Source: Patescibacteria group bacterium (GTDB lineage: Bacteria > Patescibacteriota > Microgenomatia > PFEM01 > JAHIFH01). From it: a stretch of 64,000 nt of DNA. Below the pieces are notes generated by a model, which saw only the letters and a program-made list of their open reading frames with translations, did no database searches and was not told the origin of the DNA. Positions within the stretch are counted from its first letter, which is position 1, and every line of letters begins with the position of its first letter. The position numbers were made by a program, and so were the translations under genes. Where the stretch lies: the NCBI GenBank assembly GCA_035529375.1, contig DATKWU010000005.1:521-64520 (forward strand). The letters run 5' to 3'. Shown piece after piece: positions 1 through 64,000 of this stretch.

Positions 1-198
1 ATTGAAAAGTTCGTCAATACCTCTGGTTTAACTGGTTACCGCGCCATTTATATTAATAACGCTGATCAATCACCTAATATTGACATCTTTTTTGCTGTTT
101 CCAATGACCCTAATAAAGTCATCCATATCGCCAATGGTATCCTAGATCCAGAAATTTTTGAACGAATTGTTGACAGTCTTAACTACGAAGCTAAATAA
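1..198 (+). CDS. C-terminal fragment of an unidentified protein whose gene starts upstream of the window
   Basis: Frame 1 stays open from position 1 to TAA at 196-198 (...IEKFVNTSGLTGYRAIYINN...DSLNYEAK*). No recognisable motif. Confidence 0.4.
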   Translation: MEKFVNTSGLTGYRAIYINNADQSPNIDIFFAVSNDPNKVIHIANGILDPEIFERIVDSLNYEAK

Positions 199-201
199 AG
201 A

Positions 202-1887
202 TTAGCGAGATCTCATTTTATATTTTAAAATTAACCCCTTAATTCCCTCTCCTCTGGTCTGATGCCAACCATTATTTAAATAAAGTTGATTAGTTTTAAT
301 TTCCTGGCCATCAATGATTAACCTACCCTGGCTCTCTTTCTCTATCTGATATTCTCCTTCTGCTAAAATCTCAAACATCATCTCTTGATTACCGGAAAAA
401 ACAATCTTCTTGCCCACTACATAAAGATCGCCCAAGCCAGTCAGCAAATAATTCTGCTTTAAAAAATTGACATCTTCGGTTGCCAAGGTCCAAAAATTGC
501 TTTTATTCCAATAAATAAATTTAGTTTGATTTCTTCTTAATTCTTCTGTCAAACTAGGAAAGGGTTGAGAAAGACCGTGAACAAACAGCGGAAACGGTTC
601 GCAACAGTAAAAGTATCCAGGCTGGCGATAAAGATGATAGCCCGTCATGTCATAAACTGCATCGCCAGGTTCAGAAACTAACAAAATATTATTGACAATT
701 TGAAGCTGGCCTGTATTTTTCCATTTTGTTTGGACTCTTTCTGATTGCCAAAGACCAAAACAAGAAAGAGAAAAAAGCGACAACCAACCAATCAGCCAAA
801 GTAAACCAATTTTTTTCTGAAGCCAATGACCCAAATCAACCAAAAAGATAGCCGCCAATAAGCAAAGAATCACTAGTAAAGGCAAGTAGTTTTGTAAAAG
901 AGTGATGTAAATAAAAAAGAAAACCAAGAAAGCAAAGCCAAGAAAAGAAAAAATTAAAAATAAACTGATTAACTGATAACCTTTAAAAGCTGCTTGAAAA
1001 GCTTGTTTAATTAAACCTGCTACCCCTAAAAAAATAACGAAAATGGTCAAACACCAAGGCAAACTGCGGCCACCTAAACCATAAAAAGCATCATTGGGAA
1101 TAAAAGGAAAGATTGGGTCAAAAAACATTTTGCCATAACTTCGATTAATTTCATAAGGCAACAAGAAAACTGAATAAATTACTTTTGGAATATCACCTAA
1201 AAGAAAAGCAAATAAAAATAAAGCCAAAAAAGGAATTAAAACACCTAAATGAAAAAAGAAAAAATTCTCCCAGAGTTTTTTCCAGGTACCGCGACTAACA
1301 AAAAGCAGACCAGCGAATAAACCCAAATAACCAAAAGCGACTTTCATTAAAATCAAAAAAGCCAAACCATAGGTAAATCCAGCCATTAAAAGAAAAAGTC
1401 GCTTCTTCTTTTTCTTTTCTGCCATTAAAAGAAAAAGAAAAGAAGCTAACCAAAAGAGCAAGGAAAAATTATCAGGTCTAATTTCAATAGTTTTGCTTAA
1501 ATTAAGAGGCAAAAGAGCCCAGAAAAAAGCGGCCACAACCCCGGTTAAGCGATTAAAAGCTAAATTGCCAATATAAAAGAGAACTAAAAGAGTGGCCAAA
1601 AAAACCAGGAAATTAAGAGCCCGGGCAAAAAAAAGAACCACCACGCCTTCTTTTAAGAATAAAAATAAGGGGGCAAAATAGGCAATCAAGAAAGGCGAAA
1701 AAGAGTAACCAAAATCTCGATAAGGCATTTGACCTTGAGCCAGAAGATAAGACCGATACAAATGACGAAACTCGTCCTCATCAAAAAAACGATTCATGGC
1801 TAAATCAAACCGGAGAGCCAAGCAAAAAAGAATGGCGATGATTCCCAAAAAAACAACTAGGTTGTTAAAATTAAAGAATTTTTTCAT
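202..1887 (-). CDS. GT-C fold integral membrane glycosyltransferase, PMT/ArnT (GT39/GT83)-like
   Basis: 561 aa with about 12 hydrophobic helices. The first extracytoplasmic loop carries the acidic motif FDEDEFRH, matching the DE motif of PMT/ArnT-type GT-C enzymes. A C-terminal soluble domain of about 150 aa follows. Confidence 0.6.
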   Translation of the reverse strand: MKKFFNFNNLVVFLGIIAILFCLALRFDLAMNRFFDEDEFRHLYRSYLLAQGQMPYRDFGYSFSPFLIAYFAPLFLFLKEGVVVLFFARALNFLVFLATLLVLFYIGNLAFNRLTGVVAAFFWALLPLNLSKTIEIRPDNFSLLFWLASFLFLLMAEKKKKKRLFLLMAGFTYGLAFLILMKVAFGYLGLFAGLLFVSRGTWKKLWENFFFFHLGVLIPFLALFLFAFLLGDIPKVIYSVFLLPYEINRSYGKMFFDPIFPFIPNDAFYGLGGRSLPWCLTIFVIFLGVAGLIKQAFQAAFKGYQLISLFLIFSFLGFAFLVFFFIYITLLQNYLPLLVILCLLAAIFLVDLGHWLQKKIGLLWLIGWLSLFSLSCFGLWQSERVQTKWKNTGQLQIVNNILLVSEPGDAVYDMTGYHLYRQPGYFYCCEPFPLFVHGLSQPFPSLTEELRRNQTKFIYWNKSNFWTLATEDVNFLKQNYLLTGLGDLYVVGKKIVFSGNQEMMFEILAEGEYQIEKESQGRLIIDGQEIKTNQLYLNNGWHQTRGEGIKGLILKYKMRSR

Positions 1888-1957
1888 TAAAATGGATTTT
1901 ACTGGTTTGAAGCTTTTTTTTCAATCTGGTTCTGGTTTAAAATTTTTTGGTCAGATT

Positions 1958-1966
1958 TGCTACAAT
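1958..1966 (+). promoter_or_regulatory. Candidate extended -10 promoter (TGcTACAAT) for the downstream membrane-protein gene
   Basis: The sequence TGCTACAAT lies 8 nt upstream of the ATG at 1974. AGGAAAG sits between the -10 element and the ATG. The transcript may have a very short leader. Confidence 0.3.
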
Positions 1967-1973
1967 AGGAAAG

Positions 1974-3755
1974 ATGAAAAAACTTTTGATTCTCCTTTTT
2001 CTTGGTTTAATTATTCGCCTTTTCTTTATTCCCAACCCCGGTTTTGCGGCTGACATTGCTTATTGGAAATCCTGGAGTTTAGCCGCGGCTGAAAAAGGGA
2101 TTGTCTGGACCACTCTGGAAACCAATTACAATTACGCCCCCGCTTTTCTCTATTACCTAAAAGCCGTGGGTTCAACCTATCTTTTTTTAGCCCAGCCAAT
2201 AAATCTCCAAGCCTTTTGGCAAGCAACCAATCTCCTTTTTCTCCTTCTCATCAAGCTACTAGTCATTATTGTTGACTTACTGACCGCCTACGGCCTCTGG
2301 TGGCTTCTGGAAAAGCATTTAAAAACCAAAACACCCAAAAGAATAAACCTGCCTTTAATTGCCGCTGGATTTTACCTTTTTAATCCCTTCATCATTTTTA
2401 ATGGTGCCTACTGGGGTCAAGTCGGCTCAATCGGGACTGGTCTTCTCTTTTTAAGTTTAATTTTACTTTGGCAAAAGAAATCCCTCCGGGCCATTGGTGT
2501 CATTACCTTAGCTTTTCTTTTAAAACTCCAAATGCTTTTTTATCTTCCCCTCCTGCTTCTCTGGATTTTTAAAAAAGAGGGCTGGCAAAAATTAATTACC
2601 TCTTTAGGAACGATGACCATTGTTTTCTTTTTAGTTTGTTTGCCTTTTATCCTTAGTCATCATATGGAGAAAGTAACCACCTTGATTCTCGCTTCGGCTG
2701 ATTACTTTCCTTATCTTTCCTTAAATGCTTATAATCTCTGGTGGTTGTTTGCCAAAGGAGCTGGCTTTACGACCATCGACCGAATTCTTGTTTTTGGCAT
2801 CACTCCGGCAAAATTTATTGGCCTTTTTCTTTTCTTTGTTTTTTACCTTCTATCTTTAAGTCTTCTTTGGCAAAAAACCAATAAAAAAACCTTGATCAAA
2901 ACCTGCCTTTGGGTGGCTTTAGCTTTTTTTATGCTGCCCACCCAAATGCATGAGCGCTACATTTATCCTGCTTTTCTTTTTCTAGCCCTGATGATTCCAG
3001 AAATCAGTCAGCTTTACCAAGAAAAACCGCGATCTATTAAGTTATACTTTTACCTATTAATCATGACTCTATTACCCTTAACCTGCTTTTACAATCTCCA
3101 TAATGTTCTAGCGATTAACTATCCTCAATACGCTTTGTCCATCTTGGCTCAATTAAATTTTAACGAACTAACTCTAATCGTGGCAGGTATCCATTTAATC
3201 CTTTTTCTTGGCTTAAGTATCATCTTTATCAAAGAAATTAATCCCCGATTGAGCCTCACGATCCTCTCTATAGCAGCCTTTATTATTATTTCTAAACAAG
3301 CCGCCTTTCTCGCTACTAAAGAAATTCCTTTAACCAAAATTACGCCTATTTATCAAAAACAGGATTATGGCTTACCAATGAAAAATTTGACTGTTAATTC
3401 AGCTTGGGGACCAAAATCCTGGAGCTTTCTTTCTTCAAACTACTTTTTTTACCGTCAAGGGCTTGGTTCTCATGCCAATTCTCAAATTATTTACCCTCTT
3501 AACGGCCAATTTAAACGCTTTACTACTGATGTGGGCATTGACGCCGAAGCCGGTATTCAGGGAACAGTTGAGTTTAAAATTCTGGCTGATGGTCAGCTTC
3601 TTTATGAATCAGGCAAGGTAGGGAGATTCGATCTACCCCGCCACGCTGAAGTCAATATTGAAAAAGCCCAAAATCTTGAATTAATTATTACTGATGCTCA
3701 AGACGGCATTAATGATGACCATGCTGATTGGTTAAATCCAACCCTCTACAAATGA
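1974..3755 (+). CDS. Polytopic membrane protein (GT-C-like) with a C-terminal NPCBM/NEW2 carbohydrate-binding domain
   Basis: The track ORF begins at 1947. The preferred start is the Met at 1974 (MKKLLILLFLGL, preceded by AGGAAAG). At least 12 TM segments. The C-terminal ~110 aa (GIDAEAGIQGTVEFKILADGQLLYESGKVGRFD...DAQDGINDDHADWLNPTL) match the NPCBM domain signature (DxxDHADW) known from GH98-associated modules. Confidence 0.6.
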   Translation: MKKLLILLFLGLIIRLFFIPNPGFAADIAYWKSWSLAAAEKGIVWTTLETNYNYAPAFLYYLKAVGSTYLFLAQPINLQAFWQATNLLFLLLIKLLVIIVDLLTAYGLWWLLEKHLKTKTPKRINLPLIAAGFYLFNPFIIFNGAYWGQVGSIGTGLLFLSLILLWQKKSLRAIGVITLAFLLKLQMLFYLPLLLLWIFKKEGWQKLITSLGTMTIVFFLVCLPFILSHHMEKVTTLILASADYFPYLSLNAYNLWWLFAKGAGFTTIDRILVFGITPAKFIGLFLFFVFYLLSLSLLWQKTNKKTLIKTCLWVALAFFMLPTQMHERYIYPAFLFLALMIPEISQLYQEKPRSIKLYFYLLIMTLLPLTCFYNLHNVLAINYPQYALSILAQLNFNELTLIVAGIHLILFLGLSIIFIKEINPRLSLTILSIAAFIIISKQAAFLATKEIPLTKITPIYQKQDYGLPMKNLTVNSAWGPKSWSFLSSNYFFYRQGLGSHANSQIIYPLNGQFKRFTTDVGIDAEAGIQGTVEFKILADGQLLYESGKVGRFDLPRHAEVNIEKAQNLELIITDAQDGINDDHADWLNPTLYK

Positions 3756-6013
3756 AAGAAATAAAAAGAATAACCAAATTAATCCCTTTTCTTCTAATCA
3801 TCATCGCCATTGTCTTCAACCTCTGGACTTTGGTACCAGAACTTTATATTCAATCTGACCTCAATGACAATATCTTTCAACTTGGTCTAATTAACCGAAT
3901 GAATCAGGTTTGGGAAGAAGGTAATTTTTTAGATTTGATTGACCATTGGGTGCCCAACTGGGCTGATGGTTATCCTCTGCCTTTTTATTACTCCCATTTA
4001 CCCCATTTAGTCACAGTGGCGAGTTACAAACTTATTGAACCTTTTCTGCCCCTCCAATTCTTTGATTATTTTCATCTTCTCCAATATCTAATCCTTGTTT
4101 TTACTCCTCTGGCTTTTTATATTGGTGCTCGAAAATTCTGTTTCTCAAAATTAACTTCTGGCTTAATTGCTCTGTTTTCCTCCCAACTTTTAACTGATGG
4201 TCTTTACGGAATTGATGTCTCAAGCTATGTTTGGCGAGGCTACGGCCTTTCTTTACAAGCTTTAAGTGTTTTCTTCTTACCTTTGGCCCTTGGTTTTACT
4301 TGGCAAGCTGTCAAAGAAAATAAAAAATATCTGGTGGCAATTGGCTTTCTTGTCGCCTGTCTAGCTTCTCACCTCGCCACTGGTTATATTGGTCTTCTTT
4401 CTTGCTTGTTAATCCCTTTGGCCTTAGTCAAACTGCCTAAGAGAAACTGGCTTTCCTCTTGGCAAAAAGTCATTTCTAAACCTAAATGCATAAGTTTAAT
4501 TAAGAACTATATGCGTCTTTTGATTGTTTTCTCAATTACATTTATCTTCCTTTCCTACTGGTTCATACCCTTGTTTCTCAACAATCAATATCATGCTGTT
4601 AGTTTCTGGGACCCACCCAGTAAGTGGTTTTCTTATGGATTCGAGAGTGTTATCAATCTTTTCCTTAATGGTGATTTACTAGACTTTGGCCGCTTACCTA
4701 TCCTAACCTTCTTAACTATTCTTGGCTTCCTGATTGCGGCTTTTCGCGCTCAAAAGCCCAGGCATCGCTTTTTCTTTTTTCTTTTTCCTTTCTGGCTAAT
4801 TCTCTTTTTTGGCAAACCGTTTTTTGGAGACTTAATTAACCTCTTTCCCTTATTAAAGGACTATCATCTTCATCGTTTCATTATTGGTGTCCATCTAGCC
4901 AGTATTTTTCTTATTGGTATTGGCCTTAATTGGCTAATTACAAGAATTCTGAGGCTTAAATTTTCTCCTGATATAAATATATCTTTATGTATCGTTGTAA
5001 TTCTTATTATTTCTTTACCTGTCTTTCGCCAAACCTACAATTACCTTGATTTGAACAGAGAATGGCTTCCAGGAGCCAATCAAGAATTTATTGAAGATTG
5101 GGCTAACTTAGGCAAAATAGTCCAGAAGCTCAATGAGCTTCCCCGAGGACGAATTTACGCTGGTCGACCAGGCAATTGGGGCCGAAGTTTTAAAGCAGGA
5201 CCGACACCAGTCTATATGGCTCTCTCTGCCCGTGGTTTTGAAATTGGTGGCTTCTTGCCAGAAACTTGGTCCCTCAACTCTGATCCTGAACAATTCTTTA
5301 ATGAACAATTACCAGAGCACTACAATCTCTATAATATTCGCTATTTGGTTAGCCCCCTTGATTATTCAGTCCCTTCTTTTGCTGAAGAAATTATTAGTTA
5401 TGGCAACTACAAACTCTCTGAAATTGAAACAACTGGCTATTTTGACCTAGGTTACTCTGATCTTAATGTTCTCAGTTCAAAAGAAAACCTTTTTAACATT
5501 ACTCGTTCTTGGATTATTTCTCCTTGGGTAAAACAAAAACAATTCCCCGCCTTAATCTTAAAAGGCCAATCAGATGCCAGTTGGCAAATTAAAATGACTG
5601 ATGAAGCTAATTATCAAGCCCTTAATCAAGAATTTAATCTCTTCGTAAGTCCAGTCTTTAATCAAGAACAACCTTTTAAAATCAACCCTCAAGGAAAAAT
5701 TTTACAAGAAGAGATAAACTTCCAAGAATATGAGGCTAGTATTGAAATTGACGAAGCATGCCAAGATTGTTTAATTGTTTTTAAAATGACTTACCACCCT
5801 AACTGGCAAGCAACTATCGATAATCAACCTGTCCAAAAAATAATGGTCTTCCCGAGCTTTATGGCCACCAAAGTTAACCCTGGAAAACACCAAATTTCTT
5901 TTAAATATCAACCAGCTCTCATTAAACCCCTTCTTCTAACCTTAGCAATCGTCACGCTTATTATTTTCCTTCGCCTAAAAAAACGCCTGCTCTCGAACCG
6001 CCTCTTTACCTAA
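3752..6013 (+). CDS. Large polytopic membrane protein, YfhO/GT-C-like, with a C-terminal extracytoplasmic domain
   Basis: The preferred start ATG at 3752 overlaps the previous gene's stop as ATGA, suggesting translational coupling. The N-terminal half is rich in hydrophobic helices; the C-terminal ~300 aa are soluble. Confidence 0.5.
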   Translation: MKEIKRITKLIPFLLIIIAIVFNLWTLVPELYIQSDLNDNIFQLGLINRMNQVWEEGNFLDLIDHWVPNWADGYPLPFYYSHLPHLVTVASYKLIEPFLPLQFFDYFHLLQYLILVFTPLAFYIGARKFCFSKLTSGLIALFSSQLLTDGLYGIDVSSYVWRGYGLSLQALSVFFLPLALGFTWQAVKENKKYLVAIGFLVACLASHLATGYIGLLSCLLIPLALVKLPKRNWLSSWQKVISKPKCISLIKNYMRLLIVFSITFIFLSYWFIPLFLNNQYHAVSFWDPPSKWFSYGFESVINLFLNGDLLDFGRLPILTFLTILGFLIAAFRAQKPRHRFFFFLFPFWLILFFGKPFFGDLINLFPLLKDYHLHRFIIGVHLASIFLIGIGLNWLITRILRLKFSPDINISLCIVVILIISLPVFRQTYNYLDLNREWLPGANQEFIEDWANLGKIVQKLNELPRGRIYAGRPGNWGRSFKAGPTPVYMALSARGFEIGGFLPETWSLNSDPEQFFNEQLPEHYNLYNIRYLVSPLDYSVPSFAEEIISYGNYKLSEIETTGYFDLGYSDLNVLSSKENLFNITRSWIISPWVKQKQFPALILKGQSDASWQIKMTDEANYQALNQEFNLFVSPVFNQEQPFKINPQGKILQEEINFQEYEASIEIDEACQDCLIVFKMTYHPNWQATIDNQPVQKIMVFPSFMATKVNPGKHQISFKYQPALIKPLLLTLAIVTLIIFLRLKKRLLSNRLFT

Positions 6014-6606
6014 TAAATAAATCAAAATATTACTTAAAAAATCAATAAACGCAGGCTTTAATTAAGAAAAAAACAACTACTAGAGGACTTGTTGAATAAA
6101 CTGTCGCAAAACAATAATTTCTTCTATTAAAAAACTATTAGACTAAAGCTTTAACCTAAAAATGGCGCTTTTATTAATTAATCACTTCTTTAGCAAACAA
6201 GGAAAAAGGTCGCTAATTTAAACACTTTTCGAGATACTCTAGGATAGATATATAAACGAACCATCTTTGTTAATATTTTTAGAAATTGTTAAAGGAATTT
6301 ATCTACTTCATTAATAACTGAGATTACTTTTTAAACAAATGAGCTTCTTTAGTCACAATAAAAACTAACCAACAATTCTATAGGTTTACTTTATTTTAAA
6401 ATGACTCTTTTATATCAAAACATATCAAGTTCTCCTCGGCTAAAATATTTTTAACCTTGATATACTATGCAATCTTATGACAGATTAATTAGGTAATTTT
6501 GCGGTAATTATTATTCGTGTGAATCTTTATGAAAATCTTTACAAAGACTTTTATTACCCTCCTTTATACCTGATCTAAATAGGTCAAACTCTACAAAAAT
6601 TGCCTC

Positions 6607-6636
6607 TTGACAAGTATCTCCAGCCCTTATTATAGT
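6607..6636 (+). promoter_or_regulatory. Candidate sigma70-like promoter (TTGACA-18-TATAGT) in an 815-bp AT-rich noncoding stretch
   Basis: TTGACA at 6607-6612 and TATAGT at 6631-6636. Further TATAAT-like hexamers lie at 6648-6662. The site is about 200 nt upstream of the ORF at 6829. Confidence 0.25.
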
Positions 6637-6828
6637 AGTTTTGTTCTTATAATTTAGTATAATCTTTTATAATTTGAAGCTAAATTAAGTTTGCGGGAAT
6701 TTTCAAAAATGACAAAATATAGCCAACATTATTCTTTCGAAAAATCAAAAAACTTTACTGGTCTTGCTGAGGTTTTCGTAGCTCTCCTAATTTTCAGTTG
6801 TGCTTTTATTTGGCTCTTTCTTTAAAAC

Positions 6829-7293
6829 ATGGACCTGCCCAAACTCTTTCGCTCCTATCTTGAATCACAAAAGGTTTCTTCTGTCACCATCAAAAATTAT
6901 GTGGCCGACATTAACAACTTTCTTAACTGGTTAACAAAGAAAACAGGAATCAAATATCAAGTCGCCGGTAAAGGAATTTTTAATCTTTTTAACCAACAAA
7001 CAATTGAAGAATATAAAACTGATTTAATTGCCAAAAATACTCCCCTGTCGACGATCAACCGTCGTCTTTCAGCTCTAAGAAAATTTGGTTATCTTGGTCT
7101 TAGTCAAGGATGGCTAAATAAAAATGAGCTTTCTCAAGTAAAAAATCTTCGTTTTTCAACCAAACATCCCTACCAAGGAGTCCTCATTAAATTTAAAAGA
7201 CATCTAGAAAGACAAGAAGCCAGTCAAATAACCATTAATAACTATCTTTCAGATTTAAGGCACTTTTTAAGTTGGTTGGAATTAAAAACGTAG
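6829..7293 (+). CDS. Protein made of two tandem tyrosine-recombinase N-terminal SAM-like (core-binding) domains, with no catalytic domain
   Basis: Two repeats, each resembling the XerD/phage-integrase N-terminal domain (NYVADINNFLNWL...[17 protein letters not shown] and NNYLSDLRHFLSWLE). The stretch [12 protein letters not shown] is almost identical to the N-terminus of the downstream 2122-aa protein. Confidence 0.6.
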   Translation: MDLPKLFRSYLESQKVSSVTIKNYVADINNFLNWLTKKTGIKYQVAGKGIFNLFNQQTIEEYKTDLIAKNTPLSTINRRLSALRKFGYLGLSQGWLNKNELSQVKNLRFSTKHPYQGVLIKFKRHLERQEASQITINNYLSDLRHFLSWLELKT

Positions 7294-7305
7294 CTTAACA
7301 AAACT

Positions 7306-13803
<6,498 letters not shown>

Positions 13804-13826
13804 ATCAAAGCTATAATTGAGAAGTT

Positions 13827-15788
13827 ATGGAAAATAAAATAATTTGGGATATAGAAAAAATCATGGGTTGGTTAATCATCAGCTTAGCTTTTCTCTTGCC
13901 AATCTTTTTCCTGCCAATTACAATCGATTTTTATGAGTTTAATAAACAAACTCTTTTGATTGTTTTTACTAGCCTCCTCCTAATCCTTTGGTTGATAAAA
14001 ATGGTTTTGAACCAAAAGCTTGTTTTCCGAAGATCACCTTTAGATCTTCCTCTTCTTCTTTTAATGATCGCTTTTATCATTGCTAGCTTAATGACTAAAA
14101 CTCACAAGACTATTCCCTTTTTGGCATCAACCGGCACAGGTACAATCATTAGCTTAACGCTTATCTACTTTATAATCACTAACAATTTAAAATCTAAATT
14201 TCTCCCTTATTTATTTTCAAGTCTAATTATCAGTGCTGTTTTTCTTTCACTAGCCACTCTCTATCAATCTTCTGGTCTGACAAGCTCTTTCACTAATCTT
14301 CCTTGGCTAGAAGATAAATGGTTTACTCCTCTTGGTAGTATACTAATTCTAATTTCGTTTCTTTTTCTTGGCTTAATCCTTACCCTTTACCTCTTCGTTA
14401 AGCAACTTAATAAAAAAGAATATTTAATAACATTTCTAACTGGTGGCGCTTGTTTCATTATTACCTTAAGCTTGATTTTAAGTATCCATAACCTAACTCC
14501 AGAACTAGGTAAAGATTTTGCTTTTCTCTCTTACCGAGATAGTTGGATTATTAGCATTGAATCTCTTAAAACCAATCCTCTTTTTGGAGTTGGCCCAGGT
14601 AATTATATTTCTGCTTTTAGTCGCTTTAAACCTTTAAGTTTTAATCAAAATGACTTCTGGAATTTCCGTTTTGATCGAGCAATAATCTATCCCCTTGACT
14701 TATTAACGACTGGTGGTTTATTAGTCTTTTTTGCTTACTTATTTTTAATAATTAAAATCGGTCTTCTCTTTTTTAAAAGTTACCAACAAAGAAAAGAAAA
14801 CCAAAGATTACTTTTAATTATCCTGGCTATTACCCTTATTATTCCCTGGTTGATTGGAATTAACTTAGTTATTCTCAGTTTAACCTACATCTTGTTAGCT
14901 TTTTTCAATCTCAAGCCTGAGGAAACAAAACAACTATCTTTCTCCTCAAAAAAAATCCCGCCTATTATCTTAACTGTTGGCTTAGCAATTATTCTCTTTT
15001 TTGTTTATCTCTGGGGGCGAATTTATGTCGCCGAAATTGTTTTTACACAATCACTTGATTCCTTAGCTAAAAATCAAGGCATCCCTACCTACAATCAACA
15101 AATTAGGGCGATTAAACTCAATCCCTATTCACCTCTTTATCGTCGCGTTTATTCTCAAACCAATCTTATTCTTGCCTTTGCTCTAGTTAACCAACCAGAT
15201 CAAGCCAGCCGAGACTGGGATAAAATAACTAGTTTGTTCCAACAAACAGTGAGAGAAGCCAAAATTGCCACTGTTCTTAACCCGACTGATGCGGTTAATT
15301 GGGAAAATCTAGCTCAAACTTATCGCAGTCTTCTTAGATTTGCTGATAAGTCTGATCAATGGGCCATTACTAGTTACCAACAAGCAATTATTAATGATCC
15401 TCTTAACCCTCAAATTCGCATCGAATTAGGCGGACTCCACTATAGTCTTGAGGATTTTGAACAAGCGACTCGTCAATTTGAAATCGCCGTTTCTCTTAAA
15501 TCAGATTATGCTAACGCTTATTATAATCTCTCCGCCACTTACCGAGAAAGAGAAATGTATCAGGAAGCTTATAACGCTATGCAAAATGTGGTTAATTTAG
15601 TTGATCCTAATTCAACTGACTACCAAAAAGCTAAGAATGAATTAGAGGCTTTAGCTAAAGAATTACCCCAACAACAAGAAAAAGCTGTTTCTCCTGAAAC
15701 AGAAGAGTCTAGCTTAACTGAACCCTCGCCTTTACCTTCACCAATAACTCAACCACTAATCAACTTATCAGAAGAATCATCTCCCTAA
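13827..15788 (+). CDS. O-antigen ligase (Wzy_C)-like polytopic membrane protein with C-terminal TPR repeats
   Basis: 653 aa. About 12 TM helices over the first 400 aa. The C-terminal ~200 aa carry TPR-like repeats (YANAYYNLSATYREREMYQEAYNAMQNV). Likely co-transcribed with the giant gene (23-nt gap). Confidence 0.55.
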   Translation: MENKIIWDIEKIMGWLIISLAFLLPIFFLPITIDFYEFNKQTLLIVFTSLLLILWLIKMVLNQKLVFRRSPLDLPLLLLMIAFIIASLMTKTHKTIPFLASTGTGTIISLTLIYFIITNNLKSKFLPYLFSSLIISAVFLSLATLYQSSGLTSSFTNLPWLEDKWFTPLGSILILISFLFLGLILTLYLFVKQLNKKEYLITFLTGGACFIITLSLILSIHNLTPELGKDFAFLSYRDSWIISIESLKTNPLFGVGPGNYISAFSRFKPLSFNQNDFWNFRFDRAIIYPLDLLTTGGLLVFFAYLFLIIKIGLLFFKSYQQRKENQRLLLIILAITLIIPWLIGINLVILSLTYILLAFFNLKPEETKQLSFSSKKIPPIILTVGLAIILFFVYLWGRIYVAEIVFTQSLDSLAKNQGIPTYNQQIRAIKLNPYSPLYRRVYSQTNLILAFALVNQPDQASRDWDKITSLFQQTVREAKIATVLNPTDAVNWENLAQTYRSLLRFADKSDQWAITSYQQAIINDPLNPQIRIELGGLHYSLEDFEQATRQFEIAVSLKSDYANAYYNLSATYREREMYQEAYNAMQNVVNLVDPNSTDYQKAKNELEALAKELPQQQEKAVSPETEESSLTEPSPLPSPITQPLINLSEESSP

Positions 15789-15832
15789 AGTAGAATTTTT
15801 AAGGTTTCAATGTTAAAATTAAAGTAAGTATT

Positions 15833-15906
15833 GGGCCTGTAGCTCAGTTGGCTAGAGCGTCGCATTCGCATTGCGGAGGTCGAGGGTTCGACTCCCTCCA
15901 GGTCCA
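15833..15906 (+). tRNA. tRNA-Ala (anticodon CGC)
   Basis: Cloverleaf folded by eye. Acceptor GGGCCTG/CAGGTCC with G3:U70. Anticodon loop TTCGCAT. T-arm GAGGG-TTCGACT-CCCTC. No encoded CCA. Confidence 0.85.
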
Positions 15907-15910
15907 CTCT

Positions 15911-15984
15911 GGGCCGTTAGCTCAGTTGGCTAGAGCGTCTGCATGGCATGCAGAAGGTCGCGGGTTCGACTCCCGCACGGTCCA
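15911..15984 (+). tRNA. tRNA-Ala (anticodon GGC)
   Basis: Acceptor GGGCCGT/ACGGTCC with G3:U70. Anticodon stem TCTGC/GCAGA, loop ATGGCAT. Lies 4 nt after the preceding tRNA-Ala. Confidence 0.85.
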
Positions 15985-16044
15985 CTTAAAAGTAACTTCT
16001 AGGCTTTTTGTTATAGGAAAAAACGAAAAAATAAGAGAATATTA

Positions 16045-17175
16045 CTACTTAAGATAGCTTAAAGGATTAACAGCCACGCCTCCGTTCCTTATCTCAAAGT
16101 GAAGATGAATACCTGTACTCCGCCCGGTTGAGCCTATTTTTCCAATTGACTGTCCCCGACTAACATTTTGACCAGGAGAAACATAAATTGCCGACAGATG
16201 AGCATAAAGAGTGCTAAAACCATTACCATGGTCAATCAAAACCCGATTACCATAAGCCCAAGGGGCAGGCCAACCAGCCACTATTACTGTTCCTGAATCA
16301 GCTGCCAGAGCATTTGGAGCACTATTATTAGCAATATCAATTCCAGGGTGGTACCAAACAAAATATTGAGTAATTCGGCCGCTCGCTGGCCAAACAAACT
16401 GACCGGTGCCAGTAATCGTCCCAGCGGCTGGCACCTCCGCATAATAACGTCTTGGTTCACTAGGTGTTGCCTTAGGCATAATCCCTTCAGGAACAACCAA
16501 TTCTTGACCAACCGCTAAAGCAAAAGTTTCATCATTAGCAAAGGAGTTGTAAGGCCAGTTAACAACCACCTGGGCATCAACTTGGTATTTTCTGGCAATC
16601 GAATAGATTGTTTCTCCGTGTTGGACTTTATGGGAAATACCAGTGACCGGGAGAATTCTTAAGACACTACCTACCTTGATTGATTTAATTGTCTCAAGAT
16701 TATTCTCCCAACGAATCGTATCAATGGAAACACCAAATTTCTCGGCAATGGTTGAAACCGTATCGCCTGACTTAACCGTGTACTCAATAATCTCTGAACG
16801 GGGTTTAATTGACTCAAGAGTCGAGGTTTCTATCTCTCCTTTAGTGGCGGAAATAACAGCCGTCGCTTCAGCCTGCTGCCAGGAACTCTCTGTCAATCCA
16901 GGGAAATTCTCTTCAATTAAAACCGGTCCTAGGGTAATTCCTATCACAATTAAAAGCATCATTCCGGAGTGAACAAAAGGCCGACTGTAGCGTCCCCGCT
17001 GACGGTAAAGAACCACCGCCATCTTTGACTTACCCCCTTCGAACAAATGAAAAATTCTAGCGGTTTTTTTGCGAGAATAACGACCTAAACTACAGAGGAA
17101 TTGCCAAATATCTTTTTTAAAAGAGGGGTGCTCCATAAGTGGAACCAGGTTAACATAGGCAGAAGTAGAAGTCAA
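16045..17175 (-). CDS. LysM-domain M23 family metallopeptidase (cell-wall hydrolase)
   Basis: Two LysM motifs (YTVKSGDTVSTIAEKFGV, HKVQHGETIYSIARKYQV). C-terminal M23 signature (GIDIA...GTVIVAGW...HLHFEIR). N-terminal TM segment; the true start may be the internal Met (MAVVLY). Confidence 0.85.
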   Translation of the reverse strand: MTSTSAYVNLVPLMEHPSFKKDIWQFLCSLGRYSRKKTARIFHLFEGGKSKMAVVLYRQRGRYSRPFVHSGMMLLIVIGITLGPVLIEENFPGLTESSWQQAEATAVISATKGEIETSTLESIKPRSEIIEYTVKSGDTVSTIAEKFGVSIDTIRWENNLETIKSIKVGSVLRILPVTGISHKVQHGETIYSIARKYQVDAQVVVNWPYNSFANDETFALAVGQELVVPEGIMPKATPSEPRRYYAEVPAAGTITGTGQFVWPASGRITQYFVWYHPGIDIANNSAPNALAADSGTVIVAGWPAPWAYGNRVLIDHGNGFSTLYAHLSAIYVSPGQNVSRGQSIGKIGSTGRSTGIHLHFEIRNGGVAVNPLSYLK

Positions 17176-17185
17176 TTTAACCGCT

Positions 17186-18454
17186 CTAGCCTTGATTGAG
17201 AGTCTTTAAGAATTCGCTGTTAGATTTGGTTTTAATTAAACGTTCTAAAAATAATTCTGTTCTCTCATTCGCCCCGAGCATATCAACCATCTTTCTCATG
17301 GTAATAATTTTAGGATAGACTGTCTTGCCGTAGAGAAGTTCTTCTTGTCGGGTCCCAGAGCGTTGAATATCAATCGCCGGATAAACTCGCCGCTCGGCTA
17401 ATTCTCTAACCAAATGGAGCTCCATATTACCGGTCCCTTTAAATTCTTCGTAAATCAAATCATCCATTTTCGAACCTGTTTCAACCAAACAGGTACCAAT
17501 AATCGTTAGCGAACCACCTTTCTCAATGTTTCTGGCGGCACCAAAGAATTTCTTTGGAGGCCAGAGAGCGGCTGGATCAAAACCACCAGTCAAAGTTCGC
17601 CCCGAAGTGGGAATACTGAGATTATAAGCACGGGCTAAACGGGTGATTGAATCCAAAAGGATAATCACGTCTTTGCCAAGTTCTACCAGCCGTTTAGCTC
17701 GCTCTAGAGCTACTTCAGCTGCGCTTGTCTGCTGTTCTGGTGGCTCATCAAAATTAGAAGAAATAACCTCACCTTTAACTGAACGGGCAATATCAGTCAC
17801 CTCTTCTGGTCTTTCTCCTACCAAAACTGCCATCAAATGAATATCTTTGTAGTTCTCGGTAATCCCATTAGCAATATCCTTTAAAAGCCAAGTTTTACCT
17901 GCTTTAGGTGGTGAAACAATTAAGCCCCGTTGGCCTCTACCAATCGGCGAGATAAGGTCAATAACTCTAGTAGAAACAGGTGCCTTGCCTGTTTCTAGTT
18001 TAATTTGTTCCTCAGGATAGAGGGGCGTCAAACTCTCGAAAACTGGTCGCTTACCTACTTTATCTGGAGCCAAATCATTAATTTTTTCTACTTTTAAAAG
18101 GCCATAATAACGTTCATTTTCTTTTGGCTCTCGGGCCTGGCCACCAATCATGTCACCAGGACGGAGATTGAAACGGTGAATTTGGGAAGAGGAAATATAA
18201 ACGTCTCTGTCAGAAGGCGAAAATTTAGGTCTAAGATAGCCGTGACCTTCAGGAGCAACCCCTAAGATCCCCTCGACAAAGTGAGTTGGCACATCTGCAT
18301 CGGGAATCCGCCGATTATCGACAACCCCATTAAATTCATTTTCATAGGGAGTTTCTTTTTTCCCCACAAACTCATCGGCCGTTAACAACTTCTTCTCGGT
18401 TTTAGAAACGGCTTCTTTTTTCTCTGAAGCAATAAATTTCTTAGATACTGGCAT
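17186..18454 (-). CDS. rho: Transcription termination factor Rho
   Basis: RNA-binding OB region (GILGVAPEGHGYLR) and ATPase core (GLIVSPPKAGKTWLLKDIANGITENY...LMAVLVGERPEEVTD...ILLDSITRLARAYN). Confidence 0.9.
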   Translation of the reverse strand: MPVSKKFIASEKKEAVSKTEKKLLTADEFVGKKETPYENEFNGVVDNRRIPDADVPTHFVEGILGVAPEGHGYLRPKFSPSDRDVYISSSQIHRFNLRPGDMIGGQAREPKENERYYGLLKVEKINDLAPDKVGKRPVFESLTPLYPEEQIKLETGKAPVSTRVIDLISPIGRGQRGLIVSPPKAGKTWLLKDIANGITENYKDIHLMAVLVGERPEEVTDIARSVKGEVISSNFDEPPEQQTSAAEVALERAKRLVELGKDVIILLDSITRLARAYNLSIPTSGRTLTGGFDPAALWPPKKFFGAARNIEKGGSLTIIGTCLVETGSKMDDLIYEEFKGTGNMELHLVRELAERRVYPAIDIQRSGTRQEELLYGKTVYPKIITMRKMVDMLGANERTELFLERLIKTKSNSEFLKTLNQG

Positions 18455-18782
18455 TAAGGAATCTAACCACTAATTTAAGGGAGAATTTAATTCACCAATC
18501 TACAATCTAATTTAAACAAAAATTAAAACACTCTGTCAAGAGGCAAACTTTCGATTCTCGAATGGAGAGTAGTGTGCCTGCCCTACACACCACCCTCCAT
18601 CCCAAAATCGAATCTAAAATCTTGACATTTTCTTGACGACTGTGTTATTGTCAACTTGGTATTTGAGTCGCCTGTCCTGACTCAATACCAACATGCGAAG
18701 GGCATTGCTATTCGTGGTAATCTGTCCAGCGATAGTAATGCTCTTTGTTTATTACTAAAGCTTAATTGTAAAAGTGAATTCT

Positions 18783-18809
18783 TGACAAATTTAACATATT
18801 TTGTCAAGA
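18783..18809. promoter_or_regulatory. Perfect 9-bp inverted repeat CTTGACAAA-N9-TTTGTCAAG (operator-like) in the rho upstream region
   Basis: The palindrome is visible directly. A further TGTCAA half-site lies at 18812-18817. Located in the 480-nt untranslated region between radA and rho. Confidence 0.3.
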
Positions 18810-18936
18810 GTGTCAATCCTATAAGAAAATCTTCTGAAAAAACTGACAGTCCTATAGTTTATACTATTATTATATTAGCTTCATTTTAACCACTTTTAAA
18901 AGGAATATCAAGTATTGTGGATAAATAAGGGAAAAG

Positions 18937-20253
18937 TTATTTCTTAAATAATTCTCTGGCTAATTGACTAACTGAAGCAAATTTCTCCGGAGAAATAATT
19001 TCAGTCAAACCTAATTTTCTGGCTTCTTTTTTCCTTTTATCAGTTTGACTAATTTCTCTTATCTCCCCCAAGAGACCAATCTCACCAAAACAAACCGTTT
19101 TGGGATCAAGAGAAATGCCTTTAAAGGAAGAAATAATCGCTAAAGCAACGCCTAAATCACTCCCAGGCTCATCAATTCTAATGCCGCCAACAACATTAAC
19201 ATAAACATCAAAAGTAGCTAAGGGCAATCTTAATTGTTTAGTTAACACTGCAGAGATAAGCTGTAAACGCCGACCATCAATTCCTTGACCAATTCTTCGT
19301 GGTATAACTAAGGTTGTGGGTACAACTAAAGCTTGAATTTCTACCAAAACAGGTCGGGTCCCTTCTAAAGTAGCCACTACCACTGAACCTGGAGTTTTCT
19401 TAACTCGCTCTTTAAGAAAAAGCCTAGAAGGGTTAGTCACTTCAATTAAGCCTTTGTCGGTCATTTCAAAAACACCGACTTCGTCGGTAGCCCCAAAACG
19501 ATTTTTTGTTGCTCTCAATAATCTCGCTCCTCCAAATCTTTCGCCTTCAATATAAATAACCGTATCCACCATATGCTCAAGAACTTTAGGCCCAGCAATC
19601 GCTCCAGCTTTGGTTACGTGGCCAACGAGAAGTAAAGGAATCCCTTCTTTTTTGGCAACTTTAAGAAACATAGCCGCTGACTCCCTTACTTGGCCAACCG
19701 ATCCTGCCATTCCTGATAAACTGCTTGTCCAGCAAGTTTGAATAGAATCAATAATCACCATTTTAGGTCTTAAATCTCTAATCTGAGCACAAATTGTTTC
19801 CACATTAGTTTCCGTTAAAAAAAGTGTTTCTGGAATTTTCAAATTTAATCTTTGGGCCCTGATTTTTATTTGTTGCAGCGATTCTTCTCCGGAGACATAA
19901 AGAGGAGGTGTTCTTTTTTTATCTATCTGACTGATTAACTGAAGCATTAAAGTACTTTTACCAATCCCTGGTTCACCACTGACCAATACCACTGAACCAG
20001 AAACTATTCCTCCACCAAGAACCAAATCAAATTCACTTATCCCTGTTTTCATTCTTGATTGAAAAACCGATTTAATTTGGGAAAGTTTCTGAGGTTTAGC
20101 TTGGGAAATAATTTCTCCGCTTACTCTATCTGGAATGCCCAATTTTGTCTCAACTAGACTATTCCATTCTCCACACTGAGGACAACGACCCAACCACTTT
20201 GGCGCTTCTGCTCCACACTGTTGGCAAACAAATTTGGTAATCGGTTTCGCCAT
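18937..20253 (-). CDS. radA: DNA repair protein RadA/Sms
   Basis: N-terminal C4 zinc finger (CQQCGAEAPKWLGRCPQCGEWNS), RecA-like Walker A (GEPGIGKSTL), KNRFG motif and a Lon-protease-like C-terminal domain. Confidence 0.9.
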   Translation of the reverse strand: MAKPITKFVCQQCGAEAPKWLGRCPQCGEWNSLVETKLGIPDRVSGEIISQAKPQKLSQIKSVFQSRMKTGISEFDLVLGGGIVSGSVVLVSGEPGIGKSTLMLQLISQIDKKRTPPLYVSGEESLQQIKIRAQRLNLKIPETLFLTETNVETICAQIRDLRPKMVIIDSIQTCWTSSLSGMAGSVGQVRESAAMFLKVAKKEGIPLLLVGHVTKAGAIAGPKVLEHMVDTVIYIEGERFGGARLLRATKNRFGATDEVGVFEMTDKGLIEVTNPSRLFLKERVKKTPGSVVVATLEGTRPVLVEIQALVVPTTLVIPRRIGQGIDGRRLQLISAVLTKQLRLPLATFDVYVNVVGGIRIDEPGSDLGVALAIISSFKGISLDPKTVCFGEIGLLGEIREISQTDKRKKEARKLGLTEIISPEKFASVSQLARELFKK

Positions 20254-20263
20254 GAAGAAAAAA

Positions 20264-21415
20264 CTATTTATAGCCTATTGGTTTCTCTTTTAGAACTAAT
20301 CCCAAACTCATTCTTCTCCCCTCTTTATCAATTGACTCAATATAACAATCAACTTTATCACCAACTTTAAGAGATTTTTCCGCAGGAATTTTAGAAATAT
20401 GAATTAGACCCTCAATTCCTTCCTCTACATCAACAAAAGCACCAAATGGAGCCAAGCGAACAACTTTACTCTTGACTCGAGCATCAACCGGATATGTCTT
20501 TTCAATCGCCTCCCAAGGATCAAGTTTGAGCTGTTTAATAGAAAGATTAAGTTTACCAGTCGTTTTATCAACCGCCAAAACTTTAACTTTAATTTTATCA
20601 CCTACTTTATAAAACTCTCCGGGGTCTTCAACTCTTTGCCAAGAAATCTCCGAAATATGAACCAATCCTTCTAGTTCAATTTTGTCTGGTTTAATTTTGA
20701 CAAAAAAGCCAAAAGGCATCACGCCTGTGATCTTACCAGAAAAAGTATTGCCAATTTTAATCTTCCTAAGTTCTTCTTCTTGCGCTTTGAGAAGAGCGGC
20801 TTCGGAAACTTCTCTCTCTGAAAAAATTAATCGATTTTTGCCTCGATCCACTTCGATCGGCTTTACTTCAATCTGTCGGTTAATCAATCTTTCTATCTTT
20901 TCTTCCCATTTAGAACCAAATTGAGAGGCGGGGATAAAACCTTGTAGACCTTTGGCCTCAACCACTAAACCCCCTTTATTAACTTCCCTACCTGTCACTC
21001 TTACGGCCCCACCTGTTTTCATCTTTTCCTCAAACCGACCCCAGAGATAATCAGCTGCCGCTTTTTTAAGAGAAAGCAAAGTCTGACCTTTATCGTTTTC
21101 TGGTTGACTTACAACTGCCTCAACTTGACTCCCCACTTCCAATTCCTTAATAAAGTCTCTAGCCGCTTTCATTTCCCGATCAATCACCATCCCCTCGCTC
21201 TTACCGCCGATATCTATATAAAGGATACCTTTGGTTTTTTCTACTACAATTCCGTTAATCACATCGCCTCTTTTCCAGCCATGTAACTGATGCTTTGTTT
21301 GTTTAAGAAGCTCTTCCATAGTTGTGGGTTGTTTTTTAGAAGAACGTTTAACCGAAGCCTTGGGAGAAGACTTTTTAGTCTGTTTCTCTATTTTTTTCGA
21401 TTTTCTTTTTTTCAA
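20264..21415 (-). CDS. rpsA: 30S ribosomal protein S1 (short form with about four S1 domains and a Lys-rich N-terminal tail)
   Basis: Repeated S1 OB-fold motifs (G-IV-G-V--I---G-FV-I). The Lys-rich N-terminus may mean the true start is the internal Met (MEELLKQ). Confidence 0.8.
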   Translation of the reverse strand: MKKRKSKKIEKQTKKSSPKASVKRSSKKQPTTMEELLKQTKHQLHGWKRGDVINGIVVEKTKGILYIDIGGKSEGMVIDREMKAARDFIKELEVGSQVEAVVSQPENDKGQTLLSLKKAAADYLWGRFEEKMKTGGAVRVTGREVNKGGLVVEAKGLQGFIPASQFGSKWEEKIERLINRQIEVKPIEVDRGKNRLIFSEREVSEAALLKAQEEELRKIKIGNTFSGKITGVMPFGFFVKIKPDKIELEGLVHISEISWQRVEDPGEFYKVGDKIKVKVLAVDKTTGKLNLSIKQLKLDPWEAIEKTYPVDARVKSKVVRLAPFGAFVDVEEGIEGLIHISKIPAEKSLKVGDKVDCYIESIDKEGRRMSLGLVLKEKPIGYK

Positions 21416-21516
21416 ATTCCATTTACCTCACTTTCAAGAAAGTTTTTCTATTCTACCTTAAAATTAAGAGTTTGCCAAGTCTTTTTATTGTTTTGAGGTT
21501 TTAGAAATACCAAAAA

Positions 21517-21634
21517 GGCCAGCCCTGACCTATTTTCGCAGACCCTTGCGGATCAACTATCGTCGGCGCTGAAGTGTTTGACTTTCGTGTTCGGAATGGG
21601 AACGAGTCGTTCCACTTCGCTCCAAGGACTGGCC
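21517..21634 (-). rRNA. rrf: 5S ribosomal RNA
   Basis: The reverse complement begins GGCCAGTCCTTGGAGCGAAGTGGAACGACTCGTTCCCATTCCGAACACG and ends ...GGCTGGCC. About 118 nt. Lies downstream of 23S on the same strand. Confidence 0.8.
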
Positions 21635-21692
21635 AATTTTTTATTTTGACTCCTTTAAAAGTGAATAGAACAATTTTAATCTACCAAATTTA

Positions 21693-24640
<2,948 letters not shown>

Positions 24641-24723
24641 TGAAGATTTAATCCACCTCCGCCCTTATGGGCTTTGGTAGATATTTTATTACTTTATTCT
24701 ATTCACTTTTCAAGGAGCCAAGG

Positions 24724-24796
24724 TGGACCGAAGCGGCTTCGAACCGCTGACCTCCTGTATGCAAAACAGGTGCTCTGCCAACTGAGCTATCGGCCC
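24724..24796 (-). tRNA. tRNA-Ala (anticodon UGC), in the spacer upstream of 23S
   Basis: The reverse complement GGGCCGATAGCTCAGTTGGCAGAGCACCTGTTTTGCATACAGGAGGTCAGCGGTTCGAAGCCGCTTCGGTCCA folds with G3:U70 and anticodon loop TTTGCAT. Confidence 0.9.
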
Positions 24797-25020
24797 AATT
24801 TTTTTAGCTCTTCATCTATTTCTTTGAGATAAGCTAAAAGAGTCTCGTATTCAGTCATCTTAAGATGATATCTAGTACTATCATGTCCGGGCCAAATTTC
24901 TTCAGAGTCTTCCTCTTCCTCTCTCATCCTTTTTTGAACTTTTCTGAGCCTCTCAAGGGCCTTCTCCTGACTTTGAAGAAGAGCCTTTTTTTTCTCTTCT
25001 TTTGAGATCTGGTTATTCAT
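24787..25020 (-). CDS. Small (77 aa) highly charged coiled-coil protein in the 23S leader region; may be spurious
   Basis: An uninterrupted frame in AT-rich DNA (MNNQISKEEKKKALLQSQEKALERLRKVQKRMREEEEDSEE...) with a heptad-like pattern. Its 3' end overlaps the tRNA-Ala by 10 nt. Confidence 0.3.
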   Translation of the reverse strand: MNNQISKEEKKKALLQSQEKALERLRKVQKRMREEEEDSEEIWPGHDSTRYHLKMTEYETLLAYLKEIDEELKKLGR

Positions 25021-25219
25021 TTCTCAAATTCTTTATTTCTTCTTCGATACTGATTAAATGTGCTCGGGCGACATTCAACTGCGACTCTTGTAACTCTGTA
25101 GCTGAATCCTCGTGTTTAACGCCCTTAAAATTTTTTAACGCTTCATCAAGCTTTGCCTTAGCTTCTTCTTTTTTTATTAATAATTCTTGATATTTATTGA
25201 CCATTTTTCCAAAAAACAA
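25013..25219 (-). CDS. Small (68 aa) coiled-coil protein; overlaps the following ORF by 8 nt; may be spurious
   Basis: MFFGKMVNKYQELLIKKEEAKAKLDEALKNFKG... Uninterrupted frame. Starts 7 nt after a terminator-like hairpin read on the same strand. Confidence 0.3.
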   Translation of the reverse strand: MFFGKMVNKYQELLIKKEEAKAKLDEALKNFKGVKHEDSATELQESQLNVARAHLISIEEEIKNLRNE

Positions 25220-25241
25220 AAAAGTCGCCCGGAGGCGACCC
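25211..25241 (-). terminator. Intrinsic-terminator-like hairpin: GTCGCC-CGGA-GGCGAC followed (on the minus strand) by TTTTTTGTTTTTT
   Basis: Perfect 6-bp GC-rich stem and tetraloop at 25224-25239. A 13-nt T-rich run follows on the minus strand at 25211-25223. On the plus strand the tail is the weaker CCTTTT. Confidence 0.5.
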
Positions 25242-25378
25242 TTTTAAGGTACCTAAGAAATCAGACTACGTCCCACGCCAAAAGAACTTGGTGATAACGT
25301 AATATTTCATCTGATTTCCCATAAGATTAAACCCGTCTGGGTTAAGCCTCCTTAATTACAATCTTATTATATGAGATT

Positions 25379-25407
25379 ATTATACGGAATGACAGAATAG
25401 ATGTCAA
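25379..25407 (-). promoter_or_regulatory. Consensus sigma70 promoter, TTGACA-17-TATAAT, firing toward the 23S side
   Basis: The reverse complement of 25379-25407 reads TTGACATCTATTCTGTCATTCCGTATAAT. Both hexamers are perfect consensus with a 17-nt spacer, as is typical of rRNA P1-type promoters. Confidence 0.55.
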
Positions 25408-25451
25408 GCGGCTAGATATCCACTCTTTTTTATGTTAAAATTTTTCTGATC

Positions 25452-25525
25452 GGGCGCGTAGCTCAGTGGTTTAGAGCGCTTACCTGATAAGTAAGAGGTC
25501 CCTGGTTCGATCCCAGGCGCGCCCA
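25452..25525 (+). tRNA. tRNA-Ile (anticodon GAU), oriented opposite to the flanking 16S/23S genes
   Basis: GGGCGCGTAGCTCAGTGGTTTAGAGCGCTTACCTGATAAGTAAGAGGTCCCTGGTTCGATCCCAGGCGCGCCCA. Anticodon loop CTGATAA. A good 7-bp acceptor stem. Confidence 0.9.
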
Positions 25526-25568
25526 CTGCGTCAAGCCACAGTGGCGTGGTCAAAAAAGACGCCTAATT

Positions 25569-27716
25569 ATGCCCGAAAAAGAAAAAATAATTTTAGAAAT
25601 AAGAATACCTCGCGAAAACGAGTATACCCCAGAATCGGCGGCTAATCTATTCTCTGGTTTCAGTAAAGCCCTTTCTTCTCAGTCAATCTTTCAGAGAATT
25701 CTTAGAAAACAATCAGAACCCTTGATTTTAGAAATTACCTGTCATCAACAAGGAATTCACTTTTATGTGGCTGTTTCTGAAGAACTTTTGCCTTTTTTAG
25801 AGAGCCAAATCTTGGCCGCTTATCCCCTTGCAATTCTTAATCGTGTCCCTGACTATCTCCAAAATTGGGAAAAAGAATCTCTGAAAATCGGCCAGATGAC
25901 TCAATCAACCAGTTATTATTATCCTATTAAAACCTATAAAGAATTCACTGATGTTGATTCACTCTCCTCTATTTTAGCGGTGATGTCAAAAGCCAGCGAA
26001 AATGATCTTTTGTTAATTCAGTTAGTCCTTCAAAAAGCCAGTTCAGGCTGGCAATCGTCAGCTCAAAGGGCCATCACTAAAGGAATCAGAATCAGTGAAA
26101 CAGAAAGGCAAGCTTTACCTGGAGAAAATTTGATTAAACAAAAAATTGAAGAAGGCGGATTAAAAACGGGTATCCGACTAGCTACTTCTTCGGAATTGCT
26201 TTTAAAATCATTAGCTGGTGGTTTTGCTCCTTTTACTCGAGGTGATGGTAACTCCCTAGCTTTCAAAAAGCCTTCTGTTCTAAATAAAAATAAATTAAAA
26301 AACGCCATCTTAACCCACCAATCAGGTTTTACCCCACGTTATCAAATTTTTTCTGTTTCTGAATTGGCCACTTTCTGGCACCTGCCTGGACAAAGTGTCA
26401 AAATTCCTAATATTGCTTGGGGGCGTTCGGTTTTAACCGAAGCACCAGAAAATTTACCAATAGCTGAAGGTTTAACCGAAGAACAAAAGTCAGAAATTAA
26501 TTTCTTTACTAGAACAGAATATAAAAATAAATTGATGACTTTTGGCATAAAAAAGGATGATCGTCGTCGTCATATTTATGCCGTTGGTAAATCTGGTACC
26601 GGTAAATCAACTATGATTGCCAACATGGCCATTGATGATCTGAAAAAGCGCCAGGGTTTGGCAGTAATCGATCCTCATGGTGACCTTTCAGAAATTCTTT
26701 TGGACTATATCCCCTCTCATCGGATAAACGATATCTGTTATTTAAATCCGGCTGATAAAGAATATCCCTTCTCTATCAATATTCTTGAGGTTGATGATCC
26801 TGCGCAAGCTGAACTTGTTGCTTCTGGAATTGTCTCTATTTTCTATAAACTCTACGCTCATTCCTGGGGACCAAGAATGGAATATATTTTGAGAAATACT
26901 TTACTCACCCTGGCTCAAACGCCCAACACTACTTTGGTTGATGTTCCTAGAATTTTAACTAACAAAAATTTCAGAAACGAAATCGTCGAAAAACTTCAAG
27001 ATCAAGTTCTGACCAGCTTTTGGACCGAAGAATATAATAAGATGCCAGACAGATTAAGAGAAGAAGCTATTAATCCCATTTTGAACAAAGTCGGCCAATT
27101 TGTTACTTCACCTTTAATCCGCAGTCTTATTGGCCAACCCAAATCAACTATTAATTTAGAAAGAATCATGAATGAGGGCAAAGTGATTATTCTTAACCTC
27201 TCCCAAGGACGTTTAGGAGAAGATAATGCTGCTCTATTAGGAGCAATGTTAATTACCAAAATTCAATTAGCCGCCATGAATCGGGTTAATATTCCTGAAG
27301 AACAAAGACGGGATTTTTATCTTTACGTCGATGAGTTTCAAAACTTTGCTACCAGGGCTTTTATTAAAATTCTTTCTGAAGCAAGAAAATATCGTCTTAA
27401 CCTTTGTTTAGCTAATCAATACATGGCTCAAATTGACGAAGACGTCCAGAAAGCAATCCTGGGAAACGCTGCCACTTTAATTTCTTTTCTAGTTGGCGCC
27501 GAAGACGCCAATATCTTAGAAAGAGAGTTTGGGGGTATTTATACAGAACAAGATTTGGTTGGTCTTTCCAACTTCCAAGTCGTGACTAAACTAGCGGTTG
27601 ATAATATTACTTCCAGACCTTTCTTTGCCTATACCCTACCCCTACCTAAATCTAAGAACCAAAACCGAGAAAAAGTCATCAGAGTTTCAAGAGAAAGATT
27701 TTCTTATAAAAAGTAA
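25569..27716 (+). CDS. TrwB/TraD/VirD4-like (FtsK-HerA superfamily) P-loop ATPase with an N-terminal ~330-aa domain of unknown function and no predicted TM helices
   Basis: Walker A GKSGTGKST, followed by the family-typical AVIDPHGDL. Walker B YLYVDEFQNF. Downstream LCLANQYMAQID. The N-terminal third has no recognisable motif. Confidence 0.65.
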   Translation: MPEKEKIILEIRIPRENEYTPESAANLFSGFSKALSSQSIFQRILRKQSEPLILEITCHQQGIHFYVAVSEELLPFLESQILAAYPLAILNRVPDYLQNWEKESLKIGQMTQSTSYYYPIKTYKEFTDVDSLSSILAVMSKASENDLLLIQLVLQKASSGWQSSAQRAITKGIRISETERQALPGENLIKQKIEEGGLKTGIRLATSSELLLKSLAGGFAPFTRGDGNSLAFKKPSVLNKNKLKNAILTHQSGFTPRYQIFSVSELATFWHLPGQSVKIPNIAWGRSVLTEAPENLPIAEGLTEEQKSEINFFTRTEYKNKLMTFGIKKDDRRRHIYAVGKSGTGKSTMIANMAIDDLKKRQGLAVIDPHGDLSEILLDYIPSHRINDICYLNPADKEYPFSINILEVDDPAQAELVASGIVSIFYKLYAHSWGPRMEYILRNTLLTLAQTPNTTLVDVPRILTNKNFRNEIVEKLQDQVLTSFWTEEYNKMPDRLREEAINPILNKVGQFVTSPLIRSLIGQPKSTINLERIMNEGKVIILNLSQGRLGEDNAALLGAMLITKIQLAAMNRVNIPEEQRRDFYLYVDEFQNFATRAFIKILSEARKYRLNLCLANQYMAQIDEDVQKAILGNAATLISFLVGAEDANILEREFGGIYTEQDLVGLSNFQVVTKLAVDNITSRPFFAYTLPLPKSKNQNREKVIRVSRERFSYKK

Positions 27717-27736
27717 CCTCAACTTTTCAGTGGCAT

Positions 27737-27767
27737 TAAAAAACCACCTTGATTAGGTGGTTTTTTC
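27737..27767. terminator. Bidirectional rho-independent terminator (AAAAAACCACCT-TGATT-AGGTGGTTTTTT) between the ATPase gene and the 16S 3' end
   Basis: 7-bp stem ACCACCT/AGGTGGT, 5-nt loop, flanked by an A6 tract upstream and a T6 tract downstream. Convergent genes lie on either side. Confidence 0.7.
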
Positions 27768-27888
27768 TTTAACCCTATTTACTGTGGTAGGAGACGTTAG
27801 TTTTGTTTCCTATCTCATAAATGAGATAAGCAAGAAAAACCAACAAAATCTTGGGGTGTCTTTTCCGCCAAAGGCGGATCGTTCACTC

Positions 27889-29350
<1,462 letters not shown>

Positions 29351-29505
29351 AAAAAAATTTCCTACCACAATAAATATTGTTAAAGGTTTACTATTCAATT
29401 TTCAAAGGACTCCTAAAAACTTAAAATCCCGGACCAAGCCGGGATTAATGCTTTATTGCGGGCAAACGCCCGACCTGGTCATTAAACTATGTCATTTCTT
29501 GGTTG

Positions 29506-29534
29506 ATGATAACAAAATAGTTCTTAACTGTCAA
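29506..29534 (-). promoter_or_regulatory. Candidate 16S promoter, TTGACA-17-TATCAT, lying within the 3' end of mnmA
   Basis: The reverse complement of 29506-29534 reads TTGACAGTTAAGAACTATTTTGTTATCAT. Located about 160 nt upstream of the mature 16S 5' end. Confidence 0.5.
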
Positions 29535-30625
29535 TCCCTATTCAAGCTAATTATTCCGCCTCCAAATACTTCCTCGCCTTGATAAAAAACCGCTGCTTGA
29601 CCAGGAGCGACGCCTCGTTCTGATTCATCCAAAACAACTTTTACTTCTTTCTTTCCTCTAATCCTTGCTTTCAGAAGATCACCCTGATGACGAATTCTTA
29701 CCTGACACTTTATTTCTTTTTTAGGCGGATTTCCAGAAAGCCAATTAACGTCTTTAACTAAAAATTCTTTCTTTTCTACTTCTTTGCCAAAACCGACGAC
29801 TAACTGATTCTTTTTAACTTTCTTATCAACTACATAAAGAGGTCCTAGGACTTTTTTGTCAGTAATCTTAAAACCGTGCCTTTGGCCCACCGTATACAAA
29901 GGCAATCCTAAATGTTTACCAATCACTTGACCTTTAAGATTAACCACTTCACCAGGAATGATTTTTTCTTTAATTTGCCGTTTTAAAAAAGGTCGATAAT
30001 CATCTTCTGGGAAAAAACAAATTTCTTGAGATTCAGGTCTTTCGGCCACTGGTAACTGCCATTTTTTAGCCATTTTAATTACTTCTTTTTTTTGATAATC
30101 ACCAACAGGAAAAAATATCTTGGCTAGCTTTTTTTGATTAAGATTGTAAAGAAAATAAGATTGGTCTTTTTTCTTGTCTTTTCCCTTTAAAAGATGAAAC
30201 TGTTTGTTTTTTACTATCCTTGCGTAATGACCGGTGGCCAAATAATCGTGGCCTAAATTTTGAGCATAAGTCATTAATTCTCCAAATTTGATAAAACGAT
30301 TACAAACAACACAAGGATTTGGGGTTCGTCCTAAACCATATTCTCTTAAAAAGTAGTCAACTACTCTTTTTTTAAAAAGAGGGGCCACAAAGTCAACTTT
30401 AAAAAAAGGTATCTTTAATTGACTAGCGGTTCGTTGAGCCGATTGTAAACTGGCGGTATCGCAACACTTATTTAAAAAAGTCTGATCTTTTTCCCTTTCT
30501 GACCAAAGTTGCAGATGGAAACCCGCTACTTTGTAACCTTGTTTGACCAGTAAGACTGCGGCCACTCCGGAATCAACTCCCCCGCTCATAGCAACGGCGA
30601 CTTTTTGTTTCTTCATGCCCCTCAT
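29531..30625 (-). CDS. mnmA: tRNA-specific 2-thiouridylase MnmA
   Basis: PP-loop SGGVDSGVAA at the N-terminus. Conserved Cys residues (CCD, NPCVVCN). Typical length of 364 aa. Confidence 0.88.
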   Translation of the reverse strand: MRGMKKQKVAVAMSGGVDSGVAAVLLVKQGYKVAGFHLQLWSEREKDQTFLNKCCDTASLQSAQRTASQLKIPFFKVDFVAPLFKKRVVDYFLREYGLGRTPNPCVVCNRFIKFGELMTYAQNLGHDYLATGHYARIVKNKQFHLLKGKDKKKDQSYFLYNLNQKKLAKIFFPVGDYQKKEVIKMAKKWQLPVAERPESQEICFFPEDDYRPFLKRQIKEKIIPGEVVNLKGQVIGKHLGLPLYTVGQRHGFKITDKKVLGPLYVVDKKVKKNQLVVGFGKEVEKKEFLVKDVNWLSGNPPKKEIKCQVRIRHQGDLLKARIRGKKEVKVVLDESERGVAPGQAAVFYQGEEVFGGGIISLNRD

Positions 30626-30697
30626 TTTATCACGGAAGCCAAATGGAGCTTAATATAATTCTTTTTCGGGTGGAGAAATGGCTGTATCAGCGATAAA

Positions 30698-31444
30698 TTA
30701 TCTTCTTTTATAGACCCTGCTCAAAAACAGGGTAAGTTCAAATAAAACGATAAGAGGTAAAGAAAGAAGAATGTCGGCCAAAACTGAATCAATGGGAAGA
30801 AGGATAGCGAAGAAAAAAGAACCCAGATAAATCCACAGACGTTTTCGGCTTAACTCTTGGCGGCTGATGAGGTCAAAACGGACTAAGCAAAGCAAGAGAA
30901 TTGGAAACTGGAAACTAATTCCCATTAGAGTGGAGATTAAAAGAAAGGTAGACAGAAGCTTACTGATATCTAACATGCTGCCGATACCTAATTGAACTGA
31001 TTTGGCCTGGAAGACCTCGATCTGCCATTTCATAATTAGAGCCCCGAAAACAAATCCAATTAAAAAAAGGATGACGGAAAAAGGTAAGAATTTGATTATT
31101 CTTTTAAACTCTTTTCTCTTTAAAGCTGGTTTTAGAAAAGACAAAACCTGGATGATTAAAAGAGGAAGGGCGACTACCAATCCAGTAGCGATCCCGCAGC
31201 TGATGGCTAGATTAATGAACTGAAAAGGAGAGGTAAAAACAATGTTTATTCCTTCAAGAGGGAGAAGACTAAGTAAGAATTTAATGATTTTTTCATAAAA
31301 GATAAAACCAATAATTGTAGCAACAACAAAAACGGCGACGGTAAAAATGATTCTTTTTCTGATTTCTTTGAGGAAAGGGGAAAGTTTTTCTTTTATCTTG
31401 GCTAATTCAGAAGAATTTATAGGTTGGATATTAGTCGCAACCAT
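30698..31444 (-). CDS. tatC: Sec-independent protein translocase subunit TatC
   Basis: 248 aa with six hydrophobic helices. TatC-like N-terminal amphipathic motif (FLKEIRKRI) and central SPFQF...ALPLLIIQVLSFLKPAL region. Confidence 0.75.
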   Translation of the reverse strand: MVATNIQPINSSELAKIKEKLSPFLKEIRKRIIFTVAVFVVATIIGFIFYEKIIKFLLSLLPLEGINIVFTSPFQFINLAISCGIATGLVVALPLLIIQVLSFLKPALKRKEFKRIIKFLPFSVILFLIGFVFGALIMKWQIEVFQAKSVQLGIGSMLDISKLLSTFLLISTLMGISFQFPILLLCLVRFDLISRQELSRKRLWIYLGSFFFAILLPIDSVLADILLSLPLIVLFELTLFLSRVYKRR

Positions 31445-31453
31445 GATGCCTTA

Positions 31454-31621
31454 TTAAGCATTACCTTTGTCTTTTTTGTCGGTGCCTCCCGAGGCGTCTT
31501 TAAATTCTTTGAGTGCCTTAGCTACCCCTTCAAAGAGTTCTGGGATTTTCTTACCTCCGAAGAGGAAGACAACGATGACAGCGACAACTATTAGTTCTGT
31601 GGTCCCGATTGAGCGGAACAT
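31454..31621 (-). CDS. tatA: TatA/TatE family translocase subunit (55 aa; below the ORF-track cutoff)
   Basis: Translated by hand: MFRSIGTTELIVVAVIVVFLFGGKKIPELFEGVAKALKEFKDASGGTDKKDKGNA. TM helix, then FGG-K-PE hinge, then amphipathic helix. GGAGGTG lies 6 nt upstream of the ATG. Ends 10 nt before tatC. Confidence 0.7.
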   Translation of the reverse strand: MFRSIGTTELIVVAVIVVFLFGGKKIPELFEGVAKALKEFKDASGGTDKKDKGNA

Positions 31622-31667
31622 ATCCTACACCTCCTTTTTATTTTAACCTCGCGAATAACGCAGGTTT

Positions 31668-31859
31668 TTAATCCTTACGTGATTCGCTTTTTTCAGTAGT
31701 CCCGGTAAGGCCGTCTTTGATTTTTTTAATTTCTCTGAAGCTTTCTCCCCCTACCCTGCCTAATTTAATGGCGAATTTACCGCCAAACAGGACCACAAGG
31801 ATCAGAACAATAAGAATTACTTCTGTTGGACTGATATTTTTTAAGAAACTAAACATTTG
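31668..31859 (-). CDS. Second TatA/TatB-like subunit
   Basis: From the internal Met of the track ORF: MFSFLKNISPTEVILIVLILVVLFGGKFAIKLGRVGGESFREIKKIKDG (TM, FGG-K hinge, amphipathic helix). Start choice uncertain. Confidence 0.5.
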   Translation of the reverse strand, partial: QMFSFLKNISPTEVILIVLILVVLFGGKFAIKLGRVGGESFREIKKIKDGLTGTTEKSESRKD

Positions 31860-31914
31860 ATTAAATTTGACTATATAACTCAATATAACAAAATGCAAGA
31901 GCTAAAACAAATGG

Positions 31915-32160
31915 TTATTTTTTACCCATACTAGCTGCAAACCAATTAGAACCATCATAATACTCCAGACTGTTGGTTTGCAAGTTAAATCCCAAGATTC
32001 CCTGTTTGGCCTTTTTTGGTCTCTCCCCTGTTTTCCAGGAGGCAATTTTGGGCATGCCGAGCATTAAGAATAAGTCTTGACCGATATTTAGCAGGAGCGG
32101 ATAACTCTTTTCCATTTTGACTTCACATCCATTGTATAGACTTTTTTCTTTTGGTGTCAA
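31915..32160 (-). CDS. Small (81 aa) protein whose C-terminal ~50 aa are homologous to the C-terminus of the adjacent giant Ser/Pro-repeat protein
   Basis: PKIASWKTGERPKKAKQGILGFNLQTNSLEYYDGSNWF aligns with SIPSWNTTGRPKKAKKGTFGFNVESKTLEFWNGTSWL of ORF 32191-36333. Confidence 0.5.
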   Translation of the reverse strand: MTPKEKSLYNGCEVKMEKSYPLLLNIGQDLFLMLGMPKIASWKTGERPKKAKQGILGFNLQTNSLEYYDGSNWFAASMGKK

Positions 32161-32190
32161 GTTTTAAGGGGGAGAAAAATTTTTGAGGGG

Positions 32191-35100
32191 TTAGCTGATT
32201 TTTTTCATTGGCAATTTCAGCCAAGAAGTTCCATTCCAGAACTCCAATGTTTTGCTTTCCACATTAAAGCCAAAAGTGCCCTTTTTAGCTTTCTTGGGCC
32301 GGCCAGTAGTGTTCCAAGAAGGAATGGAAACAGCCTTTAAGCCTAAATAACCCCTCTTGCTAACAACTTCCCTACCAACAATGAGGGGGTGTTTGTTAAA
32401 GATAACTGGCGCCGGAGGCGGAGTAGGAACAGGCCGAGGACTGGGCGAAGCTGAAGGTGAGGGGCTAATACTGGGTGAAGGTGTTGGTGAGGGTGAACCC
32501 GGTGTTGGTGAGGGTGATGGCGATGGGCTGGGGCTAGCAGACGTCGGTGAGGGTAGTGAGGGTGATGATGAAGGCGATGGAGATATTGAGCCACTGAGTG
32601 AGACCGACGGACTAAGACTAACGAGAATCGACGGTGAAACGCTTGGACTAATTGAGGCTGAGGGGCTGAGACTGGGTGAAACACTTGGACTAACTGATGC
32701 TGATGGACTAACGCTGGGTGAAACGCTTGGACTAACTGAAGCAGACGGACTGACCGATGGACTAGCCGAGGGGCTAAGCGATGGGCTGGCTGAAGGGCTA
32801 ACACTTGGACTAACTGAAGCAGAAGGACTAACGCTGGGTGAAACACTTGGACTAACTGATGCTGATGGACTGACACTTGGACTAGCCGAGGGGCTAAGCG
32901 ATGGGCTGGCTGAAGGGCTAACTGAAGGGGAAACACTGGCTGACGGAGAAACGCTAGGACTGACCGATAGACTGACCGAGGGACTCAGACTCGGTGAAAC
33001 AGACGGACTCAGACTCGGAGAGACACTTGGTGAAACTGACGGACTTAAAGAGGGACTAGCCGATGGTGAAATACTGGCACTCGGACTAAGGGAGGGACTA
33101 ACGCTTGGTGAAATTGAAGGAGACAAACTGGGACTCAAACTGGGAGATACCGAGGCAGATGGTGAAACACTTGGCGATATCGAAGGCGAAACCGATGGGC
33201 TTACTATCGGAGACAGACTTGGCGATACACTCGGTGAAATTGAAGGCGAGACCGAAGGGCTAGCACTCGGTGATACTGATGGACTAATACTGGGTGAAAT
33301 TGAAGAAGATACTGAAGCACTTGGTGATACCGATGGACTCACACTGGGTGATACTGAGGGACTAATTGACGGACTGACTGATGGTGAAGCAGATGGGCTA
33401 ACACTTGGAGAAACACTCGGTGAAACACTTGGACTGACGCTCGGCGAAACCGAAGCAGATGGTGAGACACTCGGCGATACTGAAGGAGAAAGCGATGGGC
33501 TCGCACTAGGTGAGGCCGACGGACTAATTGATGGGCTTACGCTTGGAGATGCGCTTGGTGATACTGAAGGGCTAATTGATGGTGATATCGAAGCCGAGGG
33601 AGATACTGAGGGGCTGATACTCGGAGAAACGGAAGGAGAAACTGATGGACTAACACTTGGAGAGACACTGGGGCTAATACTCGGGCTAACCGATGGCGAA
33701 ACACTAGGTGAAACACTTGGGCTGATCGAAGCAGAAGGACTAATTGATGGTGAAGCTGATGGGCTAATTGATGGTGAAGCAGAGGGAGATGCCGATGGTG
33801 AAACACTTGGACTAGCGCTTGGAGAAACACTGGGCGATACAGAAGCTGAAGGAGAAACGCTCGGACTCACAGAGGGTGAAATACTGGGTGAGACTGATGG
33901 ACTAGCTGATGGACTCACAGAGGGTGAAATACTGGGTGAAACTGAGGGACTAGCGCTTGGACTAATACTCGGACTGACTGAAGCGGAGGGTGAGACTGAT
34001 GGGCTGACAGATAGACTGGCACTGGGTGAAACAGACGGACTTACAGACGGTGAAACACTTGCCGATGGAGAGACTGAGGGTGAGATTGATGGCGAGACAG
34101 AGGGACTGACTGAGGGAGATGCCGATGGTGAAACTGATGGACTAGCGCTTGGACTAACACTCGGACTCACAGAGGGTGAGACACTGGGTGAGACTGAAGG
34201 TGAAACACTTGCCGATGGGCTGACTGACGGACTGACTGAAGGACTCACACTAGGTGAGACTGATGGGCTGACAGATACACCGATAGAGGGTGAAACTGAT
34301 GGACTTACTGAAGGCGAAACAGATGGACTGACACTGGGTGAAACTGAAGCCGATGGACTGACTGAAGGGCTGACTGAAGGTGAGACTGATGGACTAACTG
34401 ACGGAGAAACAGATGGACTGGCACTGGGTGAGACTGATGGGCTGACTGACGGAGAAGCAGATGGAGAAATTGAAGGTGAGACGCTGGCACTCGGTGAAAC
34501 GGATGGGCTTACCGATGGACTAACTGAAGGTGAAACTGAAGGAGAAACGCTAGGTGAAACACTCGGAGAAACAGACGGACTCACAGAGGGTGAGACACTT
34601 GCCGATGGAGAGACTGAAGGTGAAACTGATGGCGAGATAGACGGACTGACCGAGGGAGATGCCGATGGCGAAACAGATGGACTAGCGCTTGGACTAACGC
34701 TCGGACTCACAGAAGGTGAAACACTGGGTGAGACTGACGGTGAAACACTAGCTGATGGAGAGACTGAAGGTGAAACTGAAGGTGAAGCACTCGGAGATAC
34801 ACTCGGGGAAACTGAAGGCGAAACAGATGGACTAGCGCTTGGAGAAACAGACGGTGAAACACTTGCTGATGGACTAACTGAAGGAGAAACGCTGGGTGAA
34901 ACCGACGGGCTAGCGCTTGGACTAACGCTCGGACTGACTGAAGCGGAGGGTGATACTGACGGACTCACAGAGGGTGAAACACTGGGTGAGACTGATGGAC
35001 TAACTGAAGGCGAAACAGATGGACTAGCGCTTGGAGAAACACTGGGCGATACAGAAGCTGAAGGTGAAACGCTCGGACTCACAGAGGGTGAGACGCTGGG

Positions 35101-36333
35101 GCTTACTGAAGGACTTATAGATACACCGATAGAGGGTGAAACGCTTGGAGAGACAGACGGCGAAGCAGAAGGACTGACCGACGGTGAAACGCTTGCCGAT
35201 GGACTAACTGACGGGCTGACCGATGGTGAGACGCTGGGTGAGACTGATGGACTTACAGACGGACTGGCACTAGGACTCACTGAAGGACTAACTGAAGGAG
35301 AAGCAGAAGGACTGACTGAAGGTGAAACACTTGCGCTCGGTGAAACAGACGGACTGACCGAGGGTGAGACGCTGGGGCTGACAGACGGGCTCACACTGGG
35401 TGAAACTGATGGACTAACGCTTGGAGAGACAGACGGCGAAACGCTTGCTGATGGACTGACACTGGGACTCACTGAAGGACTAACTGAAGGAGAAACCGAT
35501 GGACTGACTGAAGGAGAGACTGAAAGCGAGACTGAAGGGCTAACACTCGGCGAAACACTCGGAGAAACCGATGGACTGGCTGAAGGTGAAATACTGGGAC
35601 TCACTGAAGGACTAACTGAAGGGCTCACACTAGCTGAGGGAGAAACTGATGGTGAAACCGATGGGGAAATCGATGGTGAAACAGATGGACTGACCGAGGG
35701 GGAAATCGATGGTGAAACAGATGGACTGACCGACGGGCTAGCACTTGGCGAAACACTCGGGGAAGCTGAAGGAGAAACCGATGGGGAAACACTGGGAGAG
35801 ACACTTGGACTGGCTGAAGGACCAGATGCCGTCAAAACCTGCGAGTGGGATTTATCTGTATCCAAAGGAATTATGGCGCCGGCAATTTTGACCCGGAAAT
35901 AATAGGTGGTGCTAGAAGAAACATTGGCCGTCGGGACAATACAAACATCAAATTCGTTATTCTTTTTTTTAGTAACCGCGCAAGTATAAGTACCGCTTTC
36001 AATGTATTGCCCTTGCGAGGTGGTGTCAGTCAAAAGCCATTGCCCAACCACAGGTGGAGAAGGATTCCCTTCGGTTGCTTGACCATCGGCATAATTCCAG
36101 TGATTAGCAGCACCAAAAGACGTCCAACCATCAATATCATTAAGGGAATACTCCATCGTCCAAGCCCCACTCCCGTTTGTGTTACCTGTTTCCCCAATAC
36201 GGATTCTCAATCTGGTCTTGTTGATATTATTGGGTAAGGTTGGCTTGGTATTTTCATTAGCCAGCTGGCTTGATGGTTCGATACCATCGTCCTGAAACCA
36301 TTTCCAATTTCCTTGGTTGGGTGTAAATGCCAT
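32191..36333 (-). CDS. Giant (1380 aa) protein: N-terminal ~170-aa globular domain, ~1100 aa of tandem [V/A/I/L]SPS tetrapeptides, Pro-rich linker, conserved ~55-aa C-terminal domain
   Basis: The non-repetitive N-terminus (MAFTPNQGNWKWFQDDGIEPSS...YYFRVKIAGAIIPLD) has no obvious signal peptide. About 275 VSPS/ASPS/ISPS/LSPS units follow. Then PSPSPSPTPGSPSPTPSP...PVPTPPPAPV. The C-terminus is shared with ORF 31915-32160. Confidence 0.8.
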   Translation of the reverse strand: MAFTPNQGNWKWFQDDGIEPSSQLANENTKPTLPNNINKTRLRIRIGETGNTNGSGAWTMEYSLNDIDGWTSFGAANHWNYADGQATEGNPSPPVVGQWLLTDTTSQGQYIESGTYTCAVTKKKNNEFDVCIVPTANVSSSTTYYFRVKIAGAIIPLDTDKSHSQVLTASGPSASPSVSPSVSPSVSPSASPSVSPSASPSVSPSVSPSISPSVSPSVSPSISPSVSPSVSPSASVSPSVSPSVSPSISPSASPSVSPSVSPSVSPSVSLSVSPSVSPSVSPSVSPSVSPSVSPSASVSPSVSPSVSPSVSPSVSPSVSPSVSPSVSPSVSPSASVSPSVSPSASPSVSPSVSPSASPSVSPSVSPSVSPSVSPSVSPSASVSPSVSPSASPSVSPSVSPSIGVSISPSVSPSVSPSVSPSVSPSASVSPSVSPSASPSVSPSVSPSVSPSVSPSVSPSVSPSASVSPSVSPSASPSVSPSVSPSVSPSASVSPSVSPSASPSVSPSVSPSVSPSASPSVSPSVSPSASVSPSVSPSVSPSVSPSVSPSASPSVSPSASPSVSPSISPSVSPSVSPSASVSPSVSPSVSPSVSPSVSPSVSPSVSPSVSPSVSPSASVSPSISPSASPSVSPSVSPSASPSVSPSVSPSVSPSVSPSVSPSASVSPSVSPSVSPSVSPSVSPSIGVSVSPSVSPSVSPSVSPSVSPSASVSPSVSPSVSPSVSPSVSPSASPSVSPSASPSVSPSVSPSISPSVSPSASVSPSVSPSVSPSASLSVSPSVSPSASVSPSISPSASPSVSPSISPSVSPSASPSVSPSISPSVSPSVSPSASVSPSVSPSASPSVSPSASPSASPSISPSASPSISPSASISPSVSPSVSPSVSPSISPSVSPSVSPSVSPSVSPSISPSVSPSASISPSISPSVSPSASPSVSPSISPSASPSASPSLSPSVSPSVSPSASVSPSVSPSVSPSVSPSVSPSASPSVSPSISPSVSPSVSPSVSPSASVSSSISPSISPSVSPSASPSVSPSISPSVSPSLSPIVSPSVSPSISPSVSPSASVSPSLSPSLSPSISPSVSPSLSPSASISPSASPSLSPSVSPSVSPSLSPSVSPSLSPSVSLSVSPSVSPSASVSPSVSPSASPSLSPSASPSVSPSASVSPSVSPSVSPSASVSPSVSPSASPSLSPSASPSVSPSASVSPSVSPSVSPSASVSPSVSPSLSPSASISPSVSPSILVSLSPSVSLSGSISPSPSSSPSLPSPTSASPSPSPSPSPTPGSPSPTPSPSISPSPSASPSPRPVPTPPPAPVIFNKHPLIVGREVVSKRGYLGLKAVSIPSWNTTGRPKKAKKGTFGFNVESKTLEFWNGTSWLKLPMKKIS
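32370..35820 (-). repeat. About 3.4 kb coding minisatellite: tandem 12-nt units (plus-strand register about GGTGARACNGAT/GGACTRACTGAA) encoding the SPS tetrapeptide array, ending in a Pro/Ser-rich tail
   Basis: 12-nt periodicity with many imperfect copies is visible throughout 32.44-35.83 kb. Shadow ORFs appear in several frames and on both strands. Confidence 0.9.
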
Positions 36334-36558
36334 TTTTTATTTTTTTTCCATTAAATAACCGCCGTACCCATCAACGGCTAAAAACATTGTAACAAGATAA
36401 CAACCTCTAAGAAAACCACTGAAGAGGGGTTTTAACCAAGTTTTTTGATTAAGTCTTTGGTTTTTCCCCCAGCCAGGAATTTCGCTATCAGTTTCCAACC
36501 AGCCTTGGCAACTGTTTTTAAAATCATCCTGACTCCAGCGGTTTTTTTGATTAAATTG

Positions 36559-37665
36559 TTACTGTGCCGGACGTCGATAATGGGCAAGGCCAATTTCTAG
36601 ATGCTGGATAGTGGATTGAGCCGAAAAAATCACCCCGGAGGAAGGCAAGGATGATTTTTTCCTAGCCGGTTTGGTAGCGATATGTTTTGAACTGAGTTTG
36701 GCTTCTTTAGTTTTGAGTTTTTTCAAATCTTCATCGGTCCAACCTTTAACCGGCCAGAATTTCTCCACCAACCAAGAAACCGGATGCTTCTGATCTGGCA
36801 AACCCTTCAAGATTTGTTCCCAGACTTTTTTTCTGACCTCGTGCTGATCCTTACCTGAAGCAGGCCAAGGAAAACTAAAAGTGGCGTTTTTCGTCCGAAA
36901 CATATGGGCATACCAAGTTTGGTGGTTAACCAGCACCCGGCCACCTTTCAACCAGGTTTTACAAGCGACTTCAATGCCTTGATGTCCCCAATTGCCAAGC
37001 GTTTCATCACACAAATTCCAATCCCAATATAATTGACGCAGACACATAAAACATGATCCTTGAATTGACATTATTTCGGTTAATCCCTTCTCCTTCTTAT
37101 CTTTTTTGTATTCTGGCCGGCGGCGATATTCACCAAAATAAGCAAATGTGGGTTGAGCGTCAAAACAATAGGAATCGCTCTGGGGCCGCTCTTTGCCGAT
37201 CCAAAGCATTTTTTTCTTCATTTTGTTCCCACAAGCAGGACATTTGGGTTCCCGATCTTGGTAAACTCGCTTGCCGCATTTATAGCACTTCCAGTCATAA
37301 GCCCACAGATTTCTCATCACCGGAAGCATCACCACTTTTTCATCCACTTTTCGGAAAGCCTCAATCATTTTTCTATCAAAACCCTTATCAAATGAACAAT
37401 GAGCGTCCAATTTCATCACGTATTTGGCCCGGCTTAAGCGACAGGCCAGATTCTGAGCCGCCCTTTGGCCAATCGCCGGATTAACATAAATTAGACTCAC
37501 CCGATCATGTTGTTCTATGGGTGAGTTGGCCCATTGGCCATCTAAAACAGCAATCACTTCCGTATCGGCCTCGATATTTTTTAAAATATCCTCGATCGTG
37601 TTTTCCAGGAATTCCTCATTCCTGGCTGGTATTAAGATTGACAAATCACGCATAACCGACAGCAA
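36559..37665 (-). CDS. Family 2 glycosyltransferase (GT-A) with an inserted Cys4 zinc-ribbon and a Lys-rich C-terminal tail
   Basis: N-terminal LSILIPARNEE...VIAVLDGQ...KLDAHCSF (GT2 DxD/DAH region). CYKCGKRV...CPACGN insertion. Paralogous to ORF 44525-45331 (QGSC-W, GG-L-VN--TW-AH). Confidence 0.7.
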   Translation of the reverse strand: MLSVMRDLSILIPARNEEFLENTIEDILKNIEADTEVIAVLDGQWANSPIEQHDRVSLIYVNPAIGQRAAQNLACRLSRAKYVMKLDAHCSFDKGFDRKMIEAFRKVDEKVVMLPVMRNLWAYDWKCYKCGKRVYQDREPKCPACGNKMKKKMLWIGKERPQSDSYCFDAQPTFAYFGEYRRRPEYKKDKKEKGLTEIMSIQGSCFMCLRQLYWDWNLCDETLGNWGHQGIEVACKTWLKGGRVLVNHQTWYAHMFRTKNATFSFPWPASGKDQHEVRKKVWEQILKGLPDQKHPVSWLVEKFWPVKGWTDEDLKKLKTKEAKLSSKHIATKPARKKSSLPSSGVIFSAQSTIQHLEIGLAHYRRPAQ

Positions 37666-38053
37666 TAACCGCTATTGGCCGTAAATTAGTGCCAAGAGCT
37701 TTTGCCACCCTCCTTTCTCTAAAAGCCCCAATCCAAACTGAGGCCAAACCCATCTCAACTAATAACAGTTGTAAATAAGCACCACAAATAGTCGCGTCTT
37801 GGATTGAATACAAATTCCTACCTCTGTCTCCATACCTTTTGGCGTAAGCTTCTGGGTTGGTACAGATTACGAGATACAGCGGCGCGTCTAAGGAAATAAC
37901 CTTTTCTTTGGTGGCAATTACCTCAAAACCCCTAATTCCCCCGGCTGATGGCCCAGTTTTGGCTAAAGCAATCAACTTCGTCAAATCTGGCACTTCTTTT
38001 TCTTTAAATACCCTAATTGATTTTCTTTTTTTAATTACTTCTTTAAGTTCCAT
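37646..38053 (-). CDS. Short nitroreductase-family-like protein (135 aa)
   Basis: N-terminal KKRKSIRVFK motif (compare RRS-R-F of nitroreductases). C-terminal WIGAF...IAVIAVGYA. Overlaps the downstream GT2 start by 20 nt. Shorter than typical family members. Confidence 0.4.
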   Translation of the reverse strand: MELKEVIKKRKSIRVFKEKEVPDLTKLIALAKTGPSAGGIRGFEVIATKEKVISLDAPLYLVICTNPEAYAKRYGDRGRNLYSIQDATICGAYLQLLLVEMGLASVWIGAFRERRVAKALGTNLRPIAVIAVGYA

Positions 38054-38540
38054 CTAGTTCACAAAACTTTATTAATGCCTCAATAATCGCTTTGTTGTAA
38101 GAATCTATCAATTTCTTGTTGTATTTTCCTTTCCAGCTTTTTAATATTTTTTTTGGTTTTCTAAAACAACAGATTAAGTAAACGTCGTTGCTCAAATGGG
38201 GCAAATACTTGTCAACCGTAAAAGCCGATCTAGGGTCTTTCCAGCCCCAAAAATCAGCCTTTTTTCTTTTAATTAACTGCTTAATTTCTTGTGTCCAATC
38301 TTTATCAGGATGACGGATCATTAACTTATTTAGTTTCAAAAAATCTGGATCTTCATAAAAATCCTTATTATATGTTTTTACTTTTTTTCCACCCCTTCTA
38401 TCCCAGTTAAAACCCTTCTTCACACTACCCATCTTTACTCCCCCTATTTCAAGGAGTTTAGAAATAAACGAAGTCGCCGAGTTGGGACAACCAAGCACTA
38501 TATAAGTCTTTTCTTCCTTGCTGTGTATTTTAATCGTCAT
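38043..38540 (-). CDS. P-loop sulfotransferase-like protein (tentative)
   Basis: Preferred start at the internal Met (MTIKIH...), which gives an ATGA overlap with the upstream gene. YIVLGCPNSATSFISKLL resembles the PAPS-binding 5'-PSB loop of sulfotransferases. Otherwise no clear motif. Confidence 0.35.
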   Translation of the reverse strand: MTIKIHSKEEKTYIVLGCPNSATSFISKLLEIGGVKMGSVKKGFNWDRRGGKKVKTYNKDFYEDPDFLKLNKLMIRHPDKDWTQEIKQLIKRKKADFWGWKDPRSAFTVDKYLPHLSNDVYLICCFRKPKKILKSWKGKYNKKLIDSYNKAIIEALIKFCELDGT

Positions 38541-39343
38541 ATTATTCCATTTTTTTTGAACAATTTTTTTAATCTTTTGGTAACTAATGGCTTGCCTAGC
38601 CTGTTTTTTCCGTAAACGCAAACTTCCAGATTAGCGTTCTCTGACTCCCGGTCAACCGGCCTCCTATCGAAGGGGTGAAAGTGAATCACTTTCAGTGGTT
38701 TGTCGGCAATCTCATAAGTTTTAACAATATCTCTTCTTCTGGTCGCAAAATTATAGGTGATGTTGATTCGGTTGATTCTCTTTTTCAAATATTGGAATCT
38801 TTTTTTCTTGAGAATGTCCAGCAAGACGACTTCCTCGTTAGCCCGATAGGCGTCGGTTGTCCGCTTCCAAATATCGAAAATATATTCCGCCTTCGTGTCA
38901 AAGAATATCGTTCCCGTACTCCACCTTTTATCTAGCGTAAAATGAATAACCGTCTTGCCGTAATCAGTCAAAGCCAAATCGTAACCATCAAGCATTTGTT
39001 TCGCCTCGCCTTCAGTTATTTTTTGGAGCTGGAAAGCATCGTTGTCGTGATACCAAAAAATATCATCGCTGATAATGCCCATGTTATACAGGGTAATAAT
39101 CGCATTAATTTTAGTCGCTGTCGGTTTGATATGGTTGAAATTATCATCCCCAATGACCAATGCTTTAACCCCTTCATACTCGTAATCAAAGCTGGTCACC
39201 AATAAAATGTCTTTCCGTTTCCACCCCAACTCCAAACTGTTATCAATCTGGATTTTTATCAAAGACTCAACCTCACTACTCCAGTTGTACTGGTCACTTA
39301 CAAAACTTCTGTTTGGACTGATGTAAATTAGTAAGTTTTTCAT
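38537..39343 (-). CDS. Putative nucleotide-sugar glycosyltransferase-like protein (DxD-containing, family unassigned)
   Basis: Preferred start MKNLLIYISP gives an ATGA overlap with the upstream methyltransferase gene. YHDNDAF is a DxD-like motif. Rich in W/Y/K, like its neighbours. Confidence 0.35.
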   Translation of the reverse strand: MKNLLIYISPNRSFVSDQYNWSSEVESLIKIQIDNSLELGWKRKDILLVTSFDYEYEGVKALVIGDDNFNHIKPTATKINAIITLYNMGIISDDIFWYHDNDAFQLQKITEGEAKQMLDGYDLALTDYGKTVIHFTLDKRWSTGTIFFDTKAEYIFDIWKRTTDAYRANEEVVLLDILKKKRFQYLKKRINRINITYNFATRRRDIVKTYEIADKPLKVIHFHPFDRRPVDRESENANLEVCVYGKNRLGKPLVTKRLKKLFKKNGII

Positions 39344-39957
39344 TTGATCCAAAACCAACTTGGGCAACGGTCGCTGTCTTTTCCAATAACATACCAATTC
39401 TTTATCCTATTAGCCTGGGTATAGGCATCAACCGCAAACTTGACCTGCATATTTTCCCAAGCCCAAGGTTGCTTTCTCTTTTTAAAGTCCTCTGGATGAA
39501 TATAATCATGTCCAGCAATCGTCCCACCCTTCCTGACTTTCTTTGACCAACCATCAATGTCCTCAGCCACATACTTTAAAATATGATTGCCGTCAATATA
39601 AACAAAATCCAAACTCTCATTCTCAAAGTTCTTTAAAGCCTCCATCGAGGTTTTTCTCACAACGGTAGCGTTTTCGTAACGGGATAAAAGTTTCCAAGCC
39701 CGATGATAAAGATATTCTTGTCTCTCTACTCGGGCGTCTTCTACTCGATCAAAGCCGGGATAGGGTGTCCAATAATCTATGGCGTAAATTTTCAATCCCG
39801 CCTTACAAAACTTTCTAGAAAACCAGCCTTTGTAAACTCCGATTTCTGCTCCGATTTGGTAACCCATTTCCTTAAAAAAGCCAGGTAAATCATTTCGTGA
39901 AGAACCGGGAATCACAAAAGGGTTGTCTTGGTGTTTAATTCCTTTAATTATTTTCAT
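39340..39957 (-). CDS. Class I SAM-dependent methyltransferase, TylF/MycF (macrocin O-MT)-like
   Basis: FFKEMGYQIGAEIGVYKGWFS (motif I-like), IDYW, GGTIAGHDY. Size of 205 aa is typical of TylF-family sugar O-methyltransferases. Confidence 0.55.
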   Translation of the reverse strand: MKIIKGIKHQDNPFVIPGSSRNDLPGFFKEMGYQIGAEIGVYKGWFSRKFCKAGLKIYAIDYWTPYPGFDRVEDARVERQEYLYHRAWKLLSRYENATVVRKTSMEALKNFENESLDFVYIDGNHILKYVAEDIDGWSKKVRKGGTIAGHDYIHPEDFKKRKQPWAWENMQVKFAVDAYTQANRIKNWYVIGKDSDRCPSWFWIK

Positions 39958-39958
39958 T

Positions 39959-40630
39959 CTATTTTTTGTAAATTTCTTTCACTCCTTTCATTAAACTCGC
40001 CCTTACTTTCTTGCCGTTTCCCCAATAAGGCAAGTCGTAAATCGGCGCTCTTTCGGAATGGGTATAGTACCTCATACTCCGATGGGTTTTAACTTGAAAC
40101 ACAGGGTTTTTTGTTTTCCAATAATAAATCTTGTCAAAAATATCGTCTTTCTTTGTTCTCTCTTTGGGAAAGTTCTTTTCTTCTACTGACCACTGAGGCA
40201 ATCCTTTAAACTGTTCACCTAATACCTTTAGATAATATTTTCTGCCGATAACTTGGGCGTGGGTTGCCCCTTCCTTTTTGTAAAACCAGTAATTCCGGTG
40301 ATCACCCATGACATAGACATTCGAGTTTCGGTAACACCGATCCAATTCTCTTGGTCTGAAGGTAAAATAATCGGGAGGATACATGCAGTCGGCCTCGGCC
40401 GAGATGACGAAATCGGCCTTTGTGTTTTGACAGCCTATTTGAATTTGCCTGAACATATTAAAATTAGAAGCGCCCACGTTGCCGATGCAGATGTTTTTCC
40501 CAAAGTTAATCGGTTCTTGAGAAACGCTAATAATCGGCAAATCAGTCACTTTCAAAATGTTTGCTTTGATCCTATTTTCAAACTCAGGGTGCTCCTGATT
40601 GCTAGTGTAGTATATAATAGTTGCCGTCAT
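39959..40630 (-). CDS. Unknown-family protein; paralogue of ORF 41610-42272 (candidate GT-A-like transferase)
   Basis: Shares IISVSQEPINFGKN / IITISRKPLDWGKN, AEADCMYPPDYFTFRP / ADDDTLYPEQHFQFRP and C-terminal YDLPYWGNGKKVR / YDIPIWGKAKNLR with ORF 41610-42272. Confidence 0.5.
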   Translation of the reverse strand: MTATIIYYTSNQEHPEFENRIKANILKVTDLPIISVSQEPINFGKNICIGNVGASNFNMFRQIQIGCQNTKADFVISAEADCMYPPDYFTFRPRELDRCYRNSNVYVMGDHRNYWFYKKEGATHAQVIGRKYYLKVLGEQFKGLPQWSVEEKNFPKERTKKDDIFDKIYYWKTKNPVFQVKTHRSMRYYTHSERAPIYDLPYWGNGKKVRASLMKGVKEIYKK

Positions 40631-41649
40631 GTTAGCTTTTGATATAGTTTGACTACGTTTTCAATATGATATGGTTCCGCCATTTTGATTAATTTTTCAG
40701 GCCATTGATCGTATTCTGCTTTTAACTTTTTAACTCCTGCCAGCAGTTCTTTCATATTGTTGGCAGGCAGATAGTAACCTTCAATTTCTTTGTAGCTTTT
40801 TAGCGGGTAGGCAACGGTAGGAACTCCAAATGAGGCGGCATTGATAATTTTAGTGGGTGTTTTGTGAATGCTCTGATCTCCCAACTCCCAGCCCCCGATT
40901 ACCAAAATGTCAATGTTTTTGTAAAAATTAGCAGCATCTTCCCTCCCTTCAAACTTAAAACAAGTAACAAAATCAAAACCTATTTCTTTAACGGCCCTCC
41001 CTATTCGCCCATATATTTCTCTCGCAATTGGCGAAACGCTTCCGGTATATCCACAAGTATTAACTTCCTTCCGTTCTCTTCTTTGCCCTTCCCAATTGAG
41101 GTGGTGATGAGGGATAAGAACGACTTTGTTCGCTAAATGATTTTTCAGCCAATCGTAACTTCTCTTTGAGGCGGCGATTAAATTAATCCCTGGTCTTTTT
41201 TTCAGCTTTTTAATAAACTTGCCTCCATCCAAAACATCTACCCAGTCGCCATCCTCAATATCGTCTAAATTACTTGGCTTAAGATAAATGCAGACATCGT
41301 TCTTGTATTTTTTCTTTGGGTTAATTCTGGCACCCAAAAACTTAGCCATCTGATATCCTCTTATTTCTGTTGAAAGATAGCCTCCATGCTTCTTAGGCCA
41401 AAAAATGCTAATCATCCTTTCTTTGATATTCCTTCTTTCATCGAAATATTCGTTGATAGCATTGACCAGCTCTGAACTAAATCTTTTTAAATCCTGAAGT
41501 TCCTTGGCGTCTTTTTTTGTGCGTTTATCTCTTTGAACTTTATCGACCAAATGAAATATTTTAATGTTGGTTATTCCCAGTTCGTCAATTAATGCTCCTA
41601 TTGTCTTTTTCATACAAACTTTCTCCTTAAATTTTTTGCTTTTCCCCAA
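40627..41649 (-). CDS. GT-B (family 1-like) glycosyltransferase, tentative
   Basis: C-terminal region DILVIGGWELGDQS...KIINAASFGVPTVAYP resembles the nucleotide-sugar-binding half of GT1 enzymes. The N-terminal ~60 aa are Lys-rich. Confidence 0.4.
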   Translation of the reverse strand: MGKSKKFKEKVCMKKTIGALIDELGITNIKIFHLVDKVQRDKRTKKDAKELQDLKRFSSELVNAINEYFDERRNIKERMISIFWPKKHGGYLSTEIRGYQMAKFLGARINPKKKYKNDVCIYLKPSNLDDIEDGDWVDVLDGGKFIKKLKKRPGINLIAASKRSYDWLKNHLANKVVLIPHHHLNWEGQRRERKEVNTCGYTGSVSPIAREIYGRIGRAVKEIGFDFVTCFKFEGREDAANFYKNIDILVIGGWELGDQSIHKTPTKIINAASFGVPTVAYPLKSYKEIEGYYLPANNMKELLAGVKKLKAEYDQWPEKLIKMAEPYHIENVVKLYQKLT

Positions 41650-42272
41650 ATGGGAATATCATAAGCTCTTACTGGCCAAGGATATTTTCTTCTTCTTTGA
41701 TTTAATTTATCCATCGATTTCTGGTGGTAAAAACTAACTACTGGCGCTTTGGTATAAAATGTTTCAGCTTTTATCAAATCATATTTAAGCATTACCCGTT
41801 TATCTCCTAATTCCCCATGTAAACCATGACGCATCTTATCCAAGTTTTGAAGCCTATTTTCAATTGCTTTTATTATTGCGTTACGAGTGGCTATCATCAA
41901 CCCACCACCACAACGGGGCTTATGAAAATAGTATGATCTCCCCCATGTAAAAAGATGCCACCTATTCAGATTGTAAAAGAACCCTTCTTTATTTGGTCTA
42001 AATTGAAAGTGTTGTTCAGGATAAAGAGTGTCATCGTCTGCTATGGCTATGTAGGGAGTTTTAGCTAGCTTTGCCCCCCTTAACTTTTGCTCAAAGAGAT
42101 TTACTACCCCGTATTCCGTCTGAATCAAGTTCTTTCCCCAATCTAATGGCTTGCGTGAAATAGTAATTATTGGGCAACCACCAGACGCTTCCAATAGTTT
42201 TTCCTTATGAAACTCCGCCCACTTTTCAGGCACTAGGTTTGGTGTACACATTATTATTGTTAAATCCTTCAT
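41610..42272 (-). CDS. Unknown-family protein; paralogue of ORF 39959-40630
   Basis: See the paralogue entry. ADDD and W-rich motifs. Confidence 0.5.
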   Translation of the reverse strand: MKDLTIIMCTPNLVPEKWAEFHKEKLLEASGGCPIITISRKPLDWGKNLIQTEYGVVNLFEQKLRGAKLAKTPYIAIADDDTLYPEQHFQFRPNKEGFFYNLNRWHLFTWGRSYYFHKPRCGGGLMIATRNAIIKAIENRLQNLDKMRHGLHGELGDKRVMLKYDLIKAETFYTKAPVVSFYHQKSMDKLNQRRRKYPWPVRAYDIPIWGKAKNLRRKFV

Positions 42273-42553
42273 AGTAGTTTTCGGTAAAAATCTTTATTTA
42301 TCTTGGTAAAACCTACCTTCTCATATAATTTTTTGGCTGGTAGATTATCTTTATTCACTACCAATTCTACTGAATCCACATTTTTATCTTTAGCCAATGC
42401 CAATGCCTTATCAAGCAATTCAGTTCCAATGCCCATTCTCCGATGTGCCTTCTCGACTTCAACCACATCTATTATCATCACGTTAGCCTTCCCATTGTTA
42501 TAGAAAGTGCATAAACACGACCCGCTTTTTACCTTTATTTTTTGCTGTTCCAT
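42269..42553 (-). CDS. Small GNAT-family N-acetyltransferase
   Basis: Motif A region VEKAHRRMGIGTELLDKALALAK; 94 aa. Overlaps the DegT gene end by 19 nt. Confidence 0.6.
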   Translation of the reverse strand: MEQQKIKVKSGSCLCTFYNNGKANVMIIDVVEVEKAHRRMGIGTELLDKALALAKDKNVDSVELVVNKDNLPAKKLYEKVGFTKINKDFYRKLL

Positions 42554-43614
42554 TTATTAAATGTCTCCCCTATGTAATTAACATCTTCTATCGTTATCCG
42601 ACTATGAAGCGGAAGATAGAAATACTTATCTTCCAACCTATTCATATTCGGCAATTCCTGTTTCTTCTTACCAAACACTTCAAAGATGTCGTTCCTCAGT
42701 TGAACCAAGTCGCACTCAATGCCATTCTCTCGAAGGTATCTTATTAGCTCATCCCTTTCGTCTGACAGAATCATAAATAGCCAATAAGAACCACCACATA
42801 TCTTCCTATAAGAGGATAACTTTTTCATATAGGCTTCACATAAAGTTTTCCTGTACTCTAGGATTTCGTCTGTGTATTTAAGTCCTATTAATCCCAAGGT
42901 GGCGGCGATATCGTTCATATGGAACTTATAACCAGCCTCTTTAATTTCTTGAGCCATCTGGTGATTAACAACGCATCTCCACCCTGCTCGCTTTTTGGCT
43001 TCTCTGTCAATACCAAACCACCTTAATCTTTTAGCCCGATTGTAAATCTGTTTATTCCTAACCACCAACATCCCACCATCACCAGTAGTAAAATGCTTAA
43101 TCGCCTGAAAAGAGTAACAAATATAATCCCCATAGTCCTCACTTATTCCAAGTGACTGGGCAGCATCTATTACAACTGGCACTCCGTAACGCTTGGCGAT
43201 AGTAAAGATTCTCTTATCAACCTGAAGTCCACCCAAATTGACTACCACCAATGCCTTTGTTTTGTTACTTATTTTTTTCTTGACATCATCATAGTTCACC
43301 AAAAAATCTTCGTTAATATCTAAAAAATTAATATTGGCTTCTCTGTGGAGTAACGGCAGATTAGTTGCGGTACAAGTAAAAACAGCAGTTAAAACTTCAT
43401 CACCGCTCCCAATCCCGATAAGATGATATGCTAGTTCCAAGGCAGCCGAACCACTATTTACGCCTAGGCAATATCCATAGCCAAATTTCTTCCCAAAGGC
43501 TTTCTCAAATTCCTCTACTTTCGGTCCTTGCCCAAGCCATCTGGTATCGAATATCTTGGATAACTCCTCTAACCATTCTTCTTTATATATTTGTGGATGA
43601 AATAACTGAATCAC
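42535..43614 (-). CDS. DegT/DnrJ/EryC1/StrS-family PLP-dependent sugar aminotransferase
   Basis: GDEVLTAVFTCTATN, DAAQSLG, SFQAIKHFTTGDGGMLVV (PLP-lysine context). 359 aa. Confidence 0.8.
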   Translation of the reverse strand: MIQLFHPQIYKEEWLEELSKIFDTRWLGQGPKVEEFEKAFGKKFGYGYCLGVNSGSAALELAYHLIGIGSGDEVLTAVFTCTATNLPLLHREANINFLDINEDFLVNYDDVKKKISNKTKALVVVNLGGLQVDKRIFTIAKRYGVPVVIDAAQSLGISEDYGDYICYSFQAIKHFTTGDGGMLVVRNKQIYNRAKRLRWFGIDREAKKRAGWRCVVNHQMAQEIKEAGYKFHMNDIAATLGLIGLKYTDEILEYRKTLCEAYMKKLSSYRKICGGSYWLFMILSDERDELIRYLRENGIECDLVQLRNDIFEVFGKKKQELPNMNRLEDKYFYLPLHSRITIEDVNYIGETFNKWNSKK

Positions 43615-44537
43615 TATACCCTCCTTACAATTGTTGTCTTGTAACCAAGATGTTCCAAAATTTCCTTTCGGTGGTTGCCGTCAAGGATTTTGTAATGCTT
43701 ATTAACGATAATCGGCTCCTTGATGCCAAACTTTTTAACATCCCAATACATTCTTACCTTGTCATACATCCATTTTTCCAAATCCTCTCGTGGCTTGCGT
43801 CGGTGTTTTTTACAAAACATCTTAAAATATCTGGTCTGTAGAGGATGAACTCCTTGGTCTAATTCCGAATAATACATTCCCTGAACGTGATTACCCCTGA
43901 GCAACTTATTTAGTTCCACCCTTTCTAAACATGGGTTTTTAAAGCAATAAGATTCCAAACTCCTCGGGCGGGGATCGTCCTCCGTTGAGAGTTGGGGAAC
44001 ATGGCTAACTAACTCCCAATTTTTAAAATACCTTAAGATATTATGTTTATATCCTGAGGCCATACAAAAGTATTCTTTTTTACGAATGGCGGTGATAATG
44101 CAATACCTTGCCTTTTTTTGGAGGATATCCAATAAATCAAGCCATTCCTGAACCAACAAATAGTAGTGCGAGTTGATAAAGGACATGTAGTCAGCCACAG
44201 GTATCGCATCGATCAAATCCTGCATCCGACCACATCTCAAACTATACCTACCGCTAACTTTGGCCTGATAAGCCAATCCTCTTTCAACCGCTTCAGGATT
44301 AAATTCAGTCCCTACCACTCTCTCAAACCCCATATCTTCAGCAAATTTCAAAAACAAACCAGCATTGGTACCCATATCTACATAGGTTAGGCCTTTAACG
44401 TTCCCGTTAAAGTGGGGAACGACATAATTATTCCACTTACTTTTGCCCCAAAACTTACTGTTAATCTGTTTATCAGTCAGATCAGTTTTAACCCCATCCT
44501 CTAAATACTGGTAGTTAGTAAATTTCATTTGAACCAC
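43614..44537 (-). CDS. SAM-dependent methyltransferase-like protein (FkbM-like motif I) with a C-terminal domain of unknown function
   Basis: YVDMGTNAGLFLKFAEDMGFERVVGTEFNPEAV resembles methyltransferase motif I/II. C-terminal ...LDGNHRKEILEHLGYK unassigned. Confidence 0.4.
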   Translation of the reverse strand: MVQMKFTNYQYLEDGVKTDLTDKQINSKFWGKSKWNNYVVPHFNGNVKGLTYVDMGTNAGLFLKFAEDMGFERVVGTEFNPEAVERGLAYQAKVSGRYSLRCGRMQDLIDAIPVADYMSFINSHYYLLVQEWLDLLDILQKKARYCIITAIRKKEYFCMASGYKHNILRYFKNWELVSHVPQLSTEDDPRPRSLESYCFKNPCLERVELNKLLRGNHVQGMYYSELDQGVHPLQTRYFKMFCKKHRRKPREDLEKWMYDKVRMYWDVKKFGIKEPIIVNKHYKILDGNHRKEILEHLGYKTTIVRRV

Positions 44538-45331
44538 TTAGGTACAATTTCTTTTTCATAATAATCACGCCAAATTTTTAAAGTGTAAGCAAACCCATCT
44601 CTAGCTTCTTGGCCACCGTAGCCATGAGTCCGGGGGAATTTGCGGTGTTTGTGGGCGTGCCAAGTGTTTTTGTTGACCATCAACTTTCCGCCCGCTTGCC
44701 AAGTTTTGAACTGCATTTCGTGTGAATCTTGGTAGTGGGTTCCATACCCTCCGCTTTGCAGTTCGCCAATGACCTCATCCCACCATTTTTTCTTCATCAC
44801 CCAACAAGACCCCTGCATTGCCATCGTTTCATCCAACACGATTTCTTTCCTTTCTTTAGCTCTCCTCGGCCAATTAAGACCTGAAAACTTTTCTGTTTTG
44901 CCTCCTTTACCATCGCTGACTTTGCCGATAATTAACTTCATATAATCAACTGGGGGAATATCCATTACCTCCCATTTCTCAACATCCAGAAAGTAGCGTC
45001 TTGGGGTAACAATCCAGCTGTGTTTAATTTGGGAAGTTAATATCTTGTCATAGCCTTTGGCAAAAGTGGCGTGTTCGTCTGTCCGCATAATGTATTTGCC
45101 CCGAGCAACTCTTATACCGCAGTTGATGGCGTTCCTCATGCCCTGATTTTTGCCAAGATGAATCACTCTTAGGCGGGGGTCATCTTTTAATTGGGGGTTG
45201 GGCCAATAGCCGTCCAAAATAGCGATTACCTCAAGTCTTTCTCCCAAGACAGAGTTTGCCAATAGAGAATCGGTCGTCTTTTGGAGCAGAGGATCCTTGT
45301 AACTTGGAATGATCACCGATAGATTTATCAT
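44525..45331 (-). CDS. Family 2 glycosyltransferase (paralogue of ORF 36559-37665)
   Basis: LSVIIPSYKDP...VIAILDGYW...RTDEHATF. Shares QGSCW and WQAGGKLMVNKNTWHAHKH with the paralogue. Confidence 0.7.
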   Translation of the reverse strand: MINLSVIIPSYKDPLLQKTTDSLLANSVLGERLEVIAILDGYWPNPQLKDDPRLRVIHLGKNQGMRNAINCGIRVARGKYIMRTDEHATFAKGYDKILTSQIKHSWIVTPRRYFLDVEKWEVMDIPPVDYMKLIIGKVSDGKGGKTEKFSGLNWPRRAKERKEIVLDETMAMQGSCWVMKKKWWDEVIGELQSGGYGTHYQDSHEMQFKTWQAGGKLMVNKNTWHAHKHRKFPRTHGYGGQEARDGFAYTLKIWRDYYEKEIVPKWFK

Positions 45332-45413
45332 TATTAATTTCTTTCCACCCTCTTAATAAGACAAGCCCCAACTTTAAGAAGATTGCCGGGGCAGCAAATT
45401 CGGCTCTCATCTT

Positions 45414-46064
45414 TTATAGGAAGACTCGATCATAGTAATCGTATTTCAGGTTTTCTCGAATATTCCAGCTGTTAGGAAAGTTTGATTGGCCTTTGGTATA
45501 ACGGAAAGAGCCCGCACCGCCTTCTTTCATAATAAACCAATTGCCTTTTGTGTCGATGAATCCGAAATAAGAGATTTCACTTTCGTCTATCTCGACAATT
45601 TGATAACCATCGGTGGGTTGAGTTTCGGCGGGATGGATCGTTTCGCCAGTGGGGGCTTTGAGAGCCATGACTCCTGAATCTGGAGCTCCTCCTATTAGCA
45701 AACCCTCAGTCTTTCTGGCAAGAATGGAGTAGATGAAGTAAGAAATGCCAGCACCGGCGGCTAATTTGAGAAAGGCACGCTTGTCGAGATCGACAATCAC
45801 GGGCTTCTCTGCCTTCTCTTTTTTTTCATTTACTGATGGAGGTGGGGTTGATAATTTTTGGGAGTGAATAACATTGGCTTTCCGCGGAAAAAGGATTAAG
45901 CCAAAGTAGACTAGTAAGGGATAGAAGACAGCAACAATGATCAATTGTTTGTAAGAAACGGCAGTGATAAAAGCAACTACCACTGCCAAGATAGCAATGA
46001 TAAAAATGGGGTAAAACATAAAATGTCTTTTGTTCAGGACGGTATTTGTATGTGTTTGTTGCAT
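45414..46064 (-). CDS. Membrane protein of unknown function (N-terminal two TM helices, C-terminal soluble domain)
   Basis: Hydrophobic N-terminus MFYPIFIIAILAVVVAFITAVSYKQLIIVAVFYPLLVYFGLILF. No motif recognised. Confidence 0.5.
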   Translation of the reverse strand: MQQTHTNTVLNKRHFMFYPIFIIAILAVVVAFITAVSYKQLIIVAVFYPLLVYFGLILFPRKANVIHSQKLSTPPPSVNEKKEKAEKPVIVDLDKRAFLKLAAGAGISYFIYSILARKTEGLLIGGAPDSGVMALKAPTGETIHPAETQPTDGYQIVEIDESEISYFGFIDTKGNWFIMKEGGAGSFRYTKGQSNFPNSWNIRENLKYDYYDRVFL

Positions 46065-46078
46065 TAGTTTACCTTTTT

Positions 46079-47350
46079 TTATATTTCTTCTACTAATAGT
46101 TCTACAACGCTTGCTGATATAAAAGCAGTTGACCCATTATCGAGTTTAATTTCGTACCAACCTGAATTTTCGGAAACAAATTCAAAAGTGTCACCGTTTT
46201 TAGCTTCACCAATTACTTTTGAATCAGTTGTTGGACTTTGGCGAATGTTAGCGCTGGCTGATTCATCAATTTTAACTACCAGCATTGAGGTCTGTCCTAA
46301 AATTTGCGTTGAGGTCTGTTCCGGAGTTTGTGTAGGGGCCTGTTCCAAGGTTTGTGTAGAAGTCCGTCTTAAAATTTGTGTTGAAGCCTGTCCTAAAGCT
46401 TGTGTTAGAGACTGTTTCAAAGTTTGTGTTGAGACCTGTTCCGAGGCCTGATGGATGAGAGTGAGTATAGGGTTGTTTCTTTGGGTGGAGGAAAACCGAA
46501 TGTTCAGAAAACTAGAAGTAAAAAGAACCGCGAAGAAAAAAGAAGCGGCAGCAAACTCAGGGATCCTTTGGTAGATTTTTAATGGAGCGTAAGCCACTGT
46601 TCCTCTGGTAACGTTTCTCTTTGCAAGCGTAAGCATATTCTTTTCAAGATAGCCTGATTCTTTTTCAATAATTATCCTTTCAAGTAATCTTTTTTCCCTT
46701 TGGTTGAGGTTATATTTTTCAACAAAATCTTTATAGCTTTTAATGCCTTTAAGAAACTCATTTTTAAAATTTTCAAAAAATGATAAGACGGTACTTGCTT
46801 TAACCCAGGAAGTTTTTCTTTTACCCAAATAGTCTGCATAAGATGAATAACTGTCAATTAAATTATTACCTTTTTCTTCTTGGAGATGTTGGTGGAGGTA
46901 ATGAGTCATGTTTAGCAGACAGGTGGCATCATTGATAGATACTGATTTATAAGGTCCGCCGAAAAGAGAACCTTGACGCTGATATTTTTTATTGAAATAG
47001 ATAGAGTATTTTGTTGATAGAGACCTCATAAAACCCTCAAGAGAGTCTTTGGCGATTGGACATAAGAGCAAATGAAAATGATCAGGTGTTAGACAATAAG
47101 CAATTAGTTCAACTTTATTGAAATAATTTTTAGGTTGATGCGGTACGCCCCGAAAAGCGCGCCCTTTGACAGTGAAGGTTTTCTGGAGATCTTCAGATTT
47201 TTTGGGAAGAGTCAAATAGTCCTCCAGATGACTAAGAAAAACTTCGTAATCCTGTTTATCATTAAAGATGATTCCGTTTGCAATCCCCCGATTGTAGACA
47301 TGAAAGTAAATTTTACCTTTATTTGTTTTTTTAAGGCCTTGAGCAGTCAT
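46079..47350 (-). CDS. HuH-Y1 (IS200/IS605 TnpA-like) transposase-like domain fused to a hydrophobic segment, a Gln/Thr-rich octapeptide repeat and a C-terminal bacterial SH3-like domain
   Basis: N-terminus KGKIYFHVYNRG...LTPDHFHLLL (HuH) ...KKYQRQG. Middle TQTLKQSLTQALGQASTQILRRTSTQTLEQAPTQTPEQTSTQILGQTS. C-terminus KVIGEAKNGDTFEFVSENSGWYEIKLDNGSTAFISASVV (SH3b-like). Confidence 0.6.
   Translation of the reverse strand: MTAQGLKKTNKGKIYFHVYNRGIANGIIFNDKQDYEVFLSHLEDYLTLPKKSEDLQKTFTVKGRAFRGVPHQPKNYFNKVELIAYCLTPDHFHLLLCPIAKDSLEGFMRSLSTKYSIYFNKKYQRQGSLFGGPYKSVSINDATCLLNMTHYLHQHLQEEKGNNLIDSYSSYADYLGKRKTSWVKASTVLSFFENFKNEFLKGIKSYKDFVEKYNLNQREKRLLERIIIEKESGYLEKNMLTLAKRNVTRGTVAYAPLKIYQRIPEFAAASFFFAVLFTSSFLNIRFSSTQRNNPILTLIHQASEQVSTQTLKQSLTQALGQASTQILRRTSTQTLEQAPTQTPEQTSTQILGQTSMLVVKIDESASANIRQSPTTDSKVIGEAKNGDTFEFVSENSGWYEIKLDNGSTAFISASVVELLVEEI
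46283..46452 (-). repeat. About seven tandem ~24-bp coding repeats (GAGGTCTGTTCC-RRG-TTTGTGTT-like) encoding the TQ-rich octapeptide repeat
   Basis: Direct 24-nt periodicity is visible. The shadow ORF 46188-46451 on the plus strand reads as a VCVEVCS repeat. Confidence 0.8.
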
Positions 47351-47411
47351 GTTTCAAACTTACCATGCGAACAAAGGGGTTACAAGTACCAATTTGAGGC
47401 TAAAAAAACTG

Positions 47412-47547
47412 CCTTTAAAGGAGAAAAGATGTAAGGTTTATCTTGCAAGGAGTATTAAGGCGATCAAAAAAGCTAGGTAAATTAGGGCAAAACACTCGCT
47501 TTAAAGGAGAAAAGGTTTTAAGCTTTATCTTGCAAGGATTATTCAGG
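47412..47547. repeat. Two copies of a ~48-nt intergenic direct repeat (CTTTAAAGGAGAAAAG-TAAG-TTTATCTTGCAAGGA-TATT-AGG), each centred on the palindrome CTTGCAAG
   Basis: Copies at 47412-47460 and 47499-47547, roughly 85% identical. Located in a 515-bp intergenic region between divergent genes. Confidence 0.6.
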
Positions 47548-47913
47548 AGGTCACCAGCAGGAAGAAAGGAGTTTTGTGAGAATCTCGGAGTAGATAGGGC
47601 GCAATGGTTATCAGCATGACATACTAGATGATAATGTATGGAAAATTAATTAAATTTATGGATTTTTTCCTTCCTTCTTATGCCCTACCACCAGAAGACT
47701 AATCGGCTTTAAGTCCAGTCCCAACAATTCTTTCGTTTTTTTCATTAAATGATCCCGACCCTTACTCATTATTTTTTAATCTTTTTGTCTTCACTAGGAT
47801 CAATATTTAGAGAAATAAGCAAGTTTTTAAAGACTTTTGATTAAACCTTGACAAAGTTATAAATATTGATTATTCTTTTTATTAGTACATTTTATTTTAT
47901 TTTCTTTAATCTT

Positions 47914-48228
47914 ATGCAACATCAAAAGAACTGGTTTACCATTTCAGAAGCGGCTAAACATCTTGGTGTCTCCCCTGATACTCTGCGTCGCTGGGAAAAA
48001 GCTAAAAAAATTCCTGCCCCAACAAGAACAGCTGGTGGTGCCCGACGTTATTCGAAAGATCTCTTAAACGAAATCCTAGGTAAAGGCAAGGAAGAAAAGA
48101 AAGCTAGTCAACCAACAAAACCAGAATCTCAAGGTAAATCTTCTAATAAAAAACAGCTTCTAATAGGCTTAATCGCGGCAATTACTACCATGGCTATCTT
48201 TCTCCCTCTTCTCTTTTTCCTTCTCTAA
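47914..48228 (+). CDS. MerR/excisionase-type HTH DNA-binding protein with a C-terminal TM anchor
   Basis: Preferred start MQHQKNW. WFTISEAAKHLGVSPDTLRRWEKAKKIP is an HTH_17/MerR-like motif. C-terminal LLIGLIAAITTMAIFLPLLFFLL is hydrophobic. TTGACA lies at 47849-47854 upstream. Confidence 0.55.
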   Translation: MQHQKNWFTISEAAKHLGVSPDTLRRWEKAKKIPAPTRTAGGARRYSKDLLNEILGKGKEEKKASQPTKPESQGKSSNKKQLLIGLIAAITTMAIFLPLLFFLL

Positions 48229-48389
48229 AAGTTAGGCAAAATTAATCTCCAAACCTCTCATTAAAAATATGAAAGAAAAGGATACTGCCTGCGCAGAATC
48301 CCAAAGTAAAAATATTTTACTCCTTCCTGGGCAGGAAAAATAAGATTTGATTTGGCAGGAATTGGACAGAAGTAGATATATTTTTTACC

Positions 48390-49205
48390 TTAATTAGAAG
48401 TTGATGTTAAGTAGTTTACTATCTTATCAGCAACATTAACTTTGCATAACTTATCATAAACCCTAAATTGAGGACTGCGATTAACCTCGATAACCATTAA
48501 TCTTTTTTTATCAGCTAGTAAATCTACTCCAGCAAACTCAACCTTAAAAACTTTAGTAGCTTTAAGAGCCAGACTTTCTATCTCATTTTGATCAACTTCT
48601 GGTCCTTTCCCCTCTTCTGAATTAACAAATCGCTCATTTGTTTTTCTTTCCATGATTCCTAGAGATTGATTACCCAAAACAATCACCCGCCAATAAACCG
48701 GAGTTTTGATTAATGGCTGGTAAAACCAGTTACCTGAATAGGATTTTTTTGCCTGCTCAATTTGTGGTTGATTTTCAACTCTTATCACTCTTTTTGAATG
48801 ACTGCCAAACTCGGCTTTAAGAATAGCCGGAAAAATTGGCTTATCCAAAGTAGGAATCGTTGGTAAATTATTCTCCTTCAAAACCTCTGCTTGTCTAATT
48901 TTACCTAACTTTGGCCAACTCAAATAAGCTTCCTTATTCAAACATCTAGTTCTCCTGGGTAAGGCTTTAATTAAGGCCATTTTTTCTCTTAGAAATGATT
49001 TTTTGTGACGATGAGCCGCTGAACGAGGAATAACAAAATCAAAATCCTCTAGCTCTAAACCTTGGGGTAAAAAAAGCTTGCTTTTGCTAAATTCTATATC
49101 TTGGTAATTGATGATTTCTGGTTTAATCCCCTTGTATTTAGCAGATTGAGCGAGCCTCTGAGGTTCATATTCAGGTGGAAAGCGAGTAAGAATAAGAAGC
49201 TTCAC
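48390..49205 (-). CDS. RimK-like ATP-grasp ligase (paralogue 3)
   Basis: ATP-grasp C-terminal signature AGVDLLADKKRLMVIEVNRSPQF. Its 4-nt overlap with the upstream gene suggests an operon. Confidence 0.6.
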   Translation of the reverse strand: MKLLILTRFPPEYEPQRLAQSAKYKGIKPEIINYQDIEFSKSKLFLPQGLELEDFDFVIPRSAAHRHKKSFLREKMALIKALPRRTRCLNKEAYLSWPKLGKIRQAEVLKENNLPTIPTLDKPIFPAILKAEFGSHSKRVIRVENQPQIEQAKKSYSGNWFYQPLIKTPVYWRVIVLGNQSLGIMERKTNERFVNSEEGKGPEVDQNEIESLALKATKVFKVEFAGVDLLADKKRLMVIEVNRSPQFRVYDKLCKVNVADKIVNYLTSTSN

Positions 49206-50080
49206 TTTCGGGCTTTTTTAATCAAATACCTAATGATTTCTTTGGCGACGTCAATCTTGGTTCTCTTTTCAAAAACTTCGAACTGAGGGGCTTCATTAAC
49301 TTCAATAACGACTGGCTGATTATTTCGCTTGTCTAAAACCATATCAACTGAAGCAATTTCTACTTTCAAAGCTCGACAAGCTTTCTCTGCTTCTTCTTTA
49401 ATTGCCTGAGGAATTGTTTTCAAAACCTCTGATGAACCTACTGAACGATTCAAAACCAATTTTTCCTCTTTTTTCTGTCTCTTAAAACCGCCTAGAACCT
49501 GATAACCAATCAACATTAATCGATAATCACCGTCGTTAGGAACGTATTCCTGAAGCAAAAAGCCTGTTTTTTCAATCCTTCCTTTAATGGCTCGTTCTAA
49601 AACTTCCTTATCCTTAATTAATAAAGTTCCCATTCCCTGTCTGCCTCCCTTAGAAATCTTTAAAACAAAAGGATATTGAAAATTCTTAGCTTCCTCTAAT
49701 AATCTTTCTTTATTGGAAGCAAAACTTGTTTTGGGATAATTAATCTTATCCCCAGCTAGAATAACGCCACCAATGCTCTTAGCTCTCTTTTCCAAGCCTA
49801 AATCAGTTAAATAGTCATCAACAACAGGAATTTTATGCCTCTGAGCATAAAGAATAAGTAAGTTTGCCCATTCTGTCGCTCCTCCCACTGCCCGAAAATA
49901 GAATAAATTAAAATCTGCTAAAGATTCACCTTCATATAAAATTTTAAATTCGTTCCCCTTTTGTCTCAGGGTCAAATCATCATATTGGATTGGGATCAAT
50001 TCAATCCCTTCCTTTTTAGCGGATTCTAAAAATTTCTCTCCGGTATCAAACCAAACTCGATAAAATAAGGCAATTTTCAT
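49202..50080 (-). CDS. RimK-family ATP-grasp (alpha-L-glutamate ligase-like) enzyme (paralogue 2)
   Basis: YPFVLKISKGGRQGMGTLL...ASVDMVLDKRNNQPVVIEVNEAPQFEVF, typical RimK motifs. Confidence 0.7.
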   Translation of the reverse strand: MKIALFYRVWFDTGEKFLESAKKEGIELIPIQYDDLTLRQKGNEFKILYEGESLADFNLFYFRAVGGATEWANLLILYAQRHKIPVVDDYLTDLGLEKRAKSIGGVILAGDKINYPKTSFASNKERLLEEAKNFQYPFVLKISKGGRQGMGTLLIKDKEVLERAIKGRIEKTGFLLQEYVPNDGDYRLMLIGYQVLGGFKRQKKEEKLVLNRSVGSSEVLKTIPQAIKEEAEKACRALKVEIASVDMVLDKRNNQPVVIEVNEAPQFEVFEKRTKIDVAKEIIRYLIKKARK

Positions 50081-51400
50081 TTAAATTCTCCTAAATTGGG
50101 CTGATTCTATTGGCTCTGGTCTAACTAAAAAGCCCATCAAGTCCCTTAAACCTACTAAGAAAGGTGTTTTTAGGTGTGAACGCCTGGTAACACTAGCACT
50201 GGTTTTAATTCTCCTGCCTTTTAAGTAAAAAGTCAAACTAATTACTTTCCTTTCTTTCCTCTTACCTAGAGCCGATTGATAGTAACGGGTGAAAATCGTG
50301 TTCTCTGGAGTCAATAAGCCCAATTCTTCGGCCAGTTTTTTATCAATCGAGCTCCTTAGAGCTCCGGTATCTATCTTTGCTAAAACAGAGACTGTTTTCT
50401 TATTCGCCGCCTTAATCTTAACTTCCTCGAGAACATTAATAATTTTAGCCCCTTTTTTAGCAAGAACTTTATCAGCAAACCGCTCAGCAAAAAGGTCTTG
50501 GGCAATCTTTACCCCCTTTTCGGCTCCATCGACTGTTAAGCCTTCAACCCTCGCTAATCTCCCTCGTAAGGGCGCTAGATTAGCATTCTGAATATCTAGC
50601 CCCGGTCGAGCATTAAGTTCTAGAATCATTGGTCCTTTTTCCTTATCTAAAATGATATCAACTCCGAAAAAGCCTAACTGAGAAACAACTTCCTGAATTT
50701 TAACCGCTAAAATTAAGGTTTCTTCCCAAAAAGGTAACTTTAAACCATTAATTTTCTTCTTTGTCCCCGGAATAAGCTTAACTCTTCTGCCATTATAAAA
50801 GCCATAGGTCGTGATGCCGGTAGCTAAATCAATTCCCACTCCAATCGCTCCCTGGTGGAGATTAGCCTTTCCTCGAGATTCAGGCGTGGGTAAACGAAGC
50901 ATAGCCATTACCGGCACCTTATTAAAAACGATTATTCGAATATCGGGTGTCCCTCGATAAGTATATCTTTTAAAAATTGGGTGAATTTTAACTCGTTCTT
51001 CAACAAAAGCTTTGTCAGGTAGATTATGAAGGCTAAAACGCCCAGCAAAGATATCAAGAATATGTTGTCTGATTTGACTGATATCAATCTTCTCATCTCC
51101 CATTAAATACCATTCCCCTGCCCATTTGCCTTTTTTCTTAATGACTAAAATTCCATCTCCACCTAAGCCTCGACTTGGTTTAACGACGAAATTACCTGGT
51201 AGTTTTTCCCATTGAAAATTATTCAAATCTTCAATTGTCTCAAAAACTGCGTAAAGTTTAGGATGAGGCAGATTATGCCTGCTGAGAATTTTTTTGGTTA
51301 AAAGCTTAGAATCAGCAATCTTCCTCCCTCTTTTTTTATTAAAGCGGAGATAAACTTGATTACGGGCATTTTTACCTAGGAGATAATAGGTCTTTGCCAT
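50081..51400 (-). CDS. ATP-grasp ligase domain fused to a C-terminal retropepsin-like (DTGA) domain of the RimK-associated so-called Zn-protease family
   Basis: N-terminal ATP-grasp-like region. C-terminal SVLAKIDTGALRSSIDKKLAEELGL carries a D-T-G-A aspartic-protease signature, as in the family found next to RimK-like ligases. Confidence 0.6.
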   Translation of the reverse strand: MAKTYYLLGKNARNQVYLRFNKKRGRKIADSKLLTKKILSRHNLPHPKLYAVFETIEDLNNFQWEKLPGNFVVKPSRGLGGDGILVIKKKGKWAGEWYLMGDEKIDISQIRQHILDIFAGRFSLHNLPDKAFVEERVKIHPIFKRYTYRGTPDIRIIVFNKVPVMAMLRLPTPESRGKANLHQGAIGVGIDLATGITTYGFYNGRRVKLIPGTKKKINGLKLPFWEETLILAVKIQEVVSQLGFFGVDIILDKEKGPMILELNARPGLDIQNANLAPLRGRLARVEGLTVDGAEKGVKIAQDLFAERFADKVLAKKGAKIINVLEEVKIKAANKKTVSVLAKIDTGALRSSIDKKLAEELGLLTPENTIFTRYYQSALGKRKERKVISLTFYLKGRRIKTSASVTRRSHLKTPFLVGLRDLMGFLVRPEPIESAQFRRI

Positions 51401-51403
51401 AAA

Positions 51404-52303
51404 TTAACCTTCTTTTAAAACTCGTCGGAAGCGAAACAATTCTAAAAGCCGTATGCCAGTATAGCGACCAATAAGAATATCAAAAACAGGCACAATAATT
51501 AAAGTCAATTCAGGATTAAGCAGAACAAATTTTTGCAGAATTTGGAGTTTCATTAAACCAAAACAAGAAAAAGCCAAAATCAATGTCTCAATCGTGATTT
51601 TAACCGCTTCCCTTAAACTTCTTCCCTTTTGGACATCAATAAAGGCTTCAGAAAGAAGAATCAAAATGAGAATTGGGAAAATGGAAACAATAGCAATATC
51701 CATCCATTCTAATAAAGGAGCAAAAAGGACTACTAAAAGAACAGCCAAAGAAATAAACCAAAACAACAAGGCCATTCGTGGTAAATAATGAATCCTGATT
51801 CTAATTTTTCTCAAAAGAAAACGGCCAAAGTTAGTCATCGCCAAAATCGCAAAGAAAAGAAATAAACCAGGAATAATCCCGGTCGCATAAAGAGCCACGG
51901 AAATCATGGTAGGCGTAAAAATACCAAATCCACGAATACCAACTAAATGTCGTAAGGCAGCAATCACGGCAACTAGAATAGGTAATAATAAGATCAGAAC
52001 AATCGTATTAACCGGAACACCAGAGACAACGGCTCGATGGATAACGTGTTTAAAAAAATTAGTGATCCCTAGAGAACCTAATTGCTGTTCATTTAAAGCT
52101 CTATCCAACTCTGTTAAAGGTACTTGAGGCTCCGTCAAATTTCCTCTCTGTTCAGGAGGAATTGGCCAAACGAATTGACCCTGAGCCATAAGGCCATTGG
52201 TTTTTCCCAAAACAAAGAAAAAGCTAAAAGCAATTAATAAGAAACAAATGAACTTCTTAATCATCTTAACTCTATTATAGTAAACCGAAATCATTAGAAG
52301 CAA
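51404..52303 (-). CDS. Polytopic membrane protein, candidate 7TM partner of the ATP-grasp/retropepsin operon
   Basis: 299 aa. Signal-like N-terminus followed by about 7 hydrophobic helices. Immediately upstream of the ATP-grasp genes (4-nt gap). Confidence 0.45.
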   Translation of the reverse strand: MLLMISVYYNRVKMIKKFICFLLIAFSFFFVLGKTNGLMAQGQFVWPIPPEQRGNLTEPQVPLTELDRALNEQQLGSLGITNFFKHVIHRAVVSGVPVNTIVLILLLPILVAVIAALRHLVGIRGFGIFTPTMISVALYATGIIPGLFLFFAILAMTNFGRFLLRKIRIRIHYLPRMALLFWFISLAVLLVVLFAPLLEWMDIAIVSIFPILILILLSEAFIDVQKGRSLREAVKITIETLILAFSCFGLMKLQILQKFVLLNPELTLIIVPVFDILIGRYTGIRLLELFRFRRVLKEG

Positions 52304-52312
52304 GAAGAAAGA

Positions 52313-53044
52313 TTACTTGGCTAATTCAGCCTCAATAATCGTTTTGAAGTTTGAAAAAGGCACGGCACCAACTAACATTTGACCATTAATAAAGAAAGTT
52401 GGTGTTCCTTGAACGCCTACCTCCAATCCTAAATCTCTATCAGTTTCTATTACTTGAGTATATTTACCTGAATCAAGACAGGTATCAAACTCTGCTTTGT
52501 TTAATAAATTCAACTGACTAACGAAGTTATCAATATCAGCATCCACACTCTCTTTCCCAGACCACTCCTCTTGGTTTTCGAAAATAAGATTATGCATTTG
52601 CCAATACTGGCCTTGGTCGCCGGCACAACGGGCGGCCTCAGCCATCTTTTGAGCATGGGCATGAAATTGAAGAGGAAAATCATGAAAGATATAACGAATC
52701 TGGTCACCATATTCCTCCAATATCTGAGGATAACTCTCCATTACATATTTACCGCAATAAGGACATTGATATTCAGAAAATTCAACAATTGTCACGGGAG
52801 CATTTTCTTCACCTTTAACCGCCGCTCCTCCACTCTCAATTTTTTTAATTTGTTCTTCACCAAGCACTTCTCCTTGCTCTTGAGCGGCTTGAGGAGCAGG
52901 ACTCGCCTGGGCAATTTCCTTTTTTCCCTCCCCACCCTGGCCTAAAAATCTCATCACAAACATTCCTATCAAAAAAGCGACAATGAGGGCTAAGACAAAA
53001 ATAATTATGGTAGTTAGACTTCGTTCTTTTTTTTCTTCTGCCAT
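52313..53044 (-). CDS. DsbA/BdbD-like thiol:disulfide oxidoreductase, membrane-anchored
   Basis: N-terminal TM helix. Thioredoxin-fold active site EYQCPYCGKY. Confidence 0.8.
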   Translation of the reverse strand: MAEEKKERSLTTIIIFVLALIVAFLIGMFVMRFLGQGGEGKKEIAQASPAPQAAQEQGEVLGEEQIKKIESGGAAVKGEENAPVTIVEFSEYQCPYCGKYVMESYPQILEEYGDQIRYIFHDFPLQFHAHAQKMAEAARCAGDQGQYWQMHNLIFENQEEWSGKESVDADIDNFVSQLNLLNKAEFDTCLDSGKYTQVIETDRDLGLEVGVQGTPTFFINGQMLVGAVPFSNFKTIIEAELAK

Positions 53045-53046
53045 CT

Positions 53047-53235
53047 TTATTTACCTAAATAAATTGCTTCAACTGGACAAGAATCAACCGCTTCCTTTAT
53101 TTTCTCTTCTTCATCACCCGAAGGATTAATTATCTCCGCCTTGCCATCATTTCCAAGCTTAAATGTTTTGGGGGCAAGAATTGTGCAGGTGCCGCAACCA
53201 ATACATTTTGCCTTGTCAACGGCAGGTTTTCTCAT
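53047..53235 (-). CDS. Small 4Fe-4S ferredoxin
   Basis: 62 aa. CIGCGTCTILAP...SCPVEAI, single-cluster ferredoxin-like Cys pattern. Confidence 0.7.
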   Translation of the reverse strand: MRKPAVDKAKCIGCGTCTILAPKTFKLGNDGKAEIINPSGDEEEKIKEAVDSCPVEAIYLGK

Positions 53236-53270
53236 AACTTGGCGTATCCTAACATTTCTTTAGCCTCAAG

Positions 53271-54221
53271 TCAACTTTTTTGACCCCAGGAAGGCGCAGG
53301 CGTAGCTCCCTGATGAAGGTATTGGTAAACACCGGCCGCGGCCCGGGCACCGTCAGAGGCCGCAGTAATAAACTGACGAAAAAGAATCCCCCCTTGAATA
53401 CTAGCAATATCACCAGCCGCAAAAACTCCAGGAAGACTAGTTTCCATACCTGGATTGACTTTAATATAACCACCCTCATCAATCTCAATCCCTAAAGATT
53501 TGACTAAACTAGAAGTGGGTATTTGACCAATCTCAATAAAAACCCCGTCTACCTTTAATTCTTGATTATCTTTGTAAGGATTTTTTAAAATAAGACTCTC
53601 AACCTTTTCTGTCCCTTTAATTTCTTTAACTTCATTAGACAAAACCTCTTCGACCTTATCTGTTTGTTTCATTTTTTCCACCCAGGTTGGTTCAGCCCGG
53701 TATTCATCGCGGCGGTGAATAATATAAACTTTTTTAGCAAATTGAGCGGCATGAACAGCGCTGGTAACAGCGGAATCACCTCCACCAACGATAGCAACTG
53801 TTTTCTCCTTAAATAAAGGAATATCGCAATTAGTACAGTAAGAAACGCCCCTACCGATTAACTTATCTTCGCCAGGAATATTAAGAGAACGAAAAGAAGC
53901 TCCCATCGCCAAAATCAAAGTTTTTGCCTGATAAGGTCCTTTATCAGTCTTTACTTCAAAACCATCCCCACTTTTCGCTAAACCACCAACTCTCTCCTGT
54001 TTAATTTCGACCTCATATCTTTTTACCTGTTCAATCATCTTTTGCATCAATTCAGGTCCAGGAATAGATAAATAGCCGGGGTAGTTCTCGACTGTCCCTG
54101 CTAGAGTTCCTTGCCCTCCAGGCGTTTCCCCAATCAGCAGATGGTCAATTTTATAACGACTGGCATAAATAGAAGCCGTCATTCCGGCAACGCCAGCCCC
54201 AACAATAATCAAATCATTCAT
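53271..54221 (-). CDS. trxB: Thioredoxin reductase
   Basis: FAD GxGxxG ([16 protein letters not shown]). Redox-active CTNC. NADPH site [10 protein letters not shown]-terminal GDIA motif. Confidence 0.88.
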
Positions 54222-54534
54222 TCAAAACCTCCTCAATTAATTTTCTATAACCTTCTTTACCAGGAAAGCCGATTTGTTTCTTGACTGCTTTGCCTTCCTT
54301 GAAAATAATCACGGTGGGAATACTCATCACCCTATACTCTTGGGCTGTCTTGGGATTTTCATCAACATTTAATTTTCCTGCTTCAATTCTGTCTTGGTAC
54401 TCTCTGACTAACTCTTCGATCACTGGGCCTGCCATTTGACAAGGACCACACCAGGGTGCCCAAAAATCAACAAAAACCGGCATTGCTGCCTTTAAAACTT
54501 CCTGATCAAAATTTTTATCAGTTAAATCGATCAC
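54214..54534 (-). CDS. trxA: Thioredoxin
   Basis: [10 protein letters not shown] active site; 106 aa. Overlaps trxB by 8 nt. Confidence 0.9.
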
Positions 54535-54732
54535 TCTTAACTCCTCTTAAAACAGAAGTCATTAAAGCCATAAATTCTGCAAAACAACCAAAATCAAAAT
54601 TAAAGTCACCACTGCTAAAAGTAAAAGGAAATTTCTTTTTTCAAATAAAGACTGACTCGTTACTCTTGTCTTTCTCCGAGTTGTTTTTCTTTTTGTCGCT
54701 TTCTTTTTTCTTGCCATCTTCCACCTCCTTCC

Positions 54733-55491
54733 CTAGCTAGCAAGCCAGCCGCCATCAACATATAAGACTATTCCGGTAATATAGTCAGCTTCATCACTAG
54801 CCAAAAAGGCTGCCGCTCTACCAATGTCTTCAGGTTTACCTGCTCTACCTTTAGGTATTCTAGCTAACGTTCCTTTTAATTGTTCTTTATCCTCGGTAAT
54901 AAACTTGGTCATATCAGTATCCACTAATCCCGGCGCAATTGCATTAACATTAATCCCTTTTGGTCCCAACTCAACTGCCATTGCTTCGGTGAGGGCCACT
55001 GAGCCGCCTTTAGAGGTCGCGTAATGGGCAATATTACTTGAGCCAATCCCCACGCCTCCAGAGGCAACCGAAGCCATGTTAATAATCCTTCCGCCTGGAC
55101 CCATTAATTTCAAAGCCGCTTGAGAACAAAGAAATTGGCCTTTTAAATTAACATTAATGACTTTATCCCACTCTTCTTCAGGAATCGCTTCGAAAGGATG
55201 GACAGTCAGAATACCAGCGTTATTAACTAAAATATCTAATTTTTTCCACTTACTGCTAATCTCTGCAAACATTTTACTAACCGAAGCCACCTCAGAAACA
55301 TCGGCTTGAACAGCAAAGGCTTGACGGCCCATTTTTTCAATTTCCGTCACCACTATTTGAGCCTCTTCAATCTTGGAATGGCAATTGATAATCACATCCG
55401 CCCCTTGTTTAGCTAAGGCCAAAGCAATCCCTCGGCCAATACCCCGAGAAGCACCCGTCACTAAGGCTTTCTTTCCTGTTAAATCAAACAT
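54733..55491 (-). CDS. Short-chain dehydrogenase/reductase (FabG-like)
   Basis: TGASRGIGRGIALALA (Rossmann), NNAG, and the YATSK catalytic Y-x3-K. Confidence 0.8.
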   Translation of the reverse strand: MFDLTGKKALVTGASRGIGRGIALALAKQGADVIINCHSKIEEAQIVVTEIEKMGRQAFAVQADVSEVASVSKMFAEISSKWKKLDILVNNAGILTVHPFEAIPEEEWDKVINVNLKGQFLCSQAALKLMGPGGRIINMASVASGGVGIGSSNIAHYATSKGGSVALTEAMAVELGPKGINVNAIAPGLVDTDMTKFITEDKEQLKGTLARIPKGRAGKPEDIGRAAAFLASDEADYITGIVLYVDGGWLAS

Positions 55492-55512
55492 TATTTCACC
55501 CCCCCTCCTTTT

Positions 55513-56061
55513 TTATATTAACAAAATATTTAAGCCAATAAATAAGAATAACATTAAAATAACAAAAAATTTCTGTTGACGAAAAGTAATTTCTGTCTTA
55601 ACCTGCCAAAAGAGCCAACGATGAAGTTGCTCATCCTTACCCCGAACTAATAATTCAAACTCATCTTTTAGTAAATGCAAGGCCATGGCTATTACTAAAC
55701 CACTACCAAAAAGACTGCCAGTCGAAGTCAAAACAAAAAAACAAATAACATAAAGAATCAATTGAAAAAAAGCGCTATGAAAAGATAATCTAAACCTTTC
55801 TTCTTGGGTATCAACCAATAAAATTAGAGCTTCTTTAAATTGACGTTTATCAACTAATTGTTTCACCCTAATACTAGTTAACTCCTGAGGGTAGATGAAT
55901 AAAGTGTAGAGCAAGTGATCAAGGTCAAGAAGAAAAGTGCCTATTAAACCTCCTAGCCAGAGAAAAATGAGATTCCAGTGCCAACTCCAACGCAGTAAAG
56001 TAACTAGTAACAACCAAATAAAAGTAATGAGTAAATGACTCCTTATTTCTTTTTTAAGCAT
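55513..56061 (-). CDS. Membrane protein of unknown function
   Basis: 182 aa with about 4 hydrophobic segments. No motif recognised. Confidence 0.4.
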   Translation of the reverse strand: MLKKEIRSHLLITFIWLLLVTLLRWSWHWNLIFLWLGGLIGTFLLDLDHLLYTLFIYPQELTSIRVKQLVDKRQFKEALILLVDTQEERFRLSFHSAFFQLILYVICFFVLTSTGSLFGSGLVIAMALHLLKDEFELLVRGKDEQLHRWLFWQVKTEITFRQQKFFVILMLFLFIGLNILLI

Positions 56062-56777
56062 AGCTTTCTTAAAGCTTGGGCATTCTCAACCGCATAACCC
56101 AGGGCATCGTTGTTAAAATAGGCATAAATATCAAAACCCTGATTTTGCCAAACTCTGATCTTTTTTGCCCACTGCCTTAATTCTCTTTCAGTATAGCACG
56201 AAGAATAGAGTTGTGTCCTGCCATGAAAGCGGAGATAAACAAAATCAGCGGTTACTTCTCTGGTGATCGGCCAACCAGGATTATCTTGAAAAACAAGGGC
56301 AATCTTATTCTGCTTAAGAATTTGGTAGATTTCATCCGTCAACCAACTTTTCTCTCGGAATTCAAAGGCATAACGCCATTTTTTGGGCAGGTTTTTTAAA
56401 AACTCAACTAATCTTTCAGGGTTAGCCTTAAATCTCGGAGGCAACTGCCAAAGAACAACCTCTTTATTATTTTTAATCCCTTCAGCATTTTTAAAAAACC
56501 TTTTGACTGGTTCCTGACATTCCTTTAACTTCTTCATTTGAGTAATATAGCGACTACCTTTAATCGCAAAAACAAAATTCTTGCCTGCTCGTCGCCGCCA
56601 ATCTTTAAAAACCTCTTTTTTGGGCAGGTGATAAAAAGAAACATTTAATTCCAGGGTGTCAAAATGTCGGCAATAATAATCAAACCACTTAGATTGGGGC
56701 AGGTTTTGAGGATAAAAAACTCCTTTACCCCAATGAGAATAAGAAAAACCAGAAGTACCTATAAAGATCTTTCCCAT
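56043..56777 (-). CDS. DUF72 (YecE-like) family protein
   Basis: N-terminal IGTSGFSYSHWKGVFYP...FDTLELNVSFY is characteristic of DUF72. Confidence 0.75.
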   Translation of the reverse strand: MGKIFIGTSGFSYSHWGKGVFYPQNLPQSKWFDYYCRHFDTLELNVSFYHLPKKEVFKDWRRRAGKNFVFAIKGSRYITQMKKLKECQEPVKRFFKNAEGIKNNKEVVLWQLPPRFKANPERLVEFLKNLPKKWRYAFEFREKSWLTDEIYQILKQNKIALVFQDNPGWPITREVTADFVYLRFHGRTQLYSSCYTERELRQWAKKIRVWQNQGFDIYAYFNNDALGYAVENAQALRKLCLKKK

Positions 56778-57061
56778 AAATGCTTTTTCAGATCAACGTG
56801 TTTTTTATCTTTAAACTTTACGCCATCCTTTAAAAGCTTTTTTCTCTGCTCTCTAAAGCTTGGCGCTAATCTCCCCTCTTGACTAACGACTCGATAGCAA
56901 GGAATTGTTTTGGGATCAGGATTCCGATGAAGGGCGTTGCCAACTGCCCGAGCGGCCTTTGGCTTGCCCAGCTTAGCGGCAATTTGACCATAGACCGCCA
57001 CTTTACCAGCCGGAATTTGCCTAGTAAACTGATAAACCTTTTGAGAAAAACTTTGTTTCAC
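56759..57061 (-). CDS. MGMT-family (O6-alkylguanine-DNA alkyltransferase-like) DNA-binding domain protein
   Basis: 100 aa: HTH region (VYGQIAAKLGKPKAARAVGNAL) and IPCYRVV (compare the PCHRV active-site motif). Only the C-terminal domain is present. Confidence 0.65.
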   Translation of the reverse strand: MKQSFSQKVYQFTRQIPAGKVAVYGQIAAKLGKPKAARAVGNALHRNPDPKTIPCYRVVSQEGRLAPSFREQRKKLLKDGVKFKDKKHVDLKKHLWERSL

Positions 57062-57391
57062 CTATTTTGCCTCGTAGATAACTTTTTCTTTTTTCTTTTC
57101 CTGCCATTTTTTCCTTAGCTCTGTTAGCTTCCACATAAACAATCTGGCTGGATTTTCTACGTTAGAAGCATCTTTAACAAAATTCCTGGCTTTTTCGAGC
57201 ATTGGCCGAGGCAATTCCTTAGCCAATTTAATATAAAGAGCTTTCCGCTCTAAATCATTTAATTCTTCGGCTAAACGATAGCCAAAATCCTGAAATTCCC
57301 GAGAAATATATTTTTTTTCATCCCAACTAAAATCTTTCAGAACATCGCCAATTGCCTGAAGACCTTTTGTTTTATCTCTCTTTTTCACCAT
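57062..57391 (-). CDS. Hypothetical protein
   Basis: 109 aa, charged. No recognisable motif. Confidence 0.35.
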   Translation of the reverse strand: MVKKRDKTKGLQAIGDVLKDFSWDEKKYISREFQDFGYRLAEELNDLERKALYIKLAKELPRPMLEKARNFVKDASNVENPARLFMWKLTELRKKWQEKKKEKVIYEAK

Positions 57392-57392
57392 T

Positions 57393-58577
57393 TTATCTCT
57401 TTGTAATTAAAATTGGGGCTAAGGTTCCCAGAGAAGCCAAGATAAAAATCGTCTCTAAGGGTAAACCAAGAAAAACTAAAACTCCTGCCAATAAAAGGCC
57501 ACTAACAGCTCCCAGTCCTAAGGAAATTTCCATAAAATAAAGAGATTGACCGGTGCCACCATCAACTGCTTTCTGATAAGTTCGCACTAAAAAAGGAATA
57601 TGGAGCATTTGTTCCGCTACTCGATAGAAACTATCGACACCCACGATTATTAAAGGCGTTCGGGCAATAATTCGAACCAGCCAAGTAAGGAAACCGACCA
57701 TTGCTCCTAAATTAATAATCATTTTGGTGCCAACTTTATCAACAACCAGGCCGGTAAGATAAGTAATCACGGCCGCCACCAAAACCGCAGCGGCAACAAT
57801 TTCCCCAAAAGCTAAAATTTTCCCAACTAACAAAAATAAAAAGATTGGCCAAACTACCCCATACAAAGATGACTCCAATCCCCAACCAAAATAGCCCAAC
57901 ATCACCTTTTTATGAGTTCTAAAAAGGCGTAAAACGCTAGTAATTCGGGCATCTTGATGGGGCTTAATTTCCTTTGACAGCAAGGCAATCATCATCGCTA
58001 AAGTAAAAATTGCTCCGGCTGACAGAAAAAGAAACTGATAACCAAACTTTAGAATCATTAAACCTCCTAAAATTGGCGTCACCACGCCAATTAAAATATA
58101 GAAAGTTTGGCTAAGCCCAGTTTGTTTACCGAAATGCTGATGATCGCCCCGTTTAATAAAAAGCCCATGATAACCAAACCAGAAAAGAGCGGCGTGAATT
58201 CCCCAAAAAACAGAGACCAAAATCAGCAAAAAAGGATAGTTCTGACTAAAAGCAAGTAGGGCAACAAAAAGAAAAAAAGGAATAATTGAAAGAATTAAGG
58301 TCCTTCGATAACCGAGCCGAAAACTAATGTTTTCCGCTAAAGACATGGTCATTAGTTTAGAAACATAAATTAATAAATCATAACCTAAAACAATCAAAAC
58401 TGAGGTAGTAATGGTAAAACCTAAATTCCGACTAATGCTTAAGACATAAAGAGGTGAAAACAAGCCTAATAATTCGACCGCCATTCGGCGCAGAGTGACC
58501 ACAGCAATCACTGAACCTATCCCCTCGTTCTCTAAATGGAGCCAAGGAAAACCAATTGAATGAATAAAATGTTTCAT
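57393..58577 (-). CDS. MFS-type transporter-like membrane protein (about 12 TM)
   Basis: 394 aa, highly hydrophobic with regular helix spacing. Directly abuts the upstream 196-aa membrane ORF. Confidence 0.55.
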   Translation of the reverse strand: MKHFIHSIGFPWLHLENEGIGSVIAVVTLRRMAVELLGLFSPLYVLSISRNLGFTITTSVLIVLGYDLLIYVSKLMTMSLAENISFRLGYRRTLILSIIPFFLFVALLAFSQNYPFLLILVSVFWGIHAALFWFGYHGLFIKRGDHQHFGKQTGLSQTFYILIGVVTPILGGLMILKFGYQFLFLSAGAIFTLAMMIALLSKEIKPHQDARITSVLRLFRTHKKVMLGYFGWGLESSLYGVVWPIFLFLLVGKILAFGEIVAAAVLVAAVITYLTGLVVDKVGTKMIINLGAMVGFLTWLVRIIARTPLIIVGVDSFYRVAEQMLHIPFLVRTYQKAVDGGTGQSLYFMEISLGLGAVSGLLLAGVLVFLGLPLETIFILASLGTLAPILITKR

Positions 58578-59168
58578 CTATCTTTTTCTAAGATCTCCAT
58601 AAAAAACAAACAAAAAAGCCGTGCCTAATAAAGAAAGCAAACCGACTAATAAAAATAAGGGTTGAAAACCTAAATAATTAGCAATCACTCCGCCTAAGCC
58701 TGCGACTACAGCTCCACCCAAATCAGTGGTGGTGTAATAAATACTCCACTCAAAACCCTCCTGATGGCTGTCAACATGCCTAGTAAAAATGGCTAACCAG
58801 GTAGGATAAGAAAGGGCTGCGCCAAAACCACTAATAACTTGAATTAGGAAAATATGAGAAACTGTTCGGGCAAAAATATAAAGAAAAGCAGTCAAAGAAA
58901 TAATCAATGAACCAATAATCATCACCCAAAAATCATCGATTTCGCCTTTTTTCCTATCAATAAACCAAGCTAAGGGGATTTGGATTAAACATTTTGTCAA
59001 AAGAAAAACCGTTATCACCAAACCAGCCATTTCCACGTTGCCACCTTGAATCTGATTAGTTACAAAAACAGCAAAAATAGGATTGATCAATCCCCAACCA
59101 GAGAGCATGAGAATATCGGAAATGGTCAAAAAACGAATGACTTTGTTAATCGAAAAGCTAATTTTCAT
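58578..59168 (-). CDS. Six-TM membrane protein resembling the N-terminal half of an MFS transporter
   Basis: 196 aa. FIDRKKGE loop between TM2 and TM3, as in MFS motif A. The stop is immediately followed by the start of the next membrane ORF. Confidence 0.5.
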   Translation of the reverse strand: MKISFSINKVIRFLTISDILMLSGWGLINPIFAVFVTNQIQGGNVEMAGLVITVFLLTKCLIQIPLAWFIDRKKGEIDDFWVMIIGSLIISLTAFLYIFARTVSHIFLIQVISGFGAALSYPTWLAIFTRHVDSHQEGFEWSIYYTTTDLGGAVVAGLGGVIANYLGFQPLFLLVGLLSLLGTAFLFVFYGDLRKR

Positions 59169-59171
59169 TTT

Positions 59172-59756
59172 TTAATTAAATTGATTAGCGGCTCTTTCCC
59201 AGTCTTCAGTTAAAGCCAGCCTAATCGCTTTAACCGCTTTTTTAATTAATTGCTTAACTTTAGCCCTCTCTTCTCGCTTGAATTCTGCTAAAACATATCT
59301 CTCCACTAATTTCTCTTTACCAATCTTGGCTTTATCCTTCTTGACCGGATAACCAATACCTAAGCGAAAACGAACAAAGTCACCATTACCCAATTTTTCG
59401 ATAATTGATTCCAAACCACGATGACCAGCTGAACTCCCGCCTTTTCTGATTCTTACCTTCCCCAAAGGCAAATCAACATCATCATGGATGATCCAAATAT
59501 CTTCTGGCTTAATTTTATAATAACTAGCTATCTTGGCAACGGCAAACCCAGAAGCATTCATAAATGTTTGGGGCTGGACAAGGATAATTTCATCAATTCT
59601 AGTGATGAGACTGTTAAACCTTTTACTCTCCTGCCAGGCTGTTTCTTCTACTGGCATTAATTTCTTTAGTAATTCATCCAAAACCAAAAACCCTAAATTA
59701 TGGCGAGTCTTTTGATATTTTCTTTCTGGATTACCTAAACCAACAATAAGTTTCAC
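59172..59756 (-). CDS. pth: Peptidyl-tRNA hydrolase
   Basis: MKLIVGLGNPERKYQKTRHNLGF...HDDVDLPLGKVRIRKGGSSAGHRGL, canonical Pth motifs. Confidence 0.9.
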   Translation of the reverse strand: MKLIVGLGNPERKYQKTRHNLGFLVLDELLKKLMPVEETAWQESKRFNSLITRIDEIILVQPQTFMNASGFAVAKIASYYKIKPEDIWIIHDDVDLPLGKVRIRKGGSSAGHRGLESIIEKLGNGDFVRFRLGIGYPVKKDKAKIGKEKLVERYVLAEFKREERAKVKQLIKKAVKAIRLALTEDWERAANQFN

Positions 59757-60403
59757 CTTAGTAACTCCTTAACTTCCTTGTCACTGACTTGGTCAAATTC
59801 CTGATAAAATTGGCCAACAGCAAAAAACATCAGTGGTGCTTCCAGATAAACAATCTCATCTGCCTGTTCTTCTAGTTTCGGCATTGAATCACGGGAGATA
59901 ACCGGGATGGCAACCACAATCTTCTTGGGCTCTTGTTGCCTAATAACTTCTATCGCGGCCGCCATTGTCGCTCCAGTGGCCACCCCATCATCAGTAATAA
60001 TAACTATCTTATCCTCTAGTTTCACTGCTGGTTTATTCCCCCGATATTCTTTGACCCTTCTTTCTACTTCTGCTTTTCGACCCGTAATTTCTTTTTCAAG
60101 ATATTCTTTATCAATACCCAAACGACTTGTCAATTCCTCATTAATCACCGGCTCACCAGTGATCCCTACAGCGCCAATTGCCAACTCTGAATTATTTGGG
60201 GCACCAATCTTTTTAGTAACAAGAATATCTAATGGACAATTTAAAACAAGAGAAAGTTGTTTACCAATCACCAAGCCTCCTCGAGGGATTGCTAAAACAA
60301 TCAAGTCTTGACTGTCTTGAAAATCTTTTAATTTTTCGGCTAGTTTCTTGCCTGCTTCCTCCCTGTTTTTGAAAACCATCTCATTTCCAATTTTAGCACA
60401 CAA
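59753..60403 (-). CDS. Phosphoribosyltransferase-family protein
   Basis: PRPP-binding loop IVIITDDGVATGATM. 216 aa. 4-nt overlap with pth. Confidence 0.7.
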   Translation of the reverse strand: MCAKIGNEMVFKNREEAGKKLAEKLKDFQDSQDLIVLAIPRGGLVIGKQLSLVLNCPLDILVTKKIGAPNNSELAIGAVGITGEPVINEELTSRLGIDKEYLEKEITGRKAEVERRVKEYRGNKPAVKLEDKIVIITDDGVATGATMAAAIEVIRQQEPKKIVVAIPVISRDSMPKLEEQADEIVYLEAPLMFFAVGQFYQEFDQVSDKEVKELLR

Positions 60404-60463
60404 AAAAGCAGTCCGACCTGACGGCTTAAAAGCAGCCTGAAGACAAATTAAATGATCGAACTG

Positions 60464-60790
60464 CTATTTAATTTTAGTTAGCTGCTTTTTGGCAAAATCG
60501 CCTACAAATGGCAGTTTAAATTCTTCTCCTTGATAAGCCTTGAAAATCAAAACCAACCAGAGAATAAACCCCACAATCCAAAGAAGCGGAGAGAGCATCC
60601 AACCAATCACGGGCACAAACATTAAAATTGTCAAAGCACCAAAGACAATGATTGATTGCATGGCATGGAAACGAACAAAAGGGTCTTTCTCAATGAGAAG
60701 AAAAACAATTCCTGTTAACCAACCCAAAACATAAGAAAGAGCAGCGGCTGTGTTCTTGGGTAAACCGAGACCAGCTTTCATAGTGGCCAT
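60464..60790 (-). CDS. Small membrane protein, DUF4870-like
   Basis: AALSYVLGWLTGIVFLLIEKDPFVRFHAMQS pattern; three TM helices. Confidence 0.5.
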   Translation of the reverse strand: MATMKAGLGLPKNTAAALSYVLGWLTGIVFLLIEKDPFVRFHAMQSIIVFGALTILMFVPVIGWMLSPLLWIVGFILWLVLIFKAYQGEEFKLPFVGDFAKKQLTKIK

Positions 60791-60855
60791 AAATTTTCAC
60801 CTCCTTTCTATTCAAATAGTCCCACAAATTCTCAGTAGTTGTCAAGGATTGTTTT

Positions 60856-62100
60856 TTAGAACAAACTCATCTGTTTTTTCTCCTCTTTCTCTTCTCCCCA
60901 AATTCTTACTGTTCCAAAAACACCATCATAACCCGGATCAACAACAATATCACCTTCTCTTACTTTTTTAATTCCCTGGGCTACCTTTTCACCACTTACT
61001 TTGGCAATTTCCAAGGGATCTATCTTTAATAAAACATTAAATTCTGATTCAAATCTCTCTACTAAACGATTGTACTCAGTTTCAACTTTTTGGCTGGAAA
61101 CACCAACCCCTAAAGATTCTGATAAAATTTCCATTAAAGGCACTAACATTTTATAAGGAGGCCGATCCGGGGGCTGATAGTCAACTGGTCGAGTGGCCAG
61201 TTTTTCGACCCGATGCATCACCCCAATCGTCAAAGGTTTACCGCAAACTGGACAAGTCCAACCAACTCTTTTGGTCTCCTCTGGAGATTGTTTAATCTGA
61301 CAATTTCTGTGGCCTGTATAATGATACTTTCCTTCTTCAGGATAAAACTCTATTGTATAAGCAATTTCCTGCTTCTTAATCGCTCTTTTAATATCTTTAT
61401 AGCTAAAATTCTGATTTGCTATTTTGAAAACGGTTGTTTCTCTGCCTAATTTTTGGGGACTATGAGCATCACTAAAACTGATGATACTGCGACTGTCTAA
61501 TTCTTCAATCCGCCAATTCATGGCAGGATTACTAGAAAGGCCTGTCTCCACGGCATAAATTTGATCAGCAAACCGGCCAAAGCATTCTCTAAGAGAATCA
61601 AAACCAGACCGGGAACCATAAAGAGAAAACCAGGGCGTCCAAATGTGGGCCGGAATAACTAGGCAATCTTGAGAAACAGAAAAAACTAAATCACAAAGTT
61701 CAATACTTGATAAGCCTGTTATTGGTCGACCATCTGATAGTAATCTCACACCATAGCTTCGTAATTGCTGGTTAATTTTCTCAACCACTTTTAGGTTAGG
61801 AGCAAAAATAAGATTGTGAATTCGGTGACCTTTTCCCTTTTGCGAGTAAATACTCGAAATCTCGGTGGTCAACAAAAATAAAACATCACTAGGCTCATCT
61901 TTATAGCGATAAATCCCTTCATTAACTTCAATTAGATTTTCTCTAAGCTCCCTTACCCATAAGGGGTGAGTAAAATCAGCCGTCGTCACCAAATCAATCC
62001 CCTTTCTCTTTGCCCACTTAGCCATTTCAGGAATAATCATCTGCCGAGAAACAGCCCGAGAATATCTACTGTGAATATGAAGATCGGCAATTAGCTCCAT
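60856..62100 (-). CDS. PHP-domain protein with a C-terminal zinc ribbon, endonuclease Q-like
   Basis: N-terminal LHIHSRYS (PHP His cluster) with further His/Asp motifs. CPVCGKPL zinc-ribbon near the C-terminus. About 414 aa, as in EndoQ-type proteins. Confidence 0.55.
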   Translation of the reverse strand: MELIADLHIHSRYSRAVSRQMIIPEMAKWAKRKGIDLVTTADFTHPLWVRELRENLIEVNEGIYRYKDEPSDVLFLLTTEISSIYSQKGKGHRIHNLIFAPNLKVVEKINQQLRSYGVRLLSDGRPITGLSSIELCDLVFSVSQDCLVIPAHIWTPWFSLYGSRSGFDSLRECFGRFADQIYAVETGLSSNPAMNWRIEELDSRSIISFSDAHSPQKLGRETTVFKIANQNFSYKDIKRAIKKQEIAYTIEFYPEEGKYHYTGHRNCQIKQSPEETKRVGWTCPVCGKPLTIGVMHRVEKLATRPVDYQPPDRPPYKMLVPLMEILSESLGVGVSSQKVETEYNRLVERFESEFNVLLKIDPLEIAKVSGEKVAQGIKKVREGDIVVDPGYDGVFGTVRIWGEEKEEKKQMSLF

Positions 62101-62103
62101 CTT

Positions 62104-63087
62104 TTAGGTTTTAAGAAACTCAAGAAGGACAAAAATCAAATAGATTCCAAGTAAAATCGCTCCTTCCCAACGCTCCAGCTTTTTTTTGGTGCGAATAAAG
62201 AAATAAAAAAAGCCAAAAATGAGAACAAAAGCCATTGTAGCCAATAAATATTCATCAAAAGCCTGAATTCTAATCGGCGAAATCAAAGCCACTAAACCAA
62301 TAATCAAAGTCCCATTGGCTACGACTGAACCTAGTAAATCACCAAAAACCATTCCTATTTGTTTTTCCCGCACGGCCCTAAGCTCAAAAGCTAATTCAGG
62401 CAAAGATGTCCCTACAGCAACAATTACTAAACCAATAAGTAAAAGCGGTAAGTTAAGAGCAATTGCCATCTTGCTGGCAAATCTAACTAACATATCGGCT
62501 GAAAAAAGCAACAAAGCGACACCTAGAAAGAGCCAACCTAATTCCTTTTGAGTTTTTTGAGAATTCAATCTTTTTAATAAGCGAACTACAAATCCCTCTT
62601 CTCGCCCGTTTCTAGCTTCGGCTAGTCTCTTATTTCTCTCTTTTAAAATCAGAATATTGTAAAAACCATAAAGAGCCAGAAGAATCAAGCCGTCTATTTG
62701 ATTAAGATTCTTATCAAAAAGAAGAACCATCGGGGCAGCGCCTGCCAAAAAAGCATAGAAAACATCACGGCGAAGAAAAATTCCTCTGACCGCTACTGTG
62801 CCGCCAATCAAAGCCGCTCCGCCAATAACCAAGGATAAGTCAGCAATATTGGAACCAATGACATTCCCCAAAGCCAAATTAGGCCGACCCTCAAGCGCAG
62901 CCGTGATACCCACTACCAACTCAGGTAAAGAAGTCGCTAAAGCGAGCAAAAAAGAAGTAATCGCAAACTGACCAATTTGTGTCTTACCAGAAAGAGCCTT
63001 AAGATTAACCACTAAAATATCGGTAGCCTTAATTAAAATAACTGAAAAAACAAAAATTGCTAGTAAATAAAAAATACCCATTAACAT
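62104..63087 (-). CDS. Ca2+/Na+ (CaCA family, YrbG-like) antiporter
   Basis: Two alpha-repeats: ALATSLPELVVGITAAL and VAVGTSLPELAFEL. GNVIGSNIADLSLVIG. About 10 TM. Confidence 0.8.
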   Translation of the reverse strand: MLMGIFYLLAIFVFSVILIKATDILVVNLKALSGKTQIGQFAITSFLLALATSLPELVVGITAALEGRPNLALGNVIGSNIADLSLVIGGAALIGGTVAVRGIFLRRDVFYAFLAGAAPMVLLFDKNLNQIDGLILLALYGFYNILILKERNKRLAEARNGREEGFVVRLLKRLNSQKTQKELGWLFLGVALLLFSADMLVRFASKMAIALNLPLLLIGLVIVAVGTSLPELAFELRAVREKQIGMVFGDLLGSVVANGTLIIGLVALISPIRIQAFDEYLLATMAFVLIFGFFYFFIRTKKKLERWEGAILLGIYLIFVLLEFLKT

Positions 63088-63094
63088 TTCTGGA

Positions 63095-64000
63095 TTACCT
63101 TATTTTACTATTTTTATGACGGGCAATAAAAATCCACTTAGTCACCTCAATAGCAAAAAGATTAAGAAAACCAATCCCAAAAAGAAAAAGCCATTCATGG
63201 ATTCCTAAAGCATGGGTTTTTAACAAAATTTGGAGAGGAGAAAAATAGATGGCTAGGAAAAGCAAAAGAAAGCCGAAAAAAACTGAAACGGTTAAAAATC
63301 TATTGCTAAACGGATTATATTTAAAAATCGGTCTGCGTAAAGAACGACAAGCAAAAACATAAAAAAGAGAATTAATTCCTAAAGCAACGAACATGACTGT
63401 CTGAATATAGTGAAGGTGAAGGAAACCCTTAAGCAACCAGTAAAAAAGACCCAGTAGAATCAAATCAGTAGAAATACCAATAATAAAAATTAAGACTTTT
63501 AGTTCAAAGTCCAAAATTGGTGCTCCTCGCGGCCGCGGCAATTCATTCATCAACCCTTCTTCTTCTGGCTCAAAGGCTAGGGCAACAGCCGGCAAGCTAT
63601 CTTCAACCAGATTAACCCAAAGAATCTGAACCGCCGTTACCGGCAACGGTAGCTTAAGAAGAAGCGAGCCACCAATTAGAATAATTTCAGTAAAACTATC
63701 AGAAAAGAGATAAAGAACGACTTTTTTGATATTCTCGAAGATATTTCTCCCCTCTTCAATCGCCTGAACAATAGTAGAAAACTCAGAATCTAACAAAACC
63801 ATATCAGCGGTTTCTTTGGCGACATCTGAGGCCTCGCCGACAACAATCCCGATATCCGCTTGTTTTAGAGCCGGAGCATCGTTAACTCCATCTCCAGTCA
63901 TCGCTACCACTTCACCATTGTCTTTAAGAGCCTTAACTATTTTCAGTTTCTGTTGAGGATTAACCCGAGCAAAAAGGACTATTTTTTCTACCCTCTTTCT
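63095..64000 (-). CDS. P-type cation-transporting ATPase, C-terminal part (gene continues beyond the window end)
   Basis: The frame stays open to position 64000. ...KIVKALKDNGEVVAMTGDGVNDAPALKQADIGI is the hinge motif. C-terminal TM helices M5-M10. The 'M' in the track is an internal GTG codon. Confidence 0.85.
   Translation of the reverse strand, partial: RKRVEKIVLFARVNPQQKLKIVKALKDNGEVVAMTGDGVNDAPALKQADIGIVVGEASDVAKETADMVLLDSEFSTIVQAIEEGRNIFENIKKVVLYLFSDSFTEIILIGGSLLLKLPLPVTAVQILWVNLVEDSLPAVALAFEPEEEGLMNELPRPRGAPILDFELKVLIFIIGISTDLILLGLFYWLLKGFLHLHYIQTVMFVALGINSLFYVFACRSLRRPIFKYNPFSNRFLTVSVFFGFLLLFLAIYFSPLQILLKTHALGIHEWLFLFGIGFLNLFAIEVTKWIFIARHKNSKIR

Follow-up and report, generated by a model that had tools for sequence, protein, structure and literature searches.

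Split rRNA operons are known from reduced-genome bacteria such as Rickettsia, Wolbachia, Buchnera, Helicobacter, and Borrelia, the trait being linked to small genomes and a single rRNA copy (PMC8172020), and unlinked rRNA genes also form a cluster in the Patescibacteria (bioRxiv 10.1101/705046). Brewer et al. regard rRNA genes as unlinked when more than 1,500 bp lie between the 3' end of 16S and the 5' end of 23S (bioRxiv 10.1101/705046), and type D of Lui et al. 2021 combines a distance of more than 2,000 bp with one or more opposite-strand genes in between and an implausible common promoter (PMC8172020). Closed CPR genomes with unlinked rRNA genes number 27 of 34 in the latter study, including Microgenomatia with a 16S-23S distance of 2,872 bp (PMC8172020). 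In most CPR genomes, rRNA genes have already been described as unlinked, with genes of the opposite strand in the interval.

The locus analyzed here lies in a 64-kb stretch of DNA (the window) from an ultra-small bacterium of the Microgenomates (Patescibacteria/CPR), a close relative of "Microgenomates group bacterium RBG_19FT_COMBO_39_10". Its 16S-23S gap of 3,259 bp (27892 - 24632 - 1 in Rfam coordinates) exceeds the 1,500 bp of Brewer et al., and a plus-strand ATPase gene and tRNA-Ile gene separate the minus-strand rRNA genes over this distance as in type D of Lui et al. Like other unlinked CPR rRNA loci, it has an opposite-strand protein gene in the gap, 23S and 5S have stayed together, and the trait is clade-specific and conserved; the 2,872-bp gaps tabulated for Microgenomatia (PMC8172020) also agree with gaps of about 2.8 kb in two relatives of the window (L081 and L088). 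However, 16S and 23S are adjacent and co-oriented in the window instead of lying tens to hundreds of kb from each other, and the available sections of both studies do not name the intervening gene, an internal promoter with its leader, or a flip of tRNA-Ile. The reduced genomes listed above likewise have 16S apart from 23S-5S, with separate promoters presumed, but their genes usually lie far apart and have lost or relocated the spacer tRNAs, whereas the window keeps its tRNAs and about 3 kb between the rRNA blocks.

In our reading, which is probably correct, the single rRNA locus of the window has unlinked 16S and 23S genes, a resident and vertically inherited ATPase gene between them, and most likely three transcription units. 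The observations behind it are gene identities, conservation of gene order, co-divergence, sequence conservation of promoters and hairpins, and the way in which tRNA-Ile orientation follows the phylogeny.

Layout of the locus

The genes of the locus are the following:
21517..21633, minus strand, 5S rRNA gene (Rfam RF00001, 80.2 bits)
21717..24632, minus strand, 23S rRNA gene (Rfam RF02541, 2510.8 bits, model positions 1-2925)
24722..24796, minus strand, tRNA-Ala(UGC) (ARAGORN; Rfam tRNA, 65.6 bits)
24787..25020, minus strand, small ORF2, 77 aa, coiled-coil-like (ORF list)
25013..25204, minus strand, small ORF1, 63 aa if translation starts at the probable ATG of 25204 (extended to a TTG at 25219 in the ORF list)
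25452..25526, plus strand, tRNA-Ile(GAU) (Rfam and ARAGORN, 73.1 bits)
25569..27716, plus strand, P-loop ATPase gene, 715 aa (ORF list, Pfam)
27892..29355, minus strand, 16S rRNA gene (Rfam RF00177, 1384.5 bits)

The original prediction of a split rRNA operon, with 16S and tRNA-Ala-23S-5S on the minus strand, tRNA-Ile and a 715-aa P-loop ATPase gene on the plus strand between them, and two small minus-strand ORFs (24787-25020 and 25013-25219), is borne out by Rfam, ARAGORN, Pfam, and the ORF list, and the inversion of tRNA-Ile relative to the ancestral state is supported as well. Both 16S and 23S are complete in length and free of insertions according to Rfam, which finds one rRNA set in the window. 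The 23S and 5S genes are spaced by 83 bp, the terminal stem of 5S followed by a T-run (21516-21531) appears terminator-like in a terminator scan, and tRNA-Ala(UGC) is the leading RNA gene within the 23S transcription unit. On the strand opposite to the rRNA genes, the ATPase start codon follows 42 nt downstream of tRNA-Ile(GAU).

The intervening ATPase gene

The spacer gene product matches the Pfam families TrwB_AAD_bind (PF10412; 43.7 bits, cutoff 20.5) and TraG-D_C (PF12696; 27.1 bits, cutoff 22) as well as DUF87, carries Walker A (GKSGTGKS at residue 340) and Walker B (YLYVDE at residue 584) motifs, and has TrwB as its sole sequence match in the PDB. These matches support its predicted assignment to the TrwB/VirD4 superfamily of ATPases. 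The protein is built from an N-terminal domain, known as DUF8128 in homologues, and a VirD4/VirB4-type NTPase domain; DUF8128 (PF26449) is annotated in database homologues including P0001 (96% identical), and the Pfam scan of the window protein itself listed none. Used as a lone query, the N-terminal 290 aa retrieve 897 cluster representatives, and a structure model predicts the N-terminal 280 residues as a folded alpha/beta domain.

With VirD4/TrwB coupling proteins the ATPase shares the type of P-loop NTPase domain and its Walker motifs, but it has a soluble N-terminal domain of about 290 aa in place of their N-terminal membrane anchor (its highest 19-residue Kyte-Doolittle mean of 1.35 stays below the usual 1.6 and is not N-terminal), all NCBIfam T4CP models score far under their cutoffs, and the ORFs scanned in the 64 kb include no linked relaxase or T4SS gene. 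Among known structures, chains of TrwK/VirB4, the ATPases of type IV secretion systems, match the full-length model best (about 460 to 740 columns, E = 7e-7 to 4e-4), suggesting that they share with it the succession of a soluble N-terminal domain and a C-terminal NTPase domain. However, TM-scores reach only 0.24 to 0.31 at 8 to 11% identity, with a poorly modeled NTPase core (pLDDT below 50 at residues 287-346 and 573-689), and no VirB4 family model scores above its cutoff.

More than 4,800 homologues of the ATPase were found, and among the best 120 clusters most cover 98 to 100% of the query at 55 to 96% identity, with a few truncated fragments. Their source-given names are mostly Microgenomates or Patescibacteria, apart from a few MAG records with apparently mis-assigned taxon labels, and relatives are encoded at no fewer than 416 loci of species-representative genomes in many CPR lineages. 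Previous work counted 5,713 VirD4-like T4CP homologues across 2,918 Patescibacteria genomes, mostly distant from virB4, likewise mostly unlinked to a relaxase or T4SS, and possibly exapted (PMC12102498). Pairwise identities of the ATPase correlate with those of the adjacent 23S gene (r = 0.87, 55 pairs), both sets group the loci into identical subclades, and neighboring housekeeping proteins have diverged to a comparable extent. The gene has a GC content of 0.38 to 0.39 next to 0.37 to 0.39 in flanking genes, and in Microgenomates outside the clade its neighbors are rho, radA, and a gene for an M23/LysM peptidase, and the 8-kb flanks are free of rRNA where contigs reach that far. Judged from these sequences, it looks like a resident chromosomal gene with vertical inheritance.

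Conservation of the arrangement and its possible origins

The order S1, 5S-23S-tRNA-Ala, tRNA-Ile, plus-strand ATPase gene, zero to three extra genes, 16S, and mnmA recurs in the clade, scored for each locus over the extent of its contig. Carriers have ATPase identities to the window of 96% (L090), 88% (L002), 86% (L091), 80% (L092), 78% (L089), 76% (L084), 75% (L001 and L081-L083), 71% (L085 and L086), 70% (L087), and 68% (L088), with 16S identities reaching down to about 80%, and a locus at 67% (L003) lacks the arrangement, so that the limit of the clade is approximate. Sequence comparison places the fixation of this gene order in the ancestor of the whole clade and indicates that only the orientation of tRNA-Ile is recent: it is a plus-strand gene in the five closest genomes (the window itself, L090, L002, L091, and L092) and a minus-strand gene in the rest (L001 and L081-L089), a clean division by subclade. 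The original rearrangement may have brought the ATPase gene into the spacer, or it may have moved the rRNA blocks around this gene.

Pieces of tRNA genes occur in the spacer of L089, one being a tRNA-Ile-like gene that is interrupted in the anticodon loop, indicating that the neighborhood of tRNA-Ile was rearranged more than once.

The original prediction interpreted the spacer as what is left of a tRNA-Ile-targeting integrative or conjugative element, with the ATPase as a surviving coupling protein, and it held that close relatives with the same arrangement around a conserved, non-mobile gene would speak against this. A comparison of rRNA loci among relatives finds exactly that: every clade member that we compared, the most distant having 68% ATPase identity, has the ATPase at this position, without any patchy distribution. 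We consider an element remnant very unlikely, even if a conjugation-type ATPase gene 42 nt from a tRNA gene is what such elements would show, the surroundings of tRNA-Ile were repeatedly rearranged as in L089, and integrase N-terminal fragments lie about 18 kb off (6829-7600). The only integrase-like match there is an N-terminal SAM-like fragment (6829-7293) that lies beyond housekeeping genes and has no catalytic domain, and Pfam finds no tyrosine or serine recombinase in the spacer or flanking genes. Of the 51 window ORFs with 90 aa or more, the scan covered 47 (the other four being short, with 94 to 109 aa) and detects among these 47 no integrase catalytic domain, relaxase, VirB4, or other mating-pair-formation gene, nor a remnant of one. 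Likewise, the suggested att-like direct repeats at 25.2-27.8 kb did not turn up in a repeat search of 24600-27900, where tRNA-Ile is not repeated and the longest direct repeats are chance-like AT-rich pairs of 12 to 16 nt. Every tested defining feature of tRNA-targeting elements is missing in the window, and the co-divergence with 23S, the GC content equal to the flanks, the lack of a transmembrane anchor typical of coupling proteins, the spread of the family across Patescibacteria, and the outgroup position next to rho and radA further argue against this origin. We reject a mobile-element scar on the grounds of the fixed clade-wide order, this co-divergence, and the absence of element hallmarks from the sequences scanned. 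Still less credible, to the point of being negligible, is a chimeric join across rRNA repeats: rRNA regions are classically prone to breaks and mis-joins in metagenome assemblies, and the contig of L090 stops at the 16S start, but independent assemblies of NCBI, JGI, and ENA samples show the identical order with diverged sequences, several of them on contigs 300 to 865 kb long, and the window holds one rRNA set only.

Predicted transcription units

Promoters and terminators were called as consensus matches, and since their total counts do not exceed shuffle expectation, weight comes only from the quality and conservation of specific sites:
25217..25246, minus strand, terminator-like hairpin with T-run that closes the leader of the 23S unit (-18.0 kcal/mol)
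25247..25372, minus strand, structured leader of the tRNA-Ala-23S-5S unit (alignment, consensus fold, covariance model)
25379..25407, minus strand, candidate promoter of the tRNA-Ala-23S-5S unit (P23), TTGACA, 17 nt, TATAAT (12/12 match)
25413..25441, plus strand, divergent promoter-like site, TAGATA, 17 nt, TGnTAAAAT (9/12, extended -10)
27738..27766, both strands, bidirectional terminator-like hairpin, A6-stem-loop-stem-T6 (-15.7 kcal/mol on one strand, -19.2 kcal/mol on the other)
29358..29446, minus strand, 16S leader elements, namely the next three
29358-29370, minus strand, TTGTGGTAGGAAA
29376-29386, minus strand, boxA-like CCTTTAACAAT
29425-29446, minus strand, leader hairpin
29506..29534, minus strand, candidate promoter of the 16S unit (P16), TTGACA, 17 nt, TGnTATCAT (11/12 match)

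P23 (25407-25379) and P16 (29534-29506), both proposed originally, are the two best sigma-70 matches in a 9-kb scan. TTGACA-17-TAnnAT occurs at the position equivalent to P23 in 11 of 11 distinct clade loci, and a similar match to P16 lies upstream of 16S in L002 and L081, supporting the proposal that 16S and 23S each have their own promoter. The plus-strand site at 25413-25441, located 10 nt upstream of tRNA-Ile and conserved in L002 and L091, is the probable promoter of a tRNA-Ile-ATPase transcript. The bidirectional hairpin (repeat I13) had been predicted as well and would serve both the ATPase and the 16S transcript, which converge on it; it lies 21 nt past the ATPase stop codon, though it does not abut the 16S 3' end as thought but lies 125 nt away. 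An analogous hairpin with T-run follows about 90 to 140 nt after 16S in L081, L085, L088, and L089, with differing stem sequences. These conserved promoters and the conserved shared hairpin suggest three separate transcription units. The first would run from P16 through a leader with hairpin and boxA-like elements and 16S to the hairpin at 27738-27766, the second from the promoter at 25413-25441 through tRNA-Ile and the ATPase mRNA to the other side of this hairpin, and the third from P23 through the structured leader and one or two small ORFs to tRNA-Ala, 23S, and 5S.

An operon that is still functionally linked seems improbable to us. In it, polymerases from the 16S promoter would pass the hairpin, continue antisense to the ATPase gene, and reach tRNA-Ala-23S-5S, with a minor part left to the internal promoter. 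In favor of this, the rRNA genes have all remained on one strand in canonical order, the boxA-like rrn-type signals of the 16S leader could suppress the hairpin at 27738-27766, and terminator-like hairpins inside both leaders are evidently read through in this bacterium. However, such read-through would meet ATPase transcription head-on over 2.1 kb, some relatives have up to three additional genes between the ATPase gene and 16S, and both the perfect P23 consensus with its clade-wide conservation and the recurrence of a post-16S hairpin despite differing stems argue for separate units.

With three units, expression of 23S from P23 would require read-through of the terminator-like hairpin at 25217-25246, because it lies between P23 and tRNA-Ala; alignments show its structure preserved among relatives while the stem sequence varies. 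This read-through may be explained by likeness to rrn antitermination, and the leader motifs would by analogy act like rrn antitermination signals. The 23S-unit leader forms a long-range stem and contains a boxA/boxC-like element, namely a U-rich stretch with a GYGTGGGA motif behind it, its consensus fold shows compensatory changes in 4 of 10 pairs, and matches of its covariance model are confined to the 15 loci with this rRNA arrangement. In the 16S leader, the motif CCTTGACAATCA...TGTGGTAGGAA recurs with slight variants in 8 of 8 leaders.

In the history that we envisage, tRNA-Ile would have flipped in place in the immediate lineage of the window, so that it now heads the ATPase transcript, and a small coiled-coil ORF would later have been inserted between the leader hairpin and tRNA-Ala and then duplicated. 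ORF1 is absent in relatives with minus-strand tRNA-Ile and kept in L090 and L002 (70% amino acid identity in L002), and L092 has an ORF with identical initial residues at the same position. Its paralogue ORF2, without Pfam or NCBIfam match, occurs in the window and L090 alone (95% identical) and is absent from L002 and L091; it shares 34% identity with the one ORF that L002 has here, and its overlap with the tRNA-Ala start is 10 nt.

The conserved and structured 23S-unit leader also carries an 18-codon ORF upstream of tRNA-Ala-23S.

The split rRNA locus and its conservation

Rfam, ARAGORN and ORF calls confirm the original prediction of a split rRNA locus in which a tRNA-Ile and an ATPase gene on the plus strand separate 16S from 23S, with coordinates that had been right to within a few bases, and on the Rfam map the 16S-23S gap in the window measures 3,259 bp. 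The two small minus-strand ORFs were likewise found, and the predicted bidirectional terminator-like hairpin does fold on both strands, 21 nt past the ATPase stop, but it does not abut the 16S 3' end as had been claimed and lies 125 nt past it.

Features of the rRNA locus (window positions)
21517-21633, minus strand, 5S rRNA (Rfam)
21717-24632, minus strand, 23S rRNA (Rfam)
24722-24796, minus strand, tRNA-Ala(UGC) (Rfam, ARAGORN)
24787-25020 and 25013-25219, minus strand, two small ORFs between tRNA-Ala and tRNA-Ile
25452-25526, plus strand, tRNA-Ile(GAU) (Rfam, ARAGORN)
25569-27716, plus strand, ATPase ORF of 715 aa (ORF listing)
27738-27766, both strands fold well, A6-stem-loop-stem-T6 hairpin (folding, repeat search)
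27892-29355, minus strand, 16S rRNA (Rfam)

The order S1, 5S-23S-tRNA-Ala, tRNA-Ile, ATPase (plus strand), 16S, mnmA repeats across relatives as far as their contigs reach, and the comparison of loci that encode relatives of the ATPase recovered it down to an ATPase identity of 68%. Relatives with 68-78% ATPase identity share only around 80-82% 16S identity with the window, and the arrangement is therefore old.

Relatives' loci with the same order, by ATPase identity to the window
L090 (NCBI GCA_001803445.1), 96%
L002, 88%
L091, 86%
L092, 80%
L089, 78%
L084, 76%
L001 and L081-L083, 75%
L085 and L086 (contigs of 301 and 566 kb), 71%
L087 (contig of 865 kb), 70%
L088, 68%

Pairwise identities of the ATPase and of the adjacent 23S correlate (r = 0.87, 55 pairs) and yield the same subclades, and the flanking Rho, RadA, S1 and MnmA proteins show divergence similar to that of the ATPase. 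The arrangement is thus a fixed feature of the lineage that could serve as a synapomorphy of this Microgenomates clade, and misassembly across the rRNA genes is excluded because the order recurs in independent assemblies. In some clade members the gap holds further genes (NUDIX plus nitroreductase, an HD-domain protein or a HAD hydrolase). Outside the clade, the 8 kb on either side of the ATPase are free of rRNA in contigs long enough to cover them, and in many Microgenomates the gene there lies within a few kb of rho, an M23/LysM peptidase gene and radA, all of which are also a few kb from the ATPase in the window. The linkage of the ATPase to rho and radA is therefore older than its linkage to rRNA. 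In the ancestral rearrangement the ATPase may have moved into the spacer, or the rRNA blocks around the ATPase, two directions that the outgroup loci did not separate.

Unlinked rRNA genes, defined by Brewer et al. as lying more than 1,500 bp apart (bioRxiv 10.1101/705046), are a phylogenetically conserved trait according to the same source, which lists Patescibacteria among the exclusively or mostly unlinked clades. Of the 34 closed CPR genomes in Lui et al. (PMC8172020), 27 have unlinked genes. One of the classes defined there covers loci whose 16S and 23S are separated by opposite-strand genes, and the tabulated Microgenomatia include ERX2165959_bin_53 and SRX3307784_bin_224 with a gap of 2,872 bp, a size matched by L081 and L088. 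The arrangement in the window is thus ordinary for the phylum and of a kind already known; this well-resolved example adds which gene intervenes, the synteny throughout the clade, the internal promoter with its leader, and the flipped tRNA-Ile. In this group, methods that rely on 16S-23S linkage, such as operon-length amplicons, will fail or give products above ~7 kb.

As side observations, 16S and 23S of L001 and L081-L089 contain insertions, several with LAGLIDADG homing-endonuclease ORFs, and both genes of the window are uninterrupted and free of them. The window also encodes tandem tRNA-Ala(CGC) and tRNA-Ala(GGC) genes (15833-15985, plus strand, 4 nt apart), so that, counting the tRNA-Ala(UGC) of the rRNA locus, three alanine isoacceptors are encoded in a 9-kb stretch.

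A widespread ATPase and the question of a mobile element

Three Pfam families, TrwB_AAD_bind, DUF87 and TraG-D_C, score above cutoff in the ATPase ORF, while every NCBIfam conjugation model matches it only at scores far below its own cutoff. More than 4,800 homologues came out of a word-indexed search. In most of the best 120 clusters the alignment spans 98-100% of the query, with 55-96% identity; the source-given names are mostly Microgenomates or Patescibacteria, and in nearly all clusters PF26449 (DUF8128) precedes the TrwB/DUF87 domains. A scan of one genome per species placed relatives of the gene at no fewer than 416 loci across CPR lineages (Microgenomates groups as well as Dojka-, Uhr-, Berkel-, Moranii- and Saccharibacteria-labelled MAGs), and the N-terminal 290 residues alone retrieved 897 cluster representatives. 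Walker A and B motifs are intact, and no transmembrane segment was found in the protein. Its AlphaFold model is confident for the N-terminal alpha/beta domain and poor for the NTPase core; the best PDB structural matches are full-length TrwK/VirB4 chains followed by Cag-beta, and a PDB sequence search gave TrwB as the sole match, a short one around the P-loop. A literature search on DUF8128 found no papers. Across 2,918 Patescibacteria genomes, Quinonero-Coronel et al. (PMC12102498) counted 5,713 VirD4-like homologues, of which just 148 lie near virB4, found relaxases almost absent and suggested exaptation. Taken together, these lines of evidence identify the protein as a VirD4/VirB4-superfamily ATPase. 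Unlike coupling proteins, it lacks two of their defining features, the membrane anchor and the linkage to a T4SS or relaxase, and this soluble VirD4-like ATPase, with DUF8128 in its homologues, is a widespread Patescibacteria protein. In L051-L054, L065, L072 and L078, which are loci of non-Microgenomates CPR, tblastn spans suggest a second paralogue a few kb upstream, in line with published counts that average about two VirD4-like genes in each genome.

The original prediction had read the locus as the edge of a decayed integrative or conjugative element that had targeted tRNA-Ile, and a conjugation-type ATPase beside a tRNA gene in an rRNA locus does resemble a mobile-element scar. Here it is not one: relatives share the arrangement around a conserved, non-mobile gene, an outcome that the original prediction had itself named as refuting, and the order is fixed, with ATPase and 23S diverging together. 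The search of the spacer region for att-like direct repeats found none, no relaxase or VirB4 occurs among the window ORFs scanned, and GC content (0.38-0.39) shows no anomaly against the flanking genes (0.37-0.39). The sole integrase-like match is an N-terminal fragment ~18 kb from the spacer. We therefore reject the decayed-element reading in favor of vertical descent of a fixed arrangement.

Two ORFs at lower window coordinates, in neither of which a catalytic domain was seen, have integrase-like stretches: a 154-aa ORF (6829-7293, plus strand) is made up entirely of a phage-integrase N-terminal SAM-like domain, and a 2,122-aa ORF (7435-13803, plus strand) opens with such a stretch and continues with collagen repeats and DUF2341. 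On the other side of the locus, ~17 kb (31500-48300) appear inserted relative to L085, L087, L088 and L089, where mnmA is directly followed by the RimK / ATP-grasp / 7TM-transglutaminase / redox cluster found at 48390-54221 in the window. This block encodes a 1,380-aa PT-repeat protein (GC 0.50-0.53 versus 0.38 nearby), glycosyltransferases, a methyltransferase, a DegT aminotransferase, a MerR regulator and an IS200-like Y1 transposase/SH3 ORF (46079-47350).

Probable transcription units and the rRNA leaders

The sites originally proposed as separate promoters for 23S and 16S, 25407-25379 (12/12) and 29534-29506 (11/12), score highest among the sigma-70 matches of the region, and conservation of both supports that proposal. 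Upstream of tRNA-Ala, each of the 11 distinct clade loci has a TTGACA-17-TAnnAT match in the corresponding position, which falls between the two tRNA genes wherever tRNA-Ile has its canonical minus-strand orientation, and L002 and L081 have a match of the same type upstream of 16S. Several relatives carry a hairpin with a T-run ~90-140 nt after 16S, with differing stem sequences. On the plus strand, an extended -10 promoter-like site (25413-25441), kept in L002 and L091, lies 10 nt before tRNA-Ile, which is separated by 42 nt from the ATPase start codon. The best model is probably one of three transcription units: 16S; tRNA-Ile and the ATPase, co-transcribed such that tRNA processing would generate the 5' end of the ATPase mRNA; and the leader, small ORFs, tRNA-Ala, 23S and 5S.

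Both rRNA leaders contain a hairpin with a T-run as well as U-rich/GT-rich motifs: CCTTTAACAAT followed by TTGTGGTAGGAAA, with small variations, in 8 of 8 16S leaders, and TTCTTTTGGCGTGGGA in that of the 23S unit. These motifs resemble boxA and boxC, the antitermination signals in rrn leaders of E. coli and B. subtilis, a likeness that would account for transcription running through the leader hairpins. A conserved structured leader, bounded by the 23S-unit promoter and the terminator-like hairpin, is shared by the window (25210-25372, minus strand), L002 and L081-L092, and its long-range stem shows compensatory changes. Since an Rfam E-value search of 24600-27900 returned nothing credible besides the two tRNAs, this leader is not a known RNA family. 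Matches to its covariance model are confined to the 15 loci of this rRNA arrangement, with none in the 77 outgroup loci, which rejects an independent sRNA gene travelling with the ATPase.

This leader contains an ORF of 18 codons (19 in L088) that stays open in each of the nine distinct versions, even though their inner sequence has diverged so far that it can scarcely be aligned. For a single leader, the chance of lacking an in-frame stop is only 0.17-0.31. The ORF product follows the pattern M-R-x(n)-hydrophobic/aromatic-R-G-T/S (also given as M-R...F/L-W/L-R-G-T/S), and the initial codons pair with the stretch directly behind the stop codon. By eye, substitutions among L002, L091 and L084 are mostly non-synonymous, and 16S leaders have an ATGAG motif as well, with a stop following there after two codons; both points leave a coding reading weak. 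It thus seems very improbable that the module of consensus promoter, ~130-nt leader with 18-codon ORF and terminator-like hairpin is a translation-sensing attenuator rather than a plain rRNA leader, though if it were, it would couple 23S rRNA synthesis to ribosome activity.

Separately, GAGTGCTAAGATTAGG occurs exactly in L085 and L086 (~15950) and in L089 (~2986, ~9331), forming with its inverted partner CCTAATCTTAGCACTC a palindromic element of rRNA leaders and spacers that is absent from the window; the CCTAATCTTAGCACTC arm is also seen by eye in 16S leaders of L084 and L087.

Inversion of tRNA-Ile and gain of small ORFs

Five loci (the window, L090, L002, L091 and L092) have tRNA-Ile on the plus strand and form a monophyletic group by ATPase and by 23S identity; all remaining clade members have it in the canonical minus-strand orientation. 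This pattern fits a single in-place inversion. Alignment of the window to L002 and inspection of L081, L089, L091 and L092 did not reveal the inversion boundaries, because the flanks are too diverged between the two orientation groups, and showed no inverted repeats flanking tRNA-Ile.

The small ORFs, located between the leader hairpin and tRNA-Ala, are absent from L091, which has the flipped tRNA-Ile, and from more distant relatives; L092 and L002 have one, and the window and L090 have two paralogous copies. These counts place two micro-events in order, with the flip of tRNA-Ile preceding the insertion of a small ORF, which was then duplicated in tandem. The ORFs of the window (77 and 63 aa) are coiled-coil paralogues without a family match that would have to be co-transcribed with rRNA, and the longer one overlaps tRNA-Ala by 10 nt.

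A distinct peculiarity was observed in L089. A GC-rich structured stretch at 2840-3130 has no Rfam family match, leaving a group I intron there without Rfam support. Next to it (3140-3400), the 5' half (3315-3333) and the 3' half (3153-3177) of a tRNA-Ile(GAU)-like gene are separated, exactly in the anticodon loop, by ~137 nt that hold an intact tRNA-Ile (3194-3269), and a 5' fragment of tRNA-Ala lies at 3374-3393.

Follow-up and report, generated by a model that had tools for sequence, protein, structure and literature searches.

The fibre locus

We analysed a 64-kb stretch of Microgenomates DNA, referred to here as the window, in which the gene for a giant fibre protein is followed on the same strand by a small gene, S, and by three tat-type genes, and is preceded by a gene for a GT2 glycosyltransferase (Table 1). 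The locus is chromosomal and lies between a GT2/sugar gene cluster and tatAAC, mnmA and an rRNA operon, the last of these 2.5 kb away. A prophage origin was considered and rejected, since housekeeping genes and the rRNA operon flank the locus and it is conserved at the level of the class.

Table 1. Features of the locus and of a related motif elsewhere in the window.
Feature	Position	Strand	Size	Remarks
Hairpin motif, weakly related, in the 2122-aa protein	8611..8673	+	aa 393-413	profile E = 0.17, third-best ORF of the window
tatC	30698..31444	-	248 aa	TIGR00945 E = 4e-34, 118 bits, under the equivalog cut-off of 132.7
tatA gene 2	31454..31621	-	55 aa	TIGR01411 tatAE, 53.9 bits, equal to the cut-off
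tatA-like gene 1	31668..31856	-	62 aa	MFSFLK..., divergent TatA/B-type; NCBIfam TatA models E = 1.7e-8, below cut-off
Small gene S	31915..32115	-	66 aa	MEKSYPLL...SMGKK; stop codon included
Sigma70-like promoter (predicted)	32131..32160	-	TTGACA-18-TACAAT	directly upstream of S; 11/12 consensus match
C module of the giant protein	32194..32397	-	aa ~1313-1380	ends NKHPLIVGREVVSKRGYLGLKAVSIPSWNTTGRPKKAKKGTFGFNVESKTLEFWNGTSWLKLPMKKIS
Giant fibre gene	32191..36333	-	1380 aa	ORF and translation
N-terminal head of the giant protein	about 35824-36333	-	~170 aa	globular
GT2 glycosyltransferase with Cys-rich insertion	36559..37665	-		upstream of the giant gene; PF00535 E = 4e-12

From its N-terminus, the giant protein consists of the head, a Ser/Pro/Val/Ala repeat spacer of ~1100 aa, a Pro-rich linker and a C-terminal module, C. 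Serine accounts for 35-53% of the spacer and proline for 9-23%, with valine and alanine in addition, and the repeats are of the form SPS[VAI]; a 120-nt period was the sole report of Tandem Repeats Finder in the SPS region at a score of at least 200. The N-terminus (MAFTPNQGNWKWFQDDG) has no hydrophobic segment and no signal peptide, as is also the case in ~20 complete homologues, and the C-terminus (...WLKLPMKKIS) has neither LPXTG nor a TM tail. Because signal peptides, TM segments and RR motifs are all absent from S and the giants, a surface location is itself something that we infer.

The initial annotation had described S as an 81-aa ORF. The gene is real and lies on the minus strand where it had been placed, but its true length is 66 aa: it starts at the ATG at 32115 and stops at 31915-31917, and the TTG at 32160 that opens the longer ORF falls inside the -35 box, TTGACA, of the sigma70-like promoter. 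Relatives of S, which are 64-68 aa long, all begin at the equivalent methionine. The promoter was called from its match to the consensus alone, and both of its hexamers are retained in a relative of the locus (L002); it probably drives S together with the tatA-like gene, tatA and tatC. Relatives of the tatA-like gene give a weak match to Pfam TatA_B_E, and those of tatC match PF00902.

S and the C-terminal module are old paralogues

A C-terminal duplication shared by the giant protein and the small ORF had been proposed at the outset, and both BLASTP and profile searches confirmed it. With the last 80 aa of ORF 32191-36333 as query, a single BLASTP comparison aligned C with S at 24/64 identities (38%) and 63% positives (E = 1e-15). 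When a profile built from relatives was run against all six-frame ORFs of the window, S and C gave the two strong matches (E = 6.6e-40, and 7.8e-30 for C), and the next stood at E = 0.17. The homologous span is ~64-66 aa, somewhat longer than the ~55 aa first proposed. We consider the duplication to be old because the similarity is present at the protein level only, the two copies having no DNA repeat of at least 12 nt in common.

Far from being absent or non-conserved in relatives, S has a family in Microgenomates (CPR) with over 500 members (E <= 1e-3), constant in length at 64-68 aa. Purifying selection acts on S (dN/dS 0.22-0.53); the corresponding values for C are 0.18-0.28. The window copies of S and C had no Pfam match at E <= 10, and S had no match in NCBIfam.

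In 27 genomes, identity was 55% within S and 54% within C, compared with 43-45% between S and C, and the nearest neighbour was of the same type in 53 of 54 cases. Each type has a diagnostic tail, W[YF]xAxM in S and WLKLPMK[KR]I in C, and S has an extra N-terminal hairpin that is conserved in its own group and not conserved among C copies. By these comparisons S and C are two old orthologous groups without gene conversion. S–C identity within a genome (44.7%) barely exceeded that across genomes (43.0%; permutation p = 0.002, in a genome set that includes near-duplicates). Gene conversion or homogenization between the copies, considered on these figures, was essentially nil. Given the near-duplicate genomes and the tiny effect, we do not count the same-genome excess as evidence of interaction; similarity so little above the cross-genome level means that co-evolution of an interface is not evident. 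We conclude that S is a working gene, an ancient free-standing paralogue of the fibre C-terminal domain. One locus (L032) encodes a giant with an S-type tail and has no separate S gene, so that not every locus requires free S.

The variable part of the fibre is its N-terminal head

We compared the giants of the window and of three relatives (L037, L040 and L002). Spacer and C module are common to all four, whereas the heads are unrelated (BLASTP E > 1). This is so even though S is at least 85% identical among these loci and TatC 91% identical where measured (L040), and despite an upstream flank of the giant gene that is 87-90% identical up to the start codon. The head of the window protein matched no Pfam and no NCBIfam model. 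The variable part of the fibre system is therefore the N-terminal head, and the C-terminal base is constant.

S and C share a core with a phage tail-fibre repeat

A likeness of the module to tail-fibre motifs had been suggested at the outset, and profile searches bore it out. PHROG 1325 matched S at E = 2.5e-8 and C at E = 4.1e-8, over positions 40-81 of the 334-position profile; about 15 other phage families were also matched, and tblastn found matches in 345 phage records. These include cyanophage tail-fibre proteins and the minor tail protein (gp26) of Streptomyces phage Yosif (E = 1e-6), which also bears an S74 endosialidase-chaperone domain. An exhaustive search returned 978 representatives, many with tandem copies, from 4 to 23 in number, and one combining the core with the T7 tail-fibre N-terminal domain. 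In cyanophage S-CAM8 the core is N-terminal in five consecutive genes, each with a different distal part.

The ~40-aa core reads W-x-T-x-x-R-P-x5-G-x-x-G-F-N-x5-L-E-x-[WY]-x-G-x-x-W. It is the same core in S/C as in PHROG 1325, related PHROGs and the phage-fibre repeat DUF7360 (PF24059; function unknown), the form common to both being W/P-x-G-T-x-x-R-P-x5-G-x-x-x-[FY]-N-x5-E-x-[WY]-x-G-x-x-W. DUF7360 gave a weak match in 50 of 109 family members (best E = 7.5e-5), with no member documented above its gathering score of 27.6 bits. On this sequence evidence we regard the window module as related to the DUF7360/PHROG 1325 repeat and, by the curated threshold, as not a member.

The phage repeat, of which Yosif gp26 and the cyanophage T4-like fibre and 'sericin-like' proteins are examples, resembles the module of the giants in that its core, too, is joined to variable distal domains. 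On the phage side the core sits in proteins with hallmarks of trimeric fibres, namely the T7 tail-fibre N-terminal domain and the S74 chaperone, and cyanophages also have small stand-alone versions of 76-85 aa. There are also differences. The phage repeat occurs in virion proteins, near the N-terminus or in tandem arrays, whereas the Microgenomates module is cellular and chromosomal, beside tat genes and the rRNA operon, and C-terminal. It is extended by the N-terminal hairpin into a 66-aa unit and, unlike the phage repeat, is paired with a free paralogue. A basic loop, RPKKAK, is confined to the stand-alone and C-terminal copies (1.74 versus 0.06 K/R per 5 residues) and is missing from the phage copies.

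The modelled fold of the module resembles subdomains of trimeric fibres

The AF2 model of S is compact and all-beta (pLDDT 87.7). That of C, from an alignment dominated by S sequences, has the same three strands in a core with pLDDT > 90, and its first 26 residues are not confident. Neither S nor the 109-sequence profile had a significant sequence match to a solved structure in the PDB. Among the best resemblances that Foldseek gave in the PDB is TSP3 of phage CBA120 (rmsd 1.4 Å over 45 columns, probability 0.98), a tailspike whose small subdomains we used as a fold comparison (PMC6517402). The others are collagen XV/XVIII trimerization (multiplexin) domains, the N-terminal domain of Mtd and the HylP fibre. 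All of these are small all-beta subdomains of homotrimers, similar to S in size and topology (TM 0.5-0.6, rmsd 1.4-2.8 Å over 45-48 columns); with non-significant E-values of 0.6-2 and no sequence relationship, the likeness is at the level of the fold. Against viral structures in BFVD there were more than 1000 matches at a probability of about 1.0.

A related hairpin had also been reported twice in the 2122-aa collagen-repeat protein encoded elsewhere in the window. The first copy is where it had been placed, as a marginal match (Table 1), and immediately precedes the collagen-like repeats (Collagen, PF01391), an arrangement to be compared with that of the collagen trimerization domains. The second (aa 937-956, nt 10243-10302) lacks the terminal G-x-x-W and was undetected by the module profile.

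A proposed constant base for a fibre with exchangeable heads

We tentatively propose, with a probability of about 45%, that the ~66-aa unit is the constant base domain, acting in oligomerization and anchoring, of a fibre encoded by the Microgenomates cell, and that S is its free partner subunit. The shared, conserved module of the initial annotation is borne out, with an assembly or anchoring role as the best-supported reading. The exchangeable head would probably bind a ligand or host, and the ~1100-aa Ser/Pro spacer is probably O-glycosylated, with the neighbouring GT2 as the candidate enzyme. The constant C-terminal domain most likely oligomerizes, probably as a trimer, and so fixes the fibre base; we favour this because phage fibres use the core beside virion-attachment or shaft parts. 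S would co-assemble with the C-terminal domains of a single fibre or of several, in a mixed oligomer or as a stacked cap or socket, and thereby act as their common base or anchor subunit. The lineage-specific RPKKAK loop is a candidate contact for an anionic component of the envelope. The presumed co-transcription of S with tatA-like, tatA and tatC from its own promoter further suggests that assembly of the base may be coupled to export of the pre-folded fibre.

A general parallel is with the serine-rich repeat adhesins (SRRPs) of Gram-positive bacteria, such as GspB, Fap1 and L. reuteri SRRP, which are exported by an accessory Sec system (PMC6973325, PMC7661464). As in the giant, a binding region that varies is joined to a Ser-rich, probably O-glycosylated stalk of great length and to an anchoring element at the C-terminus, and glycosyltransferase genes and a dedicated export machinery are encoded alongside. 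They differ in having a long N-terminal signal peptide and LPXTG, neither of which is present in the giant, in repeats of the S-[AVE]-S dipeptide type where the giant has S-P-S-[VAI], and in the position of the binding region, the head of the giant being at the extreme N-terminus. Their linked genes are secA2/secY2/asp and gtfA/B, whereas the giant locus has GT2, methyltransferases, DegT and tatA/tatA/tatC; no secA2, secY2 or Asp gene was found among the ORFs scanned in the 64-kb window.

A large part of bacterial diversity belongs to the CPR/Patescibacteria, most of which live attached to other cells, and little is known of how they build their attachment structures. The locus offers a concrete candidate for a host-recognition apparatus, in which head cassettes differ between near-identical strains, and an instance of a cell employing a domain that is otherwise characteristic of phage tail fibres. 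It also raises a testable question, namely how signal-less giant proteins leave a cell with a minimal genome.

Gene order and a possible link to Tat

The order [GT2]–giant fibre gene(s) with C module–S–tatA-like–tatA–tatC was kept in about 22 of 28 S-seeded genome loci, from Woese-, Levy-, Davies-, Roizman- and Collierbacteria, and in 20/20 TatC-seeded metagenome loci, counting those with enough upstream DNA. A similar small ORF 3' of homologous giants, proposed earlier as a check, was found in dozens of genomes. At least seven distinct loci have a GT2 homologue upstream of the giant gene, and methyltransferases and a DegT aminotransferase are further sugar-related neighbours. The flanks of the cluster vary, MnmA following tatC in only 3/39 loci. 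Two tandem giants are accompanied by a single S gene in three loci (L016, L018 and L019), and in another (L050) S stands before the tat genes without a giant gene beside it. The locus thus defines a conserved module of five to six genes (glycosyltransferase, giant fibre or fibres with swappable heads, S, TatA/A/C), present across the Microgenomates lineages sampled. In the literature on DUF7360, on Tat/TatC in Patescibacteria or Microgenomates and on serine-rich surface proteins we found no description of such a cluster, and the giant/S/tat arrangement, which is maintained throughout a class of ultra-small bacteria of the CPR, appears to be undescribed.

A functional link between S and Tat is possible. 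In one form of it, S would be an adaptor: bound to the C module of fibres that are signal-less, pre-folded and probably glycosylated, it would hand them to the divergent TatA/TatA/TatC, a non-canonical form of hitchhiker targeting without a signal peptide. We consider this unlikely, though several observations speak for it. S is tied more tightly to tat than to the giant gene, as in L050; its adjacency with tat is kept while the flanks vary, and exceptions coincide with IS200-like insertions; and its own promoter heads the tat genes. The giants have no N-terminal signal, TatC and the first TatA-like protein are divergent and fall below equivalog cut-offs, and the conserved hairpin of S is not conserved in C copies. 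On the other side, the RR signal is absent from S, the giant and every other ORF of the window, so that neither S nor C carries a twin-arginine motif, and no case is known to us of Tat targeting in which none of the partners has an RR signal. A search of 571 kb of related loci gave one clear RR candidate, a protein with a canonical SRRLFLGG signal, the product of a different gene that lies ~5 kb away from tat in L040, a close relative. Ordinary Tat substrates therefore exist, which weakens the idea of a Tat system without them. Neighbours in tat operons need not act in Tat export, and 'passenger' genes of the tatD type, such as E. coli tatD, are known.

Published systems give this adaptor a partial parallel. 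In hitchhiker export (PMC10924467), exemplified by the hydrogenase HybOC and by DmsAB, signal-less folded or oligomeric proteins can cross with a partner, and the 'tafi' of Haloarcula are Tat-dependent surface filaments (PMC11821415). Surface filaments can thus depend on Tat, and the genes of the fibre locus adjoin tatA/tatC; the known cases, however, have at least one partner with a twin-arginine signal peptide, whereas S and the giant both lack one. It is very doubtful that, beyond this, the C module and S together mediate a signal-peptide-independent hand-over of giant, pre-folded, pre-glycosylated fibres with hypervariable heads to the divergent Tat system as the main route of host-attachment display in Microgenomates. 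The Tat link, if functional, would widen the range of what the Tat pathway can recognize.

Other candidate roles for S

S might instead be an assembly chaperone or nucleator that transiently templates folding or trimerization of the C domain and has no place in the final structure, a role that we also think unlikely. Phage tail-fibre assembly proteins such as lambda Tfa, Mu Tfa and T4 gp38 are encoded just 3' of fibre genes. They resemble S as products of a small gene directly 3' of the fibre gene, acting on its C-terminal region, and S is found in that position in nearly all loci, has the fold that it would template, serves several fibres from one gene where giants are in tandem, and contains a core of phage-fibre ancestry. 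Tfa and gp38, however, belong to other families and are not paralogues of the fibre tip, whereas S is a paralogue of the C module; the C-terminus is the receptor-binding tip in those phages and the constant base in the Microgenomates giant. Neither S nor C matched known tail-fibre assembly families (no Pfam match at E <= 10, Caudo_TAP included), their PHROG matches being fibre-like or of unknown function. Moreover, S is bound more strictly to tat than to the fibre gene, and AF2 predicts a confident fold for the C-type module on its own.

It is improbable that the unit is lectin-like, its W/G hairpin binding carbohydrate of the cell wall or host and S and C perhaps forming a multi-blade ring. 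Tachylectin-2 and PLL-type propeller lectins are built of ~47-aa blades, and a tachylectin-2 fragment ranked second with Foldseek; there are also weak profile matches, one to a blade of the fucose-binding propeller lectin 6htn (E = 1.1) and the other to the sugar-binding domain of a glycoside hydrolase (E = 0.11), a weak DUF2510 match in 11/109 small proteins, and the tandem copies of many relatives. All of these matches are non-significant, the tachylectin superposition has an rmsd of 14 Å and a probability of 0.15, and the best structural likeness is to trimeric fibre subdomains.

Finally, it had been suggested initially that the small ORF might be a silent cassette from which the C-terminus is exchanged by recombination, or else the decaying remnant that a partial duplication left behind. 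Both ideas are contradicted on several counts and extremely improbable: S does adjoin its parent gene in the same orientation, and L032 resembles a C/S fusion such that rare recombination between copies may occur, but S has its own ATG and promoter, a dN/dS below 1, a constant length across its family and an orthologous group separate from C, it has no DNA tract of at least 12 nt in common with C, and the part of the giant that is exchanged is the head, not the C-terminus.

Gene callers often choose an antisense ORF across the repeats of the giant, and it is for this reason that the fibre module is missed by current annotation.

Two old copies of one module

The non-repetitive tail of the giant Ser/Pro-repeat (SPS) fibre protein (...VIFNKHPLIVGREVVSKRGYLGLKAVSIPSWNTTGRPKKAKKGTFGFNVESKTLEFWNGTSWLKLPMKKIS), which follows ~1100 aa of S-P-S-[V/A/I] repeats, could be aligned by BLASTP with the adjacent small ORF over 64 residues (38% identity, 63% positives, E = 1e-15). 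When all six-frame ORFs of the window were compared with a profile of the relatives, these two alone were recovered (E = 6.6e-40 and 7.8e-30), the next-best ORF scoring E = 0.17. The duplicated C-terminal domain proposed in the initial annotation is therefore real. No DNA repeats of 12 nt or more common to the two copies were found, and the duplication is thus old and visible at the protein level only.

We then compared the small stand-alone protein, S, with the C-terminal module of the giant, C, in 27 genomes where both were readable. S copies were 55% identical among themselves and C copies 54%, as against 43–45% between S and C, and the nearest neighbour from another genome was of the same type for 53 of the 54 sequences. 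The tails differ (W-[YF]-x-A-x-M in S, W-L-K-L-P-M-K-[KR]-I in C), and an N-terminal hairpin conserved among S copies (P-L-L-x-D-I-G-Q-G-L-S-x-M-x-G-L-P-x-I; 52% identity) corresponds to an unconserved region among C copies (16%). The duplication therefore predates the radiation of the lineages, with both copies retained separately; no sign of gene conversion between them was seen in these genomes. At one related locus (L032, 4779–8159) the tail of the giant is of S type (...WLAAPLS), the tatA-like gene comes directly next and there is no separate S gene, an arrangement resembling either a natural fusion of C and S or the outcome of a deletion between these paralogous copies.

The motif had also been placed twice in the 2122-aa collagen-repeat protein. 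The first copy (aa 393–413, immediately N-terminal to the collagen-like repeats) was recovered, at a marginal E = 0.17; the second (aa 937–956) went undetected by the relatives' profile. This protein, probably another surface fibre, has an unusual build. Its N-terminal phage-integrase SAM-like segment and a TM helix precede the hairpin motif; collagen-like G-x-T repeats (~300 aa) follow, then DUF2341 and three YmaF-like (H-x-H) repeats, and the tail is long and acidic.

Features of the window discussed in the text
Feature	Position	Strand	Remarks
2122-aa protein	7435–13803	+	
Interrupted rRNA operon	21517–29355		
23S rRNA gene	21717–24632	−	
VirD4/TraG-like coupling-protein gene	25569–27716	+	715 aa
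16S rRNA gene	27892–29355	−	
ORF overlapping 16S gene	29064–29582	+	Probably spurious
Small ORF as first called	31915–32160	−	Next ORF downstream of giant; ends ...PKIASWKTGERPKKAKQGILGFNLQTNSLEYYDGSNWFAASMGKK
S gene start	ATG 32115	−	66 aa; all homologues 64–68 aa, with the equivalent Met as start
Promoter-like site of S	−35 hexamer at TTG 32160	−	TTGACA-18-TACAAT, 11/12 match
Giant gene	32191–36333	−	1380-aa ORF: ~170-aa non-repetitive head, ~1100 aa repeats, non-repetitive tail
Antisense ORF in SPS repeats	32357–35902	+	1181 aa, GETDGLTE...
Head of giant	35824–36333	−	

Giant proteins with exchangeable heads

S is at least 85% identical among the window and three closely related loci, L037, L040 and L002 (TatC is 91% identical where measured, in L040). 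Their giants, of 1380, 1502, 1336 and 1196 aa respectively, carry four unrelated N-terminal heads (starting at 3416, 240 and 6359 in the three relatives; pairwise BLASTP E > 1). The upstream DNA is 87–90% identical as far as the start codon, where similarity breaks exactly, to return in the repeats. Heads of more distant loci fall into several families and singletons, and none of ~20 complete heads contained a signal peptide, TM segment or RR motif. The giant thus consists of an exchangeable N-terminal head, a long Ser/Pro spacer and a constant C-terminal domain, the reverse of the ‘C-terminal cassette’ envisaged earlier. The head differences look like cassette replacement, with homology arms possibly provided by the SPS repeats and the sequence upstream. 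In L002, the giant ORF also passes through a YkgJ-like Cys-cluster segment.

Opposite the SPS repeats runs a long ORF without stops, which is annotated instead of the giant gene in four public records of related loci (L001, 7600–9834; L002, 7279–9834; L037, 3958–7806; L038, 1096–4824). Giant fibre proteins are largely absent from protein databases because gene callers took this antisense ORF; only C-terminal fragments were found there (e.g. proteins P0012–P0014). A 277-aa protein from the representative search, P0078, has a C-type module (ending LKLPMRKI) N-terminal to a ~200-aa domain without a Pfam match, hinting that the same base domain also carries cargo besides Ser/Pro fibres.

S is a working gene

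The small ORF had been called as 81 aa from a TTG that is part of the −35 hexamer of a promoter-like site; its true start is an ATG further downstream. Both promoter hexamers are retained in L002. S is 85–91% identical in close relatives, with a dN/dS of 0.22–0.53 (0.18–0.28 for the C-terminal 66 codons of the giant). When 5.8 billion proteins were searched with a profile, 521 matched at E ≤ 1e-3, and among the 120 matches listed nearly all were ‘hypothetical proteins’ of 64–68 aa from Microgenomates, Roizman- and Curtissbacteria among them. The alternatives first offered, a silent C-terminal cassette or a remnant of partial duplication, are hardly credible for an ORF with its own ATG, this selection, constant length and identity among relatives, a history separate from that of C, and a neighbour whose variable part is the head.

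S lies between giant fibre genes and tat genes

The window derives from the chromosome of a Microgenomates (CPR/Patescibacteria) bacterium, and the closest loci are in MAGs named Woese-, Levy-, Davies-, Roizman- and Collierbacteria and ‘Microgenomatus’. The minus-strand order is sugar genes (DegT aminotransferase, methyltransferases), a GT2 glycosyltransferase, the giant, S, tatA-like (62 aa), tatA (55 aa), tatC and mnmA. One or two large C-module proteins, S, tatA-like, tatA and tatC occur in the same order in ~22 of 28 S-seeded loci of species-representative genomes, the exceptions being mostly contig ends. In L015 (2627–3400), L030 (466–1695) and L034 (8153–9229), IS200/Y1-transposase-like ORFs lie close downstream of S, directly after it in the latter two and beyond a methyltransferase-like ORF in L015, and tat genes are absent there; S is truncated in L034. 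In L019, unrelated genes follow S.

In the reverse test, a TatC seed retrieved 26 metagenomic loci (59–91% identity). S lay directly ahead of both tatA genes in all 20 with sufficient upstream DNA, and 18 of these also had a large C-module protein. Giants of relatives do precede similar small ORFs, a point that the initial annotation had proposed to check. The flanks are unconserved: of 39 loci, just 3 have mnmA after tatC. At least seven distinct loci have the special GT2 upstream of their giant gene. Because S-tatA-tatA-tatC occurs in L050 with no giant gene adjoining, the link of S with tat is tighter than its link with the giant.

The module is related to phage fibre proteins

Neither window copy matched Pfam; weak matches were given by 50 of 109 family members to PF24059 (DUF7360) and by 11 to DUF2510. 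The resemblance to tail-fibre motifs, noted initially, was borne out: both copies matched phrog_1325 (E about 3e-8, profile positions 40–81 of 334), ~15 other phage PHROG families of unknown function and one ‘tail fiber protein’ family, and tblastn found the core in 345 phage records. In Streptomyces phage Yosif gp26, an annotated minor tail protein ending in a Peptidase_S74 endosialidase-chaperone domain, the core (E = 1e-6) lies between the N-terminal domain and HxH fibre repeats. It is also present in cyanophage tail-fibre proteins (...MPSGTTAQRPGSPNSGMLRFNTDTSTFEGHNGSAW...). In Synechococcus phage S-CAM8 (L066, 2498–7134), a ‘fiber protein’ gene is followed by five genes in a row that have the core at aa ~30–90 and differ distally, suggesting an interchangeable fibre family with one common attachment module; one distal part is a glycine-rich domain.

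An exhaustive profile search of 1.84 billion representatives gave 978 proteins at E ≤ 1e-3. Among the best 150, 89 had multiple tandem copies (up to 23), 34 were stand-alone proteins of ≤100 aa and 18 had a single C-terminal copy. A T7 tail-fibre N-terminal domain is also present in one multi-copy protein. The core is related to an already catalogued, uncharacterised repeat (DUF7360 and PHROG families). The loop after R-P is basic in stand-alone and C-terminal Microgenomates copies (RPKKAK, 1.74 K/R per 5 residues) and not in internal, phage-type copies (0.06).

AF2 predicted S confidently as all-beta (pLDDT 87.7, 109 homologues), with a hairpin at residues 7–19 and a three-stranded meander at 41–62; the C module has the same core (pLDDT above 90), its first 26 residues being uncertain. 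A Foldseek search of the PDB gave nothing significant (E = 0.6–2). The closest geometries, all non-significant, were subdomains of homotrimeric fibres or spikes: CBA120 TSP3 (rmsd 1.4 Å over 45 columns, prob 0.98; TSP3 domains described in PMC6517402), collagen XV/XVIII trimerisation domains (TM 0.55–0.59), Mtd and the HylP fibre. Predicted viral structures gave >1000 matches at prob about 1.0, including tail-fibre-like, collagen-repeat, LamG and glycine-rich proteins and 76–85-aa cyanophage proteins.

Possible role of the module

A constant 66-aa domain ends at least one giant fibre with a variable head, and its free, conserved paralogue adjoins the giant and heads the tat genes, the core being common with phage tail fibres. 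We tentatively favour S as a partner or anchor subunit of the fibre base (probability roughly 0.45). The domain would form the base and oligomerise, probably as a trimer, by analogy with phage proteins carrying the core. S would be the free base subunit, co-assembling with the C modules of whatever fibres the cell makes, in a mixed oligomer or as a stacked cap or socket; in L016, L018 and L019, two giants share a single S gene. An anionic component of the envelope is a candidate partner of the basic loop. By analogy with serine-rich repeat (SRRP) adhesins (PMC6973325, PMC7661464), the products of the linked GT2 and sugar genes probably glycosylate the Ser/Pro spacer.

That S is instead a Tat adaptor is unlikely. 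Its adjacency to tat genes is striking, but S and the giants lack the RR signal that defines Tat substrates, a canonical SRRLFLGG protein is encoded near the tat genes in L040, and genes adjoining tat genes in operons can be unrelated to export; hence our low estimate. Tat does export folded proteins, and hitchhiking partners without a signal of their own are known (PMC10924467). The boldest reading, in which this module would direct giant fibres to Tat independently of a signal, is distinctly improbable. The L040 protein, of 296 aa and with a textbook twin-arginine signal (GGLSRRLFLGGTLATASLCAG), is encoded on the minus strand from about 10597, ~5 kb away from tat; the window showed no counterpart. 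A chaperone function for S is quite unlikely, and a lectin-like module very improbable.

The overall protein logic of the giant resembles that of SRRP adhesins. These have a signal peptide, LPXTG and aSec genes, none of which was seen for the giant in the window, and the giant is therefore an analogue rather than a member. Our literature search found no published description of this cluster. As read here, it encodes a cellular fibre system whose phage-fibre-type base domain is accompanied by a free paralogue as base subunit and, as a conserved feature, by tat genes.

The neighbouring rRNA operon

An rRNA operon lies 2.5 kb from the locus and is interrupted, in the order 16S, tRNA-Ile (+), VirD4/TraG-like gene, tRNA-Ala, 23S and 5S. 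The same coupling-protein gene occupies the corresponding position in L001, L002 and L037, a few kb past tatC and mnmA. From 14000 to 64000, the minus strand carries nearly all genes and the GC skew stays negative throughout, except in the SPS repeat region (32–36 kb), where GC rises to 0.50–0.52 and the skew is strongly positive.

Follow-up and report, generated by a model that had tools for sequence, protein, structure and literature searches.

A Giant Serine/Proline-Repeat Protein Encoded Between Sugar and tat Genes of a Microgenomates Bacterium: A Candidate Mucin-Like Surface Fibril

Gene Content of the Locus

The window analyzed here, a stretch of 64,000 nucleotides from an uncultivated, ultra-small Microgenomates (CPR) bacterium, encodes a giant protein with a calculated mass of 131 kDa and a computed pI of 9.4, which is built from an N-terminal head, a Ser/Pro-rich stalk of [V/A/I/L]-S-P-S tetrapeptides (xSPS) and a conserved C-terminal domain (C-domain) (Table 1). 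The locus is chromosomal, with an rRNA operon, mnmA and tat genes to one side and sugar genes to the other, and a soluble glycosyltransferase (GT) is encoded directly upstream of the big gene. Directly 3' of it, in nearly all related loci, lies a small paralogue of the C-domain; the listed 81-aa version of this small protein has a TTG start overlapping a −35 box. The promoter-like site concerned is located between the stop codon of the big gene and the small ORF, and by this consensus match, in a region where the total of such sites equals the expectation from shuffled sequence, transcription of the small-ORF/tat unit may be separate from that of the big gene. At the metagenome loci L017 and L018 the gene is identical to the one described here, and their comparison revealed 20.7 kb, the repeat array included, that are identical between two separately assembled metagenomes.

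Table 1. Features of the xSPS locus, with positions in the window.
Feature	Position	Strand	Basis or content
Complete gene, 1380-aa xSPS-repeat protein	32191..36333	(-)	ORF list
N-terminal head, aa 1-173, beta-sandwich domain	35815..36333	(-)	large uncharacterised family
Ser/Pro stalk, aa 174-1298	32440..35814	(-)	250 [V/A/I/L]SPS units and 26 'AS' inserts; SP/TP-rich linker at end
Conserved C-terminal domain, aa 1309-1380	32194..32409	(-)	...IPSWNxxGRPKxxKxGTxGFNxxxxxLExWNGxxWLKLPMKKIS
Antisense ORF, 1181 aa, G/L/E/T/D-rich	32357..35902	(+)	ORF list; annotated by public pipelines
Sigma-70-type promoter-like site, TTGACA-18-TACAAT, 11/12 matches	32131..32160	(-)	consensus match only
Small C-domain paralogue, 66 aa from ATG 32115	31915..32115	(-)	ORF list, alignment
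tatA-like gene 1, 62 aa	31668..31856	(-)	Pfam TatA_B_E (weak); gene calls of identical locus L017
tatA-like gene 2, 55 aa	31454..31621	(-)	Pfam TatA_B_E
tatC	30698..31444	(-)	Pfam TatC, 1.5e-38
Soluble GT-A glycosyltransferase with zinc ribbon, distant GT27 relative	36559..37665	(-)	Pfam Glycos_transf_2, 4e-12
Same-strand sugar island	37646..45331	(-)	nitroreductase-family protein, methyltransferase, DegT/PseC-like sugar aminotransferase, second GT2, unknown proteins
216-aa membrane protein, candidate Tat-dependent	45414..46064	(-)	internal Tat-like motif
423-aa protein, IS200-like Y1_Tnp domain and C-terminal SH3_3	46079..47350	(-)	always paired with the 216-aa protein

The Repeat Array and Its Coding Strand

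The Ser/Pro region comprises 1125 residues, or 81.5% of the protein, in which exact [V/A/I/L/G]SPS units (176 VSPS, 35 ASPS, 28 ISPS and 11 LSPS) number 250–251 and cover 73%; the first-pass annotation had counted about 275 tetrapeptides making up roughly 80% of the ORF, a proportion that holds for the whole region but not for the exact units. The units are organized into super-repeats, mostly of 38, 46 or 50 aa, which are delimited by the 26 extra AS dipeptides. At the DNA level the regularity is largely lost: the 250 repeat units comprise 168 distinct 12-mers, adjacent 12-nt units are only about 51% identical, the longest exact repeat inside the array measures 45 nt, and Tandem Repeats Finder detected the array only as fragments with 65–95% matches. 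Serine is encoded by 338 TCN and 219 AGY codons, which interchange at equivalent positions. The array is thus not a true minisatellite, as which it had been described (3.4 kb with a 12-nt period), and the scrambled codons and the use of both Ser codon families argue against slippage hypermutability. Two assemblies made independently contain an identical array, and the copy-number or phase variation proposed earlier is not supported. This identity, together with the shortness of the longest exact repeat, also shows that the array is not an assembly artefact.

The minus-strand frame, as had been read initially, forms one ORF without interruption; it is also open in the relatives L001 and L002, and it passes seamlessly from a head domain with 918 relatives into the C-domain, which is conserved in more than 50 loci. 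In the stalk, comparison with the L001 orthologue revealed 278 differing codons in the sense frame, 222 of them synonymous (80%; 20% non-synonymous), while only 154 of 274 are synonymous in the antisense frame (56%; 44% non-synonymous). The first-pass annotation had considered that the plus-strand frame alone might be conserved in homologues, and it is the minus-strand frame that this comparison favors. Selection at the level of the minus-strand protein follows as well from the low identity of adjacent units and from the mixture of TCN and AGY codons. The minus-strand ORF is a genuine protein-coding gene under purifying selection for [V/A/I/L]-S-P-S.

The converse reading, that the long plus-strand ORF is the real gene and the VSPS frame its by-product, is already largely refuted and retains a negligible probability, even though gene callers chose this ORF in four independent JGI records (L001, L002, L017 and L018) and the array is rich in purines and in G on its plus strand, as are coding strands elsewhere in the window. 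The ORF has conserved non-repeat domains at neither end, its non-synonymous fraction is more than twice that of the sense frame, and its repeat columns exchange Leu for Glu/Asp wherever the sense serine switches between AGY and TCN. The plus-strand ORF is a by-product that the repeat brings with it, and the public annotation lies on the wrong strand; a search of recorded proteins returned no public record of the exact sense protein.

Terminal Domains and the Protein Family

The non-repetitive termini had been recognized initially as a head of about 170 aa, which agrees with the 173 aa delimited here, and as a conserved C-domain, for which the size has to be raised from 55 to about 70 aa. The same C-domain ends xSPS proteins in metagenome-assembled genomes of Woesebacteria, Levybacteria and Collierbacteria and in about 50 metagenome loci, while the xSPS stalk varies in length and flavor across the family. 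The heads comprise about 200 aa, are of adhesin, Ig-like or phage-fibre type, and differ even between close relatives; several of them, including the one described here, match phage fibre/tail families. Relatives of the present head mostly form the very N-terminal end of fibrous phage proteins, and in phage structural modules the domain is often found directly ahead of a fibrous protein of 744–1765 aa. As judged from these domain comparisons, the heads are interchangeable and in several cases drawn from a pool of phage fibre/tail domains, and the protein defines an undescribed Microgenomates (CPR) family combining a swappable head, an xSPS stalk and a conserved C-domain. The core motif of the C-domain likewise matches phrog_1325 (4e-8) and a tail-fibre PHROG as well as minor tail proteins of Streptomyces phages and virion proteins of cyanophages, in which it is placed N-terminally or internally rather than at the C-terminus as in the xSPS proteins. 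Pfam DUF7360 matches the C-domain weakly, in 10 of 20 members.

With phage-type modules at both termini, the head being known from structural modules and the C-motif from minor tail proteins, the protein could stem from a phage, either as the tail or head fibre that a cryptic prophage encodes or as a phage part since domesticated. It would then be assembled inside the cell and set free on lysis, rather than being a surface protein that the cell exports. The missing signal peptide would suit a virion protein, the succession of a fibre gene and a small gene recalls the layout of phage fibre and assembly chaperone, and one phage locus contains a glycosyltransferase within its structural module. 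However, a Pfam scan of roughly 40 ORFs of the window yielded no phage hallmark gene, the site is chromosomal and is flanked by the rRNA operon, mnmA and tat and, at its opposite end, by sugar genes, synteny is kept across genomes whose TatC proteins are just 54–92% identical, and with its conserved end at the C-terminus and its variable end at the N-terminus the protein shows the opposite of the usual tail-fibre polarity. We consider a phage-derived fibre unlikely.

Glycosylation of the Stalk

Serines of the array are flanked by proline at position −3, −1, +1 or +3 in 99% of cases, while threonine is nearly missing. The adjacent GT retrieved exclusively polypeptide GalNAc-transferases (ppGalNAc-Ts) from the PDB sequences (five of five hits, E 1.6e-4 to 8e-3), and a profile of seven sequences did so in seven of eight hits (best E 1.2e-5). 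The likeness to GT27 is weak (best E 1e-5, about 90 residues aligned), and the alignment takes in the DxH motif ('LDAHC') and the Gal/GalNAc-T motif. Many ppGalNAc-Ts prefer threonine, and both the weak likeness and the near lack of this residue in the array speak against the assignment. In at least 11 related loci a homologue of the GT is encoded upstream of the repeat gene, at a distance of 1–6 kb, and sugar genes adjoin the family locus in two different arrangements. The earlier assignment of a sugar-modification island to 36.5–45.3 kb is borne out by two GT2 enzymes and one each of a DegT/PseC-like aminotransferase, a methyltransferase and a nitroreductase-family protein, but six or so of its proteins have no family match; two of these are paralogues of a second domain that relatives carry in longer forms of the GT. 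We infer that the adjacent soluble GT(s) O-glycosylate the serines of the stalk while the protein is still in the cytoplasm. The mucin-like, probably O-glycosylated stalk proposed initially is thus strengthened by evidence other than that first put forward, namely the GT27-like neighbor, its recurrence and the Pro-flanked serines.

The first-pass annotation had instead linked the stalk to membrane glycosyltransferases of the PMT/GT-C type at 202–6013, in analogy to protein O-mannosylation in actinobacteria. The Ser/Pro-rich sequence is similar to O-mannosylated linkers, and Pfam confirms PMT_2 (202–1887) and YfhO (3728–6013) in the window, although the third gene assigned to this group (1947–3755) matches only an NPCBM domain and the O-antigen-ligase-like gene reported at 13827–15788 scores below the Pfam cut-off. 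The PMT/GT-C genes lie 26–32 kb away, beyond the rRNA operon, no link between them and the xSPS family came to light, PMT-type enzymes act only outside the membrane on chains translocated by Sec, for which the xSPS family carries no signal, and the conserved neighbor is the soluble GT27-like enzyme instead. That the protein is a substrate of these enzymes is therefore very improbable.

Export and the tat Genes

A signal peptide is absent from the N-termini of all family members whose heads were compared. For the 1380-aa protein a Kyte-Doolittle scan over 19 residues, a crude measure compared with a dedicated predictor, gave −0.23 within the first 60 aa and a maximum of 1.21 overall, thus neither a hydrophobic N-terminus nor a TM-grade segment, as had been noticed before; a sortase motif and a lipobox are likewise not present in it. 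This lack of any known type of export signal would suit an intracellular protein such as a disordered scaffold or a storage-like protein, or an array that is a tolerated runaway expansion without specific function. Such readings are hard to reconcile with an S-P-S register that strong purifying selection has kept exact along 1100 residues although the codons are scrambled, with an architecture and neighborhood kept across divergent genomes, and with swappable heads of the types described above, and we regard them as quite unlikely.

A possible route out of the cell is suggested by the neighborhood. Among 40 related loci with enough flanking sequence, 26 have tatC downstream of the xSPS gene at a distance of no more than 3 kb, and 11 lack it in the available flank. 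In loci in which the small paralogue is not immediately followed by tatC, the gene pair encoding the 216-aa and 423-aa proteins stands in its place, and the present window holds both tatA-tatA-tatC and this pair. The 216-aa protein consists of two N-terminal hydrophobic segments, an invariant motif D-K-R-(A/V/T)-(F/L)-(L/I)-K (KRxFLK), a third hydrophobic segment immediately following the motif, and a conserved C-terminal domain of about 100 aa. A twin-arginine motif is present neither in the big protein nor in the small paralogue. Actinobacterial Rieske proteins are an established case of an internal Tat motif ahead of the last TM helix (PMC3471235, PMC5449189), whereas the Tat system of E. 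coli tolerates the substitution of Arg by Lys poorly (PMC7317946). The recurrence of the tat operon and the membrane protein with its KRxFLK motif make a Tat-linked step the leading candidate for export, which is at the same time the weakest link of the model. To our knowledge, an unstructured chain of about 1100 residues is without precedent as a Tat cargo.

Proposed Role and Comparison With Known Systems

The reading we favor, to which we assign about an even chance, is that the giant polypeptide is a long, mucin-like surface fibril of a Microgenomates bacterium that is O-glycosylated in the cytoplasm. In this reading the glycosylation, the location at the cell surface and the route of export are inferences, and against the surface location stands the lack, in the protein, of the export and anchoring signals considered above. 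In such a fibril the adjacent soluble GT(s) would modify the Pro-flanked serines before export, which would proceed without an N-terminal signal and perhaps via the Tat-linked step; the glycosylated stalk would form an extended spacer resisting proteases, of up to about 350 nm if wholly in polyproline-II conformation; the C-domain and its small paralogue would anchor or assemble the fibre at the cell; and the variable head would serve as distal binding tip, e.g., for attachment to host cells.

Tail fibres and minor tail proteins of phages (e.g., the minor tail protein of Streptomyces phage Camvirus, and virion structural proteins of cyanophages) have the RPxxxxxGxxGFNxxxxxxExWxGxxW motif and the N-terminal beta-sandwich in common with the xSPS protein, besides the fibrous layout and the small gene after the fibre gene, but their stalks are collagen-like or beta-helical while the xSPS stalk is of low complexity and its locus chromosomal and conserved. 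Eukaryotic mucins are alike in their tandem repeats of Pro-flanked hydroxy-amino acids, and the xSPS GT aligns, weakly, to their ppGalNAc-Ts; it has neither the lectin domain nor the membrane anchor of eukaryotic GT27 enzymes, hence would act in the cytoplasm and not in a Golgi-like lumen, and its acceptor would be almost solely Ser rather than Thr. Plant extensins and AGPs as well as GP1 of the Chlamydomonas cell wall contain (Ser-Pro)n or Ser-Pro3-5 repeats that form polyproline-II rods once glycosylated. These hydroxyproline-rich glycoproteins share the periodic Ser/Pro repeats, but they are eukaryotic, pass through the secretory pathway and require prolyl hydroxylase, which was not identified at the xSPS locus.

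The phoD-tatAd-tatCd operon of Bacillus subtilis is a dedicated substrate-Tat operon. Haloarchaeal 'tafi' Tat-dependent filaments similarly combine a surface-appendage gene with Tat components (PMC11821415, PMC12337348). Both kinds of substrate are small folded subunits with a canonical N-terminal twin-arginine signal, whereas the giant xSPS protein has neither property and the only Tat-like motif of its locus, KRxFLK, is internal and resides in the separate 216-aa membrane protein. The serine-rich repeat adhesins (SRRPs) Fap1, GspB, PsrP and SraP of Gram-positive bacteria, which come with accessory Sec loci, also have a very long Ser-rich stalk and a non-repeat binding region, locus-encoded cytoplasmic glycosyltransferases acting before export, and export genes beside the substrate; their function is adhesion, and it is established that they are glycosylated inside the cell and then exported by a dedicated system (PMC5578698, PMC6973325). 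The accessory Sec components SecA2/SecY2/Asp, GtfA/GtfB, a KxYKxGKxW-type signal and LPXTG are absent from the xSPS locus, which differs from SRRPs furthermore by a proline in every repeat, a GT27-like instead of a GT4 neighbor, tatA/tatC as export neighbors, and heads and anchor of phage type.

The Repeat Array and Its Coding Strand

The giant xSPS protein (1380 aa, 578 of them Ser) is encoded on the minus strand by a single ORF, and the interrupted frame considered in the first-pass annotation was not found. Its almost pure Ser/Pro/aliphatic region, the stalk, spans residues 174–1298 and comprises 1125 residues, including 557 Ser, 265 Pro, and 183 Val. The stalk is flanked by 173 non-repetitive residues at the N-terminus (N-domain or head) and, following an SP/TP-rich linker, by approximately 70 non-repetitive residues at the C-terminus (C-domain). 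Both flanks had been recognized before, and the earlier statement that about 80% of the protein is repeat holds for the Ser/Pro region as a whole. The estimate of about 275 tetrapeptide units was too high: 250–251 exact [V/A/I/L/G]SPS units were counted (176 VSPS, 35 ASPS, 28 ISPS, and 11 LSPS), together with 26 additional AS dipeptides and a few degenerate units. As the AS inserts are mostly spaced by 38, 46, or 50 residues, the array has a higher-order repeat.

On the DNA level the array had been taken for a 12-nt minisatellite, a view that has to be abandoned: 168 different 12-mers encode the 250 units, neighboring 12-nt units are ~51% identical, and Tandem Repeats Finder returned fragments only across the array. 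The four wobble positions per unit are near saturation (entropy 1.6–1.95 bits), and TCN and AGY codons, 338 versus 219 in all, alternate at both serine positions, a switch that takes two or three base changes. The scrambled codons, the use of both serine codon families, and the low identity of the units show that selection holds the amino acids while the DNA drifts.

A long antisense ORF on the plus strand, rich in Gly, Leu, Glu, Thr, and Asp, offers another reading of the same DNA. The wobble positions of both frames coincide, so that wobble variation alone does not settle which strand is coding. The sense frame, in turn, joins the conserved N-domain to the conserved C-domain without a break, and each AGY/TCN serine switch in it corresponds to a switch between Leu and Glu/Asp in the antisense frame. 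Moreover, when the array was compared over 1788 aligned nt with that of the related JGI locus L001, whose flanks are 93% identical to the window, 222 of the 278 differing codons were synonymous in the sense frame versus 154 of 274 in the antisense frame; the concern that the plus-strand frame might be the conserved one is thereby largely removed. On these three grounds the minus-strand frame is a real gene. It is open up to the contig end in L001 and in a second related JGI locus, L002.

Public gene calls tell a different story. In L001, L002, and two JGI records identical to the window (L017 and L018), the antisense ORF is annotated as a protein of 1018–1181 aa rich in Gly, Glu, Thr, Asp, and Leu, and the C-terminal 62 aa of the giant protein are turned into a gene of their own. 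In the array it is the plus strand that is rich in G and purines, as coding strands elsewhere in the genome are, and this coding-like composition is the likely reason why the antisense ORF is chosen. Standard gene callers take the antisense strand of xSPS arrays and fill databases with spurious Gly/Glu/Thr/Asp/Leu-rich "proteins," which is why the xSPS family is largely missing from protein databases; the exact 1380-aa product has no record in the protein collection.

The array is also not an artefact of assembly. Contigs of 70 and 51 kb from the separately assembled metagenomes JGI 3300031565 and 3300031566 show 100% identity with the window across 20,747 bp, array included, and the longest exact repeat inside the array is only 45 nt, so that short reads can resolve it. 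These findings, combined with the low unit identity, also argue against the proposal that the array is hypermutable or phase-variable. Its diverged units leave little substrate for slipped-strand mispairing, and the near-identical, short, slippage-prone units of contingency loci were not found in it. Between populations the array changes faster than its surroundings: it is 78–81% identical in a patchy manner, compared with 93% for the flanks. L001 and L002 are 99% identical over 2.66 kb before a register shift of 168 nt (14 units) occurs in the array, which may reflect populations that differ in array length or else an artefact at the ends of the assembly. The divergence between populations is evolutionary remodeling by recombination and does not count as evidence for phase variation.

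End Domains and Architecture of the xSPS Family

While scans of the N-domain (residues 1–173) with Pfam and PHROG gave no match, an exhaustive profile search recovered 918 cluster representatives, of which 108 scored below 1e-30. In most relatives the domain is located at the extreme N-terminus (consensus MGxxxFTPxQxNWRWYxDDxxEPT..., no signal peptide) and is followed by long degenerate fibrous repeats or by LamG-like or beta-helix-like domains; some giant proteins carry 13–20 copies of it. Close homologues (40–53% identity) occur in clear phage contigs next to genes for portal, Mu-F, S78 protease, capsid, head-tail adaptor, and GH108 endolysin, and in several of these contigs the homologue is a gene of ~190 aa adjoining a fibrous protein of 744–1765 aa. 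The N-domain was found in 10 IMG/VR contigs, and a tblastn search of 50,697 deposited phage genomes found none. In one phage contig bearing an N-domain homologue (L005), the head module includes a gene for a GT9-family glycosyltransferase, a hint that the virion may be glycosylated.

The C-domain (consensus ...P(V/I)FxxNxLI...IPSWNxxGRPKxxKxGTxGFNxxxxxLExWNGxxWLKLPMKKI) found no relative among solved structures in a profile search. Its relatives comprise 10 GTDB loci and 73 metagenome loci, and MAGs carrying them include some named Candidatus Woesebacteria, Levybacteria, and Collierbacteria (Microgenomates group, CPR). Approximately 50 loci are of the window type, with a long Ser/Pro-rich ORF ending in the C-domain; these ORFs have a Ser+Pro fraction of 0.4–0.7 and reach >2180 aa, often running past the contig end, where many related arrays stop. 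The repeat flavors include VSPS, ISPS, SASLSPS, ESPSLSPS, and others. The other ~30 loci encode non-Ser/Pro proteins of 450–1000 aa, often in tandem genes, with the core motif of the C-domain near the N-terminus. This placement agrees with the occurrence of the core motif in phrog_1325 (4e-8) and a tail-fibre PHROG, in minor tail proteins of Streptomyces phages, and in cyanophage virion proteins.

The heads of full-length family members differ even at 87–90% C-domain identity, and the HMM of the window N-domain matched none of them. Signal peptides are absent from seven full-length relatives. A Woesebacteria head matched a phage tail PHROG (5e-12), and two other heads weakly matched a PHROG of unknown function. 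Since the heads differ, the repeats vary in flavor and length, and the C-domain is shared, the xSPS proteins form a new family in which the C-terminus is conserved, the stalk varies in length, and the N-terminal head is exchangeable; the end modules of the giant protein are of phage type.

Two relatives deserve a separate description. In the complete Ca. Woesebacteria genome CP066693.1 (L025) the head is a Gly-rich domain matching a phage tail PHROG, and the homologous gene is split over three overlapping reading frames with repeated junctions, where "...SPQLE" plus stop in one frame becomes "...PSIGVSASPS..." in the frame that follows. A pseudogene, a sequence error, and programmed frameshifting are the conceivable causes. 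In the MAG locus L024 (glycosyltransferase 88% and C-domain 79% identical) the N-domain ends after 41 residues and a CxxCxxCC-type Cys-rich ORF enters the repeat in place of the remainder, reflecting either head replacement or chimeric assembly.

Conserved Gene Neighborhood

The neighborhood of the big gene is conserved and contains a GT27-like enzyme, a small paralogue of the C-domain, Tat genes, and a KRxFLK membrane protein. Coordinates are collected in the table.

Features of the window and of related loci
Feature	Location	Strand	Remark
Window	1-64000		nearly all genes on minus strand
154-aa integrase-SAM-like ORF	6829-7293		just upstream of the 2122-aa protein gene
2122-aa protein gene	7435-13803	+	integrase-SAM-like N-terminus, one TM helix, DUF2341
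rRNA operon, split	21517-29355	-	16S and 23S ~3.2 kb apart, tRNA-Ile and tRNA-Ala between
VirD4/TrwB-like coupling protein gene	25569-27716	+	715 aa, between 16S and 23S, opposite strand
Small paralogue of the C-domain	ATG 32115		66 aa
Big gene (giant xSPS protein)	32191-36333	-	1380 aa
Antisense ORF	32357-35902	+	
Remnant of GT second domain	36442-36540	-	~30 aa, intergenic, upstream of big gene
Upstream GT (GT27-like)	36559-37665	-	
Sugar island	37646-45331	-	
Paralogue of GT second domain	40313-40618	-	free-standing, in sugar island
Paralogue of GT second domain	41616-42257	-	free-standing, in sugar island
216-aa membrane protein gene	45414-46064	-	upstream of sugar island; same pair as in relatives, 43-47% identity
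Y1_Tnp/SH3_3 protein gene	46079-47350	-	upstream of sugar island; same pair as in relatives, 43-47% identity
Y1_Tnp (HUH) + C-terminal SH3_3 homologue	L067 7055-8188		
Y1_Tnp (HUH) + C-terminal SH3_3 homologue	L071 6795-7961		
GT9-family glycosyltransferase	L005 8148-9317		
N-domain cut after 41 residues	L024 6493-6615		
Homologous gene in three frames	L025 6391-10189		

Directly after the big gene, relatives encode a paralogue of the whole C-domain of 64–70 aa. In the window it is preceded by a promoter-like site (11/12 match to the sigma-70 consensus, by consensus match only) that overlaps the TTG taken as start in the ORF list. Its N-terminus was considered as a Tat signal and rejected, since it has no RR/KR motif and since the stretch that would form the h-region contains a GQG turn and an acidic residue that is conserved. 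Two tatA-like genes and tatC follow. The tatC gene (TatC identity 54–92%) lies within 3 kb downstream in 26 of the 40 loci with at least 2.5 kb of downstream sequence and ~9.5 kb downstream in three more, counts that refer to loci retrieved by the C-domain itself and have no background model behind them.

Where tat is not directly next, the small paralogue is followed by a gene pair, the first encoding a protein of ~380–420 aa with IS200-like Y1_Tnp and SH3_3 domains and the second a membrane protein of ~200 aa. Being paired with the 216-aa protein in every case and tied to the xSPS locus, the Y1_Tnp/SH3_3 protein is probably not a mobile-element transposase. The 216-aa protein is encoded beside xSPS genes in at least 16 loci. 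At its N-terminus lie two hydrophobic segments, followed by a Lys-rich loop, a motif, a third hydrophobic segment, and a conserved domain of ~100 aa. The motif, D-K-R-(A/V/T)-(F/L)-(L/I)-K, is invariant among seven divergent homologues, immediately precedes the third hydrophobic segment, and has Lys instead of Arg as its first basic residue throughout. Neither a cofactor motif nor a Pfam family was identified for this protein, and with an hhalign probability of 0.1 a relationship between its C-terminal domain and the C-domain was rejected.

Upstream of the big gene a soluble GT-A glycosyltransferase is encoded, and at least 11 related loci have a homologue of it 1–6 kb upstream. Among solved structures the enzyme has five relatives by sequence, every one of them a polypeptide GalNAc-transferase (weak, E 1.6e-4 to 8e-3), and so are seven of the eight matches to a seven-sequence profile (also weak, best E 1.2e-5); the alignments span the DxH motif ("LDAHC") and the Gal/GalNAc-T motif ("WGhqGiEvacKtWLkGG...H.FR"). 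Pfam assigned generic Glycos_transf_2 only and matched neither a ricin-type lectin domain nor a type II membrane anchor. The window enzyme has a zinc ribbon, and its relatives, with 550–600 aa, have a different second domain; a remnant and two paralogues of this domain occur in the window. Whichever of the two gene orders is present, the locus comes with sugar genes, namely a PseC/DegT-like aminotransferase, a second GT2, and a methyltransferase, and in locus L067 additionally an epimerase/dehydratase and an RGP-like protein. Three unknown proteins of the sugar island have no relatives among solved structures.

The window further contains tRNAs, rho, radA, mnmA, and other housekeeping genes besides the bacterial rRNA operon. 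On the plus strand the GC skew stays negative (cumulative -7.4), the repeat array being the sole long stretch of strongly positive skew. In the 2122-aa protein, collagen-like GPTGATG repeats account for ~280 aa (Pfam Collagen, 4e-28) and the phage-type motif found in the C-domain is present in another copy; this protein is a second fibrous surface protein of the window.

Export Signals and a Possible Surface Appendage

The giant protein begins with MAFTPNQGNWKWF..., where hydropathy does not exceed -0.23 in the first 60 aa, and it ends with ...WLKLPMKKIS. No RR/KR motif or h-region is found at its N-terminus, no KxYKxGKxW-type long signal peptide by sequence and hydropathy, and no LPXTG motif or hydrophobic tail at its C-terminus; it resembles no Tat, Sec, sortase, or lipoprotein substrate in its signals. 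The earlier observation that signal peptide and TM helix are missing is borne out, as a simple hydropathy scan gives no such segment anywhere; these calls were made by hydropathy and inspection and not by dedicated predictors. This creates a secretion puzzle, since the protein has no signal peptide, yet Tat genes adjoin.

According to the current view, CPR/Patescibacteria spend their lives attached to other microbes and, to our knowledge, their attachment molecules are largely unknown apart from type IV pili. On the favored reading of the giant protein, the stalk would be O-glycosylated on serine in the cytoplasm, as suggested by the finding that 99% of the array serines have proline at -3, -1, +1, or +3, a context favored by mucin-type transferases. 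The protein may be displayed as an extended fibril with a computed length of up to ~350 nm if wholly polyproline-II, anchored or assembled by the C-domain and the small paralogue, and the head would be a binding tip.

A more far-reaching reading, which we put forward as an unlikely one, is that the locus represents a previously unrecognized surface-appendage system of CPR bacteria. A bacterial enzyme related to the mucin-type GalNAc-transferases would O-glycosylate several hundred serines of the giant signal-less polypeptide in the cytoplasm. The polypeptide would then cross the membrane via its conserved C-domain. This domain may "hitch-hike" on a dedicated TatA-TatA-TatC translocase in the company of the small paralogue, the KRxFLK protein, or both; alternatively, it could itself be a new C-terminal export signal. 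Phage-derived, swappable heads would serve as host-recognition tips for an episymbiotic lifestyle.

The xSPS family is of interest as a candidate for the long attachment filaments of CPR bacteria, combining a conserved anchor with rapidly exchanged tips of phage-receptor-binding type and accompanied by a conserved glycosylation gene set and possible export genes. Paired with the GT27-like enzyme, it would amount to a mucin-like glycoprotein that bacteria invented independently.

Comparison With Known Systems

A literature search on the repeat sequence, DUF7360, and CPR O-glycoproteins retrieved nothing relevant. The first-pass annotation had pointed to PMT/ArnT/YfhO-type glycosyltransferases and an O-antigen-ligase-like gene in the window and to O-mannosylation by PMT-type enzymes. 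The PMT_2, YfhO, and Wzy-like genes are real or partly real, but they lie 26–32 kb from the big gene across the rRNA operon (PMT_2 at about 30 kb) and nothing was found that links them to the xSPS family; actinobacterial-type modification by PMT (GT39) does not suit the giant protein, which has no Sec signal.

The Tat consensus motif is S-R-R-x-F-L-K (PMC7317946), with which the motif of the 216-aa protein agrees except for the first Arg, replaced by Lys. Rieske proteins inserted by both Sec and Tat carry an internal twin-arginine motif that faces the cytoplasm just ahead of the last TM helix, and beyond this helix they have a domain that folds outside the cytoplasm (PMC3471235, PMC5449189). 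The 216-aa protein resembles them in the position of its motif and in its predicted topology. Based on the near-consensus motif and its Rieske-like position, this protein would be a more orthodox candidate Tat client than the giant protein.

The giant protein resembles phage fibre and tail proteins in that the N-domain family occurs in phage contigs and the C-domain motif in annotated minor tail proteins. Unlike phage tail fibres, it is encoded within conserved chromosomal synteny. A prophage origin is unlikely, as no phage structural, packaging, or lysis gene was found among the ~40 window ORFs scanned with Pfam (some small ORFs lay outside the scan).

The serine-rich repeat adhesins of Gram-positive bacteria are glycosylated intracellularly and have a dedicated exporter encoded alongside (PMC5578698, PMC6973325). 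Every defining component of that system is absent at the window locus: Pfam and NCBIfam scans of the neighbors found no SecA, SecY, or GT4 (secA2/secY2/asp, gtfA/gtfB) and returned TatC, TatA, GT2, DegT, methyltransferase, and others. The giant protein is nevertheless like the serine-rich repeat glycoproteins in that Ser-rich repeats make up most of it (1125 of 1380 aa), and these adhesins may serve as its closest working analogy.

Follow-up and report, generated by a model that had tools for sequence, protein, structure and literature searches.

A glycosyltransferase island with GT27-like boundary enzymes beside Ser-Pro-Ser repeat proteins in CPR bacteria and their phages

Twelve minus-strand ORFs are packed into positions 36559-45331 of the window, the whole 64-kb stretch of DNA that was analysed, and form an 8.8-kb co-directional operon that is recovered as the same 12-gene set in the JGI/Logan gene calls for identical contigs. 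With the best start codons, ATGA overlaps are found at six of the 11 junctions (starts at 44528, 42272, 41613, 40630, 39343 and 38540), while the remaining genes overlap by 1, 8, 11 or 19 nt or are separated by a 1-nt gap. An earlier note on this DNA had described twelve tightly packed genes, ATGA coupling at several junctions and two internal paralogue pairs, all of which are borne out. No membrane segment is predicted in any island protein. Priming phosphoglycosyltransferases and flippases were absent from the Pfam matches of the 12 island genes and of the genes called on the related loci L004-L008, as well as from the labelled genes of the other islands, including 47 from phages; the HMM scan covered the window island and L004-L008.

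The two ends of the island are occupied by glycosyltransferases with a Pfam PF00535 domain. The 5' boundary enzyme, GT27b (44525-45331, minus strand), is a soluble GT-A protein of 268 residues with an invariant D85-x-H87 motif and no predicted transmembrane segment, and the 3' boundary enzyme, GT27a (36559-37653, minus strand), has 364 residues, the corresponding motif D83-A-H85 and additional zinc-ribbon matches. They share 29% identity (E=5e-29), in agreement with their earlier description as two paralogous GT2 enzymes, and the Cys4 insertion previously noticed in one of them is a zinc ribbon conserved in the GT27a family, whose members are 54-88% identical across CPR. The best PDB match of the GT27b family profile is GalNAc-T4 (5nqa; E=6.8e-10), aligned over the full length and the whole catalytic domain, while other GT2 structures are matched by its N-terminal half only; GT27a likewise finds GalNAc-T4 and GalNAc-T1 first. 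When both enzymes are compared with PDB sequences, polypeptide GalNAc-transferases (ppGalNAc-Ts) rank best, and the D-x-H and Gal/GalNAc-T motif regions align, the latter including an acidic residue that is conserved and a His further downstream. An AF2 model of GT27b (pLDDT 94.9) gave 580 significant Foldseek matches in the PDB, the best 50 of which are all ppGalNAc-Ts (E~1e-15). By sequence profile and predicted fold, GT27b and GT27a are closest to the polypeptide GalNAc-transferases of family GT27, although the lectin domain and membrane anchor are absent from both. The similarity is remote (~20% identity), and GT-A enzymes of like fold serve many acceptors.

Between the boundary genes lie further putative glycosyltransferases. 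Paralogue A (39959-40630, minus strand; E79-x-D81) and paralogue B (41610-42272, minus strand; DDD motif), of ~220 residues each, are 26% identical (E=1e-18) and belong to a family of more than 2189 members, all annotated as hypothetical and lacking a Pfam model. The earlier note had recognized them as paralogues of an unknown family; an AF2 model of the family (pLDDT 89.2) now indicates a divergent GT-A glycosyltransferase fold, the model of paralogue A matching SpsA, GalNAc-T1, WrtF and other GT-A enzymes in the PDB (Foldseek, E=3e-6 to 1e-4). A 328-residue protein (40627-41613, minus strand), helical and DUF4254-like at its N terminus, may be of GT-B type, as had been proposed; its Pfam matches, DUF4254 (3e-4) and Glyco_trans_1_4 (2e-3), both fall below the cut-off, and its family profile matches no PDB sequence. 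The `DxD' protein of the earlier note (38537-39343, minus strand; 268 residues) is a putative glycosyltransferase that matches nothing in Pfam or the PDB; its family alignment does display invariant H99-D100-x-D102 and H221-F222 motifs, and it is present in roughly half the islands, frequently as two or three copies.

The sugar-modification genes are more readily classified. A DegT-family PLP-dependent sugar aminotransferase (42535-43614, minus strand; PF01041, E=2e-65), with a GTG start and a strong RBS, has CalS13 and ArnB as its closest PDB entries (4zwv/4xau) and is followed by a small GNAT N-acetyltransferase of 94 residues (42269-42553, minus strand; PF00583, E=3.6e-15). In complete islands this order is kept in all five DegT-GNAT cases, the next gene encoding a GT-A enzyme of the paralogue B type in four of them and of the paralogue A type in one; neither a 4,6-dehydratase nor another keto-sugar source for DegT was found within the window. 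A Methyltransf_24 SAM methyltransferase of 205 residues (39340-39957, minus strand; PF13578, E=5.5e-16) is probably a sugar O-methyltransferase. A short nitroreductase-fold protein of 135 residues (37646-38053, minus strand; PF00881, E=1.2e-18) is encoded directly upstream of GT27a in five other loci as well (L009, L010, L060, L143 and L208) and is therefore not a gene fragment. These four assignments agree with the earlier ones. The supposed FkbM-like protein (43614-44528, minus strand; 304 residues) gives only weak class I SAM methyltransferase matches (Pfam Methyltransf_23) and carries a C-terminal ParB/Srx-like domain with a DGNHR motif that had been overlooked: it matches a ParB-like PHROG (1e-5), and its family profile matches PRMT-type methyltransferases (8e-5) and the ParB-domain nuclease 5k5a (1.4e-3) in the PDB. 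The assignment of a 165-residue P-loop-like protein (38043-38540, minus strand; G-x-P-x-S-x-T-S and W-G-x-K motifs) as sulfotransferase-like finds no support: no match was found in Pfam, NCBIfam, PHROGs or the PDB, and the protein is a rare cassette member (3/93 islands). Gene fusions join several of these parts, GT27a being fused to a paralogue-type GT-A domain in L044 and L048 and Methyltransf_24 to two GT27-like domains in proteins of 700-1260 residues. All but four of the island proteins can be given a putative function.

Downstream of GT27a lies the gene for a giant protein of 1,380 residues (32191-36333, minus strand), the probable acceptor, composed of a 172-residue N-terminal domain, 254 SPS[V/A/I/L] units (residues 175-1298; 42% Ser) and a C-terminal domain of ~80 residues. 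Neither a signal peptide, a transmembrane segment nor a twin-arginine motif is found in it. Its C-terminal domain is conserved in the giants located downstream of GT27a in L060, L093, L099 and L122, and has an 81-residue paralogue encoded next to the giant (31915-32160, minus strand; 38% identity, E=2e-15), with a similar small gene at this position in the same four loci. Directly downstream of the fibre genes are two tatA-like genes (31668-31898 and 31454-31621, minus strand), so designated from their translations, which suggest a short N-terminal hydrophobic stretch followed by F-G-G, and tatC (30698-31444, minus strand; Pfam TatC, 1.5e-38). Genes for TatA/TatC lie beside the module in both CPR lineages, tatC adjoining it in 12 of 50 genome loci versus none of 80 viral loci. 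On the other side, directly upstream of GT27b, a conserved membrane protein, TM216 (45414-46064, minus strand), has two TM helices predicted at its N terminus, a twin-arginine-like D-[KR]-R-x-F-L-K-L motif in its interior and a C-terminal domain that is likewise conserved; in 26 related loci it is always immediately upstream of the island. Its syntenic companion, which keeps its position in ~20 Microgenomates loci, combines an IS200-like Y1 domain, a TM segment, an S/T/Q-rich linker and an SH3 domain (46079-47350, minus strand; Pfam Y1_Tnp and SH3_3).

A total of 93 non-redundant complete islands, drawn from CPR genomes, metagenomes and viral contigs, share the arrangement of GT27b, a variable cassette and GT27a. 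The cassette, which holds GT-A, GT-B-like, methyltransferase and DegT plus GNAT genes, is reshuffled even among close relatives, while the boundary enzymes are conserved; the closest relative (GT27b 91% identical) has neither the P-loop gene nor the DegT-GNAT-GT sub-cassette. The module is present on 131 viral contigs, two of which were verified to be phage through matches to terminase, portal and major head proteins, and there it sits within the virion-gene block, between the head genes and SPS-tailed virion proteins. The phage SPS-repeat proteins are virion proteins. In a set of 202 related loci, the region immediately downstream of the island is ~12-fold enriched in SPS-repeat proteins: per 10 kb, S/P/T-rich ORFs number 2.10 within 3 kb downstream, 0.92 within 3 kb upstream, 0.17 in remote flanks and 0.01 in the islands themselves. 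An association with S/P-repeat proteins elsewhere, which the earlier note suggested looking for, is seen in these loci; no homologues of the island were seen in capsule or LPS loci. At least five tandem SPSx units, dominated by SPSV, SPSI, SPSL and SPSA, are present in 93 of the 112 S/P/T-rich ORFs, and all 108 ORFs with at least five units lie on the island strand. Of the metagenome loci with 600 bp or more of downstream sequence, only about a third (18/54) encode an SPS protein no further than 2.5 kb from GT27a; many of the remaining loci have more island genes after GT27a.

An island GC content of 45-50% against 25-40% in the flanks, estimated earlier by eye, is contradicted by the measured 39.7% versus 40.4% for the rest of the window, which places the island at the 45th percentile among equal-sized windows; per gene, the values are 0.392 versus 0.382 (p=0.19). 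While bulk GC is thus uniform, GC3 (0.405 versus 0.323, p=3e-5) and codon usage (distance 0.075 versus a null of 0.042 +/- 0.007) do deviate. Horizontal acquisition, originally argued from bulk GC, is only weakly supported, by these deviations, by the cassette differences and by sharing with phages; within CPR genomes, the module is old and syntenic.

We consider it probable (roughly 0.65) that the operon serves the cytoplasmic O-glycosylation of protein, directed at the (Ser-Pro-Ser-hydrophobic)n stalk of the fibre encoded next to it. With membrane-free island proteins and no lipid-carrier machinery recognised among them, glycosylation of the fibre is best read as cytoplasmic and stepwise, and we infer its catalytic steps, acceptor, sugars and export route as follows. 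The soluble GT27b and GT27a, presumably Mn-type D-x-H enzymes, would place the first sugar or sugars directly onto Ser residues of the repeats, and the paralogue A and B enzymes, the GT-B-like enzyme and probably the H-D-x-D protein would extend the glycan. DegT and GNAT may supply an N-acetylated amino-deoxy sugar, to be transferred by the adjoining paralogue B, and the two SAM methyltransferases would methylate the glycan. The adjacent Tat genes provide a candidate export route for the signal-less fibre. The earlier suggestion of a modified glycan for the Ser/Pro-rich giant gains support from the ppGalNAc-T-like boundary enzymes and from the enrichment and strand bias of SPS proteins. Its extension to a collagen-like giant protein, encoded 20 kb from the island in the window, relies on an indirect connection: in four other genomes, the collagen-like gene stands immediately beside the module, together with its Wzy_C-TPR neighbour. 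Conserved boundary enzymes around a reshuffled cassette would yield strain-specific glycans, as in O-antigen loci, and a single glycosylation module would be common to ultrasmall (CPR) bacteria and the structural-gene blocks of their phages.

GT2-type enzymes commonly use lipid-linked acceptors, and the soluble glycosyltransferases might instead assemble an oligosaccharide on polyprenyl phosphate, with the priming enzyme encoded outside the island. Once this glycan had been flipped, a GT-C or Wzy_C enzyme would hand it over en bloc to surface proteins or to a wall polymer. Such a route is conceivable given the Wzy_C-TPR (13827-15788; E=1.5e-5, below the cut-off), PMT_2 (202-1887) and YfhO-like GT-C (3728-6013) membrane proteins elsewhere in the window, and a Wzy_C-TPR gene directly adjoins the Y1-SH3/TM216/GT27b module in L025, L033, L035 and L037. 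It nevertheless seems unlikely: besides the absence of a priming enzyme and a flippase from the scanned or labelled island genes, minimal phage islands consist of four to six soluble proteins amid virion genes, phage SPS proteins are assembled in the cytoplasm, and the boundary enzymes match ppGalNAc-Ts, not lipid-acting GT2s, over their full length. Less probable again is that the island and the giant are a chromosome-resident phage fibre-glycosylation cassette, domesticated or residual, serving a phage-related role such as a decoy fibre or receptor masking and not a native surface fibre. The viral contigs would fit this origin, as would the atypical GC3 and codon usage, the prophage-like region of L004 (integrase, tail collar and endolysin-type genes) and the N-terminal domain types common to cellular and phage SPS giants, both without signal peptides. 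However, capsid, portal, terminase and tail genes are absent from the 64-kb window, most GT27b sequences have a nearest neighbour from the same kind of source (65 viral-viral and 36 genome-genome, against 13 mixed), and the order Y1-SH3, TM216, island, SPS giant, small paralogue, tatA, tatC, mnmA is stable in Microgenomates.

A small-molecule or nucleic acid target, for instance in DNA hypermodification, is suggested by the ParB-like domain of the second methyltransferase and by the match of Methyltransf_24 to phrog_2675, labelled `DNA methyltransferase'. We regard this as very improbable, since the island holds no base-modifying, nucleotide-kinase or DNA-binding enzymes, the fusions tie Methyltransf_24 to GT27-like domains, and the tight, strand-specific association with SPS repeats would be left unexplained.

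The proposed O-glycosylation of the SPS fibre has several parallels among known systems. The eukaryotic ppGalNAc-Ts (CAZy GT27; human GalNAc-T2/T4, Toxoplasma GalNAc-T3) are likewise GT-A enzymes with D-x-H instead of DxD, and their mucin acceptors are Ser/Pro-rich tandem repeats, as presumed here. The island enzymes differ in being encoded by bacteria and phages, in the Cys4 zinc ribbon of GT27a and in having neither a ricin-type lectin domain nor a type II membrane anchor, and are therefore cytoplasmic. In the Bacillus exosporium, the collagen-like filament BclA carries rhamnose and anthrose. By analogy with the role proposed for the island, this repetitive filament receives a methylated, N-acylated amino-dideoxy sugar through the combined action of aminotransferase, acyltransferase and methyltransferase enzymes. 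There, however, the GXT repeats of a collagen-like protein serve as acceptor, and both the enzyme families and the taxonomic setting are different. Giant-virus glycosylation clusters, responsible for Mimivirus fibril glycans and including chlorovirus multi-domain glycosyltransferase-methyltransferase enzymes (PMC4691112), bring together a similar set of GT-A, DegT-type aminotransferase, N-acetyltransferase and sugar methyltransferase genes acting on surface fibrils, and multi-domain GT-GT-methyltransferase fusions occur in both; these are, however, eukaryotic viruses with other acceptor proteins, and no close sequence kinship was found, the best BFVD fold matches being at most 19% identical.

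Intracellular glycosylation has its precedent in Ser-rich repeat adhesins, where, as here, a Ser-rich giant is encoded beside soluble cytoplasmic glycosyltransferases: GtfA/B with accessory Sec for GspB, Fap1 and PsrP, and SdgA/SdgB in staphylococci (PMC7948813, PMC3794999). A translocase belongs to the locus in each case, accessory Sec in theirs and tatA/tatC beside the signal-less fibre in ours. Their initiating enzymes are of GT-B type (GT4) instead of GT27-like GT-A, their repeats are SASx or SD instead of SPS-hydrophobic, and they have no methyltransferases, aminotransferase or phage counterpart, all of which the island possesses. Phage-encoded virion glycosylation is described for cluster F mycobacteriophages such as Che8 (Freeman et al. 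2023, as reported in PMC11256854 and PMC12582341). No GT27b homologue with coverage above 46% was found in 50,697 deposited phage genomes. The glycosyltransferases of Che8 are reported to decorate virion proteins, as we propose for the CPR phages, but they belong to other enzyme families and are encoded near the genome end and not inside the structural block; the island module, by contrast, is conserved in chromosomes of the host phylum as well.

The island at 36559-45331 is filled by twelve co-directional genes on the minus strand, as had been read from the sequence, with GT27b (44525-45331, 268 residues) at its 5' end and GT27a (36559-37653, 364 residues) at its 3' end. Six of the junctions are ATGA overlaps of the kind that had been described, the start codons being chosen on upstream context; at the remaining five, neighbouring genes overlap by 1-19 nt or are separated by a single nucleotide. 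For this reason, the island looks translationally coupled. A scan for consensus promoters and terminators at the operon limits gave counts no higher than those of shuffled sequences. Both internal paralogue pairs recognized in the earlier note, GT27a with GT27b and paralogue A (39959-40630) with paralogue B (41610-42272), are significant.

Pfam agrees with the original assignment of the two boundary enzymes to GT2, and the Cys4 insertion proposed for one of them corresponds to a conserved Cys4 zinc ribbon in GT27a. The best PDB sequence matches of both enzymes are polypeptide GalNAc-transferases (ppGalNAc-Ts). A GT27b profile of 15 homologues matched GalNAc-T4 (5nqa; E=6.8e-10) over the whole catalytic domain, and its match to bacterial GT2 structures was limited to the nucleotide-binding half. 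The AlphaFold model of GT27b (pLDDT 94.9) retrieved ppGalNAc-Ts throughout the top 50 Foldseek matches in the PDB (E~1e-15, TM 0.65-0.75), while its nearest matches in a viral structure library were uncultured-phage proteins, several of them labelled as members of the GlcNAc (Skp1-type polypeptide glycosyltransferase) family, all with no more than 19% identity. The D-x-H metal motif is invariant in GT27b (D85-E-H87) and in GT27a (D83-A-H85), and both align to the D-x-H of GalNAc-T4 and GalNAc-T1. The region of the Gal/GalNAc-T motif (WGGENxE) also aligns, with D202-S-x-E205, WxAGG and conserved H227 and H229, but conservation does not extend to its WGG, and the alignment is ambiguous in register near the third metal-binding histidine. 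Pfam recognizes only PF00535 in the two proteins, plus the zinc ribbon in GT27a, with no ricin-type lectin domain, and neither has a transmembrane segment that could serve as a type II membrane anchor. Since the lectin domain and the anchor are absent, we term the boundary enzymes GT27-like and do not assign them to GT27. The tail of GT27a in the window retains a vestige of the GT-A paralogue domain, namely of its first strand.

The proposed acceptor is encoded 226 bp downstream of GT27a (32191-36333, minus strand). This SPS giant comprises 1,380 residues, with 254 SPS[V/A/I/L] units, 42% Ser, a 172-residue head domain and an approximately 80-residue tail domain, and has neither a signal peptide nor a membrane segment. 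The search for similar islands beside S/P-repeat proteins, put forward in the earlier note as a check, covered 202 non-redundant loci. The density of S/P/T-rich ORFs, per 10 kb, is 2.10 over the 3 kb that follow the island, against 0.92 in the 3 kb upstream, 0.17 farther off and 0.01 within it. At least five tandem SPSx units, most commonly SPSV, SPSI, SPSL and SPSA, are present in 93 of 112 S/P/T-rich ORFs, and every ORF with at least five units lies on the strand of its island (108/108). The C-terminal domain of the SPS giant is also present in the SPS giants that follow GT27a at L060, L093, L099 and L122. Behind each of these giants lies a gene for a small paralogue of this domain, the counterpart of which in the window lies at 31915-32160. 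A 1,181-residue ORF opposite the SPS gene (32357-35902, plus strand) was rejected as a gene, since the repeat produces it as a mirror-frame artefact; some automatic gene calls choose it over the true SPS gene.

The module is widespread. More than 2,100 GT27b homologues share 60-76% identity, and 231 clusters were found at E<=1e-30 among 50%-identity representatives; the scans yielded 50 genome loci, more than 562 metagenome matches to GT27a and 131 viral contigs (IMG/VR). On the mapped loci the layout is a single one, with GT27b at the 5' end, a variable cassette, and GT27a at the 3' end. The window region itself recurs in identical copies on JGI and Logan metagenome contigs. Its nearest genome relative, L009, has a GT27b that is 91% identical, and further relatives belong to Daviesbacteria, Woesebacteria, Roizmanbacteria and several Parcubacteria lineages. 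In the set of 93 complete, non-redundant islands (2.9-12 kb), most encode a paralogue-type GT-A protein and a Methyltransf_24 protein and about half an H-D-x-D protein; GT-B-like and methyltransferase-ParB proteins are found in 14-20% each, and DegT with GNAT, the nitroreductase and the P-loop protein in no more than 8% each. Every component type is present in the window island. The island of L009 lacks the DegT-GNAT-paralogue B genes and the P-loop gene and has additional methyltransferases in their place; this difference therefore points to an exchange of cassettes between close relatives. Natural fusions link the island components to one another: GT27a is joined to a paralogue-type GT-A domain (L044:14447-16069, L048:14083-15720), GT27b is joined to a class I methyltransferase, proteins of 700-1,260 residues combine GT27-like domains, mostly two, with Methyltransf_24, and proteins of 1,000-1,350 residues contain two GT27-like domains and in most cases Methyltransf_24 as well. 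Besides those in L044 and L048, fusion sequences are P0045 and P0246-P0256.

Several of the functions originally read into the cassette were borne out. The DegT protein matches PF01041 over its full length (E=2e-65, positions 4-359 of 360), and its relatives in the PDB are 4zwv/4xau, CalS13 and ArnB, which we take to be C4 aminotransferases. The GNAT and the short nitroreductase were likewise confirmed by Pfam, as was a Methyltransf_24 protein. The GT-B-like protein can keep its label as a weak assignment. The FkbM-like label found no support, the protein being a fusion of a class I methyltransferase with a ParB/Srx-like domain, and the sulfotransferase-like label could not be substantiated. 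Paralogues A and B, originally ascribed to an unknown family, belong to a family of more than 2,189 members, all without a Pfam domain and without a name; its AlphaFold model (pLDDT 89.2) displays a GT-A fold resembling SpsA, WrtF and GalNAc-T, with a conserved E-x-D or D-D-D at the expected DxD position. Sequence-profile searches of the PDB with the paralogue, H-D-x-D, GT-B-like and P-loop families gave no significant match, and profile-profile comparison of these four families with GT27b revealed no relation.

The higher GC content estimated by eye for the island did not hold upon calculation (0.397 versus 0.404 in the rest of the window, with the same per-gene GC), and bulk GC was rejected as evidence for an island. 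At third codon positions, GC is raised in the island (0.405 versus 0.323; p=3e-5), and its codon usage lies approximately 4.5 SD away from random gene sets of the window. The features bearing on horizontal acquisition are mixed: bulk GC is normal, third-position GC and codon usage are deviant, and the cassette is unlike that of L009. The third-position shift is not general among such islands of other genomes. Within 36559-45331, third-position GC forms a mosaic, with values of 0.44-0.48 for GT27a, GT27b, paralogue A, the H-D-x-D gene and the methyltransferase-ParB gene and of 0.33-0.37, near the genome level, for paralogue B and the GNAT, P-loop, nitroreductase and GT-B-like genes.

In Microgenomates, two membrane-protein genes precede the module in synteny. 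The first (46079-47350, minus strand) encodes an IS200-like Y1 domain, a transmembrane helix, an S/T/Q-rich linker and an SH3 domain; its position upstream of TM216 and GT27b is fixed in about 20 genomes, a synteny that ruled out this Y1_Tnp-like border gene as a mobile element or insertion sequence. The second, TM216 (45414-46064, minus strand), is invariably the gene immediately upstream of the island and encodes two N-terminal transmembrane helices, an internal, highly conserved twin-arginine-like D-[KR]-R-x-F-L-K-L followed by a hydrophobic stretch, and a conserved domain of approximately 100 residues, with no match in Pfam. The position of TM216 is taken in Parcubacteria by a conserved protein of approximately 200 residues, whose N-terminus carries a Cys4 zinc ribbon and whose C-terminal domain is beta-rich, also without a Pfam match (L007:9305-9913; homologues in L010, L014, L024, L034, L040, L042, L044, L047 and L048). 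Farther upstream in the window, a cluster at 48390-52303 (minus strand) comprises two RimK-like ATP-grasp genes, a fusion of ATPgrasp_ST with a retropepsin-like protease and a 7TM_transglut membrane protein, and shows conserved synteny with the module in L009, L043 and L045.

Genes for Tat components adjoin the module in both CPR superphyla, as in the window and in L005, L007, L010, L024, L060, L093 and L099. In Microgenomates it is followed by the SPS giant, the small paralogue, two tatA-like genes and tatC (30698-31898, minus strand), while in Parcubacteria tatC and tatA come first, then two small genes and the island, with the SPS giant a few genes further. Within the fetched flanks, tatC was found at 12 of 50 genome loci and at none of 80 viral loci, and its frequency near the module exceeds the expectation for a single-copy gene of an approximately 1-Mb genome.

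On viral contigs, the island is located within the structural block, in the order terminase, portal, major head protein, an SPS-tailed protein of about 300 residues, the island, and an SPS-rich protein of 500-1,400 residues, and one of the large SPS-rich proteins matches a PHROG 'virion structural protein'. Misclassification of cell fragments as viral was ruled out by the terminase, portal and major head genes in L180 and L199. Deposited phage genomes contain no GT27b homologue covering more than 46% of its length. In a nearest-neighbour analysis, viral and cellular GT27b lineages are mostly separate, with some mixing.

These observations are best explained, we propose, by stepwise cytoplasmic O-glycosylation of Ser within the SPS repeats. 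The two GT27-like enzymes would initiate, the GT-A and GT-B-like enzymes would extend the glycan, DegT and GNAT would supply an acetamido-deoxy sugar, and the two methyltransferases would methylate the product, with Tat as a candidate export route; the catalytic assignments of the island enzymes are all ones that we infer. A more far-reaching version of this reading holds that GT27b and GT27a truly are O-glycosyltransferases of polypeptides and represent prokaryotic and viral kin of the animal mucin-type initiators, that (SPS-hydrophobic)n proteins are bacterial and phage 'mucins', that a single hypervariable glyco-coat module is shared and exchanged by CPR cells and their phages in an arms race, and that the signal-less glycosylated fibre of the cells is exported by the neighbouring Tat system, for instance as a hitch-hiker on TM216, the membrane protein with the twin-arginine-like motif. 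We regard this far-reaching version as unlikely, with a probability of about 0.15.

The main rival is a lipid-linked route, the final step of which would be carried out by a Wzy_C or GT-C enzyme. A membrane protein with TPRs and a Wzy_C match below the cut-off (E=1.5e-5) is encoded at 13827-15788, 20 kb from the island, and in L025, L033, L035 and L037 the genes for a collagen-like giant and the Wzy_C-TPR protein lie directly beside the module, with its two preceding membrane-protein genes. However, the island proteins are all soluble, and Pfam recognized neither a priming phosphoglycosyltransferase nor a flippase among the window island genes and flanks and the genes called on L004-L008. Because these enzymes were not recognized in the Pfam-scanned islands, and because minimal phage islands sit among virion genes, the lipid-linked route is disfavoured. 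Less likely still are a non-protein target of the module and its interpretation as a phage remnant. The window copy is chromosomal, on a fragment with CPR hallmarks and housekeeping genes that include tatC, mnmA, rho, radA and S1.

Other features of this fragment were also observed. The collagen/DUF2341 giant of the window (7435-15788 region, plus strand), 20 kb from the island, has 2,122 residues and an N-terminus that matches phage-integrase SAM-like domains; just upstream, a 154-residue ORF (6829-7293, plus strand) consists solely of a phage-integrase N-terminal SAM-like domain and may be what is left of a disrupted integrase. The rRNA operon (21517-29355), with 5S, 23S and tRNA-Ala on the minus strand, is interrupted between 23S and 16S by tRNA-Ile (25452-25526, plus strand) and an ORF for a 715-residue TrwB/TraG-like coupling protein (25569-27716, plus strand).

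A large share of bacterial diversity falls to the CPR, mostly uncultured bacteria that live attached to other cells; to our knowledge, their surface coat and the targets recognized by their phages are largely unknown. A phylum-wide module that combines mucin-type-like initiators, a hypervariable tailoring cassette and SPS-repeat fibres, and that is common to cells and phages, would offer a concrete molecular candidate both for the surface fibres of CPR bacteria and for recognition between phage and host, and ppGalNAc-T-like enzymes would extend beyond eukaryotes. Two or three protein families without current annotation are also defined, namely the GT-A paralogue family (more than 2,000 members), the H-D-x-D family and TM216. 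Literature searches on CPR protein glycosylation and bacterial GT27 returned no description of the module.

In its working, the proposed system resembles the loci of Ser-rich-repeat glycoproteins (PMC7948813, PMC3794999) in that a giant Ser-rich repeat substrate is encoded beside soluble glycosyltransferases; the Pfam families of the GtfA/GtfB GT-B initiating pair and of the SecA2/SecY2/Asp export genes were not found in the island or its flanks, where tatA and tatC are adjacent instead. It also resembles phage virion glycosylation (PMC11256854, PMC12582341), the module of phage genomes being located next to virion genes, and its enzyme mix is similar to that of giant-virus glycosylation clusters (PMC4691112). 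Unlike these three systems, the module described here would rely on GT27-like initiators and an SPS-repeat acceptor, places a hypervariable cassette between conserved bookends, and is common to a whole bacterial radiation and its phages.
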